Below are positions 1-64,000 of a stretch of DNA of 64,000 nucleotides, in pieces. Each line of letters starts with the position of its first letter. Within the stretch, counting starts at the first letter, position 1. The position numbers were made by a program, and so were the translations under genes. The notes beneath the pieces were generated by a model. It worked only from the letters and a program-made list of their open reading frames with translations, was not told the DNA's origin and did no database searches. Origin of the DNA: Tubulanus polymorphus (Eukaryota; Animalia; Nemertea); contig NC_134029.1 in assembly GCF_964204645.1 (NCBI RefSeq), positions 15,494,950 to 15,558,949 of the forward strand, in the 5' to 3' direction.

Positions 1-637
1 ATGGAGAGACACTGTAGTCAACAAATTGAAAGCTGAAGGAATTGAATGGCAATTCATTACCGAGAGAGGACCTTGGAAGGGTGGTTTTTACGAAAGACTG
101 GTGAGAAGTGTGAAGACTGCTCTGAAAGTTGTACTTGGAAAAGCCAAACTGACTTTTACGGAACTTTCGACAATTCTCACTGACATCGAGTCTCAGATCA
201 ACTCGAGACCACTTACAGTAGTCTCTAATGATAAGAATGACCCTGAACCATTGTCTCCTGGCGATTTTATGATTGGAAGAAAACCACAGTTTCTTCCAGA
301 TGTCGATTCTGATACGTCAAAGGCCAATTTTGGCAAGCGTTGGTGTTACCAACAGCGATTGGCTAAACAGTATTGGAAAAGGTGGACGAGAGAATATCTC
401 GTGGAATTATTACCTCTTAAGAAGTGGTTTGAGAAGAAAGAAAATGTAAGAATCGGTGACGTAGTTCTCGTATCTGAAGATGGTGTCAAACGACAGAATT
501 GGCAGATGGGAAGAATTCATGAAACCCACATGGGTCGTGATGGTCTTGTTAGAAGTGTTACCCTGAAGACGGCAAGGGGTTTCATCCGACGTCCCTTACA
601 GAGACTATACTTACTTGAGGCTAGTGAGGCTGCGTAG
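1..637 (+). mobile_element. BEL/Pao LTR retrotransposon, 3' end of pol (integrase core end plus DUF5641-like tail)
   Basis: ORF 26-637 has PWKGGFYERLVRSVK, EINSRPL-like, LSPGDFMIG, YWKRWTREYL and GDVVLV...W.MGRI...GRDGLVRSV.LKT motifs typical of Pao integrases; open at the window start. Confidence 0.92.
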
Positions 638-814
638 CTGTATGCTTCTACATACACGTTAAATTGTTTTAGCATTTAACTATTCTACAGTGTACGAAGT
701 AATTTTAATAATTGATCGTATTTCTTAGGTAGTATCATAACATTCAGTACAATTATGTATATCTTTTTTAGAAGTTTATGTGTGAAAATTAAACCCTTAA
801 TTTCCAGAGGGAAG

Positions 815-953
815 TGTTCCGAACTAAGATATTGTTTTGTTTCCATAGAGTGGTGCCCTCTGTGTGTAGAAAATAAGTTTGGTTCTGGCGGACATTACGC
901 CGTAATAAAGTTATGATCCACAAAATAACGATTTCATTGTTATTACAGCTACA
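815..953 (+). repeat. Probable 3' LTR of the Pao element
   Basis: Polypurine tract AGAGGGAAG immediately followed by TGTT at 815; internal AATAAA; ends ...CTACA. Right boundary uncertain because the partner LTR is outside the window. Confidence 0.55.
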
Positions 954-1168
954 AAAGGCTTGTTTTATTCGGCGATGAATTTAATTGAGAACACAAACCC
1001 TGTAGCGGGCTGTTTGATGTTTCGGGATGTTACAAATTACAAATTCAAGTCATGTGTCAACAATGACATGATACAACGTTTTCGGTATTCAAACCCTTTA
1101 GCGGGCTGTTTGATGTTGCGGGATGTAAAGAAATTACAAATTCAAGTCATCTGTCAACAATAACACGA

Positions 1169-2835
1169 TCACCTGCTCGGACGAGTCTGCCTGCACCTGT
1201 TAAAGTACGGAACCATTTTCCAGTTACTAGCATCACAGTCGGTACTAAATTTGCAAGCACCAGTCTCGAAATCAGGGAGGGCTAAAACAGGAGGGCTCGT
1301 GATTGCTATCTTTATGGCGTCAAATGCTCGCTGCTGCTCTACTCCCCACACAAAAACATAGCCCTTTTTAGTAAGCTGGTGCACATTTGGGCATACCCGT
1401 CAATTAACTTCGAATAATAGGTCACTAACCCCGTGCGGACCTCTGAAACCGTGGTCGGAACAGGCCAGTTCACACTTTTCTCAACTTTGGACGGGTCAGC
1501 CTCCATACCATTTTCACTAACAATATGGCCCAAAAACTTCAACCGTCCCCGAAGTAGATGATATTTTCTCGGTTTCAGTTAAGGTTTCCAGATCGGAAAC
1601 CTGAGAACACCTCAGTGAGTTTACCGATGTGTGACTCAACATCAGCTGAGTGAACAATCACATCATCGATATATATTAACGCTTTCCACGAAACCTTATT
1701 CAGCGCCAAAGTCATAACTCGGGAAAACAGGCAGGAGAATTAGTTAGGCCAAACGCTATGACGTTCCACTCCCACAACCGATTATCCGTGCAGAATGCTG
1801 TCTATGGTTTATCCCTCTGCTGTAAAGGCACACGATGGTACCCACTTGTGAGGTCAAGATAGGAGAATCATGACGACCCCGACAGAGCTTCAAGAGTGGA
1901 GTCAGTTCGTCCCAGCGGATGGCTGTCCTTTATTGTAGCATCGTTTAACTTCCGATAATAACAACACAGCCTAAAGCTACAATAAAGCTACCATCGGACT
2001 TCTTGGCAAGACAAGACGGATGTGGCCGTGGCGGTGTAATTCGGCAGTATGACCTTCGACAAACTGTCTATGACCCGGTGGTCAACCCCTCGGTTGTTGT
2101 TTGATGGGGCGATGGTTACTCATATCAATCTTAAATTAAACAAATGCGGTCCTCCCTATGTCAAAGTCGTCGCGGGAAAACACATCCCAGTAATCGAAGA
2201 CAACCTTCTTTAAAGCCTCGCGATCACTGTCCGAAATGTCGATTGCGTCGAGCTGCAGCTCCTTAAACAACACATTTAGACCCTCACTACTAGTACTACT
2301 AGTGGGTAGTGAGGATTCCAATACTTTTTAAAGCAGATTCACCGCCGTTGACACAACCTCTAACAAGGTTTTCGACTGGGAAACATACAACTGTTCCCTA
2401 GCTGCTAATGGTAAATTAACTCCAGTCAGAAACTGATCATGAGCCAGCTCGTCTTGTAGCGTATGCCCAGCGTCTGGATAGGCATTTTGGGCAAGCTCAA
2501 TAAGCGCGTCGGCGAAACGACCAAGGTTCTCTTGGCTATTTTTGTTCACGTGCCTTAAGCATGAGCTTATAAACACCAGGTGATTTTGTCAAGGACATAC
2601 GGTCTTCGATCGCTGCCGAGAATTCATCGTAAGTCAGTTCATCCAACATGTATAGGTTTTTGATGGCCAGATATGACTCATGGTCCACATACATCAAAAG
2701 GTGATTCTTCTGCACAGAAGGATTAGTTATCTCCATGAGTTCACAGTAACTGTCAAATCTCTCGAGCCATACCTCAAAATTGTGACCAGCGCTGTAAGTT
2801 TTAGGCGCAGTTACATTGACCTTGATGTGGTTCAT
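1169..2835 (-). pseudogene. Degraded Ty3/gypsy gag-pol (gag 2835-2328; RT and connection region 2321-1169)
   Basis: Gag-like FEVWLERFDSYC and FADALIELAQNAYP...DQFLTG; RT-like DVFSRDDFDIGRT, FLGHIVSENGMEADPSKV..WPVPTTVSEVR, AFDAIK..ITSPPVLALPDF, DCDAS; several frameshifts. Confidence 0.85.
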
Positions 2836-3964
2836 TGATGAGGTTTTGCCAGTACAGAGGGTGATTTGGATCTCGTATTTATAATGTTATGTTCCACTTA
2901 TTGTGTGACAGATGTTAGGAACTGATTCACGTCGAGGCGACTAGCATCTTGTTCACCCGGCATCGACATTATAAGTATAAGTCAGTTATTCCAATCAGTT
3001 ACAATATTATAGGAAAGATAAACCAAATTAAAGTTATTCGTATACCGGTCTCCCAAGCAATGCCTATAATAATAATTTTCTTTTTTTTAAATTTTCTCTA
3101 GTTCCAATTCCGATCAAATAAAGAATATGACAAGTTAACGGTTTTAACTGCTATGAGTGTCCGTTATAAGTCTTTCAAGTATTTCCTAATCACTAACGGT
3201 AAACGTGGTTTGCTCAGACTAGGTCCCCAACGAGGGGCCGCATTAAAAAAACAGATATCTGGCGTGATTCTCATTTCGAAGCGATTTCTCATTTATTCTT
3301 CGTGCACAAGTGGTGCTAAAAATAAAAGAACAATACCTCCCGCACCTGAAGAGAATATGTCAGAGGGGTGTTTTCATTTATAAAAATAAAAAGACACCTC
3401 CCACAACTCCAAAATAAAAATTCATACAGTTTAAAAAAGGTCACTTTTGACTTCTCTGGGTCTCCGGCATTTTCATTATTAGTCTATATTGTAAAAAAAA
3501 TTCACACGAAACCCTGTCAATTTTTCTATTTCATAATGTAATTTTGAAATGCAAAATGAATTCAAATTCAAACCACGATCGGATCTTTTTCGATCCTTTA
3601 ATATATTGTGTCGAACAGCGTACGGTAATTTATCCCTCAAGAACGTAACAACGACGTACGAATATGTTTCTCCACGGTATCGCAAAACTGATGCTTACTC
3701 CTGTTGTTGGCATTTGGTGGCAGAGCTAACACTCACGATTTCATATAGAATTTGGCATTTTTTCGGTTTTACCGAAACGATCAATTAGATCAATTTAATT
3801 TTTTGCGACGGAATAATTTTCACTCGATAGAGGTAGCCCATCTATACAAGCACGGGCATCGCCAGACAAATGAACTAATGGATGGCTGGACTTCTCTATG
3901 TTTGGTAATTCGTTTTGTTTATCAACTGTTATGGGCTGCCATCCCCGCCAAACAGACGCTAAAG

Positions 3965-4150
3965 TCATGACGTGATGGATAAACTCATAACGCGAAGGAT
4001 AATATCATGACGTGAAGGATCAACCTTAATCTAACGTGAAGGATAAACCCATAACGTGAAGTATAATGTTGTAACGTGAAGGATCAACTCATAATGTGAA
4101 GGATAATGTCATGACGTGAAGGATCAACTCACGCCATCAAGGATAAACTA
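3965..4150. repeat. ~20-bp minisatellite (CATRACGTGAAGGATAA...)
   Basis: About nine imperfect tandem copies containing CGTGAAGGAT. Confidence 0.75.
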
Positions 4151-6655
4151 TTATGTCACCAGATGGCGATTTGGATCTCGTTCGCAAATTCATTGATTGT
4201 TTTTCGGCAGTATCGAAATCCTGAGGCGAATGTTCAACCGACGATAATTCTAATTTTCTCCACTTCCAAAATGAATTGTAATATAAATGCTTCCTTATTG
4301 AACAATTCTAAGATTTGAGAATCCAATTCTTTTAAATGACACAGTCGTTCTTTGATACATTTTTAAAGTAGACGTACCCAGACTCCACGCAACTTTTGAA
4401 GTACTGTTTAGAACTGTTGGCTACGAACCAATGAAATGGTATGAAATGTATTCACTATGACAATATATTTACAAACGATCACGAGATATTCGTGACAATG
4501 TGATGAACGTTCGTAGATTCAAATATCACCCTGTTGTATCCACTGCATTTAAGACTAGGAAAAATCATTTCATTACCTAACCATCCATAACAGTAAACCT
4601 CGTTTATAACTTATAGTCGGGACCAGGAAATCCATACGTAATAGCCAAAATAAAAATCAAAAATGCTTACGACGTGATAAGCAATAATCAATTTCAACTT
4701 CTTTTAATTTTTTTATTGCTAATGCTAATTTGTTATTAGATCGTTACACTGCAACATAGAGAATTCGGTTTCGAATATCCGACAATGGATTTCCCCATAA
4801 ACGTAATTCTATGTACAATAGAGCAATTTCGTTGATATTCCCGTGTACATTATGGGTTTTGTCCAAATATAAATTGTCAAACTTACATATAAACAGGTTT
4901 AGCAAACTACTCGACACTCTAGCAAATATAAGGGGGTTCGATTAACCTTGATATGAATTGGCGTTTGACAGGATGCCTCGCCACCGTTTGATAATAAAAT
5001 ACGCTGCTTGGGTATTCAATATATTCCGGATATCAAATACTCTGAGAAAGAAAGATGGGAAGGCCATATCCACTGTATCTAATGTTTAACCGGGGTTCCT
5101 CAAAACTCTGCACTAGTTCCTTTTCATAATTTTTATCAACGTCATCTCTGAGAGATTCAAAGCTTTTACTAATTTTATAATTTTGTGGATGCCAGTTATC
5201 TATATACGGTATATGGAGATATGGCAATCCTTCAAAAATTCGAATACCCGAGTGACAGCTGTAAGAAAACCCGTTATCGCTGATTTTTATCTATATTGGT
5301 AGTTGTTATTCAATAGGCCATATATCATTTCAAATGGAAACGGATAACTTTTATTCTTATCTATGGTCCTATTTGTTTCACCAAAGGTTTTTTCTTGTCT
5401 CACCAAATGGTTTTTATTTCCCGATAGGTGGCAACAGGAGATTTTGATTTGGCCTTTTTGGACCCATCCATGTAGATCTACGTCGTAAACGAATACAGGT
5501 TATTCGTAGGTTTTCGCGAAGAAGGCAAATGTCAGGACTAAAGAAATGATCGATAAAAGTGAATTATCGCTAGAAGTCCGACGTCGTACCCGGAGTTTAC
5601 ATGCATATTATAAATTGACGCTTACATAAAAAAAAATTAGGTCATTTCATAGTTAACTACAAGATGAATAAGTAAAAAATAATGGTTGAAATAACTTAAA
5701 ACGAACATAGATCTAGTTTCTTAGGCCAACATATTTTTTATTCTTTGATCTAGTCGCTTATGCAAATATGTCCCGAGTGTCCCGCGTGTCAATTCGAATC
5801 ACTTTCGTCAAGTGTTCTTTGCATTTCTACCATTTTCTAGAATTTAAATTGAAATAAATCGAATTAATATTTTATCTTCTAGCTATAAAGAGCAAATGCC
5901 ATCAAAATAGAATATTGTGTAAAAATTATTTTCAAATGTGATGTATTCACAAATATCAAATGTGCCACTGGTTTGTATTTTAGTTCAGCCATTGCTGAGA
6001 AATGCGATATTTAAATCGGCATTTCAGGACGTGCTCGCTGTTATTGTTTATATGAGCAGTTGCATGTTTCTGACGTTATCACTGACAAACGCTCGCGGCT
6101 TCGAGTGATTTCACGTGATATTTTATCGTTTTGGGAGTGATATGAATTCGTAACGCGAGTATACAGTCGCGACCGTTGTATATGACATGGTAGTGGTATA
6201 TAAGTGAGTAGCGTTGTAGGGCTGTGGATACGATGAACAAATGATATTTATTTTATCGATTAAACATAGGCTACGCATACTACCGGGCACACGTGCTTGT
6301 GTTGATTTTCATAGAAAACATCAAAAATAGCACCACTGCGGGTTGTATGTGAACTATACGCACGGGTGAATGATAAATAAGTGACAAATATGAGGCTAAT
6401 TCGAGCAACTTTTTTCGATAACTCAGATCTCATGTCGTTATATTTATACTAAAGTATATTCTGGTTAAGAAATCGCGGAAAGTTCAATTTCGACATTATT
6501 TGCCCCTTAAAAAGGCTACTTGTATATTCAAGTTCAGATTTTTTGCTCGTTGGCGCTTGTTTATCCTTTTAATCAAAAATAAAACTGTAGACTTGTAATT
6601 ATCGCAATACGTAGTATTCTACAGTGTGTGTTCAAGTTCTGTTTATATTTTTTAG

Positions 6656-6781
6656 ATATCGATGAGTGTGCGGAAAACCCATCACGCTGTGTGCCAGGAA
6701 CATGTGTAAACACTCGTGGAAACTACACGTGTCGCTGTCCCCCAAATCATAAACTTATGCCATCCGGTCGACATTGTATGG
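6656..6781 (+). CDS. FBN: Fibrillin exon: calcium-binding EGF domain preceding a TB domain
   Basis: tttag|AT ATC GAT GAG TGT...CAT TGT ATG G|gtaggt; [42 protein letters not shown], phase 1-1; resembles the FBN1 cbEGF ending ...GGNNCM before the DMRRSLCY TB domain. Confidence 0.9.
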
Positions 6782-7829
6782 GTAGGTTATTAATTGATAT
6801 TGCGATGGGCATTCCTGCCATATGCCCTTACGAGTAATTAGTTCAACATGACGGTACATTAAATGGGTTCTAATTATTGACGTCCATAGCCCCATTCGTC
6901 CATTTACGCATTATATGGGGTGTGCTTAATCCTGCCGATGTATTAGGCTGTTACGTTCGATGATAGTTCTCAATCCTGGTGTACTTTTAGTAGAAATTAT
7001 ATTTGGTCTAACCAGTATTTGCTCGGTGTTGCCATATCACGGAAACACGGAATGTCGGAATTCCGCGATTCCATCATTCCCCGATACGACAACACCGGTA
7101 TTGCTAGCAGAAAAGTAACGCCTATATTTAGCCTATGGATAATGTTCGAAGATCACCGCGATCAGGCGAATGATAATACTCGCTTCGTATACATAATTCC
7201 CTGTAATTTGAAAAAAAGATTTCTCTCACCGTCAGTTCTGTGTTCGTTCCATACCGCGTATTCCTTCCAAACCGCCCATTCCTTTGAACTCATACGCTAG
7301 GAAAATACATTTACATTTGGCTTCATCTTGAAGCGACGTATTTTAAGCCAAACTTAAGTTATCCATATTTGAGATATAAATTATGATGATTAGCTGAAGA
7401 AAGCGATATTTTGTGTTAACACCACTACTAAATTGGCATAATTGGCGTTTTGGTGCATAAAGTGTTGGTTTTTGGAGATGATCTACCAACTCCGAGAAAA
7501 GTACGCATTGCACGGAAGTAAATAGGAATGTGTTGTTCTAGATCAAGGGTCGTAAGGTCGAAAAATAAATTCTCGCACACTCGAATTTATTTTTCGACCA
7601 TCCAACCTTTGATCTAGAACAACACATTCCCATTTACTTTAAATGTAAATGTGTTAAATTCTTGATTTTAACATAAAAAGTAACGAGTGATTAACAAGTG
7701 AAAAATCGCGTCGAGAAAACAGTGAATATTTATATTTATATGTGTTAAATTCTTACTTTAACATAAAAGTAACGAGGAATAAACGCGTTGATGAAAATAT
7801 CAATTTTAATAAAAAATTTGATATTAAAA

Positions 7830-8122
7830 TGGAAGCAAATAAGTACTACTGTCCAACATGTAAAATAAATATAGATAAATCTCAAAAATCAAGACATGAT
7901 AAAACTAAATCTCACTTAGAGAATAAATTAAAGTTAGAATATAAACATGATATATTAGAAAATAAATTAGAAGAATTAAAGAATGAAAAAGAAATATATA
8001 AATGTGATACATGTAATCAATCATTCAGTGAAAAAAGATATCATAAAGAACATTTTAAGTCTAAAACTCATATTAGAAATATGAATAATGAGTTAAATAA
8101 TATAAAAAGTAACGAGTACTGA
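7830..8122 (+). CDS. Truncated pPolB N-terminus (two zinc fingers) in element A
   Basis: MEANKYYCPTC...RHDKTKSH...YKCDTCNQSFS...HFKSKTH is near-identical to the start of the pPolB at 15133. Confidence 0.75.
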
Positions 8123-8278
8123 AGAAAATATCTATTTTAATAAAAAAATGACTAATAAATTAATGAACAGATACTTCAGTTTAAAGATATCGATTTAAAT
8201 GAATTAGAAAAATATTTTACAATTAAAAATTTCATTCCTATTAAAGAATCGATTAAAACTGCACGTTTTCGTTTTCAA

Positions 8279-8734
8279 GTGAATAATATTACTGAATTAA
8301 TGTTTAAAAATCATTATGTTATGATAGAGTTATCGAATGAAAAAGATAAAATCTTATTCAATACAATAATTCCAAAATTCACAACATTTGATGAAATAGA
8401 TCACCATTTAATAATTACAGATGAAATGCAATCACTTTTTAATAATGAAAATTCACATAAAACATTATTTCTACACTTACGTTATTGTCCTTTCAGAGAA
8501 TGCTATGTAATGTTTTTCAGAGTAGAAGAGAAAAGATTCATCCCCGACATTCCAAACGAAAAATCATTTAAAGATGTTGCAGTTCATTGTAATTTAGGCA
8601 ATAAAATCGAAACACCTAAATATGAACCTAATGAAAAAGTGTTATGTAATTGTGGAAAATATTATACTCGAAGCAATAAATCACACCATCTTAAATCGAA
8701 ATATCATAACTCAAAAATAATAATTCAACTCTAA
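8279..8734 (+). CDS. Hypothetical protein with C-terminal CxC...H...H zinc-finger-like motif (element A; true start probably upstream)
   Basis: 151-codon ORF ending EKVLCNCGKYYTRSNKSHHLKSKYH; no counterpart seen in element B. Confidence 0.5.
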   Translation: MNNITELMFKNHYVMIELSNEKDKILFNTIIPKFTTFDEIDHHLIITDEMQSLFNNENSHKTLFLHLRYCPFRECYVMFFRVEEKRFIPDIPNEKSFKDVAVHCNLGNKIETPKYEPNEKVLCNCGKYYTRSNKSHHLKSKYHNSKIIIQL

Positions 8735-8785
8735 ATATTCAAAAATAATATATTTCAAATTACTTTTAATTTTTCTGTTAAATAA

Positions 8786-8941
8786 ATGAAAGATTTCAGC
8801 ATTCCAATTGGAAAAAATGATTTGAAGCATTATCTCATAGCAGGAGGGTTAATATTAGCTTCACTTTTCTTTTACTATGAAAATATTAGTAAAGATTTGA
8901 TGAATGAAAATATAAAATTAAGTAAAAAGTTAAAGAAGTAA
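8786..8941 (+). CDS. 51-aa single-transmembrane protein (element A)
   Basis: AAATAAATG start context; MKDFSIPIGKNDLKHYLIAGGLILASLFFYY...KKLKK; too short for the ORF track. Confidence 0.5.
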   Translation: MKDFSIPIGKNDLKHYLIAGGLILASLFFYYENISKDLMNENIKLSKKLKK

Positions 8942-9829
8942 ATGGGAATCAAAGAAATAAAAAAGTTAATGATTTAAATGATTTGCTGGATTAAAACAGC
9001 ATCTTTTAATTTAACTTATTTTATATATTTTAACTATAAAAATGAGTGAAAGTAAGGTATTAAATTTATTACATCTAATATATAGATTGTATTAAATACG
9101 TATTAATGTATTGAATACATATTATGCTTTATTTCTGAAATTGAAGTCTCAGAAGTAATTTATTCTTTCATGAAATTAAATATTTGAATTGAATAAAATA
9201 AATAAAGAATTGAATAAAAAAACATTAGAAAAACAATAGAATTGAATAAGTTAGTTGGCTTATTGTTTTTCTTGTCAAATGTAAAGAAATTTAAAGTAAA
9301 CAAGAATTAAATAAAAAACATTAGAAAAACAATAGGTTTCTTTAACTCTGACTAAATAATACTAACTTATTCAATTGTATTGTTTTTCTAATGTTTTTTA
9401 TTCAATTCTTATTGATATTAAATAACTTTGCATTTGACTAGAATAATACTAGAAAAACAATAAACCAACTAACTTAGTATTGGTTAAAGAAACCTAGTCA
9501 AATGTGAAGAAATTTAATTTCATGTATGAATAAATCACTTCTGAGACTTCAATTTCAGAAATAAAGCATAATCTCGCACACTCGAATTTATTTTTCGACC
9601 TTACGACCTTTGATCTAGAACAACACATTTACTCACGGAACTGGTTTTTTTTTCGTACACGTTGTAGTTTTTAGACCCCCAAATTTCGGCACCATAGTCC
9701 AATATCGGCGTTACTAGAGTATTGTACAATTTCGTGAAAGTTTCAAATTGTAGCCCGTAGGTAGCTAGATGTTGTGCGACTCCCAGAGTTTGCTAGTGCG
9801 GATACAAAGAACGCAAAGTTTAAACAATA

Positions 9830-10812
9830 GTTCAGTTCTAGACCCAGTTAACGGTAGGAGTCGGTGTATTCCACTACTTTATACCCGAGTTTTGAATTCG
9901 AATTTAGATTGATGAGCGCGGACGTGCCTGAATTGCATGGTTTTTGTTTTTTCTAAATTGATTTTCATCTTCCATTTTTTTGTCCAATTATCAACTATAT
10001 CGAGCATTTTTGTAGTCCCGCCTCATTTTCGCTGATCAGTACAATATCGTCTGCTTAGAGTAGGGTGTTGATATATCTATCGCCTAACTTTACCCGCGTT
10101 AATTTTGTTAATTTCGTTCGCTAAGTCATTAATGTAGACAGAAAAGAGGGTAGGGCTCATCCCATCTCGCTGCCTCGAACCACAGTTAATTTCGAAGTCA
10201 TCCATATAAAAGCCATTGATTCTTACACAGCTTTGCATATCCCGACAGAGATTTTTTAAGATAAAAAATTTCCATTGAGTCCTAAGTTTTGGAGTTTGTA
10301 AAACAAACAGAGATGGTTAATAGAATCGAAAGCCTTCGCGAAGTCTATGAAACAGGCAAAGGTTGGTTGCTTTTGTTCCTTCCTATTACGGATTATTGAC
10401 GTAAGGGCAAATAGGTGGTCTATACAGTTTTGGTTTTTGCGGAATCCATTTTGCTCGTCGCATAATGATCAGGTATTTTCCAGGAATGCATTTGATCGAT
10501 TATTCAAAAAAGTCGTGAACAGTTTATATACCGTTGATAATAGACTTATTCCTCTATAACTTAACGGCTTTAATGGATCTTTGCCTTTCTTTAAAGGGTG
10601 AATTATACCACGTCTCCATGCGTTGGGAATAACACAGTTATTTAAACAATTAATGTAGTATTCAAGAGATTTAATCGGATTTTAATATTTCGTAAATTGG
10701 AATGTTGTCTATCCCGACGCTTTTACACAACTTTAGACTTTTTATCGCTTTTAACGTTTCTTCGAATTTAATTGGCTCGTTCAGGAAATTGCGGTTTAAT
10801 GAGACGTCCTGC
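9830..10812 (-). pseudogene. Degraded LINE reverse transcriptase fragment
   Basis: Reverse strand reads motifs like YRGISLLSTVYKLF, QNGFRK, CFIDFAKAFDSINH..LFYKL and INTLL*ADDIVL. Confidence 0.8.
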
Positions 10813-10814
10813 AT

Positions 10815-13401
10815 GATGGGTGAGAAGTCGATTATTGATGTTAATGAAAATCAATATTATTGCCCATATTGTAAAAAATACGTCGATAAATCTCATAAAG
10901 CACGACATGAAAAAACTGCAAATCATTAAAAAAATATAATAGATTTTGAAACACCAGAAAATTCCAATGAAAGAAAAGAACAATTAGAAAATATGAAAAA
11001 AGATGAAATAAAATTTAATATTTGTAATGAATCTATAGCAAAAAGGAATTATAAAAGACATCTCGAATCACATAAACACCAACAAAATTTGAACAGAACA
11101 GAATATTTTGATGATAAACCTCAACAAGTAAAAAGACCAGCTTCAAAATCTAAATATATATCAAATAAACCTTACACGGAAAATATTCGAAATTATATCG
11201 ATTCGCTAGAAATAAAAGATACGATTGAAATTTTAGAAACATTGCCTAGTAAAATTGGCCCTGCAGCTATTATATTTAGATTTCTCAAAGGATCAACAAT
11301 AGAAGATTATAGCAATTACATTGAAATAATGGAAAAAATAATGGACCTTATTACAGATGTTGAATATCCAAAAATTAGTATCTCTGGAAAAGTAAGTTTT
11401 ATAAAGTCAGAAGAAAAAATGGATTATAATATTCAAACATATTCTTAAGAAATAATTTTAAAAACACAAATAAAAGAGAAGTTAGAAATAATATTAAATG
11501 AATTTAAACGTCATATTGAAGAAAGATATTTTGAGGGTTCTGGTTTAACATTGAATGAAATTAAATTTTTGGATTTAAATATTTATAATACAAAAAGGAA
11601 TAAAGCATCAACAAGTAATCAAATGTTTACACATGATTCTGAACAAGAGAAAAGGACTTTAAAGCATCATCTTATATTAAATTAAAAAAAGCAATTTTTA
11701 AAATCAAGGGACAAAGGAAATGAATTAAATGAAGACATAGTTCAGGACCTACCAATTATAAATACAATTTAATAAGTTCATCAAAGATCTGCTGCTTATG
11801 AAATTTATATAAAATCAAATTATCCTGAATTATATGAAAGTCAATATATTTTTTTTAGAGGTGAAGATGTAGTAAAGGAATTTTGCAATAAAATAATTGA
11901 ACTAGAAAGTGCTTTTGCACAATTATTTAACAAAAATGAAAGAATAGTTATGACAAAAGAAGATGAAATTGATTTTAATTATGCAACTCATTGTTGTTAT
12001 TGTGAAAAACGTTTTTATTCGTTTGATAAAAAAGTTAGAGATCGTGATCATTTAAATTCAAAATATCATGGAGCTGCCAATGAAGACTGTAATTTACAAG
12101 CTAAAAAGTAAATTTCGTACCAATATTGTTTCATAATTTATCAGGATATGATACCCATCTATTTATAAAACAATCATCTGGAAAATTAGGTGCAATTAAT
12201 CAAGAAATAGAAGAATATAATGCTATTAATGACGCAAATGTGAGAAAATATGATTTTAAACTATTAGTTAAGACATTTGAAAATTACATTTCATTTCAAT
12301 TTGGTTGTTTGAGATTTTTAGATTCTTATAGATTTTAAGCAAGTTCATTAGATAATTTAGCAAAAGGTTTAGTTGATAATGATTTGTTATAACTCGACAT
12401 TATTATCCAAATGAACAAAATTTTAAGTTATTGAGATATAAAGGTGCAATTCCTTATTCATTTTATAAAACACACGATGATTTTAATGTAATAGAATTAT
12501 AAAAAGAACTATTTTATGATCAATTAAAAGAGGAGTACGTGAAAGATGAAGTTTTTGATAGAACATTAAATATTTGGAATCATTTTAAGATAAAAAATCA
12601 TGGTGAATTTGTAGATTTATACTTAAAATCAGATGTTATGATAATGGCTGATCTATTTAAAAAATTTTGAGGAGTTAATTTAAACCATTTTAATGTTGAT
12701 CCTTGTTATTGTTATTCAAGTCCTGGTTTAACCTGGCAATGTGGTTTAAAATATACAAATCTAGATTTAGATTTATTAAAAGAATCAGGCATGGTTTTAT
12801 TATTTGAAAAATCAATTACAGGTGGAATTAGTGGTGTTATGGGAAATAGGTATTTTAAAGCAAATGATGGATATAAATTATTAAATTTTAACGCCAATAA
12901 TTTATATTGTTGGGCAATGATGCGACCCCAACCAAATAAAAATCTTATATTAACAGAAGTTAAAAGTTATTGAGCCGTAGATGATAGTTATCTAAGTGAA
13001 TATGAGAAAAAAATAAAACCGGAAGACCATGTTTTTACAGAAAAATTAATATTAACACAAAATAATAAATACAATTATATCGTTCATTATAGAATGTTAA
13101 AATTTTATCTAAAACAAAGAATGAGATTAAAGAAAGTACATAGATATATTGAATTTGATCAATCGAAGTGGTTATAAAAATATATAGATTTTAATACTAA
13201 ACAGAGAACAATATCTAAAACAGATTTTGAAAAAGATTTTTTTAAATTAATGAATAATACTTTTTATGGAAAAACATGTGAACATATTAGAAATAGAAAT
13301 GATGTTGTAAATAAGTAAATAATTCTGAACGATTGAGAAATTTACAATCAAGTCCTAGACACTTAGGAAATAAAAGATTTGAAGATTATTTAACAGCAGT
13401 T
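10815..13401 (+). pseudogene. polB: Degraded, internally deleted Polinton pPolB (older divergent copy C)
   Basis: Zinc-finger N-terminus, IGPAAI.F.F.KG, FHNLSGYDTHLFIK, FGCLRFLDSYRF, SITGGISGV...NANNLY, FFKLMNN.FYGKT; collinear with 15133-22180; many stops. Confidence 0.88.
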
Positions 13402-14575
13402 AGTAATTGGGAATGTGTTGGTTCAGGCCAAAGGTCGAGTGAGTAAAGAAATGAAAAATAAATTCGAGCGCGCGATCTTTTAACCTGAACCAACACATTC
13501 CCAATTACTCTAATAATTCCATATATATGAATAACATATAAATGAATATTATATTAAATGAAATCAATTTTAATAAAAAATTTGATATTAAAATGGAAGC
13601 AAATCAGAAGTACTACTTTTCAACATGTGTGGGTGCCGTACGGAACCGTCATCACTCATTTATTTTAGTTAATTTTTGTTCTGATTCATTTTCTGTTTCA
13701 CCGTTTGGGTGTCGTACGGCGCCATCTGTTTCGTTCTTACCTGATTTATATTCTATAGGTTTGATATTCGAAAATGTTATGACACCAGTAGAAATTAATG
13801 TCATAACCGATCCTAATTGGAATGAAGCATTACCAACCCATTTTTGTAATTCAGTCATAACTAAGTAGTCATTTTTCAAATCACTATATAATTTATTTTC
13901 ATCATCAATTGACATTAACCGGTTACATAATTTTGAATAACATTTGACAATACCATCTGAATTAGAATCATTTATTCGGGCTAATCTTGCCTCTTCATAA
14001 ATCTTTAAATATTTTATTACTTTATCTGGTTTCATAGCATCTAATTCTTGAAAAGTTATTTTTTCCCAAGAAATCTTTAGATTTCCCTCCGGCAATTAAT
14101 AATTCAAGATGATGCTTACAATATAAGTAGTATTCATAATCAATACTGTTATTAACTTGAGTACAATTAGTTACAACTGTATCTTTATTATCACTTATAC
14201 CCAAATCATCTAATGTTTTTTTCAATATTAATACTATTCTTATTAGATTTCTTTGACATTTATATAGGAGAAAAAGCAAGAAAAAAAAATATTATAAGTA
14301 CTATAAAATGATACCAGTATCTCTTTGGGTTAATACTAAATTGACTAGGTAGTATTCAGATTTGTCACCACAAGGGTGTTGTCCATCCTTTGAAGCGCGG
14401 AAGTGAACACATGATTCACAATATTGACGGAATGTCCTGTAAATACAGGGAAAAGATAATGTTAAATCATGATTAAAAAGGCCCGTAAAAAACAGAGAAC
14501 GAGAATTTAAAGCTGTTTTATAAAGAATGATACCTAGGAATAATGTCACGAACATAATTTTGTGAAGGTCTTACT
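13402..14575 (+). mobile_element. Deleted Polinton derivative D inserted into pPolB copy C
   Basis: Hairpin end AGTAATTGGG...CCCAATTACT (13402-13509), then the pPolB start, then a copy of the 33090-33780 region; ends TTACT; GCAGTT on both sides (13396-13401, 14576-14581). Confidence 0.65.
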
Positions 14576-14647
14576 GCAGTTAGGGAGCATCTCAAAATTT
14601 CGACACCGGTTCCTATACTAATAACTCGCGTATAGGGGTGGTCTGTC

Positions 14648-15246
14648 AGTAATAGGGGTAATGGGCTTTCAGATCAAAGGTCGAACGGTCGAGCTCATTA
14701 AAAAACAAAACATTAAAAGTAATTAAAAACCATAATATATTTTCATAACCGTGTGCATTTTATATTAAAAACTAAATATTTATTCTAAGATATCAATAAT
14801 TTTAAAAGCATATTGTATTAAATCAATTGGTCGCTCCACTTCGCTACCGCTCCGCTCCGCGACCAATTGATTTATTTACAATACACAAATTCATATAATC
14901 AAATATATTCAAATAATAATAATTATTCTATTATTCAACTGAAATACACACGGTTATGAAAATATATTATAGTTTTAAATTACTTTTAATATATGTTTTT
15001 AATGAACTCGACCATTCAACCTTTAACCCGAAAGCCCATTACCCCTATTACTCTTAAAATATTCATATAAATGAATAACATTTAAATCATTGAACTTCTA
15101 AAATCAATTTTAATAAAAAATTTAGTATTAAAATGGAAGCAAATAAGTACTACCGTCCAACATGCAATATCAATATAGATAAATCCCAAAAAGCAAGACA
15201 CAATAAAACTAAAACACATTTATAGAATAAATTGAAACTAGAATAT
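14648..15246. repeat. Left TIR of B (~599 bp); the first ~405 bp form an imperfect palindrome
   Basis: Inverse of 35890-36488 with roughly ten mismatches by eye; 14648-14756 pairs with 14946-15052; apex AATCAATTGGTCGC...GCGACCAATTGATT. Confidence 0.95.
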
Positions 15247-15719
15247 AAAGATGATATATTAGAAACTAAATTAGATGAATTAAAGAATGAAAAAGAAACA
15301 TACAAATGTGATACATGTAATCAATCATTCAGTGATAAAAGATATTATAATGAACATTTAAAATCTAAAAGTCATATTAGAAATAAGAATAATGATATTT
15401 TAGGTGATGATTATTTTGATAAAGATAATGATAAGAAACAGAAGACAATTAAAAGCATAGAAAATAAATTAAACAATAAAAGACCATACATGGAAGATGT
15501 AAGAAAATATATTAATTCATTAGATAATAAAAAAGATATAGAGATAACCGAAGCATTTAAAAGTGATATTGGCCCAGCAGCTATCGAGTTTAAATTTCAT
15601 AAAGGAAAAACATTAGAAGAAAATAAAAAACATTTAGAAAATATGAAAGAAATAATAAAAATAAATATAGCTGCAAAGCAGCGATAACGGGTTTTCTGCA
15701 CAGTCTTAGAATCCTGTTC

Positions 15720-15960
15720 AACGGTGGATTTCAACAAAGCATTTGATAAGGCTCAACATCAGCCATTACTAAACAGGCTATTAGGAAACAGTATCAATGA
15801 TAGGTCGCCCAAATGGCTCAGCAGTTATCTCTGAACGGAAACTTGTAACCGAAATCAACGGAACGCCTCATCTTGAAATGAGACGGTCTAACTAGTGGAG
15901 TCACGCAAGGTAGTATCCTAAGCCGTCTTCTGTTTAATCTCCTGACAAATGACATACACA
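15720..15960 (+). pseudogene. LINE RT fragment inside the HINE
   Basis: DFNKAFDK..H..LL and SGVTQGSILS.LLFNL motifs. Confidence 0.7.
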
Positions 15961-16042
15961 GTAATCCAAAATATACCAGACCGAGTAAATTTCCAAAACG
16001 ACCTTAACACACTGTTCGACCAAAAAACTTAATGTTCCGACA

Positions 16043-17975
16043 AAACCACGGGCGACAAAACCAAAATTATGAATTGTCGCGGGTGACAAAACCAAAATAT
16101 TGAATTGTCACGGGTGACAAAACAAAAATAATGAATTGTCGCGGGCGATAAAACCAAAATAATTAATTGTCGCGGGCGATAAAACCACAATAATGAATTG
16201 TCGCGGGCGTTAAAACCAAAATATTGAATCGTCGCGGGCGATAAAACCAAAATAATGAATTGTCGCGGACGGCAAAAACAAAATAATGAATTGTTGCGTG
16301 CGACAAAACCAAAATGATGAATTGTCGCGGGCGACAAAACCAAACTAGGGGTCCAGGGACACCATGCTCACTTGGGAAGTGGTTTCAAATGCTCAACTAT
16401 CTAACAATTTAAATACATAACGCCCTCTAGTGAGCATATACAAAAACCAATGACCTTGAAACCCACCACAATCATAGAACATGTGAGCAGCTATGATTTT
16501 GTAATTGATTGTGATAACAAAATATGCCTCGTTACCAATTTAATATGGAAATACTAAGTTATTCTACTATTCAACGCCCTCTGGTGACCATATGCAAAAC
16601 CCAATGACCTTAAAACTCACCACAATCGTAGTACATGGCATGAACTACATCTTAACAATGGATCATGGTAACAAACTATGCCTAGGTACCAATCTAATAA
16701 GGAAAAACTAAGCTTTTCTACTATTCAATGCCCCCTGGTGACGATATGGAATAACTAATGTCCTTAAAAACTCACCACAATCATAGACGATGTCATGAAC
16801 TACAACTTTGCAATTGATCATGGTAACAAAATATGCCTTGGTACAAATATAATATAGCGATACTAAGTTATTGTATTATTCAACGCCCCCTGATGGCCAC
16901 ATACAAAAACCAATGACCTTGAAACTCACCAAAATCATAGAACACGTTATGGGCTACAACTTTCCAATTGAATATAGTAACACAATATGCTTAGGTATCA
17001 ATTTAATGTGGAAAAACTTTTTCCCACCTACGAATGAGTACTGATGACACCAAGATGGCCGCCAATTGCGTCATAATTGTCTGATCAAAATACCTGTCCC
17101 AGGTATAAAACATCCCTCTCTAAAGAATACCCATCAGCAATTGCAATGAGAAATGGCAAACCAGTAGGAAGCTACAGGACCTAGAATTCTGGCCAAAATT
17201 GACATTTTTGGGCACTAAAAAGGTCATAGGACGGCCATCTTGAGTCAGATCGACCCAGATGGGCCTTTGGTAAATTCAAATATAAACGAAAGATCAAGGT
17301 ATTTGATCAAAGCGTCTTCAAAATTTCCCTCGAAAACTTCTAAAATGTGTAAAAAGTGCTGATTATGGCAAACAACAATGGCTGCCAGTCGACCATCTTG
17401 AATCTGACAGGGCCAGTTTTTGGGCTGACGATGTGTCTAGGGTAGATACATGTATAAACCAAATATCAAGACATTACCTTGAAGCGTCTTCAAAACTTCC
17501 CGAAATAACTGGATTCCGTCTATGGACGGACGGACGGACGAAAAGTGAACGCAATAGCCCGCTGGGACTAAAGTCCCAAGTGGACTGAAAAAGAATTGTC
17601 GCGGGCGACAAAACCAAACTAATGAATTATCGCGGGTGATAAAACGAAAATATTGAATTGTCACGGGCGACAAAACCAAACTAATGAATTGTCGGGGGCG
17701 ATAAAACCAAACTATGAATTGTCGCGGGCGATAAAACCAAAATAATGAATTGTCGCGTGCGACAAAACCAAACTAATGAATTGTCGGGGGCGATAAAACC
17801 AAACTATGAATTGTCGCGGGCGATAAAACCAAAATAATGAATTGTCGCGTGCGACAAAACCAAAATAATGAATTGTCGCGGGCGATAAAACCAAAATAAT
17901 GAATTGTCGCGGGCGATAAAATCAAAATAATGAGTTGTCGCGGGCGATAAAACCGAAATAATGTTTTGTCGCGTT
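16043..17975. repeat. ~31-bp minisatellite (AAAACCAAAATAATGAATTGTCGCGGGCGAT)n, split by a nested HINE
   Basis: Head-to-tail arrays at 16043-16343 and 17593-17975. Confidence 0.92.
16344..17590 (+). mobile_element. DINE-1/Pearl-like HINE with ~153-bp core tandem repeats
   Basis: Subterminal inverted repeat CACTTGGGA (16369) / TCCCAAGTG (17574); four ~151-155-bp repeats 16420-17030; (GGAC)n at 17523; 3' hairpin TGGGACT-AA-AGTCCCA. Confidence 0.8.
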
Positions 17976-20900
17976 ATTTTAGTTTTGTGGTTTTGTCATA
18001 ATGTCGCCCTCATTTGCATATACGTGTTTTTTTTTACGCATGGCCCTTATCAGCCACCATACTAAAGCCTTAAGGTCGCGTAAAACTCGATAAACACTTC
18101 AAGCGACACAGCGAACGATCTCCTTTCCCCTACAGCGAACGCTTAACCTAGTAGAGGCTACTAGCCTATGTAGGCCTATGTATATGCGTAGGCCTAACAT
18201 CCGGACAGATTGGTCGTAGGCCTATTGAATTTAACAACCCACCTTAATATCGTAAATTTTGTTTTGAAGTTCAATCCAATGAGTCCGTTAATAAACGCAA
18301 CAATTGTACTGCGTTTGTTTGATACAGTAAAGCTCAGTACCGGTAGGCCTAAAGCCGCGTCAAACTCGAGAAACACTTCAAGCGACACAGCGAACGATCC
18401 CTTTCCCCCACAGCGAACGCTTACTCCGAATGTCAAGTGAGTCCAGCATACGGATAGGAGTGTGTTATATACTTGTATTTAGTAAATAACTTGTGCATTT
18501 GACAATGATCGGTATGTACTGTAGGAAATATAGAGTATTGATGGTATTGATATAGAGGTTGAAGCCCGCGGCCGAATAAAGTAATATATTCTTTTATTTT
18601 GATACCTCGTCGACATAACAGCTTTTCTCCGCTATATCTCTTCGGCGTGTTTAGTTTAGGCCTACGATTCCCCGGTACACTAAAGATTTATCTTAGTAAA
18701 TACACGGTTAATTCGGTGAAGAAAAATAGGTATTGTTAAACTAACTCCTTGAAACCCGCAGCCAAATCACTAGTAGTAATAAATTAATTTGTACTCGATT
18801 TGATTCTCATGATGAGGAGAAACTCGCAGCTGATCCCCGGAACGACGATGTAGTAACACACGTCGATTCGTCGATGTTTACGGCTCGACAGAGCTTTTAA
18901 AATCTAAAGTAGTAAATTTCCAGTGTATCGGTAATATGATTTGATGAGGAAAATGGGCTATTGTTAAAATCACTGTTTGAAGACCGCGACTGAATTTGAA
19001 GTCTTTCGGCAATAAATTAGTTCATTTATACTTGAATTGATAATCGAAGTGACAGTCGGCCTGCGGGTTGATTTCGGGATGACGACTCGAAAAACATGTC
19101 GCCCCATTGAATGGGGCTAAATTTTCGATGTTTACGGCCCGACAGCCCTTTTGTAACGATGATTCGTGAAAAAACACGCGGGCTATTTGTAGATCTCAGT
19201 GAGCTGAACGATATTATATGGATTGTATATGAAACAGTGGTAAGGTAACAAAGCCTATGTTCTTTTGGTAAAAATAGTGTGGAAGAAAATAATAATAATA
19301 ATAATCACGCGGATATCAATAGGGTTTTCTGTGAAATAACAGAAAACCCTAATAACTGATGTTGAATATCCTAAAATAAGTATATCTTCTAAAGTTAAAT
19401 TCATAAAATCTGAAGATAAACCAATATATAATATAAATTCTCATTCACAACATATTATATCTAAACAACATATAGATGATAAATTAGATAAATGTTATAA
19501 TGAAGTAAAAACTAAAATAGAAGAGAAATATTTTGAAGGATCTGGTTTAATATTTGATGAGATAATATTTATGACTTAACATGTTTATAACACAAAATAT
19601 AATAAGTTAACTAAATCAAAACCAATTGATGAAAATAATTTATCATATTATAAAGATGATAGTATAAATGGAACAAGTTATATTAAACTACCATTTAAAA
19701 CTAATGCTGTAATAAATGTACAAAATTTTGATGATAAATGTTTTCTATGGGCTATAATAAGTTGTTTACATCCTGCAACTTATAATATTTGTAGATTAAC
19801 TCATTATAAACCATTTGAAAATAATTATAAGATAGATAAGTATCCTGTTAGAATTGAAAACATCCCAAAAATAGAAAGAGATAATAATTTAAGAATAAAT
19901 CTATTTGATTTAATCAAATTACCAAATACAAAAGGTAACAATATAAGACATTATACATTAGAACCTTTATATTTATCAAAAGATTATGATTCAAATGATG
20001 TTATAGATATATTATATTATGAAAACCATTATATGTGGATTAAACAAATCGATTTATTTTTTAAATCAGAAAATGATCACCATAAAATATATCTTTGTAG
20101 AAAATGTTTACATAGATTCAGTAATGAAAGTACATTATTAAATAATAAACAATTATGTGAAAATCATGATTATTGTAAATTAGTTTTACCAAATGAAAAG
20201 GATAAAATATTAGAATTCAAAAAATATGATTACAAAAATAAAGTACCATTTGTTATATATGGAGATTTTGAATCATTAAATAAAGAATTAACTGATCAAG
20301 ATAGAAAAGAAATATATTATAAAAGAAAGAAATTAAATTCTAATGAAAATGATTTTTCAGATGAACCACCAAAAACAAATACTATTAAAAAGATTCATCA
20401 ATCAGCTGCTGCTTTCGGGTTATATATTCAATCTGATTATCCAGAACTAATTAAAAGTGAATATTATCATTATAGAAATGAAAATGTTATCCATCATTTT
20501 TGTGACTTATTAATTGAATATGAAATAAGATTTAGTAAATTATTGAATACAAATATAGAAATTATAATGACAGAAGAAGATAAAGAAGAATTTGCGTTTG
20601 CAGGTAAATGTTATTATTGTGAAAAGATATTTAATAATAAAGATAAAAAAGTAAGAGACCATGATCATTTGAATGGAAAGTTTAGAGGCGCTGCACATGA
20701 GAATTGTAACTTACAAGCTAAGAAAATTAACTTTGTGCCAGTTATATTTCATAATCTATCAGGATATGATGCACATTTATTCATCAAACAGTTATGCCAT
20801 AAAATAGAAGAAATCAATAATGAAATAGAAATATTAAATTCAAATAGATCAAAAGATAAAATACCAACTTATAAATTTAGAATGTTAGCTAAAACATCTG

Positions 20901-22889
20901 AGAATTATATATCATTCCAATTTGGTTGCCTAAGATTTATAGATTCATATAGATTTTTAAATAGTTCATTAGATAACTTATCAAAATCATTAGTTGATGA
21001 TGAATTAAAAATATTAAAGCAACACTACCCAAATAATGATGATTTTCAATTAATGAGATATAAAGGAGCAATTCCATATTCTTTCTATAAAAATCATAAT
21101 GATTTTAACATAACTGAATTATTGAAAGAACAATTCTATGATGAATTAAAAAATGAATATGTTAAAGATGAAGTATATAATAGAACATTGAATATTTGGA
21201 ATCATTTCAAAATAGAAAATCATGGGCAATTAGTAGATTTATATTTAAAATCAGATGTATTATTATTAACCGATATATTCGAAAGGTTTAGAGATGTAAA
21301 CCTAAAATATTTCAATATTGATCCTTGTCATTTTTATTCATCACCAGGATTAACATGGGATTGTGGATTAAAATTTACAAATATAAAAATGGATTTGTTA
21401 ACAAATATAGATCAATTACTATTATTTGAAAAATCTATAAGAGGAGGTGTATCAGGTGTATTAGGTGATAGATATTTCAATGTAAATGATAATCCTGGAT
21501 ATAAGTTATTATATATAGATGCAAATAATTTGGGCAATGATGGAACCACAACCTTATGGAGTATTTGAATTAACTGAAGTTTTACAGAATGAAAATAATG
21601 ATAAATTTGATTGGAAGAAAAGAATTCTAGATATTGCAGATGATTCAGATACTGGTTACTTCTTTGTTGTAGATTTAGAATATCCTGAACATATTAAATT
21701 TAAATCTAGAAATCTAGCATACTGTCCAGAACATAAAACTGTAACTCATGAAGAATTATCAAATTATCAAAAAAGAATTAAACCCGAAAATCATATTCAT
21801 ACAGAAAAGTTAATGGTAACTCAAGAAGATAAATATAATTATGTAGTACATTATAGAATGTTAAAGTTTTATTTGAATCAAGGAATGATTCTAAAAAAGT
21901 ACATAGATATATTTCATTTAGTCAATCTAAGTGGTTAGAAAAATATATAGATTTTAACACCAAACAGAGAACTAAAGCTAAAACTGATTTCGAGAAAGAT
22001 TTCTTCAAGTTAATGAATAATGCATTCTATGGTAAGACTTGGTGAAACTATGACTATGGTGAAAATATTAGAAATAGAAATGATATTGAGTTAGTTAGTA
22101 ATGGTAAAAGAATTAGACATTTACAATCATATCCTAAGTTCATTGGTAACAGAATATCTGATGAAAATTTAGCCGCAGTTAACATGAGAAGAACATCAAT
22201 GAAATTTAATAAACCAATCTATGTTGGCGCTTCAGTTTTAGAATTATCAAAATTACTAATGTATGAATTCTATTATAATGTATTACAACCACTTTTTGGA
22301 GAAAAACATATAGAAATATTATATTTTGATACAGATTCTTACATATTAAAGATAAAAACTGGTAACATAACTGATGATTTAAAAACATTAAAACATCATT
22401 TTGATTTTAGTAACTATCCTAAAAATCATGAATTGTTTAGCAATGATAATAAAAAAGTTCCCGGTAAATTCAAAGATGAATTAGGTGGCGAAGAAATGAT
22501 AGAGTTCATAGGTATTAGATCTGTATGTATTCATATAAAACTAAAACTCATGAAGCTAAAAATTTAAAAGGAATAACCAAAAGTGTAGTAGAAAAGAATA
22601 TTCATTTCAAAGATTACATCAATTGTTTATTCAATGAAGAAGTTAGAAAACATAAGATGAGATGTTTAAGATCTGAAGATCATGAAATGTTTATTGAAGA
22701 AATTGAGAAGATAAGTCTAAACCCATTTGATGATAAAAGATATATTTTAGATGATGGAATTCATACAGTTGCTTATGGTTGTAATTTAGATGAATACTTA
22801 AAATTTAAAAGAGAAGAAACAAAAGAGAACGAGATAATGAAAAGAATTCTAACGTGTTAATCAAATTTTAATAAAAATATGTTATTAAA

Positions 22890-23243
22890 ATGGAGAGTAA
22901 ACAAGCACACAGTGAGAACAACAAATTATTTCTAGATAGAATTAAAGATACTACAAATGTAAAATCTGTAGATTATAAATTCAAAATGTTAACAGAATTA
23001 ACAATCCATAAAAAATATCTAATTACAAATATTGTTACAGTTACTAACAAATATGGAGATAAATTAGTTATACACTTAGAATATGAAGGATTAAAAGGAA
23101 ATACATATAAATTCAGAACATATTTACCGGATAGATTTCATAGATTATCAAGTGAAGATTTAGAAGAATTATGTTCTGGTGATTTCTATTTCGTATACAA
23201 AGGTAACAATGAAAAAGGGCACCATGAAATAGATTTCGAATGA
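22890..23243 (+). CDS. 117-aa protein downstream of pPolB, possibly OB-fold ssDNA-binding
   Basis: Intact ORF, homolog in copy F (49963-50296); NKYG..LV.HL...F.TYLP.RF pattern; function is inference. Confidence 0.6.
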   Translation: MESKQAHSENNKLFLDRIKDTTNVKSVDYKFKMLTELTIHKKYLITNIVTVTNKYGDKLVIHLEYEGLKGNTYKFRTYLPDRFHRLSSEDLEELCSGDFYFVYKGNNEKGHHEIDFE

Positions 23244-23260
23244 GAAAATATGTAAAATAA

Positions 23261-24004
23261 ATGGTAGAATTAAAAGAATACAGAATATTTGTAGATTCCA
23301 GAAAACTTACAAATTATGAATCACATAATTTATTAGTACAATTAGATAGAGAATTCAAAAATTGTGTTGATTAAAAATTAGTTAATATAAGTTTATGTAA
23401 TTCTTTTCATAATATATCGAATAAAAGTCTTGATCATTTAGCTTTTAAGATTTATGATAGAAATTTGAATAAATGGTTTCATCTTTATCTAAAACCAAAA
23501 TTATATAATTTAGAAACATTAGCGCAAGAAATTAATAAAAGAGCTCGTTTAAAAATGGGCTCAGCTGCTCGATTTGAAATTAAATTTATCAAAAGTGATA
23601 GTTCGAATAAAATAAGAATAAAGTTAACTAATGAACAACATAGATTTCTAGTAAGAAAACCTTTAGCTAAACTATTTGGAATTCTTCCGGATAGACATTA
23701 TTCAAATACAAATATAATACCTTTTACACACTTTTATATTTATTGCAATTTAATCGAGACTACAAAAACTTTCGAAGCAACTAAAGATACAATTTGTAAT
23801 TCTAGTATATTAAATATTTTACCGCTGAAAAATGTTAAACAATTTGGAACGCAAATAAATTATAATTTAGCTGAATGTGATTTCAAACCTTGTATTCCAC
23901 ATTTTAATAATTTTAAATTAGAAATAAGAAATCATAATGGTTATTTAATTGATTTGAATAACTTTCCTGTAATTTATGAATTAGTTATAAGATGTAAAGA
24001 GTAA
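23261..24004 (+). pseudogene. Minor capsid (penton) protein, one premature stop near 23372
   Basis: MVELKEYRIFVDSR...L.REF...ISL.NSF.NI; FYIYCNLI; F.LEIRNHNG.LIDLNNFPVIYEL pattern of Polinton single jelly-roll proteins. Confidence 0.8.
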
Positions 24005-24020
24005 TTTTTCACCTATATAA

Positions 24021-24371
24021 ATGAATATAACTGTTGGACCGAGTATATGTTTTGAGTTTGATTTTAAACGTGAGAAAGAAATGAAATTTAACATTAATGA
24101 TGTAATTACACATATCAAAAATATTGCATTTTCTAATGAAACAACATTTGAGTATGAAACAAAAATAGATAAAGAAACTTTAAATGTAGAAAAGATTACT
24201 AATTTAATTAGAGAATCTTTAAGATTTTATGAATTAGATGAAGATTTTATCATCGATGATATTAAAAAAATAATAATTGAAATATATACAAATGAAACTA
24301 GTAATGAAATAAATGTTGAATTAATCATAAATAAGATAACTAAATATTTTGATGATAGTAATTTTTTTTAA
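24021..24371 (+). CDS. Hypothetical 116-aa protein
   Basis: TAAATG start; homologous remnants in copies E and F. Confidence 0.7.
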   Translation: MNITVGPSICFEFDFKREKEMKFNINDVITHIKNIAFSNETTFEYETKIDKETLNVEKITNLIRESLRFYELDEDFIIDDIKKIIIEIYTNETSNEINVELIINKITKYFDDSNFF

Positions 24372-24375
24372 ATAA

Positions 24376-24597
24376 ATGAGTGATAATAAGTGGATAATAA
24401 CTGGATTATATAATGGCGCATTACTATCAGTTGGAACTGTTGGTTATTCAATGGTATTAAAAAAAGTATTCAAAATGGGAAGTGTTAATGTTGATAGATT
24501 TGATATAAATGATATTTTAAAATTAACGTTAGCAGTTACTTTATCTAATTTAACTATTGATTATTTGGAAAAACAAAAATATATTCCTCCCATATAA
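24376..24597 (+). CDS. 73-aa hydrophobic protein
   Basis: TAAATG start; two hydrophobic segments; nearly identical in copy F. Confidence 0.75.
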   Translation: MSDNKWIITGLYNGALLSVGTVGYSMVLKKVFKMGSVNVDRFDINDILKLTLAVTLSNLTIDYLEKQKYIPPI

Positions 24598-24621
24598 ATG
24601 CGTAATTATTTTACTAAATAA

Positions 24622-25049
24622 ATGGCTTCTGCAATTATAACTATTATAGGATCGGCAATTGTTAACGCTTTAGCATTTACTGGTGGTGGATATTTATTTA
24701 AACATATTGATAAAAATATTTCATTAGGAGAACAAAGAAGACATAACTTAGCATTAGAGAAATATAATAGAGCTGCAGAAGAATATAGAGAAATGGGACA
24801 AAACTATATGGATTACATCAATAAAGAATTATATGATCAGAAGATTTCACATAGAGATTTTCTTTTCAATCAGTCGATGATGCAATGAATTTATATAACG
24901 CGGTAACCAATAAAGAAAAATTACATCTATACAAACCTAAATTATCAGATTTTTATACCCCAAGTAAAGAACAACAGAAATATGAAATAATTTGGATTTT
25001 AGGCGGAACTGTTATTGTTATATTTGTTGCTTATAAGTTTACTAATTAG
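24622..25049 (+). pseudogene. ~140-aa protein with N- and C-terminal hydrophobic segments and a central coiled coil; frameshift near 24860
   Basis: MASAIITIIGSAIVNALAFTGGGYLF...RHNLALEKY; intact homolog at 48147-48569. Confidence 0.78.
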
Positions 25050-25070
25050 TAATTTTTTTTTGCTAAATAA

Positions 25071-25505
25071 ATGGAAGATAAAATTGATAGTATTGATATT
25101 ATTCCTCATGATATAAATAAAACTATATTAAAAACATATTTAGAAAAACAAATATTAGAATTTGAAAGTGACTTAAAGATAAAAAAGAAAAAATATTTAA
25201 AAAGTAAAATTATATATTATTTGATTATAAGTGGTTCGGTTACAATTAGTTCTGTAATAACATTTCTAGCAATATTCAGTCCATTAACACCTTTAGCTAT
25301 ATCAATTGGTGTATTAGGATTAAGTTCAAGTGTTTTAACCGGTATAAGTTCAAAATTAAATATAAAAAGTAATAAAGAAAAAATTAAAACTAATATAAAA
25401 GAAATTAATAAATTAAAGAATACACTTGATTATATAATCAGTTTAAATGGTCATATAACAGTTGAAGAAGAAGATAAATTATTATAAGAATTAATAAATT
25501 ATTAA
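25071..25505 (+). CDS. Two-transmembrane protein (premature stop at 25487)
   Basis: IIYYLIISGSVTISSVITFLAIFSP and LAISIGVLGLSSSVLTGI; homologs in E and F end ...KELINY. Confidence 0.75.
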
Positions 25506-25521
25506 TTTCTTTATTAAATAA

Positions 25522-26937
25522 ATGGTAGATAGTTTTCCAAAAGCTTTCCAATATAATAAATCAATTAAATATAATATTCCAGCAATAGATTTTAATAAAG
25601 ATATTACATACAGAAATGAAGTTTTAGATTCATTAACTAATTTAGAAATTTATGTTACTGAAACTAATAATTTTAATGCAAAGATGGAAAATATATTTCA
25701 TGTATATTTAATTAATTTTAAAAAATTGAAAGATGGAAAACAATGGTTATTAAAATCTAATATGAAGTATTGGCAGAACCAATTAAATTTTGCTGTTTAT
25801 TGTTCAACAACAGGTTGTGGAATTAGTTGGAATGATCATTTGAATAATTCTAAATATAAATTAATTCAAAGTTTATTTAGATTTCATACATACTTTCAAA
25901 TAAGAATAATATTAAATGAATTAGAGTGCGCTTTACCAGGATCTAGATATTTTAAAGAATTAGATGATAATATTAATTTATCAAAGTTTTATAAAATTTG
26001 TAATGAATTTAATATAGATATAAATAATTCTGATTTTAGAACAAAAATTGGAACAATAAGATCACTTCCTTGCCCTAAAAAGATTGCAGAATATTGTGCA
26101 CTTCCCATACCATCTAATAGCTTTTATAATATCTATAATAATAAATTAGGTTATAGTAAAATAGAAACTAAGGATTTAGAAACATTAAATTTCAATAAAT
26201 TACCGACATTTTATGATAATTTAAAACAAGAAAACAATAATGGTTGGGTTTATTTTATTTTAGAAAATAGTGAAGGTTTTACTAAATCAGGTATACAAAG
26301 AATAAATCAATCTATTAGAACTTATTTGATATGTATTCTAGGATCACAGGTTGAAACAAGATCCCCAATAATTGGAAATTTAAATACATCATTTGATACA
26401 CAGAAACAATTTAAAGTTTTATTTGAAGATTCAATTCATAATGATAAAAATAGATCGATTCCAGAAAACATTATAAGATATCAAAATTATTTAGATAAAT
26501 CTCATGTAAGACTTAATTATTGTATAGGCCCTAATCTATTAATTATTTCTAATGATTTAGTATTAAAGATGGGAAATATAATTGGTTATAATAATCTAAT
26601 TAAAACCGCAACAATAAATAATTCATTTGGATTGAATGATATAAATAAAAAGATAATTACTGCCCCAAAATTAATGGAAGGTGAAAAAACTAAAAAACAT
26701 ATTCAATCAACAGAAACTAAAACTAATAATATTAAATTAAATAATGATTCTAAAATAAAAGATTACAATACATCAGAAAATGGTGCCGTACGGCACCCAC
26801 ACGGTGATATAAAAACTGATATTATTCAACATGATATAATTAAAACTGATAATGATAATAAATCCCATGAAAATACTAAATTAGCTATAACTTGTATAGG
26901 AATTGTAATTGGAGGAATATTATATTTTAAATTTTAA
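25522..26937 (+). CDS. 471-aa protein with C-terminal membrane anchor, function unknown
   Basis: Intact ORF; YWQNQLNFAVYCSTTGCGISW; C-terminal LAITCIGIVIGGILYF; homolog in F. Confidence 0.8.
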   Translation: MVDSFPKAFQYNKSIKYNIPAIDFNKDITYRNEVLDSLTNLEIYVTETNNFNAKMENIFHVYLINFKKLKDGKQWLLKSNMKYWQNQLNFAVYCSTTGCGISWNDHLNNSKYKLIQSLFRFHTYFQIRIILNELECALPGSRYFKELDDNINLSKFYKICNEFNIDINNSDFRTKIGTIRSLPCPKKIAEYCALPIPSNSFYNIYNNKLGYSKIETKDLETLNFNKLPTFYDNLKQENNNGWVYFILENSEGFTKSGIQRINQSIRTYLICILGSQVETRSPIIGNLNTSFDTQKQFKVLFEDSIHNDKNRSIPENIIRYQNYLDKSHVRLNYCIGPNLLIISNDLVLKMGNIIGYNNLIKTATINNSFGLNDINKKIITAPKLMEGEKTKKHIQSTETKTNNIKLNNDSKIKDYNTSENGAVRHPHGDIKTDIIQHDIIKTDNDNKSHENTKLAITCIGIVIGGILYFKF

Positions 26938-26947
26938 TTTTTTTATT

Positions 26948-28459
26948 ATGTTAATGGATGTAGCAGGTGGAGAAGATTATGAAATGGATGACATGGGAAA
27001 TAATAATGAAGGATATATTGATGATGATTATAATGATGCAGGCGCTAATCTTAATGAAACTAATATTGATAATGATGATGAATCAGCATATAATTCTAAT
27101 TTAGCAGATAGTGGTTCTAAAGGTCAATCAACAGATGAATTTGATAGAAGAACTAGATCGAGAATAAATCCTGAAAATGAAAATCCAGATTTAGTAAAAC
27201 AAAATTTAGAATATAATGAATATATTTATAATTTTAAACCTATATTTGAAAAATCTGGATATAATATCAATGCCAGAGGCGCTAGACTTTTAGTACAAGA
27301 ATTAAAGTTTTTAGATGGTGAATATTATTATCGTTCGAAAGATGATTATTATATTGATATCTCTTATAAAAAACAAAACAAAATATTAGCAGAATCAACT
27401 TTGCTTAAGTCTGACTCATTACTATCTAGAATTAAAATAATAAGAAATAGTAATGAAATAGAAGATGTAACACAAGAAGAAATTATTAAAAATGAAAGAG
27501 TATTTAAACAAAGAATTAATGAATTATTTGAAATAATCGATAATAATTTAGAAACAGAAACAACTTCTGAACAGAATAAAACTTCCAAAACTAGTAAACT
27601 TAAATCAAATAAAGTTCCAATTGAAAAACTTTTACCGAATGGATTACTTGATGCAACAGATCAAGAATTAGAAGATTTAGATATATTTTCTGATAAAGCA
27701 ATTAGAGAGATTATTAGTATAAGAAATACATCTGATAAAATTGCGCATGATAAAAGTATAAGAGATTTTAAAATTAGAACTTTAGAAAAAGAATTAACTG
27801 ATAAAAATAAAGAAATAGAACAATTAAAATTAGATAGAGATAATAAAGTTATTGAAGAAATTGAGTTTAAAAAAAGAAATGCATATTTAGAAAAAGAAAT
27901 AGATGATTTAGAATATAACATAGAATTACAAAAAGAAGAAATTAAATTATTATTAAAATCATATGATTATAATATTAATAGATTATAAGTTATTTTTAAA
28001 GATTTGTTGATAAAACCAGATTCTAAAATATCATTGAAAGATAGAATCAAATTATTATTTAAATTAGAAGGTATAACAATTCTTTCAATTCTAACAGCTG
28101 TAACTATGTTATTTACAACAATTGGTTTAGCTATATCAAATGCTTTGAAATCTACTCCTACTCCCAATAAACCAGATAAACCCCCAGGTAATAATTCTAT
28201 ACAAGATAAAGTTAAAGATGGTTTAAAGAAATTAGCAAAATATTTATGGGAACTATCTAAAAAATCTGCTGCAGCTTTACCAGGAATTATTGCATCAATT
28301 GTTGGTTTTATATTGAAATCTGCAGGAAACATTATTAACTTTGCTGCTGAACATATTATTTTATTTTTAATTACAGTTGTAAGTGCTATTATTTTTGGAT
28401 TAGTAAATATGATATCAAAAAAATATCAAGTAAACATGATATCAAAAAATATCAAGTAA
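26948..28459 (+). pseudogene. ~500-aa protein: acidic N-terminus, coiled coil, multi-TM C-terminus; broken near 27988
   Basis: ORFs 26909-27988 and 28004-28459 are consecutive parts; homolog in F at ~44985-46462. Confidence 0.7.
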
Positions 28460-28520
28460 ACATGATATCAAAAAATATCAAGTAAACATGATATCAAAAA
28501 ATATCAAGTAACCATGATAA
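28422..28520. repeat. 26-bp tandem repeat (AGTAAACATGATATCAAAAAATATCA)
   Basis: About four copies spanning the stop codon upstream of MCP. Confidence 0.8.
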
Positions 28521-28551
28521 AAAATAAATAATTAATTTTTTTGTTAAATAA

Positions 28552-29798
28552 ATGAGTGGGAGTTATATCAATCCTTCTAAGAATCATAGAATATCTAATG
28601 CTATTAAAGCAGAAAGATCACATCATATAATTACTCATAACCCTTCTAATATTAATCCTGATGAAACTTTATATGTTAGAATTCCTCGATTAACACAAAA
28701 TACTTTTTACGTTCCAAATAGTATTTATTTATCAGCTGATATAAAAGTAATCGGTAATAATAATAATTATGTTGTTGATAATGTTGGAAGATATTTGATT
28801 AAAAAGTTAACTATAAGATCGGTCCAGAAACAGTTTTCTCATTAGATGATTATAATTTATTTATGCATTATAAAGATTTATGGTTTACTAAAGAAAATAG
28901 AAATAATATGATATTTCAAGGCATCCAATCGGAAAACCAAAATAAATTAAGATCAGAAGCTAATAGCGCAATATTAACTAATGCTGTAGATAAATTGATA
29001 AAAAGTATATATGGAAGCAAATATAAAATTCCATTAGATTTTGAATTGATAAATAATAATGCACCTTTATATAAATACGCAATTCAAGAAGACGTTATAT
29101 TCGAAATAACATTTGCTCCTGTAAATGAAATTGTATTATCTAGCGTTAATAAAGATATGAGTTATAAATTATCGAATATATGTTTAGAATATGATACAGT
29201 AACTGATGAAAATATTTCAAGTATAATTCAAACTCAATACAATCAAGGATTTTCATTATTATATGATTATATTGATAAATTTAAAACCGTAACTATTAAT
29301 GCGAATGATGAAATAATTAATGAGAATATTAACTTCCCAAGAAGATCTATTAAAAGTATATTAATATTTTTTACCATTGCAACATATACTAATGGCGCAA
29401 TAAATGTTGATAATTATTATAATCCTGATATAACAAAAGTAGAAATAACTATTGAAGGAATAGCAAATAAAATATTTTGTCAAGGAATGAGAATGATAGA
29501 TCAATGGCCAGAAATTAGAAAACATTTTATGAATGAAAAAGTAAAATCATCTGAAAATTGTAATATTAATCAAATTGATTATTATACCGGTAATAAATAT
29601 GCATTATGGTTAGATTTTAGAAAAACAGAGGATAATTCATTACATGTTTCTGGAAAAAAACTACAGAACACTAAAGATGGAATACAATTATTCATGACAA
29701 AGAATAAAGGAATCAAAAATTTTAAAATGTACATTTATATTATATCTGACGCGCAATTAAATATTGTAAATTCTCAATTAAATAGTGTTATGTATTAA
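28552..29798 (+). pseudogene. Major capsid protein (double jelly-roll), one frameshift near 28820
   Basis: ~415 codons, beta-rich; HNPSNINPDETLYVRIP.L, YKIPLDF, YKLSNICLEYD, INENINFPRRSIKSIL.FF, YALWLDFR; position in the structural module; no search run. Confidence 0.78.
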
Positions 29799-29830
29799 AA
29801 TTTTAACTTTAATAAATATTTATATAATAA

Positions 29831-30640
29831 ATGGAAGGAGGTAAAGTATATAAACATATTCCATACATCGATACACATGAAAATAATGATGGTTTATATT
29901 ATGTAATACCTTGTAATATAGCTTTGATATTTGATCCTATTTTCAAAATTTATAAAACTAAACTAATAGAAATCGATAATAATAAAAGTGAAGTTGTTGA
30001 TAATTTAAGTAATGTAATTGATAATAATGTAATACCTACTACAGTAATACCTACTACAGTAATACCTACTACATCTAATAATATAATACCTACTACATCT
30101 AATAATGAAATAATATTAAATGTTAGTGAAAATAGAAATTATTGTGATTATTGTAAAAGTGAATTTTCAAACGCTCCATCAAATTGGAATAATCATATGA
30201 ATACAAATTTACATATTATTAATGTAATAGATCGTGTTGGTATAAGAGAATTTATAGAACACCCATTTAATTATGTTACAAAGTTTGTTTCAAATAAAAA
30301 AGTAGATGGTAAAGATTTATATAAAGATTTATTAGGTGAATTTTTATCTAAGGAACCTAGTAATGATGAATTAGATTTATCTGCCGCTAAAAAATACTAG
30401 AATCAAGCATTGTAAATACAATATTAAGGTCAAACACTAATAAAGATAATAATGAAGATTCTATGAAACATAAAGTAGAAAATAAAGATATAGTTGAGAT
30501 GACTAATAAGTATATCAATAAACCAATTATTTATGAAGATTCGGTAGAGCATTTGAATAAATTGTTAGGGTCTGATGATGAATTGGAGAGTGATGATGAA
30601 AGTGATTCAGAAAGTAATTATCTAACACTCAGAAAGTAAT
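29831..30640 (+). CDS. Hypothetical protein with VIPTT repeats and a CxxC...HxxxxxH zinc finger (stop at 30400 may be premature)
   Basis: TAAATG start; YCDYCKSEFS...NNHMNTNLH; acidic coding-like sequence continues to ~30640. Confidence 0.6.
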
Positions 30641-31035
30641 AAAGGTTGAAAATTGTATAAAATAATAGTAAATAAAAAAGGGGGTTTTAAGTATTAAGGT
30701 ATCTAATACATATCTAATACATATCGAATACATATCTAATACGTATCTAATACGTATCTAATACGTATCTAATACGTATTTAATACATATTATTTGAAAA
30801 TGCCTTAAATTATATTTCTTTTTTATATTTATATTGAAACCTCAGTAATAATAAATAACCTTTATTATTTTCAAACTTATTCATATATCAGTTGAAAAAA
30901 ATAAAAATAAATTGGTTGAAAATTATATGAATAATATTTATTTTAAGAAAAGGGGGTTTTAAGTATTAAATACATTAATACGTATTTAATACGTATTTAT
31001 TACGTATTAGATAGATAGATATATAAATATTTATT

Positions 31036-31641
31036 TTATAAATTTATATTCATAGGGAAATTGAAATCTCAGTAATAATTTTGAACCTTTACTATTCTTC
31101 AATTTATTCATATATTCATCATGTAATTCAGTAGGTATAATTTGATTTTCTTCCAATGATTGTTGCATAGATTTTTTATCTTTGTTATAAAATAAAACTA
31201 GAATTCTTATATTCTCCCAAAGTCTTTAACAATTGAATTATATTTTTGATTTAAAACCCATGTTGTTATCCCGAAATGTCTTCCAGAGAAAGCTAAATAA
31301 CATAACTCACTTTCTCTAACTTATGAATCATGTAAATTTGCGCAATCATCTATAATGAATAATGTATTTGATCCTTTATAAGTATCAATTGCTATTTTTA
31401 TACAATTATCTAAATTTTCTTTTACTGTTTTAGGATTTAATATAATAAACTTTTTCATCTTAACTATATCTCTATTATATGTTTTATTCATTTCATAAGT
31501 AGGACAAAATAATATTATATTATCAAAATGATTCTTATAAATAGTTTCTAACAAATCTAATATGAAATGTGTTTTACCACAATTGGTTACTCCAGTAACT
31601 AACATATTATGCGGTTCAAATATAAATAAATCTTTATTCAT
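31036..31641 (-). pseudogene. A32/FtsK-like DNA packaging ATPase
   Basis: Walker A MLVTGVTNCGKT and Walker B LFIIDDC; premature stop at 31321, followed by LAFSGRHFGI. Confidence 0.9.
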
Positions 31642-32732
31642 TTATTCTTTTAATTTTACTAGATAAAATCCATTCATTAAATTTATCATCATATCCTTTA
31701 TATTTCACCAAAGAATACTTTTTTCCTTTAAGAGTTTTTGTTTTCAATACTTTTTCTATTTTGTATTCTATTTCATCTGGGTTTGGTACAAGTGATAATT
31801 CTTGTTCATAGAAATAGCCTAATATTTCTTCATCTTTTAAATCTTCTAATTTATAAACAAAATGTTTAGTTAATATTATCTTTTTAATCTTGAATATTTC
31901 TTCTGTAAAATTAGGGGTATAACCTTTATAAAAGGTTTTTCTATATTTAGATATTCTTACGTGTTGTCCAATTTTGAATCTAGGATCTCCGAAATCATGT
32001 GTAACAAACGCTCCATATAAATTATTCCAAACTATTTCTGAATTATCTTCTTTTCTAGCTTGTATAGGTTTCATATTTATAGAACTATGTTTAGAATTAT
32101 TATAACCTTTCACTAAATCATCTAACATATTTATAGACTCACCGATATATTTATATGTTTCATTAGCAGTAAAATATTTCCACATTCTAGTTTTCAATGT
32201 TTTATTAAATCTTTCTATAATAGATGCTTTTTTATCTGAGTGTGTTGAAAAATAATCTACATCGTTATCAGATAATAGTTTTTTAAAATGTTTGTTATAA
32301 AATTCCTTACCTTCATCAAATTGTATCTTATCTGGAATAGTTTCTTTAAATATAGATTTAAAAGCATTTGTTACTTCTATACCAGTTTTATTTTTGATTG
32401 GAATTGACCATGCGTATCTACTGAATATATCTATAACATTTAATATCCAGAAATATCCTTTGTTGTATTCTTCTAAGTTCTTCATGTCAATTAAATCTGC
32501 TTGCCATTGTTGATCAATATATGAAACCATAACTTTTCTTGTTAAATAAGTTTTACCCATTTTCTTGTGGATTTGATATGTTGGTTGATTTTGTAACCAT
32601 GATTTTAATTCACTATATTTTATACCACCATTATCAGATTTAATTTTATTCCATAATTCTGAAACGTTAGAATATGATACTTCACTTTCTGGGTTATAAT
32701 ATAAATCTCTTAAATATTGTTCTTTTTTTCAT
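31634..32732 (-). CDS. int: Retroviral-like (RVE) integrase with C-terminal chromodomain; frameshift close to the start
   Basis: WQADLIDM, IDIFSRYAW, IQFDEGKEF, IERFNKTLK (DDE); F.KGYTPNFTEEIF; YKIEKVL...LVKYKGYDDKFNEWI chromodomain. Confidence 0.93.
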
Positions 32733-32738
32733 CTTATT

Positions 32739-33104
32739 TTAATCCATTAATAATAATTTAGAATTAGTTTCAATGGTTTTATGATTTGACTTATTTTCTG
32801 GTATGATAGGTTTATTGTCATTGGAATCATTATTATTAGATTTGAATTTAGATTTATATATTACACCGGAGAATATAATAACTGTTACTAATCCAATTGT
32901 AATATATAATTTATAATTACTTCCAGCATTAGAAGAATTAGATGGATTATCATTTGAATCAATATCAGATAAAGTCTGTGATTCATTTATATTAGTTAAT
33001 TTCTTTTTCTTAGCTTTTTTTAATTCTGAAGATCTTTTACCTAATTCTCTTGCCCATTTAATTTGTTTCTCGGATCTAGCCTTTTTCTTAACGCTATCAC
33101 TCAT
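32739..33104 (-). CDS. 121-aa basic single-TM protein
   Basis: TAAATG start; Lys-rich N-terminus; LYITIGLVTVIIFSGVIY. Confidence 0.7.
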   Translation of the reverse strand: MSDSVKKKARSEKQIKWARELGKRSSELKKAKKKKLTNINESQTLSDIDSNDNPSNSSNAGSNYKLYITIGLVTVIIFSGVIYKSKFKSNNNDSNDNKPIIPENKSNHKTIETNSKLLLMD

Positions 33105-33699
33105 TTATTTTACTTAATTTTTGTTCTGATTCATTTTCTGTTTCGACGTTTGGTTGTAGTACATCTGTTTCGTTCTTACCTGATTTATATTCCATAGGCT
33201 TGATGTTTGAAAATGTTATGACACCAGTAGAAATTAATGTCATAACCGATCCTAGTTGGAATGAAGCATAACCAACCCATTTTTGTAATTCAGTCATAAC
33301 TAAGTAGTCATTTTTCAAATCACTATATAATTTATTTTCATCATCAATTGGTATTAACTGGTTACATAACTTAGAATAACATTTGACAATACTATCTGAA
33401 ATAGAATCATTTATTCTAGCTAATCTTGCTTCTTCATAAATCTTAAAATATTTTATTACTTTATCTGGTTTCATAGCATCTAATTCTTGAAAAGTTATTA
33501 TTTTTCCCAAGAAATCCTTAGATTTCCAGCCAGCAATTAATAATTCAAGATGATGCTTACAATATAAATAGTATTCATAATCTATATTACAATTAACTTG
33601 AATAGAATTAGAAACAACTGGGTCCTTATTATCACTAATACCCAAATCATCTAATGTTTTTTCAATATCAATACTTTTCTTACTCGATTTCTTTGACAT
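33097..33699 (-). CDS. 200-aa hypothetical protein
   Basis: Intact ORF with TAAATG start; homologs at 13652-14260 and 43620-43850. Confidence 0.75.
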   Translation of the reverse strand: MSKKSSKKSIDIEKTLDDLGISDNKDPVVSNSIQVNCNIDYEYYLYCKHHLELLIAGWKSKDFLGKIITFQELDAMKPDKVIKYFKIYEEARLARINDSISDSIVKCYSKLCNQLIPIDDENKLYSDLKNDYLVMTELQKWVGYASFQLGSVMTLISTGVITFSNIKPMEYKSGKNETDVLQPNVETENESEQKLSKINE

Positions 33700-33944
33700 T
33701 TATATTAGAGAAATTTAATAAGAAAAATATTATAAGTATTATAAAATGATACTAGTATCTCTTTGGGTTAATACTAGCTAGTTAAAGCTAAAGAATTTTA
33801 GTATTAGTTATTGTTTTTTAGTATTTTTTATTTGTGATATAAAGTATTCTTTTTTGAAAAGAAAGTATTAAAAAAACAATAACTAATACTAGCTAGTTGA
33901 AGATATGTAATTTTTAATATTTTTTATTTAAAATCTATTATTCT

Positions 33945-34610
33945 TTAACCACTCATTAAAGACTCAATATGTTGTTCATTATTTGGATCATTGTTCCATA
34001 ATTCAATGAATTTCTTTGCTTTATCTAATTGATCCAAATATAACTGTAAATCTAGTTTATTAGATTTGATTTGATTTTCTTTCTTTTCTAAAGGCCTTAA
34101 ATTCTTCCAATTCCAAATAAGTTTTTTATTGTATTCATCATTCATGTTAAATTTAGATATTGGTAACACGTGATCAATATGGTAATAATCCCCATAATTA
34201 TCTATATTCATTTTATCATCGAATTGATATATTATCCATGATTTGAGAAATTCATCTGAACAACCTAATAGATTAGATAGTGTTTCTGAATGTGTTTCTT
34301 TGTTGAATAATTGTGTTAATCTAGACCTTAAGCATTGTTTTAATCTAAAATTAAGATCTGTTTGATATCTTTCTCTCATATATTCTGCCATATAATGATT
34401 ATAATGTTCTATATTATCTTCTCGATATTGTTTAGTATATAGTTTAGTGCAAGTTTTACAGCAATATTGAAAACCATCTTTGCTAATCTTACGCTTACTA
34501 AATTCTGTTAATGATTTATCTAATTCACATTTAGAACACTTCTTGTAGTATATATTTATAACACCAGTGTTATTTGTAATATTGATAATTTGTGGTTGTT
34601 CTGGTTCCAT
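33945..34610 (-). CDS. HNH endonuclease of the type common in large DNA viruses, with N-terminal zinc ribbon
   Basis: KKCSKC..KSL.EF...KDG...CKTC; LRSRL; LLGCS; DNYG..YHIDHVLPISKF...WNWKNLRPL...EN..KSNK. Confidence 0.82.
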   Translation of the reverse strand: MEPEQPQIINITNNTGVINIYYKKCSKCELDKSLTEFSKRKISKDGFQYCCKTCTKLYTKQYREDNIEHYNHYMAEYMRERYQTDLNFRLKQCLRSRLTQLFNKETHSETLSNLLGCSDEFLKSWIIYQFDDKMNIDNYGDYYHIDHVLPISKFNMNDEYNKKLIWNWKNLRPLEKKENQIKSNKLDLQLYLDQLDKAKKFIELWNNDPNNEQHIESLMSG

Positions 34611-34752
34611 TTATTGTACGTATTTTTTACTAAATTGGTTAATATTTTAGAATCCTCTTCCATTTCTTCGACCAACGTCATCCTTTTTCATTCTTCGTTG
34701 CTTTTGATAAGTCAGTTTCGATTCCTTGATATCTAAATAATACCACTGGGTA

Positions 34753-35055
34753 AAACCGCTCTTATAGGAGCGTTTTTGCTTAATGCGCATGCGTTAATCA
34801 TAATTATATATTCATTCTGTAAATTCTGTAAAATAGAAACGACCGACATAAAATATCAAAACGTGTTCGCACTAGGCAAACCGCTCTTATAGGAGCGTTT
34901 TTGATCAATGCGCATGCGTTGATCATAATTATATATTCATTCTGTAAATTCTGTAAAATAGAAACGGTCGACATGAAATATCTAAACGTTTTCGCATTAG
35001 GCAAACCGCGCATTCATGCGCGCTTTTGCTTAATGCGCATGCGCTAATCATAATT
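34753..35055. repeat. ~125-bp tandem repeat, 2.4 copies, with internal palindromes
   Basis: Units begin AAACCGC at ~34753, ~34878 and ~35003; contain CGCTCTTATAGGAGCG and AATGCGCATGCGTT. Confidence 0.8.
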
Positions 35056-35889
35056 GAAACGAATCATTATTGAAACGACTGAATATAAAAATTCACCAAG
35101 TAGATTTACACAATACATTATACAAGTTGTTTAGTCATTTCTTCCAATACATCATTTGATTTCTATAAATACAATTTATAATTACAAACATTTTTCAATT
35201 GCCGGTAAATATTTAACTACATCGACAAATATTAAACTTAATCATTGGAGTCTTAATGTTTTTGAAATTCTTATATAGTTTCTTCGTCGATCTTTTGGTG
35301 ATTCTATTGGTTCGATATCCATCGCTGTTGATTCCTCAGTCAGAAAGAGTATCTTGAGTTTCTCTATCACTTCTTGATGCGTATGGCGTTTTATTAATCT
35401 AAAAGATATTAGCGGTAACTCTAGCTATCTAAAAGATATACTAAATACACTTAAATATATCTAAAGGTTTCATATTTAATAGCCCTAATAACTACAACAA
35501 ACAGTACTTACATTTAGATTTATAATTGTAAACTATAAACTCCTAATTTCGTTTCGAAAGATAGAATATCCTGAGCACAATATTACAGCGTATGTTCATT
35601 TCTTGCCACGTCATCTGGTTCCGGTTCTAGAGTGTTCTCTCTCTGCACGTTTGTAATAATGAGTCATAAGTCTCGGCGTCATAGTAACAGCTGTAACAGC
35701 TGTGAATTTATAGATTTATTCCATAGCTCTGTACATGGAATGTATATAGGTTCAAATAGAATCATGTTCTAGTATAAACATAGGATCCTTGATATCAAAT
35801 TCCTCAACGTATTGTTCATTATTTGGATCATTATTCCATAATTCAATAAATTTCTTTGCCTTTGTTAACTGTTCTGAATATAACTGTAA

Positions 35890-36488
35890 ATATTCTAGTT
35901 TCAATTTATTCTCTAAATGTGTTTTAGTTTTATTGTGTCTTGCTTTTTGGGATTTATCTACATTGATATTACATGTTGGACAGTAGTACTTATTTGCTTC
36001 CATTTTCATACTAAAATTTTTATTAAAATTGATTTTAGAAGTTCAATGATTTAAATGTTATTCATTTATATGAATATTTTAAGAGTAATAGGGGTAATGG
36101 GCTTTCGGGTTAAAGGTTGAATGGTCGAGTTCATTAAAAACAAATATTAAAAGTAATTTAAAACTATAATATATTTTCATAACCGTGTGTATTTCAGTTG
36201 AATAATAGAATAATTATTATTATTTGAATACATTTGATTATATGAATTTGTGTATTGTAAATAAATCAATTGGTCGCGGAGCGGAGCGGTAGCGAAGTGG
36301 AGCGACCAATTGATTTAATACAATATGCTTTTTAAATTATTGATATCTTAGAATAAATATTTAGTTTTTAATATAAAATGCACACGGTTATGAAAATATG
36401 TTATAGTTTTTAATTACTTTTAATGTTTTGTTTTTTAATGAGCTCGACCGTTCGACCTTTGATCTGAAAGCCCATTACCCCTATTACT
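35890..36488. repeat. Right TIR of B, with terminal palindrome 36084-36488
   Basis: Reverse complement of 14648-15246. Confidence 0.95.
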
Positions 36489-37408
36489 TCTGTCGATACC
36501 CCCGCGAAAAGAACTTAAATGTAGGACTGTCGACCAGTAGGATTTGAACTTCTTACTCGGCAATTACCCGTATTTCCGATTTGAAGTTTTGTTAACGCGA
36601 AAATTATGTCGTTTCAAACGGATTATCAGTTTGTAAATATAGATTTTGTTGATGTTTTAATTTTGTTCTAACAGTTCAATAAAAAATTATAAAAATAATA
36701 CATTCATGAGTCATTATGTAGTAGGCTATATTTCTACATGTCACGATGTTTTATCTTTGTATCCAACCATCGGAATCAACACATCCAAAATAGAGGTCCT
36801 ACGAACACATGGGGTGGGTGGGTGTATCAGGACTTTTAGATAGTTATTCGTATAGGAACAGGTGTCGAAATTTTGAGATGCTCCCTTAAAGCCTATATAT
36901 AGAATTAAGGTATCAGTTTACCGTCACCTCGAATGTCAAAAGTTGATAAGGGTTTTTTCATCATTCATATCCATTATTCCTTCATTATATTAAGTCACCA
37001 ATGCAAAAAAGCTTAATGTTCAATTATATATTAATGGCTCTAAAAGCTTCAATTTATGTTCGCTAGATGGCGCTAGTGGTTGCTCAGCTGTCAAAATACC
37101 TTTGCACACAAGACAGTCACATTCCGATAATAATCCCTAAATATCAAGACATGAACATTGCCATCTAAACTTCTAATGGCGATCTACATCTTAGATATTG
37201 ATTTTGCCAACTTTTTTTAGCATTATGTGTTTATAATGTGGATATAATTAGAACGTAAAATGGAAAATAATGAAGGAGTAATGAAGAATTTTCGGTAGGC
37301 CTACTCCAAGTCCAATCCTGGTTCTAAGTCCGATCCCACTGTACATCTTACATGAGATTCTAAGTAGTAACCACAAAATTAATTTAGTGATGGGATATAT
37401 ACATGGAC

Positions 37409-37615
37409 CTATATACATACTTCTGGTTTGGTCTCAAGCCCTTGCTGCATGTCTTGTGTCTCGTGTACTCTTTGGTGCGCCATCCAGTAAACAAGTGTGA
37501 CGTCGCCAATAGGTTGCTCTGCTTCGAACAACTTTATAGCAGCCAAAACATCGTCAAAAGACGAAAATTTGTCTCCAACTTTGAAAATCCCCGACGAAGT
37601 TGAAGAACCCGCCAT
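37409..37615 (-). pseudogene. Possible N-terminal remnant of a MULE/ZSWIM-type transposase
   Basis: FKVGDKFSSFDDVLAAIKLFE resembles such N-termini; short, motif-level resemblance only. Confidence 0.3.
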
Positions 37616-40205
37616 TTGTTGTTGGAATTAGTGTCGGAAAACCCCGTATGACGTCACAATATATTACAGCCAATCAGAACGAGCCATTGGAAAAATAGCG
37701 TTTTCTAAAATAATGCAATAAAATAAATATCCACTTCCATATATAAAATCTATCAGATGAATAGTTATTATTATTATTGCAGTAGTGATATATAATTATG
37801 TACTATAATTATAATAATGATTTCTAGTAAGAAAACCTTAGCTAAACTGTTTGGAATTCTTCCAGATAAAGATTATTCAAGTATTTATACTTATAAAAAA
37901 ATATAATACCTTTTACACACTTTTATATCTATTGCAATTTAATTGACCCAACAAAAACTTTCGAGGCAACTAAACATACAATTTGTAAATCTATTTATTG
38001 AATATTTTACCATTAAAAATGTCAAACTATTTGGAACGCAAATAAATTATAATTTAACTGAATATGATTTTAAACCTTGTATTCCACAATTTACTAATTT
38101 TAGATTAGAAATAAGAAATCATAATGGATATTTGATTGATTTAAATAATTTTCCTGTAATTTATGAATTAGTAAGATGTAAAGAATAAGATTAATAAGAC
38201 GTAAAGAGTATTTTTTGATATATAAATATGAATATAACAGTAGGACCGAGTATATGTTTTGGACTTGATTTTAAACGTGAGAAAGAAATGAAATTTGATA
38301 TTAATGATGTAATAACACATATTAAAAATATTGCATTTTCTAATGAAACAACATTTGAAATTCTTTAAGATTTTATGAATTAGATGAAGTTTTTATAATA
38401 GATGATATTAAAAGAATAATAACTGCAATATATAAAAATGAATTTAATTATATTATAAATGTTGAAATAATTATAAATATGATAACTAAATATTTTGAAG
38501 ATAACTAAAATATGATAACTAAATATTTTGTAATTTTTTTTGATATATAAACGAGTTATAATAAGTGGATAATAACTGGATTATATAATGGAGCATTACT
38601 ATCAGTGGGAACAGTTGGTTATACAATGTTATTGAAGAAAGTATTCAAAATAGGAAATATTAATGTTGATAGATTTGATATAAATGATATTTTAAGATTA
38701 ACGTTAGCAATTACTTTATTTAATTCAACAATTGATTATTTAGATAAACAAAAACATATTCATCCTATTAACGCGTAATTTTTTTACTAAATAAATGGCA
38801 TCTGCAATTATAACTATCATAGGATCGGCAATTGTTAACGCTTTAGCATTTACTGGCAGGGGTTATTTATTTAAGCATATTGATAAAAATGGTTCAGTAT
38901 CAGAACAAAGAAGACATAACTTAGCATTAGAGAAATATATTAAAGTTGCAGAAGAATATAGAGAAAAGAGACAAAATTATATGGAATTAGTATTATCAAT
39001 AAAGAATTATATAATCAGAAAATTTTACGTAGAGATTTTCAATCAGTCGATGATGCTATGAGTTTATATAACGCAGTAACAAATAAAGAAAAATTACATC
39101 TATGTAAAACTACAATATCAGATTATTATACCCCAAGTATTGAACAGAAGAAATATGAAATAATATGGTTTTTAGGTTGAACTGTTATTGTTATATTTGT
39201 TGCATATAGATTTACAAATTAATTATATATGATTTTTTGTTAAATAAATGGATGATAAAGTTGATAATAATGATATTATTCCTCGTGATATCAATAATAC
39301 TGAATCAAAATTATATTTGGAAAAGCAAATGTTAGAATTTGAAAATGATTCAAAAGTTAAAAAGAAAAATATTTAAAAAGCAAAGTTATATATTATTTTA
39401 TTATAAGTGGTTCGGTTACAATTAGTTCGGTAATAACATTTTAGCAATATTTTCACCATTAACACCTTTAGCTATCTCAATTGGTGTGCTAGTTTTAAGT
39501 TCAAGCGTATTAACCGGAATAAGTTCAAAATTGAATATAAAAAGTAATAACGAAAAAATTAAATCTAATATAAAATAAATTAATAAATTAAAAAATACAT
39601 TATATTATATTATTAGTATAAATGGTAAAATAACAATTGAAGAACAAGATAAATTATTAAAAGAATTAATAAATTATTAATTGTTTTATTATATTAATGG
39701 TAGGTGGTTTTTCAAAAGCTTTTCAATATAATAAATCAATTAAATATAATATTCCAGCGATATATTTTAATTAAAATATTACATACAAAAATGAAGTTTA
39801 AAATTCATCAATCAATTTAGGGTTTTATGTTACTGAAACTGATAATTTTATTGTTGGTGTAAGTTATCATACCAAACAAATAGGTGAAGTAAATTTGAAA
39901 TAGAAATTCATTTGAATTACGAAATGCATGTCTCAACTTGTGGTTAGAATTAGAATCAGAACAGTAATTTTCAATATGAATATATTACCCATCTATGTCT
40001 TTATCTCATTAGTCGTTTTAGTAGTTCTAGTACATAAAGAATATAAAGTAGTTTAAACATATAGAATAAAAAAGAATAATTTTTATATGTATTTATATTT
40101 ATATTTGTTTAAGACTAATAGAAATTTGTCTTTTTTATAATATTCATGTATCTCACAGATTTATTTCATAAATTTGATTCAGTAATGACAATATAATAAT
40201 CAGAG

Positions 40206-40208
<3 letters not shown>

Positions 40209-40291
<83 letters not shown>
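40209..40291. repeat. (TA)n microsatellite
   Basis: About 40 perfect TA units. Confidence 0.97.
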
Positions 40292-40294
<3 letters not shown>

Positions 40295-41260
40295 TTAAAA
40301 TAATAATAATATTTATTTATCGTTTCAATAATGATGAATGTCATCGATTCATTCATCTCAGAGACTATATATGTACTAAAATAATAATAAAAATAATACT
40401 AAAAATCTAATGTTTTCTCTAAAATCTTTCACAATCGAATTATATTTTCGATTTAAAACCCATGTTGTTATCCCAAAATGTCTCCCAGAGAAAGCTAGAT
40501 AACAGCTAGTTCACTTTCTCTAACTTTTGAATCATGTAAATTTGCACAATCATCTACAATAAATAATGTATTTGTTCCTTTATAAATATCTAATGCAATT
40601 TTCATACAATTATCTAAGTTATTCTTTACACATCTTTAAGTAGGATTTAATATAATAAATCTTTTATCTTTAAAAACTATATCTCTATTATACGTTTCAT
40701 TCATTTCATAAGTGGGACATAATAATATTTTATTATCAAAATGATTCTTATAAACAGTTTCTAACAAATCTAATATAATGTTTTACCACAGTTGGTTACT
40801 CCAGTTATTAACATATTATGTGGTACTAATATAAATCAATCTTTATTCATTTACTCTTTTAATTTTACTAGATAAAATCCATTCATTAGATTTATCATCA
40901 TATCCTTTAAATTTCACCAGAGAATATTTCTTACCACGTAATGTTTTTGTTTTCAATACATTTTCTATTTTGTATTCTATATCATCTGGATTTGGTACAA
41001 GTGATAATTCTTGTTAATAGAAATAACCTAATATTTCTTCATCTTTTAGATCTTCTAATTTATAAACAAATGGTTTAGTTAATATTATTTTTCTATTTTA
41101 AATATTTCTGTAGTAAAATTTGGAGTATAACCTTTATAAAATGTTTTTCGAGATTTAGATATTCTAACATGTTGTCCTATTTTAAATTTAGGTTCTCCGA
41201 AATCATGTGTAACAAACGCACTATAAAAATTATTCGAAATAACTTCTGAATTATCTTTTT

Positions 41261-43031
41261 TAGCATTGGTTGACGTCTATGACGTCATGCCAATGCTAGT
41301 AAAATGGATCGAAAATAGTAGTACGAAAAAATAGCGCCGACTCTTCTCATTTTCATAGTAACTTCAAATTGTCACTCCGTTCACGTAAAACATTAGAAAC
41401 AGCTGAAAATGACTATAAAAAAATGTTTCAATTATTCCCCACAACATAGCGTCGCCAGATTTGTGATTTAATGGTCCAAAAAATTATTCGATCGCATTTT
41501 TCTCGTTCATTATCTGGTAGATGAGAGCGGGTTAAACAATCGCGTAGCGATATGTCCGCATTGACATTGGCAGTAAAGAATGGGGAACAGCCGCTTCTGA
41601 ATAGTAAAAAATAAAATTATGTACCTCCGGTTTATAAATATCACAGTGGGATATCACTGTTATTCCAACTATCAGTATCCATGGAATTATTTGGGATTCA
41701 TTCTCAGCGTCAGAATACGTATTTCTAGAGCAGTGGAACGGCAGCCTACTCGTGACTGAAACGATCGTGCGGGAACGCCTTTACTAAAGTTAAAAAAGTT
41801 TCATGATGACACGAAACGGTAGGCTACCACCCTGATACGATATCACCAATAAAGATAGATCATTTCATTCAATTTTACCAGAGTTCTTTATTGGAGGAAA
41901 ATATCATTGTTAAGTACGCCGAGAACAACCATGTTGTATCATCAATCAGTTGACTGGCATTGTAAAATTCGATTCGGCTATATTCTAATATAAGTTTTCA
42001 CTTTAGGGACGCGCTACCCGCCTGCTGCGCACTCATACGGTGGTAGCACCCTCTTACGCACTCGGCAGAGATTCGCTTTGTAATGCGCGCCGGGCGGGAA
42101 AAATACCTTTTATTATCTTTTCCATGCGTTAAACAACAGTGATTGAATTTACGCGTTGTTTGTCGTAAATTGCAATATTGCGATGGTTATTTGCCGCTGC
42201 TGTAGTTTTTTTGGAATTGAATCGAGCGGCCTCGGTAGCTCAGTGAGATAAGGCTTGATGCTGTTGAATCCACTAACAATGCTGAGTGACAAGTGGGTTC
42301 GAGTCCTGCTGGCTGTGAACAGTGTGCGGGCAACACTTCAAAGGCCGTAGCGTCGTGAGGTTAAATGAACAATCCAATAGGAATAGTCTTGGGAAACCAA
42401 GATCAAAACGACGTACATAAAGCCAAACAAACAAAAAGACAAACAAACAATCATCAGCCGGCCTCAGTGACACCAACGCCGGCATCGTTCTCTGCGACGT
42501 TTTGCATGCGTGCATGTAGTCAGTAACCTGACGGTGGTTTAGTTTCACGATCGGATATTTTCACAAGCCCATCCGATTATAAAAAGCTTACCACCAACGA
42601 TTAGGTAACTAGCTAGGAGCTCTAAGATAAGAGGGTCTTGCAATTGCATTCAGAAAAATCTTTCTGTTTTTCTTTTCATTATTCAGTGGGGCCTAACAGT
42701 TCATGCGTAAAAATGGGTTTTTGTATCCAAATCTTGATTGATATAAATATCTTGGCTGGGACATGATGGAAAACATCAGAATAAACTAGTTTCGTCTTTT
42801 TAACAGAATCGCATTAATGAGAATTAACAGTACAAATAGCCTAGGTTAAATCGTTCGGCAAAAAATAAATTCATTTTCAGGTATAAAATCGTACTAGACA
42901 AATAGACCTTTAAGTCTGTGGTCCTCCCAATCAACATCGTCATAGAAGATTTGCCGGCAGATGTAAAACGTTGTAACCACTTAATACCACAGTATAATCT
43001 ACCAATGCTTCAAGGCCCATGGGCCTCTTGT
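41261..43031 (-). mobile_element. HINE inserted in the integrase gene
   Basis: Minus-strand 5' AACAAGAGGCCCATGGGCCTTGAAGCATTGGT; 3' hairpin TAGCATTGG..GACGTC..GACGTC..CCAATGCTA carrying the inverse AGCATTGGT; inserted in a T run (compare 32041-32060). Confidence 0.8.
42228..42450 (+). mobile_element. tRNA-derived SINE
   Basis: A box TAGCTCAGTGAG, B box GGTTCGAGTCC, unrelated body, (CAAA)n tail. Confidence 0.75.
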
Positions 43032-43864
43032 TTCTAGCTTGTATAGGTTTTATACCAATACTTGAATGTTTAGAATTATTATAACCTTTCACTAAATCAT
43101 CTAATATATCGATATATTTATAAATACTCTACATCATTATCAGATAATAATTTTTTTAAATGTTTATTATAAAATTCTTTACCTTCATCAAATTGTATCT
43201 TTTCTGGAATAGCTTCTTTAAATATATTTTTAAAAGCATTTGTTACTTCTATACCAGTTTTATTTTTGATTGGTATACTCCATGCGTATCTACTGAATAT
43301 ATCTATAACATTTAATATCCAAAAATATCCTTTGATATATTCTCCTAAGTTCTTCATATCTATTAAATCTGCTTGCCATTGTTGATCAGTATATGAAACA
43401 ATAACTTTTCTCGTTAAATAGTTTTTATCCATTTTCTTATGGATTTGATATGTTGGTTGATTTTGTAACCATAATCTTAGTTCACTATATTTTATATTTT
43501 CTTTATCAGATTTTATTCCCATAATTCTGAAACGCTTGAATATGATGATACTTCACTCTATGGGTTATAATATAAATCTCTTAAATATTGTTCTTTTTTC
43601 ATATTTTAATCCATTAATAATAATCTTGATTTATTTTATCTATAGTCATTTTTTAAATCAGTATATAATTTATTTTCATCATTACTTGGAATTACTCGGA
43701 TACATAACTTAGAACAACATTTTACTATTCCATCTCGAATAGAATCATTTATTCGAGCTAATCTTGCTTCTTCATATATTTTAAGATATTTTATTACTTT
43801 TTCTCATTACTTTTTCTGATTTCATATTATCTAATTCTTGAAAAGTTATTATTCTATAATATGT

Positions 43865-44960
43865 ATATTATTTAATTGCACGTCAGATATAATATAAATG
43901 TGCATTTTGAAATTTTAAGCTTCCTTTTTTCTTTGTCATGAACAATTGTATTACATCTTTTGTATTTTGTAATTTTTTCCCAGAACCATGTAATAAGTTA
44001 TCCTCTGTTGTTCTAAAATCTAACCATAATGCATATTCATTACCGGTATAATAATCAATTTGATTAATATTACAATTTTCAGATGATTTTACTTTTTCAT
44101 TCATAAAATGTTTTCTAATTTCTGGCCATTGATCTATCATTCTCATTCCTTGACAAAATATTTTATTTGCTATGCCTTCGATAGTTATTTCTACTTTTGT
44201 TATTTCAGAATTATAATACTTATCAACCTGTATTGCGCCATTAGAATATGTTGCAATGGTAAAAAATATTTGAAAAGAGTTTGAATTGAGTTAGCAATAT
44301 TTTCATCAGTTACTGTATCATATTCTAAACATATTCGATAATTTATAGCTCATATCTTTAACAACGCTAGATAATACAATTTCCTTTACAGGAGCAAATG
44401 TTATTTCGAATATAACATCTTCTTGAATTGAATATTTATACAAAGGTGCATTATTATTTATCAATTCAAAATCTAATGGAATTTTATATTTGCTTCCATA
44501 AATATTTTTTATCAAATTATCTGTGGTACGAGTTACTATTGCGTCATTAGCTCCTGATCTTACTTTATTTTGGTTTTCTGATTGGATGCCTCGAAATATC
44601 ATATTATTTCTATTTTCTTTAGTTAACCATAAATCTTTGTAATGCATAAATAGATCATAATCATCTAATGAGAAAAACTGTTTCTGGACCAATCTTTATA
44701 GTTAATTTTTTAATCAAATATCTTCCAACATTATCGACAACATAATTATTATTGTTACCGGTTATTTTTATATCAGCTGATAAATAAATACTATTTGGAA
44801 CATAAAAAGTATTTTGTGTTAATCTGGGGATTCTAACATATAAAGTTTCATCGGGATTACTATTAGAAGGATTATGATGAATTATATGATGAGATCTTTC
44901 TGCTTTAATAGCATTAGATATTCTATGATTCTTAGAAGGACTTATATAACTCCCACTCAT
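43865..44960 (-). pseudogene. MCP of copy F (frameshifts, small deletion)
   Basis: ORF pieces 44661-44960, 44318-44692 and 43883-44146 match 28552-29798. Confidence 0.8.
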
Positions 44961-47900
44961 TTATTTAACAAAAAAATTAATTATTTATTTTTGATTATGT
45001 TTATTTTTTATATTGTTTTCTTGATATTTTTTGATATCATATTCACTAACCCAAAAATAATTGCACTTACAACTGTAATTAAAAATAAAATAATATGTTC
45101 TGCAGCAAAGTTAATAATGTTTCCTGCAGATTTCAATATAAAACCAACAATTGATGCAATAACTCCGGGTAATGCTGCAGCAGATTTTTTAGATAGTTCC
45201 CATAAATATTTTGCTAATTTTTATAAACCATCCTTAACTTTATCTTGTATAGAATTATTATCATTCAGGGGTTTATCCGGTTTATTGGGAGTAGGAGTAG
45301 ATTTCAGTGAATTTGATATACCTAAACCTATTGTTGTAAATACCATAGTTACAGCTGTTAGAATTGAAAGAATTGTTATACCTTCTAATCTAAATACTAA
45401 TTTTATTCTATCTTTTAATGATATTTCAGAATTTGGTTTTATCAACAAATCTTTAAAAATAACTTTTAATCTATTAATATTATAATCATGTGATTTTAAT
45501 GATAATTTAATTTCTTCGTTTTGTAATTCTATGTTTTATTTTGAATTATCAATTTCTTTTTCTAAACGTAATTCTTTTTGCCTATATTCTATTTCATCAA
45601 TTACTTGTCGTTCTAAATCAGACTTTAATTGTTCTATTTCTTTAATTTTATCAGTTCTATCTTTTTGTAAAGTTCTAATTTTAAAATCTCTTATACTTTT
45701 ATCATGCGCAATTTTATCAGATGCAAGTCTTATACTAATAATCTCTCTAATTGCTTTATCAGAAAATATATCTAAATCTTCTAATTCTTGATCTGTTGCA
45801 TCAAGTAATCCATTTGGTAAAAGTTTTTCAGTTTGAACTTCGTTTGATTTAAGTTTACCAGAAGTTGTTTCTGTTTCTGAATTTTTATTGATTATTTTTA
45901 ATAAGTCATCAATTCTTTGACTAAATTCTGTTATATTATCATCTCTCTCTTTTTGTGTAACATCAGTTATTTCATTACTATTACTTATTCTCCTAATTCT
46001 AAATGTTTCTCAATTTTTCAAAGTTGATTCTGCTAATATTTTATTTGGTCTTGTCCTTTGATTAGTGATATTAATATAATAATCACCATCCAAATGATAA
46101 TAATATTTACCTTTTAAAAGTTTTAAATTTCCTACTAAACGTTCAGCATCTTTATCATTTATATTATTCCCAAATCTTTCAAATATAGGTTTGAATTTAT
46201 AAATATATTCATTATATTCTTATCTTTTTTTTACTAAATTTGGATTTACATTTTCGGGATTTATTTGCGATCAAGTTCTTCTATCATATTCATCTGTTGA
46301 TGGGGCTTTAGAATCACTATCTGCTAAATTAGAATTACGCGCTGATGAATTATCATCATCAATATCAGTTTCATTTAAATTGCGTTGTGATTCATCAGGT
46401 ATAAATCCTTTATTATTATTTCCCATTTCTCCCATTTCATAAGCTTCTCCACCTTCTGCCATTTACATAATAAAAAAATTAAAATTTAAAATATAATATT
46501 CCTCCGATTACAATTCCTATACAAGTTATAGCTAATTTAGCATTTTCATGGGATTTATTATCATCATCAGTTTTAATTATTTGATGTTGAATAATATCAG
46601 TTTTACCATTTTCTGTAGTATTGTAATCTTTTATTTTAGAATCATTATTCAATTTAATATTCTTAGTTTTAGTTTCTGTTGATTGAATATGTTTTTTATT
46701 TTTTTCACGTACCATTAATTTTGGAGCAGTGATAATCTATTTACTTATATCATTCAATCCAAATGAATTATTTATTGTCGCAGTCTTAATTAAATTATTA
46801 TAACCAATTATATTTCCCATCTTTAATACTAAATCATTAGAAATAATTAATAGATTAGGGCATTAAATTGTTTCTGCGCATCGAATGAAGTGTTATCACT
46901 TTCAACTATTGGGGATATTGTTTCAACTTGAGCGCCTAGAATACATATCAAATAAGTTCTAATAGATTGATTTATTCTTTGTATTCCAGCTTTAGTAAAA
47001 CCTTCACTATTTTCTAAAATGAAATTAATCCATCCTTTATTGTTTTGTTGTTGTATATTATTATAATATTTTGGTAATTCATTCCAATTTAGTGTTCTTA
47101 TATCTGAATTTGTTATTATTTTACCAAATTCTTTAGTATGTAATATTCCTAATCCACCCATTGTACCAATTTTTGCTCTAAAATCGTTATTTGAATTAAT
47201 ATTAAATTCATTACATATTTTATAAAACTTAGAAAAATTAATATTATTATTTAGTTCATTAAAATATTTTGAACCTGGTAAAGGACATTCTAATTCATCT
47301 AATATTAAATTTATTTGAAAATATGTATGAAATCTAAAAAGTGATAACATCAATGGTAAACTTGATCATTCCAACTTATACCACATCCTGTTGTTGCGCA
47401 ATAAACAGCAAAATTTAATTGGTTATGCCAATACTTCATATTAGATTTTAATAACCATTGTTTTTTTTTCATTTAAATTTTTAAAATTAATTGTTTACAC
47501 ATGAAATATATTTTCCATCTTTACATTAAAATTATTAGTTTCAGTAACATAAATTTCTAGATTAGTTAATGAATTTAAAACAAAATTTTTATATGTAATA
47601 TTTTTGTTAAAATCTATTGCAGGAATATTATATTTAATTGATTTATTATATTGGAATGCTTTTGGAAACCCCATTTATATAAATGAAAAATTAATAATTT
47701 ATTAATTCTTTTAATAATTTATCTTGTTCTTCAACTGTTATATGACCATTTAAACTTATTATATAATCTAGTGTATTCTTCAATTTATTAATTTCTTTTA
47801 TATTAGTTTTAATTGTTTCTTTATTACTTTTTATATTTAATTTTGAACTTATACCAGTTAAAACACTTGAACTTAATCCTAGCACACCAATTGATATAGC

Positions 47901-48146
47901 TAAAGGTGTTAATGGACTGAATATTGCTAGAAATGTTATTACAGAACTAATTGTAACTGAACCACTGATAATAAAATAAAAGATAATTTTACTTTTTAAA
48001 TATTTTTTCTTTTTTATCTATAAGTCACTTTCAAATTCTAATATTTGTTTTTCTAAATATATTTTTAATTTAGTTTTATTTATATCATGAGGAATGATAT
48101 CAATATTATCAACTTTATCATCCATTTATTTAGCAAAAAAGAGTTA

Positions 48147-48569
48147 CTAATTAGTATATTCATATGCTACAAATATAACAATAACAGTTCCGCTTAAAAT
48201 CCATATTATTTCATATTTCTGTTGTTCTTTACTTGGGGTATAATAATCTGACAATTTAGGTTTGTATAGATGTAATTTTTCTTTATTGGTTACCGCGTTA
48301 TATAAACTCATTGCATCATCAACTGATTGAAAATCTCTATGTGAAATCTTCTGATCATATAATTCCTTGTTAATATAATCCATATAGTTTTGTCTTTTTT
48401 CTCTATATTCTTCTGCAGCTTTCTTATATTTCTCTAATGCTAAGTTATGTCTTTTTTGTTCTGATAATGATCCATTTTTATCAATATGCTTAAATAGATA
48501 TCCACCACCAGTAAATGCTAAAGCGTTAACAATTGCCGATCTTATAATAGTTATAACTGCAGAAGCCAT
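48147..48569 (-). CDS. Intact 140-aa hydrophobic/coiled-coil protein of copy F
   Basis: Full ORF homologous to the frameshifted 24622-25049. Confidence 0.78.
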   Translation of the reverse strand: MASAVITIIRSAIVNALAFTGGGYLFKHIDKNGSLSEQKRHNLALEKYKKAAEEYREKRQNYMDYINKELYDQKISHRDFQSVDDAMSLYNAVTNKEKLHLYKPKLSDYYTPSKEQQKYEIIWILSGTVIVIFVAYEYTN

Positions 48570-49184
48570 TTATTTAGTAAAATAATTACACATTTATATA
48601 GGAGGAATATATTTTTGTTTTCCAAATAATCAATAGTTAAATTAGATAATGTAACTGCTAATGTTAATTTTAAAATATCATTTATATCAAATCTATCAAC
48701 ATTAACACTTCCCATTTTAAATACTTTTTTTAATACCATTGAATAACCAACAGTTCCAACTGATAGTAAGGCTCCGTTATATAATCCATTTATTATCCAC
48801 TTATTATCACTCATTTATTTATCAAAAAAATTACTATCTTCAAAATATTTAGTTATCTTATTTATGATTATTTCAGCATTTATTTCATTACTACTTTTAT
48901 GATTATCATATATTTTGGAAAATATGTTTTTAATATCATCAATAATTCCATCTTCATTTAATTCATCATTCTTCATTTAATATTCTAAATGTGTTTTAAT
49001 TAAATCAATTACTTTTTCTATATTATAACTTTCTGTATTAATCATTGATGCATTGTTAAATGATTTACGTTTAATATCAGTAATTAGATCATTTAGTTTA
49101 ATTCTCATTTCTTTACCATGTTTAAAATCAAACCCAAAACATATACTCGGTCCAACAGTTATATTCATTTATATAGTGAAAAAA

Positions 49185-49944
49185 TTACTCTCTACATCTT
49201 ATAACTAATTCATATATCACAGGAAAGTTATTCAAATGAATTAAATATCCATTATGATTTCTAATTTCTAATCTAAAATTATTAAAACGAGGAATGCATG
49301 GTTTGAAATCACATTCTGTTAAATTATAACTTATTTGCGTTCCAAATTCTTTAACATTCTTCAATGGTAAAATAGTTAATATACTAGAATTAAAAGTTAT
49401 ATCTTTAGTTGCTTCGAATGTTTTTGTTGGATCAATTAAATTGCAATAAATATAAAAGTGTGTAAAAGTCATTAAATTTGAATTACCATCTACGTTTCCT
49501 GTAACAGCATCTGGTGCAATTCCTAGCAATTTAGATAATGGTTTTTTTTACCATAAATGCATGTTGACTTTCATCATATACCTTTATTTTAATTTTATTT
49601 GTGCCATCACTTTTTATAAATCTAATTAAAAATTTATCATCTCTTCTAATTTTCTAACCGTGCTCTTCGATTAATTTCTTGAGCTAGTGTTTCTAAATTA
49701 TATAATCCTGGTTTTAGAATTAGATGAAACCATTTATTTATATTTGTAATATGAATTAAAAAAGTATTATCTTCAATAGTTTTATTCGTTATATTATATA
49801 AAGAATTACATAAACTTATATTTACTAATGTTAAATCTACACAATTCTTAAATTCTCTATCTAATTGTACTAGTAAATTATGTGATTTATAATTTGTAAG
49901 TCTTCTTGAATCAACAAATATTCTGCATTCTTTTAATTCTACAA
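49185..49944 (-). pseudogene. Penton of copy F
   Basis: Homologous to 23261-24004 with a divergent central region; start mutated to TTG. Confidence 0.78.
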
Positions 49945-51518
49945 TTTATTTTACATATTTTCTTATTCGAAATCTATTTCATGGTGCCCTTTTTCATTCT
50001 TACCTTTGTATATGGAATAGAAATCTCCAGAACATAATTCTTCTAGATCTTCACTTGATAATCTATGAAATCTATCTGGTAAATATGTTCTGAATTTATG
50101 TGTATTTCCTTTTAATCCTTCAGTGGATAACTAATTTACTACCATATTTGTTAGTAACTGTATCAATATTTGTAATTAGATATTTCTTATGGATTGTTAA
50201 TTCTTTTAACTTCTTAAACTTATAATCTACTGATTTGACATTTGAAGTATCTTTTATTCTATTTAAGAATTCACTGTGTACTTGTTTACTCTCCATTTTA
50301 ATAACATATTTTTTATTAACATTTATTTTAGAAGTTATTAGATTAATATTTTAAGAGTGATAGGGGTTTAGTTGTTCTAGATTAAAGGTTGAAAGGTTGA
50401 GTGAGTAAAAAATGGAGGCGGGTCATACTAGTTATTTTTCATTTTTTATGAGCTCGACCTTTCGACCTTTGATCTAGAACAACTAAACCCCTATTACTAA
50501 CGTAAATTGATTTACGAATAGAATTAATCGATTGACTCATTTTAAGGATCATGGTTTCGTGAAATTCATTAAAGTTCTAAAATTTGCGATCAATTTAAGC
50601 CGAAAATGATTTCAACTATCCGCCATGTTGACACTTGTTCGCGGTAAATTACGGATCCGGACTGATAATTAGTCTGAATCCGTGATTTACGGTTGAGTTT
50701 GACGCTCGAGGTTCCTCCGGTATTTGTAGGCTTTTCGGGATGTACTTTTATCGATGGATGACAATGCTTTGGGTTATTTTTGTCGCAGTTTAAAACCGGA
50801 AATTACACGGGATTAATTCATTATAAATTACTGTGCGCAAATTCGAAATGGTCAGACGCTGAGTTATATTTCTGTCAGAATTGAAAATTACGTTTAAAAG
50901 TATTAGTAGTCGAATCTGAGAGGAGGTACATTTGATGAAAAAAATATTGTCTTGAAAGTGAAATAGGTAATAATCTCGAGAATTACAATAGGGTTTCTAC
51001 AAAGCAGCAGGAACCCTAAATATGCATAATTTGTATCTGTTTTCGTCTGACATCGTTCATTTGGGATATTTCTCTTTACCGTATAAAAACATATCTCAGT
51101 TTGGTCTTAACACAACCAGTGGAAGGGTGCAGTCTAACTAAATCATAGTTTTTATATCTAATTTATAATGTAGCATTTATTGAATTAAAGGTTTATTAAT
51201 GGTAACATACACATAACTCGTAATAGTGAAAATGAAAAAAAAATCCGTGTTTTTGGAGAATCCCGCCATTCCATGATTCCCCGATATGACAACACAGTTA
51301 GCACAAGCGAGCTACAGGGCCAATTGTCCGTCATTTCACATTAGATGTGTGTTAGTGCTGTTGCATTTCTGGTTTACCTCACACGTAAACACTACACATA
51401 ATATTAGCCTACGTAACATATTTCTGCGTGAATTTAAGTTATTTTATGTGTGTGAGCATATATCATGACCCGTGAACTGTCTGACTTGTGGGTTATTCCT
51501 GTCATAACAATTGACTAA

Positions 51519-52832
51519 TTAGGGTTTCTGCTGCCTCGGCAGAAACCCTATTGGATTCCTGCTGATTATTATTTTAACATACTTTCCACTGAGTTTCGTC
51601 ACATAAAAATCATCTTCTATTAGATTTGACTATTAACAACTTTGAGACGAAATGTTAAACTCTGATAATAGTATAACAGTCACTTTCTGCGCGTAGTTTC
51701 TATGGATGTACTGTGCTTCCTGTTTTAAACTTGAAGTTACTTAAAGATAACACCGGTGGAAATAGATCAATCATGGCGCGCATACTGGTGCGAATCTGAA
51801 AGTTTGTGACGTCATTTCATATATAAATAAAGAAGGAAGGCTCCGAGAATATCCAAATCACAGGTTACTGTGAATAACTGGGGTTCGACCATTCACAAGT
51901 TATAAATGTACTTCTTGTTTGTGAAGTATGTTTATTCATTCTGTTATTAAAAGCAGTTCCTTTTAAACAACCTATAATAGTATAGTTTTGTTCATGGATA
52001 TCAATACTTCGAAAAATCAACAGCGGTTTATTTAATTACTGTACCGGTACGCGTTTTCTTAATTGAATTGAATTGGTCCGGTCCAAAAGGGGGGTCATAC
52101 TTGTTAGCGTCAGAAAATGTCAGCGTCGGTGATACCTTGTTATCGTCGATATTAAACGGTCTAAAGTCGTTTATACATCACATACATTACAAATTGGAGG
52201 TCACTTGTACGTGTACATCACATCGTGACGCAGCGGCGATGGTAATGTCATAGAAGAACAAAGTCAGTTGAAAATACCTACCCACTGCACCGATAAAGAA
52301 TGATTGCTGGCCAGCAGAGTCCAGTGACAGTTAGTAATGGGGAGTGATGGTACCGTTCGTGATTATATTTTAATAATGGTTATTGGACGTCAATTTCATA
52401 TGTGAATTGTAATCCCCATCTGATCGCTAGACTTCTCAGACTGACCTGTCACTCCGCGACTAATAGTAACACTATGAGGCCCTCCCTCCTGCACAGTTTA
52501 CCCTATAGGCCAAATTCGGTTTTCTTATCTAGTCGACTTTTTTCGGAACTGATAATAACCGAATATGCGCTTAAACTGTCACTAGGGAATGGTCAAAACA
52601 TCCTTTCGATGTTATTTCCCCCAAAACCTGGCATATTAGTACTTTAGTAGCACATGCGCATAGTAGCACATGTGGGTGAACGTATCCATGTTGTGAGTTG
52701 ACCCCTAGGTGACACTTTTTCAAAAAAACGGAATGTAACGAACTGATTTCGGGTGAAATCTTTGCTCGCATCCCTGAACGACATTCTATCCAGAAAGGCA
52801 GAAACCCGTTATCGCTGCTTGCAGCTATATTT
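51519..52832 (-). mobile_element. HINE of the same family as 15663-19351, different interior
   Basis: Minus-strand 5' AAATATAGCTGCAAGCAGCGATAACGGGTTTCTGC; 3' AATAATAATC...CAATAGGGTTTCTGC-N-GCAGAAACCCTAA hairpin. Confidence 0.78.
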
Positions 52833-55799
52833 GATATTATATTTCTACCTTCAGGGTTTACATTTCAGGGTTGTTTAGGCCTTCGCAGTGTCACTGAAAT
52901 AGAATAAACAGAGTGCTTCGTGATAACAAGTGCCAGCTAAATTCCCCAGAAAAGAAAAGCTAATTCGAACATGTTTAAACAGCGTTTGTATTTCAAATAC
53001 GAGATGAACCTGTAATATACTAGTTGATTCGAATTAACTGGTCTACTCGTCTCTGGTTACGAATCTGACGAATACATTAAAGAATTTATCTTCCAAACAT
53101 GTATTTCGAAATGTCCATGTTTTATAACCACTGTTAGAAATTACACCTTTCGACTTCAAAGTGAGTTTGCCTCCATCCGGAGTTTTCTTTACATGCGTTA
53201 TTTAGTTGATGAGATGTCCCATTGACATCGCTTTTAGCCTCAATTGTGCAGCCAGTAAAAAACTCAGCCAAACATTCTTATTAAAGCCTCATATGTCTGA
53301 GTGTGCTGTTGTGGTGTACTTTATTTGTACCTATGCATATTTTCAAACTGCAATAAATTACATACTTGTGGCCCATGCCATGTTCACTGAGTGTAGTTAG
53401 TTTCTCGTTCCTCGAGAGCTATTACAAGCGTGTCGTATATGTTTACCGCAATCCAAAGCACACCATTTTTACAGTCATTGTATTAACGAAAGATCCGATT
53501 AATGGGCTTGAATGCGCTGCAAAAATGGATATGGCAACTCTGTATTCAAGATTACTTCACATTATATAGGGTTGAATGGTGATAGAAGTTGATCACAATA
53601 GTATTAAGAAGATTTTTGATTAACATTTTATCAATAATTCGATCGGATGATTTATTTCACAAGTTGAATTAATATGCGGATGACTACATCACTTGGCTTG
53701 TACGTGCACCTTGTACCAACGCGATCGGTACCGTAGTGGTCTTAAATTCCTTGTTTTGGGCTGGGAGAGGAAGTGGGAGTCTATAAATTTGAAAAGTTGG
53801 AAGACAAAGTCCTCGAAAGCCTTTAATTTTTAGAGTTAGACCGAAATTATCGCCGAGTTGTATGGAAGTGTGGCGTTCTTTTGTTCATTTACTGCAGACA
53901 TATTGCGTGGCAACAGTCGGCGTCTGGAGATTCCTCATTAACGGGGTTTCCTTTGTATCGCAACAACCAAACAGAGCTACGCGCACCTGCTACGGAGTCT
54001 ATAGACTGTTAGTAACACATTTTCCTTGCCAAACTTGTATTCTTAATCTATATTGGGCTATATTGAAAGTTTTCGTTTTTGTGGTTTCGTGTGGGGGTTT
54101 TGGTTATAAAATAAATAAATTCTCGATTTTAGAATTCTTTTAATTTGTTAATAGTGGGTTTTTTATTTTATCTTCCGTTCACCACGTTTGAGTGTGTTTA
54201 TCGCACTACCAGTAAGTTACTGTTTTGGTATATTATATTTCATCAATTTGCAAAAACAGATATATAGTTTTAAAATCATTAAGGGAAGGATTAACACGCT
54301 GTCACAAAAATATAATGTTATTATCCTCTCATTTGTAGATTTGAGTTTTGAGCGTTTTGAGCGTCATTAAATAAACGTAATATAAAATATTTTATTGACT
54401 TTTTGCCGTTGGTCGCATTCACCCAAAGCCGTTCTCATCGAGCCAAAACGTGCGTATGAATATTCGGATGAATTTTACGCAATTACGTTGGATTCGCAAT
54501 ACACGCCGATGTAGCTGGCACGGTTACTCTTCAAACCGCGAACGAATCTATGCGTATATTACAAATTGCAACCCTCTTTCGTTTACTGATAATTTGAACT
54601 TTGACTTCATAAAGCTGTGGTAAAATCTTTATCATTAAAAATGACATGAATTTATAACTTATAACTCCTATAACCGCCCATATTTCACTCTAAAGCAAAA
54701 CAAATCGATCGGACGTATTTGTTCCTGCCTACCACTGTTCGAGGCGTCAAGTCTCACTGTAGTGCCCAGGGTAGTTGTTAAAGCAAACAGATCAACATAA
54801 TTTAAAGAGTAGTAGAATGAACAATGCAATATGTTTCAATCGATATTGTAAAAGCTGTACCTCGAAAGCACAGGACCTTTGGTCCTCTAGTTGGTTTTCT
54901 CATGTGGTCACCAGTGGTGGTGATCAGTGAATGATTTAGCATTTTCATATCATATTGATACCCCCGTTAGAGGTATTAAATTCCTGCAATCAAATCCGAA
55001 ATTGTAGCTCATGACATGTTTCAGAATTGTGGTGAATTGAAACGTCATTGGTTTCCATAAATGTTCGCCGCGGAGGGTTGTTAACGTTCTCACCACCCGT
55101 TGTGCGGCATACTGTATAAATTTAGATGTGGGGAAGGAACCAGCGGTCTGTAGAAGGCAGACACAAACAAGCTCATGGAGGGTTGTCTTTACGGGTTAGA
55201 TGGTGATGCTGCTGACAAATGAGTGGCCAAAGATTATCCTTCTTTATCATAACAATATATTGATCCAATGTTATTATTTCCGTCATAGTAATCCGTTCTA
55301 TTAACTAAGTATGCAACGCAGCCTGACCTCCCTAAACCAAAGCCACACTATCTACTTGCATAAGTCCACAGCGCCAAGTAGTGAGAATAATATATAATAT
55401 TCTCACTACCCTCTCCGCTCAACTCGAAAACTAATCAAATCAAATTACCTAGAGTAAAAAACATTTAAAAATATCCCGAGGCGTCAGATGAGACAGAGGA
55501 AACCCGAAAGGCTGCTATTACCCATATGGTAATGATTCAATTAAACTGCTCGTTCACTTGATAATGCGGACGGCAGCTCGGCAGCTGAACCTGACACTGT
55601 CATATCTTTCTCCACACAGAACCCTAACAAGCCACGCCTGGACCCTTCCACCCTTTGTATAATACCACTTCCAATGGGCTACGTCCGGCCATCGCTCAAA
55701 TTATGGCCCGCCGGCTCAAATCTGTGTCCCGTTTCCCAATCGTTGATATTAAACTCCATAAGGTAAAACTTTTAACGGTTTGAAATCCGAATGAAATAT

Positions 55800-56380
55800 T
55801 CCGAATGAAATCGCAGGCACTTTCGTTGACTTATTGGCTCATCCGTCTGAATAAATGTCTCTCAAAAGGTACAATGATATTTGGTATATAGAAACAATCT
55901 AGCATGTGAATGGCTTTGTGATATTCATCACTCGGAGTGGGCGGGGTCGTCACTGGAACTGGTGGATTTGGGTCGGGGATGGTATCGAATATCTCCTGTA
56001 CATCCTCCCCAGCAGTATGCATCAACGAGACAAGTTTCTTATCCGCATTTGTTACCCCATTCGCACACGCGTGAAACTCAAATGAATTCTTCTTTTTTTC
56101 TAACGTGTTGCCAACGTCAAGTAGTAACTTAGTAACGTCGCTCTCTTTCAATTCCAATGGCCTTACCGCGTTAAATTCAATATTTACTGGTATCCTCATC
56201 TATTTCCGCAACAGTTTACCACCTCGTCACCAATGTAGAGTCGCCTATTAGATCCGAAGATTAGACGTAAGACTGATATTCATCAGCATCAGGGTAACCA
56301 ACTTCAGCTCCATCTTAATAGCTCTCTAATACCGGTGGCAGAACTTAATGGTGCTGTAGCACAATTACAAATACACTACA
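55800..56380 (-). mobile_element. Ty3/gypsy remnant: short LTR, PBS and gag start
   Basis: TGTAG...CTACA segment 56234-56380; PBS-like TGGTGACGAGG at 56222-56232; gag motifs LMHTAGEDVQEIFDT...Y..AI..LD...P...PFERHLFRRMSQ. Confidence 0.7.
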
Positions 56381-58873
56381 ACATCCACTCTCATGATATA
56401 ATATAATATTAAACAAAACGTTAAACCAAATTAAAACCTATCATTTTACGTTCCTCTTATCCCATGTGTTGCTCTCTGTTTTCAACAAATACTTATTTTC
56501 TCACACTTAAATAAGATTCTCCCTTCAAAATTAAAACATAGGTGTACAGCCAAAGACAGGAATGAATGCTCTCGACCAAAAGGGACAAAATGTATACAAG
56601 TCAAACGAAACATGAGCCGACCGAGGACAAATGAACGACAGATCCACGAAAAGGATACGCAAACATGCGTAAGCAAATGGCAAAAATGCAAGCATATAAA
56701 ATCCCACTAGAAAGAATCTCACTAGATTCAAAAACTACATCCCAACTGAACCTTTACTCTCAACATCTATAGTATTTTAAGAAACAACTTATCAATAACG
56801 ATAAAACCTTGCCTGTATTTTTGGTTTACTATTAATAGTGATATTGAAGTTGGCATTGAGCCAATTATGTAAAATCGCGGTACGGTTTTTTATGTGTGCA
56901 TTTGTTTCATTGGTTCTCGACATGGTCAACTTTGTTAAAATTCTACGAAAAATTTTTTTTGGTGGAAAAATTCTCAGGTCTTATAGAATTGCAATGATGA
57001 CCTCGATCGGGGGGCGGGGGGTGCATATAGAATTGCAATGATGACCTCGAACGGGGGGGTTGTCTCTATTCATTGGTATATACGGGGTATTCCGGCGTTA
57101 CTAAAATGATTATGAGAAAGCCACAATGGCGAACGTTTCTTTCGACTTGATGCCGTACACGTACGAATTCAATTCCAAATGCTCATTGCTGGTGAGAATA
57201 TAATTATTTCAAATATGCGCCATAGGTATTGTCTCATTCTAATACCCGGTGATTGTTTTGATTGACATATAAGTGCAAGCGAACATTCACACGGTCTCCA
57301 CTTACGCGCTGAGTGCAAATCGTTTAGACTGTTGCACACACACGCTCGTACTACTACACTATACACTACTATATTGTGATACTGTAACACTGCTTGCTGG
57401 CGCGTGCACGTTTGACATTTCATCAGCAAAAGATGAGCGCTGTGTTTTCCATTTGATAGTGTTTGTAACAAGTTTAAAATATGTTGTGACCTGAAAATAC
57501 TTTGCCGCAAACTATAGTTAATAGGTGGAGGTCTGAATATTTTAGTGGTAAAATCCAGGATTTAAAACGATCTACTTACATTTTTATTACGGTAACAGTA
57601 TGTGTCGTAGCTTCCGCGGCCATACATTGGAAAAGGTTGTAAAAACTAGCCACCCTCTGATTTGTGATATCATATGAATTTTATTCAAATATTTTTCATT
57701 TTGTGAAAAATATTATTTTCCAGATATGAAATAGTTTTCCTGTCTACCTGTACCCTACGGAATTTTGGACATGGACCGTAAACAGAAGTATTTGGCCTTG
57801 ATTTGACTACAAAATGATTATTTCAGAAAGATAAAGTAAAATAATAACCTTGAATTCAGGAATTAAAAGATTTTTCATAAGCAATGCCCTGGCCAATATA
57901 TATGTGTATTCAAGGATACAAAAAGCTTAGAATAAAGTTAGAATAAAAGAAAACATGTTCTGAGTACTAGCGTACAGATATATTGAATATATTTTCCTAT
58001 GGAATACTGAAATGGGTTTATATTGTCAGAAAGGAGAAACATTGATAATCAATAGGAAGCAATTAAACTATTTTTAAACGTTTTTTGAATGTAGCAATAG
58101 AACTAGAGGAAATAATATCGAAATTAAGGGTATTCCATGATAGAGGACCTGTGACAACCATATACTTATTTCTATTAATCGCTACTAGTCCTATAGTTTT
58201 TATCAAATCAATATAAAACTTGGAACCAATAATCTATGGGCTAGATCTCTTCTCAATTTTCTCTTGATGTTCTATCTGGGTGAAAGACTACAATGATATA
58301 AACCCCTTGTTTTGGGATCGTAAGTAAACAAAACACAGCGGGGCTATATCAGCCGACAGGCTATTTGTTTTTATATTCATCTACTTTCTACTTTTTGTTT
58401 CTCATTGTTATCTTCTTTTCTCTTTGCTCAAATTTACTAGATCTTCTATTCCACTAATCTCTGGTCCACTTCCAAAGTAGATCAACGACGTTTGACCAAA
58501 ACGCCACTTTGTAGCCTCTCGAAGATATCCAGAACGTCAGGCTACAAAAACATATCTCACAAGCCTACGTGGATCAACTACGAGAGACAACTTACGACTT
58601 TTGACCAAAACGTAACAGGCTTGGCCTTTGGGCTGCTTGCGAGGCAAACTCAAGAAATTTTACAAATACGTTAGGCCAGAGTCTCTAGTTTTGCTGGTCA
58701 TGCAAACTCAACGACGATACCCAGAATGTCAGACCCAAAAACTTGTTTACTTGAAATATGTGCCAAAAACAAGAACATTTTCTGTATTTATACGTAGATG
58801 CGTATATTTCCTTTTAGGATTTAAATACATGTTTATCAAATTACCAAAATATTTCATTTCTATTTTCTTACAG

Positions 58874-59023
58874 ATATGCGTAAGTCGGCCTGCTATTTAC
58901 AGGTGACTGGCCTATCTGCCTGTACCAATCCTATCGGAACTAATCTCACAAAAATGGCATGTTGTTGTTCGCTTGGAAAAGCATGGGACAATCCGTGCGT
59001 GAGATGTCCACTGAAAGGTTCTG
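58874..59023 (+). CDS. FBN: Fibrillin exon: TB (8-Cys) domain
   Basis: ttacag|AT ATG CGT...; DMRKSACYLQVTGLSACTNPIGTNLTKMACCCSLGKAWDNPCVRCPLKGS with the CCC signature; GC donor G|GCAAGT; missed by the ORF track. Confidence 0.9.
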
Positions 59024-59317
59024 GCAAGTATCATCATTAAGGCATTTCAGATTATGTACTTCGATGTGGTGAGCTTTTAAGGGATACCAATTGAAAATGA
59101 ATCAAACTAAATCTAGCAATCTACATAGTGAAAATATGAATCCCTCTTTAAGATGAAAAGATATGTGTATCGGTTGGTATGCTCGGACGCCGTGACAAAC
59201 ACGATGGGTTTGGTCACTGGCATTCGGAATTGCATGTCATATACCACCAAACGATAAGAATTAAATGAAATCGTTCACACAATGGCTATTTCAATAGCTA
59301 CTTTCATGTATTTACAG

Positions 59318-59491
59318 CTGAACATGGTCTATTGTGCAGTGGTGAGTCATTTGGTGAGATCAATGCGATCAATGAATGTGTTCTCATACCTGAACTCTGT
59401 AAAAATGGTGATTGTATTGACACGGTCGGGAGTTTCCGCTGTCAGTGTCCACATGGCTTTACGTTAGATCCGGAAACCGTTATCTGTGAAG
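59318..59491 (+). CDS. FBN: Fibrillin exon: TB end plus cbEGF
   Basis: ttacag|CT GAA CAT...TGT GAA G|gtaaga; AEHGLLC...INECVLIPELCKNGDCIDTVGSFRCQCPHGFTLDPETVICE. Confidence 0.9.
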
Positions 59492-60514
59492 GTAAGATTT
59501 ATTGGTACTTATCTGCTAAATGATAATGCCTAGCCAAACAGATTCTACGAGTGCTCAAAAATTCCATGGAGCTTCATCTCTAAAATTATAATCATGCCGA
59601 ATAGCTATCTAACATAATTCCGTAGCGTTGTTACTGAATAGTATGCAACTTTCAACGAATATAGCAATTCACTATGTAGAGTTGGCCCATTCCGAATTTA
59701 GTGGGGTATATTGTACTTATATAAACCTTTATACCGAACTCAAAGAAGCAATTGCACTGTAGTAACTGAACTGATGAAACTACGAGCTATTAAGGCAATA
59801 ACATTAGATGGAATGTATTTGAAAACTTTATGAGCTCAAACCTATTATCGTTTTTCCCTTGGTTGGATAGAGTTAAATGCGGAAGTCACCCAGACTGGAA
59901 GGGAATTAAAGTTCCCAGGGTAATGTTTTTTAATTTACATCACTGGAAATAAGGTCAATAACTACTCATATAAAAATTAGTGCTCACTTAAATGAGTATC
60001 TCTCTGTCTAGCGATCATGAACTGTCACAAACGCTAGTAACCGACAGCAAATTGCATTGTCCCTCAAGTCGAAGTTACAATTGTGATTAAGCGTCGGGTA
60101 AATTCATCAAGGAAATTTAAATTGGGTACACTTTTGAACGCTTGGCGATTTAGTGCTAGTTCGCAGAATGAAAATAGATCCAGAATTTAGACTAAAGGTT
60201 TTTATCATTGTATTACCGAATGGCGATCGAAGTTGATCACAATAATTTCATGAATATTGAATAACAGTTAATCACTGCGTCCTTAGAATTTGTTCATGTA
60301 TTAAGTCCATTTATATGCGGTTGACTTCATCATTGTATTGGATTGCACTTTATTTTACAATATGAAAAAATAAGTAAACAAATATAGTATAGCATGTGAG
60401 CAAATGAGAATGAGATTGCCAATGTCCCGAAGAATTCAGAGATTGTCGAGTCCGATTCCGTTTAGTGTACTCGGGTATCTTATAAACGTGCGCCAGACGA
60501 TGTGTTTAAAACAT

Positions 60515-60666
60515 AGTAATTGTATAGGCCTATATGTTGTTTCATACCAGAGGTCGAAAGGTCGAGCTCATAAAAATAAGAAATAAATTCTCGCACGCTC
60601 GAATTTATCTTTTATGTTTTACTCACTCAACCCTTCAACCTCTGGTATGAAACAACATATATACAA
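60515..60666 (+). repeat. Hairpin terminus of a further Polinton relative G
   Basis: AGTAATTGTAT...TGTTGTTTCATACCAGAGGTCGAAAGGTCGAGCTCAT / loop AAATAAATTCTCGCACGCTCGAATTTAT / CAACCTCTGGTATGAAACAACATATATACAA; last bases interrupted by a HINE. Confidence 0.8.
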
Positions 60667-60705
60667 ATATAGCTGCCAAGCAGCGATGACGGGTTTTCTG
60701 CAAAG
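60665..60705 (+). mobile_element. 5' end of another HINE of the AAATATAGCTGC family (3' end not located)
   Basis: AAATATAGCTGCCAAGCAGCGATGACGGGTTTTCTGC. Confidence 0.6.
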
Positions 60706-62295
60706 ATGGGAATTGTAGTAAATTGAAATATCGATACATAGAATAAAATGCATTGACAGATTCGAACCTAATATGCTGTGTAAACGTCAAATATGATTCA
60801 GCTTTGAAACCGAACATACGCGGACGTACAATCACAAATATCAATTTATTTGACCAGCCATTTATTTTGGCATTCAAACATCATGATACTGTATTATCAC
60901 CATCCTTAAAAATGGATCTGTCCTATTAAGAACTCATCTTAAGCACCTGCTGAGTCGATAGATTGAGTGAATTTACAGATAAGAACGTATTATGATTTAG
61001 AATAGATTTAAGAAGTTAATTTTTTATTGAAATATTTGAATAAATACATATATCGTAGTGTAGATTCAATCAATAAATTATGAATTGATTTGGTCTGGGT
61101 TTCCGGCCGATGTTGATTTTGGCTTTTATGGATTACAAATTCTACAGTGATAAACAATTGATACCTGCAACATGTGTGTAAATCAAACCTATTCCACTAG
61201 TTGCGTGTGTTTCCTAATAAACAGGAGAGTCACTCTTGATCCGAGTTATTAGAAAAATAATGTTCATTTACTTATAGAAATTCATTGCCTTTTTGGAAAT
61301 TCTGTAATAATATTTGTTCTGTCCTAATTTTTATTACTGTATGAACCAATGATATGCTTTGTAAATATGATGTAATAAAATAAATTTGAATTTGAATTAA
61401 ATTTGAACATGAGAATCAAGCATAACTTCTGTTTTTTCAACTTGTCTTTTGTTAACAGTTCCAGAGTTTCAATTACAATCAAATCCAAATTGGCTAAAAA
61501 GTACATAGGACTAAATGAAATGAACCGTTAGTTACTGCAAACCTATTCCGGTGTTATGTCGATCGTGTTGAATCACTTTCCTTGAGTTGAAAGAATCAGA
61601 TCTTCTATGGTGCAACATCGGTCGAAGAGAGATATCTTGGTGTTGACTGTCCTTGACCATCTAACTTCATGCGTTTGACATTGGAATCAGCATCATACCC
61701 ATTTGAACTGCAAAATATTCATACAACATCAAAACCTACAGTACATGTATACAGTAATCAAACTTTCACCGATGTTGGATATTTGAATGAACGTTGGGCT
61801 TATTTCAGTATTCTAAAGCAGGAAATAATAAGCCCAATAAATAGGCCCTATTCCCATTGGAACAATTGTATAATGCGTACAGCAGCACTTATCAGTCAAG
61901 TATGGAGAAATCGGTATACCAAACCTACGAACAGCAAAATGTACAGGCCTACAATGATTTCTGGTATACAAGCTGTGACCACATGAACGTTTTGGTTTGA
62001 CTATTCATGTCAGCAGGTCAGAGAAGGCCTGGCCAAATTTAACCACATGGCTCAAATCAATTAGCCTTTCTGCGTGTGAATACTTCACTGTATTGTTTTA
62101 AAAATAGGCCTATCGAGTGAATTAGTACAAAGACTGAATTAGACTTTAGGCTAGTCCTGACCAAATCCTATCCATGTTATAATTGCACCAGTTATAGTAA
62201 CATCACTGTAGGGCCGACGAGAGGAGAAAAGTTGTGTTTGTAGTACATAGGCATGGTTGGCTTGTCGTACTCACTTAATACTTAAAATGCTGTTG

Positions 62296-62640
62296 TTACC
62301 TGTACGTGACTGGTCGGTGATTTCTACAGGTTAGCTGTATGTGAGTACGTTGACGCTCAGACTTGCAATATTGGGATTCGAAACCAAACAAAAAAAATCC
62401 AGTTGTAGTCCAGTGATTTACCCACCACGGTGCCAGAGAACGTAACTGCAGGGTGGATGAAATTTGATTAATCTGCAAACGCGCATGCGTGAAAGAATAG
62501 AGTTTGGGTTAGGTGAGGCTAGGCTATTCGTAAATCAAATTTCATCCACCCTGCAGTTCCTATAGGAACTCACGTACGGCGTTTTTAGGGAACCTGTACG
62601 GTTAACCTGTGGATATCACCGTACACTCACGTACGCGTAA
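62296..62640. repeat. Nested foldback/MITE-like structure
   Basis: Perfect 26-bp inverted repeat AACTGCAGGGTGGATGAAATTTGATT (62444-62558) inside degenerate outer arms (62296-62345 and 62595-62640). Confidence 0.65.
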
Positions 62641-63169
62641 CAACTTCGTACTTAAAAAATGGTATTGGCTACTATATAATAGGCCTATAGACAAATAAAT
62701 ACCGGTAGGCTTTCTTAGCTTCCACACTTCACAACCGAACCAACTGACCAACCAGTATATTTATTCCCAGTACGCACCAACCGGCATAGGCCTAACACTG
62801 TTTGTCAACTGTGTGTACCGTAGTAGGCTATCGATAATCACCTGATACTTTGCTGTCGTTTGTTTTCTCTCTGAGACGAACGTAATTCTGCACCGTAATT
62901 CTAGTAGCCCTCCGCGACTCAACGACCTTGATTTAAACTTGATAAATTCAAAATCTGTTTATTGACGCTTTTGTTTACATGAACTGATCAGCAATATACT
63001 TAAATGAAATAACCGGAATAACAAGAAATCAAAAATATTAAAGAGGTAACAAACAAATGCCCGTAAACCTGTCAGACACGCGAACGCCGGACTCGTAAAC
63101 TATTGGACTCGGACCCGCTGAGCAATAAATTCATAAAATTGACTTTGAAATTGATTGTGGAGAAGAGAG

Positions 63170-64000
63170 GGAATAATTTTAATAAATTTACTTCTAATAA
63201 AAAACTAAAAAGGATCTATGATCAAAACTTTTATCCGATATATTATAAAAAGAATTACATAAACTTATATTTACTAAATTTAAATCTACACAATTTTTAA
63301 ATTCTCTATCTAATTGTACTAGTAAATTATGTGATTTATAGTTTGTAAGTTTTCTAGAATCAACAAATATTCTACATTCTTTTAATTCAACCATTATTTA
63401 TAACACAAAAAAATCAAAACCTCAAACCACTAAAAATAATTTTAATAAAATTTTTCCTATATAAATGGATGACAAGATAGAATGTAAAATTTGTGGTGAA
63501 CTTCAAAGAAAAAGTAATATGGCTCGACATATGAAAAAACATGATAAAAATTACAAACCCCCTAAAATAAACTGCCCAAATTGTAATAATTTATTCTCAT
63601 GAAATTATGTTAAAAACATTCAGAGAAGTGTAAAATTAATGATTCAACGGTTAATGTTGATAACAACCAAAGTAATAATAATTCTGTTGAAACTGAGCCA
63701 GAAATTATTTGGAAAAGACCTTTCTTATTCTATGATAAGAATAATATAAAAGATCATTTCTGTGAGCCTTTTCGAATAAAATATAGCCCTGAAAATATAG
63801 AAGATTGGGAGAATCATCAATTTCGTAAAGCACATACAGATAAAATTTCTTAAATAGAAATAATTTAAAATAGATTTGAAGCAGAATTTAATGAAAGAAA
63901 AAAATAATATATTAGAAAAAGTAAAATACGAGAAAACGTTACTAGATAATAAAGAAATACTTGAAAAGTTGGAAAAACAATAAGACGAATTAGTAAGAAA
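63170..64000. mobile_element. Polinton fragment: penton N-terminus (-, 63394 leftwards) and a divergent zinc-finger pseudogene (+, from 63465)
   Basis: MVELKECRIFVDSRKLTNY matches the penton; TAAATG-started MDDKIECKICG...MARHMKKH...CPNC with stops; runs off the window. Confidence 0.75.

Follow-up and report, generated by a model that had tools for sequence, protein, structure and literature searches.

The palindromes described here are the true ends of an animal Polinton, in the genome of the nemertean Tubulanus polymorphus; they are real and very probably functional. In the reading that we favor (probability about 0.5), each palindrome would be a local fold-back origin and a repair template for the element's TP-bearing pPolB, used together with protein priming. 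The window (the whole stretch of DNA analysed, 64,000 nucleotides of contig NC_134029.1) contains clustered, nested and decayed copies of a single AT-rich element family, and all coordinates below are those of the window unless a locus is named. Element B, whose parts are given first, is a Polinton by its pPolB, integrase, TIR and TSD, with a divergent capsid module.

14648-36488: element B as a whole, a Polinton with TIRs and a TSD
14642..14647 (+), repeated at 36489-36494: the 6-bp TSD of B, TCTGTC
15133..22860 (+): pPolB gene of B, with Zn fingers, TP, vOTU, Exo with an HNH/EndoVII insert, and palm
15665..19349 (no strand): host insertion, which we take to be Helentron/HINE-like, with central tandem repeats; it splits the pPolB gene of B
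28552..29798 (+): ORF inside B
31321..31641 (-): A32-type packaging ATPase, N-terminal part, with a PF04665 match
31634..32728 (-): rve integrase with chromodomain (PF00665, E 1.4e-9, above the cut-off)
33945..34610 (-): 221-aa ORF with an HNH-like motif by eye and no Pfam match

The TIRs of B are ~599 bp long and 98% identical (14648-15246 on the left and 35890-36488 on the right), and its tips read AGT...ACT, so that B has the TIR, the 5-8 bp TSD and the 5'-AG...CT-3' ends by which Polintons are recognized. The TSD encloses the whole element, not each palindrome separately. The first-pass annotation had spoken of an integrase plus pPolB virus, and the rve integrase and a pPolB with TP and vOTU domains are indeed present. 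The pPolB of B is broken by a 3.7-kb insertion, one stop and frameshifts; its domain order was taken from an intact relative (L002). The capsid protein of B has a homolog (P0129, 72% identical) that models as a double jelly-roll, and this model matches the SGIV/PBCV-1 MCP (E 4e-17); compared with one canonical Polinton MCP, the MCP is not detectably similar (hhalign probability 0.4). No adenain-type protease was found by Pfam or a seven-sequence HMM in the window or in the three closest relatives, in a search whose positive control was weak (E 0.048). Together with the MCP unlike the canonical one, this would point to a capsid module of PLV type, without a protease, in a lineage of animal Polintons (window and L001-L003, with the weak adenain control). 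The ORF at 23375-24004, which we take to be penton-like, has no Pfam match.

Other sequences share the window with the Polinton family. The presumed Helentron/HINE-like repeat has a short subterminal inverted repeat, a 3' hairpin and central 31-bp and 154-bp tandem arrays, and the same family is also present at 52798-52837 and ~60664-60705, the latter adjoining end G below. By eye, LINE reverse-transcriptase-like remnants lie at 10077-10681 (-) and an EGF-like host exon at 59269-59523 (+).

Seven ends of the family lie in the window; none of the palindromes is assigned to a strand.

14648..15052: B left palindrome, 405 bp, flush AGT...ACT, the outer part of the TIR
36084..36488: B right palindrome, 405 bp, same polarity as the left
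7517..7638: A left palindrome, 122 bp
9572..9633: A right end, outer arm and loop only, the loop inverted relative to A-left
13402..13509: D palindrome, 108 bp, with a 26-bp perfect outer stem and a partly deleted inner arm
50356..50498: F palindrome, 143 bp, which ends a reverse-oriented, internally deleted copy (~43861-50498)
60515..60668: G palindrome, ~154 bp, its inner tip cut where a Helentron/HINE-like repeat starts

The two B palindromes differ at five of 405 positions and both are imperfect. Folded as DNA, B-left reaches -100.4 kcal/mol against -25.9 +/- 3.7 for shuffles (z -20; none of 100 shuffles as good), and the A-left, D, F and G palindromes give z values of -9 to -17. In all five ends that have an inner tip, pairing is flush to the last base. 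The first-pass annotation had given AGT...ACT palindromes of ~405 bp at both ends of B and of 122, 108 and 143 bp at A-left, D and F, and had proposed folding the termini as single strands; all of these are real and form stable hairpins, D without part of its inner arm. For G the palindrome itself stands, and the complete AGT...ACT form does not, its inner tip being cut by the Helentron/HINE-like repeat; the right end of A (9572-9633) had been missed. Copy A (7517-9633, 2.1 kb) is complete and non-autonomous and has the TSD CACGGA, so that a 6-bp TSD is seen in both complete copies (B and A). The non-autonomous copies A and F have kept their ends. The F end is joined to the gene after pPolB via a shared AT-rich start motif (22864-22915; 50271-50336), the pPolB having been deleted. 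A separate 452-bp foldback (9121-9572, -118 kcal/mol) abuts the A-right loop in the place where the inner arm would be expected, and a repeat at 40202-40295, considered as a further element end, was rejected as a (TA)n microsatellite.

One explanation of such structures is that they are independent MITEs or foldback elements that happen to sit at the ends, an outcome that the first-pass annotation had named as fatal to its proposal and that is barely credible now. Genomic copies were surveyed through short reads and contigs; raw short reads from another individual, labelled as the same species (~12% of the run), were mapped on both ends of B. On the right, 1857+409 reads run out of the element into diverse flanks at 36488/36489 (agreement 0.34-0.36), and the left end gives the same picture, with 1761+371 reads leaving there. 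Position 36084, the inner tip, is absent from the six largest loose-end piles listed (the smallest being 238). Read depth is 1150-1400 at the palindrome center, ~1900 where reads cross the inner tip into viral subterminal sequence and 2-7 in the flank of the locus; by this rough depth ratio, ends of this kind number roughly in the hundreds in the genome. That flanks are diverse only at the outer tip, and that depth continues into viral sequence, mean that the palindromes are attached to the element, and the TSDs surround whole elements in two of two complete copies. End G, with no viral gene within ~2.5 kb, and the separate foldback in A would suit MITEs; for the bulk of the copies, the reads and the TSDs refute that reading.

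The outer stems have diverged between copies and have stayed complementary, as the first-pass annotation had noticed. The set compared was B, F, A, D and G (B-right was omitted as a twin, and the damaged tip of G and the deletion of D were excluded). In alignment columns 13-33 these copies share only 10-15 of 21 bases (48-71% alike), yet 95 of 99 cells are paired; in the covariation test that it had proposed, applied to the window copies, 17 of the first 48 columns carry at least two different Watson-Crick pair types. Arm-to-arm copying without selection can also be a source of covariation in perfect stems.

The two arms of an end are not equivalent, as is seen from one short motif.

14679..14692 (+): tandem GGTCG motif of the outer arm of B; the inner arm has a C>T version

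This motif has nine matches in the window, all of them in these ends (0.28 expected), and is intact in seven of seven outer arms. At alignment column 41, C stands outside and T inside in all four scorable subfamilies. The motif being intact outside and carrying C>T at the same place inside, arm polarity is fixed: whole-end flips were seen in none of the seven window ends and amount to less than ~10% in the reads. The conserved outer-arm motif (14671-14692 and the other outer arms) presumably resembles TCF/LEF (AGATCAAAG) and nuclear-receptor direct-repeat sites, and the hairpin of the distant locus L034 (15380-15440) contains several AGGTCA-type sites; these are possibly host-factor sites at the origin.

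The mismatches between the arms also favor one strand. The arms show 16 distinct mismatches, of which the 3'-end strand carries 11 as G.T wobbles and the other strand two, the remaining three being transversions; the bias of 11 vs 2 has a binomial p=0.02 when sites of related copies are counted as independent. The 3'-end strand folds better in five of six ends, by 13-15 kcal/mol in B. Three mismatch sites are CpG>TpG, and decay of CpG after insertion was rejected as the source of the mismatches because they are common to subfamilies and confined to the inner arm. A G.T (in RNA, G.U) bias on the outward-running strand would also suit an RNA hairpin, in which G.U pairs would help a transcript running outward to fold, and this transcript would supply small RNAs for self-control or stop read-through. 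This seems highly improbable: there is no Rfam match, and an RNA would have no need of pairing exactly flush to the DNA tip.

The centers invert sometimes, whereas whole arms in the window ends do not. The loop of A-right is the reverse complement of that of A-left, and the center of D matches that of G better when flipped (score 52 vs 31). In the reads, opposite-strand joints lie at mirror positions, with 19, 11, 16, 48, 10 and 8 reads (among 15 of 33 joints listed); part of them may be library chimeras, and one such joint is also present in a contig from another study. Variants at paired sites mirror each other at 36094/36478 (28%/22%), 36099/36473 (34%/34%) and 36186/36384 (23%/27%), three pairs among 27 listed variant positions in the palindrome, with frequencies known per site only from reads of 150 nt. 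These center inversions (A-right vs A-left; D vs G) and symmetric opposite-strand joints show that template switching takes place, and it could be that repeated switching at terminal initiation duplicated the tip inward and homogenized the arms, leaving a hairpin without any role. The varying palindrome lengths (108 to 405 bp) agree with such an origin, and an accidental origin is also raised by the authors of a preprint on Halocafeteria elements (10.64898/2026.07.28.741278, in the part accessible to us). Homogenization would erase the C/T asymmetry, however, and this is kept across subfamilies only 48-71% alike; in addition, the strand bias is opposite to that which deamination of a displaced 5'-end strand should leave, and hairpins recur in the distant Polintons discussed below. 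A by-product therefore seems to us quite unlikely.

The polymerase is of a type that would prime with a protein. In L002 (80% nucleotide identity to B) pPolB is one open frame of 1305 aa. Its modelled N-terminal domain has a four-stranded sheet and two helices and matches the LF/PAD domain found in polymerases of the Y family (Z 9.6, rmsd 2.9, 105 aligned), and a vOTU-like domain comes next (Z 5.2); the model is of the relative, not of B, and has a mean pLDDT of 68 from an alignment of nine sequences. According to the accessible part of Krupovic et al. (10.1101/2024.03.18.585575), LF/PAD plus vOTU is the arrangement of the Polinton terminal protein, in which a Ser or Tyr stands beside a Gly before the last strand. 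A G-S-G loop is kept in four of seven homologs and in window copies B and C, and the vOTU Cys motif in six of seven, the Cys/His motifs being kept. L002-type pPolB thus appears, on this model, to retain the terminal-protein fold with a predicted linking Ser. An HNH/EndoVII domain (PF02945) sits in the exonuclease region; HNH-containing pPolBs constitute the pPolB2 group in the accessible text of Jeong et al. (10.1101/2023.08.22.554363).

This EndoVII-family domain is one of three points in favor of a role in excision, in which a cruciform or stalled-fork fold would place a branch point at the host-element boundary, a junction nuclease would cut there, and fill-in from the nick would restore the full end with the same polarity. 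The others are that palindrome and element have their first base in common and that the orphan end G, with no viral genes, could be a donor-site remnant. We nevertheless regard excision as very unlikely to be what the palindromes are for. The bias favors one strand where a cruciform needs both, extrusion is inefficient when arms are mismatched and loops measure 12-24 nt or more, the origin of G cannot be read because a later insertion has cut it, and solo palindromes are at most a minority, given that depth at the inner tip continues into viral sequence.

Relatives were gathered by integrase alignment (80 metagenome, 2 viral and 10 genome loci). The closest, L001-L003, have integrases 62-83% identical and none reaches a terminus; L002 ends ~110 bp short of the start of the B palindrome. 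In L002 (145-7154) pPolB is followed directly, in the same direction, by the HNH-like ORF and the block with the integrase, an order that differs from that of B, and modules have therefore been rearranged within the lineage. L003 carries a deoxynucleoside kinase gene (10343-10981 (-), PF01712, E 1.7e-31). Scans of viral contigs with single proteins found no relative, and the terminal motif has four matches there, all inside unrelated sequence and about the number expected by chance.

Three ends of distant, protease-bearing Polintons (integrase ~38-42% identical) all have hairpins, and the assertion in the first-pass annotation that canonical Polintons have plain TIRs fails for these ends. L034 has a ~150-bp hairpin behind an unpaired AGTAGT (z -13), L102 a 46-bp hairpin behind AGTAGT (z -7 on the 3' strand) and L099 a ~80-bp hairpin with an uncertain tip (z -7 to -10), whose two sister ends both break off inside the palindrome. 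L034 and L102 came from a palindrome search, a biased sample that gives no frequency; the ends of G001 were found via its TIR, and in two of three the truncation lies within the palindrome. A strict scan, requiring a stem of 16 bp after AGTAGT, finds one of 220 sites in 94 loci (that of L034) and misses L102, and with the other eight hexamers it gives three matches, one being the same L034 site; its statistics are not useful. These few distant ends suggest that many Polintons have hairpins and that these go unnoticed because assemblies tend to stop at them. With AGTAGT left unpaired, the L034 and L102 hairpins cannot self-prime untrimmed, and their shape suits protein priming.

The small Polinton-like contig L081 (IMG/VR) has a 184-bp branched palindrome (4657-4840, z -13.6) between its integrase side and the start of pPolB. 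It reads ACTACT...AGTAGT, the reverse of an end, and in its middle a self-complementary 50-bp unit occurs twice in direct orientation; the palindrome could represent the junction of a circle or concatemer, with T-shaped ends like those of AAV. In L081 the integrase ORF has an N-terminal extension that is protease-like by eye, with no Pfam match. Near-complete eukaryotic Polintons were also met on contigs of bacterial MAGs (G001-G003: L084, L085, L091, L102 and L103), where they are probably host contamination.

The fold-back reading can be set out as a series of steps, all of them inferred from integrated copies and short-read WGS. After strand-displacement synthesis the 3' end of the displaced strand would snap back, its terminal ACT pairing with the inner copy of AGT, and the fold would give a predicted local duplex origin that does not require the pairing of ends 21 kb apart. 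With its Ser, the TP-bearing pPolB would start synthesis on the terminal bases, and the polymerase would unroll the hairpin and copy it faithfully, by which, we propose, polarity would be kept. Where the 3' tip had frayed or been chewed back, the inner arm would serve to refill it, and such refilling could be why the outer ~25 bp are perfect in every copy though the copies differ. Because the tandem GGTCG is mismatched, being intact outside and having C>T inside, it may bind a protein on one side only and so show the polymerase or integrase where the true end lies, and occasional template switches between the arms would invert the center only. Fixed polarity fits fold-back priming by a TP with faithful copying, and Streptomyces Palindrome I offers an analogy for it. 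Several observations count against this reading: the tip is AGTAAT, not a perfect short repeat for slide-back, D is an exception in folding slightly better on its 5' strand, and a flush paired 3'-OH is also an ideal self-primer, with no feature found that would stop its extension past the inner AGT.

The first-pass annotation had read the ends as the extended form of hairpin telomeres, implying self-primed or hairpin-transfer replication, or closed ends resolved before integration. Either symmetric hairpin transfer or the resolution of closed telomeres should leave either arm outside, and this is not seen. Closed ends predict flip and flop of whole ends, yet the same arm is outside in seven of seven window ends, so that part of the claim is not supported as it stood. 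From the other part it survives that the 3' end folds flush and could in principle self-prime, but not the symmetric transfer (flips at 0/7 ends and in less than ~10% of reads); the parvovirus-like reading is the less likely one.

Self-priming with one-sided resolution is a different matter. Here the flush 3' hairpin would prime the second strand as in parvoviruses, giving hairpin-closed monomers or head-to-head dimers, and a nuclease would cut only beside the arm with the intact GGTCG, so that polarity is kept and TP priming still serves the open end; the HNH/EndoVII insert of pPolB, the 221-aa HNH-like ORF and the integrase are candidates for the nuclease. The flush pairing in five of five ends with an inner tip, the folding bias of the 3' strand and the PF02945 domain in pPolB all speak for it, and the same model has been proposed for Halocafeteria elements (accessible part of 10.64898/2026.07.28.741278). 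The conserved mismatch asymmetry resembles the bubble of MVM, where resolution is asymmetric (PMC1185569, in part), and since one-sided resolution of the MVM type keeps polarity, fixed polarity is compatible with self-priming as well. Against it, Pfam and a motif scan give no HUH Rep (no Pfam match for an HUH nickase in 36 proteins and no HUH motif in B ORFs of at least 60 aa, several of these ORFs having no assignment), which leaves only the HNH domain on offer, and many Polinton pPolBs have an HNH insert, which is interpreted as the relic of a homing endonuclease in the accessible text of two preprints (10.1101/2024.03.18.585575; 10.1101/2023.08.22.554363). The TP and vOTU motifs are intact, the distant Polinton hairpins leave a 6-nt tail unpaired, and the Halocafeteria palindromes go mostly with non-pPolB replicases (10.64898/2026.07.28.741278, same part). 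We think it unlikely that self-priming of this kind is the way these elements replicate. A hybrid cycle, doubtful but worth keeping in mind, would combine protein priming at open ends with self-priming from tip-flush hairpins, one-sided cutting by the polymerase-fused nuclease either resolving hairpins or excising the provirus at a boundary cruciform. If it were true, nearly all Polinton ends would have in their terminal hairpins a working part that has been overlooked, and these hairpins would provide the handle so far missing on the exit of proviruses from the chromosome.

To our knowledge, neither the replication of Polintons nor their exit from the chromosome has ever been shown, and the ends described here offer a test of how Polintons copy themselves. 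They are short, defined substrates with natural controls (covarying stems, a fixed asymmetric motif, and flush vs tailed hairpins), by which protein priming vs self-priming becomes testable with oligonucleotides and one enzyme. Adenoviruses and tectiviruses replicate by TP-primed strand displacement, in which the displaced strand must rebuild an origin by pairing the two genome ends (panhandle); they pair two ends, whereas in the B family each end could act alone. The standard Polinton model likewise has the two TIRs pairing into a racket (Fig. 4 legend of 10.64898/2026.07.28.741278, in the accessible part).

Among Polintons, B is like the HNH-containing pPolB2 elements, so far as the accessible text of 10.1101/2023.08.22.554363 describes them, in its TP-vOTU-Exo-palm pPolB with HNH insert, rve integrase, A32 ATPase and DJR capsid, and in its TIR, 6-bp TSD and AG...CT tips; unlike them, the B-family TIR opens with a palindrome of 108-405 bp that is paired to the last base, and no adenain was found (weak control). 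In the parts accessible, hairpin ends in animal Polintons are not described in PMC11296320, PMC6431247, PMC12220804, PMC8502044, 10.64898/2026.10.13.758929, 10.1101/2022.07.28.501842 or 10.1101/2023.08.22.554363; earlier remarks are possible in the founding Polinton papers or in Repbase/Dfam. Casposons are pPolB-bearing integrating elements like B, but they are prokaryotic and use a Cas1 integrase, and the palindromes that some of their TIRs contain are described only as internal in the accessible part of PMC4046053. Bidnavirus ITRs are said not to form hairpins (PMC4061559, in part).

The B-family ends resemble parvovirus termini (AAV, and the left end of MVM, which is resolved asymmetrically; accessible text of PMC1185569) in their imperfect palindrome of 100-400 nt, paired 3' end and conserved mismatch. 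In silico folds give the terminal hairpin with paired 3'-OH of a parvovirus-type rolling hairpin, whereas whole-palindrome flip/flop is seen at 0/7 window ends and in less than ~10% of reads; parvoviruses need an NS1/Rep HUH nickase and the host polymerase, and in the B family no such nickase was found and the element has its own TP-pPolB. Nor are flip and flop isoforms present in equal share, as in poxviruses, or TSDs of the palindromes' own with independence from viral genes, as in MITEs or foldback elements. Streptomyces TP-capped telomeres are alike in having a palindrome at the very tip of a TP-primed end. There, Palindrome I forms a fold-back on the 3' strand that acts as a template for repair before being opened up so that the TP can prime; it differs in being 13 nt long, in depending on Tpg/Tap proteins and in patching ends after internal initiation, and the two are not homologous (PMC5449611, in the accessible part).

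Halocafeteria seosinensis virophages (subtypes 1, 2, 5 and 6) and the PLV of subtype 4 have palindromes in their TIRs next to the TSD, and a hairpin-priming model has been proposed for them (10.64898/2026.07.28.741278, in the part accessible). The first-pass annotation had named self-complementary ends as characteristic of parvovirus and poxvirus genomes; this preprint already describes terminal palindromes in protist virophages and PLVs. Palindromes in the TIR by the TSD and an rve integrase are common to these elements and B. The former have a protist host, a 52-nt palindrome in subtype 5 and mostly non-pPolB replicases (pPolB subtypes with palindromes may be listed in the supplements), whereas the B family has an animal host and has kept a pPolB with TP; polarity, strand bias and covariation are not described in section 7 of that preprint. 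Terminal palindromes and the hairpin-priming idea are thus known already from other elements, and what is new is tip-flush pairing over up to 405 bp, with fixed polarity, in an animal Polinton with a pPolB-TP.
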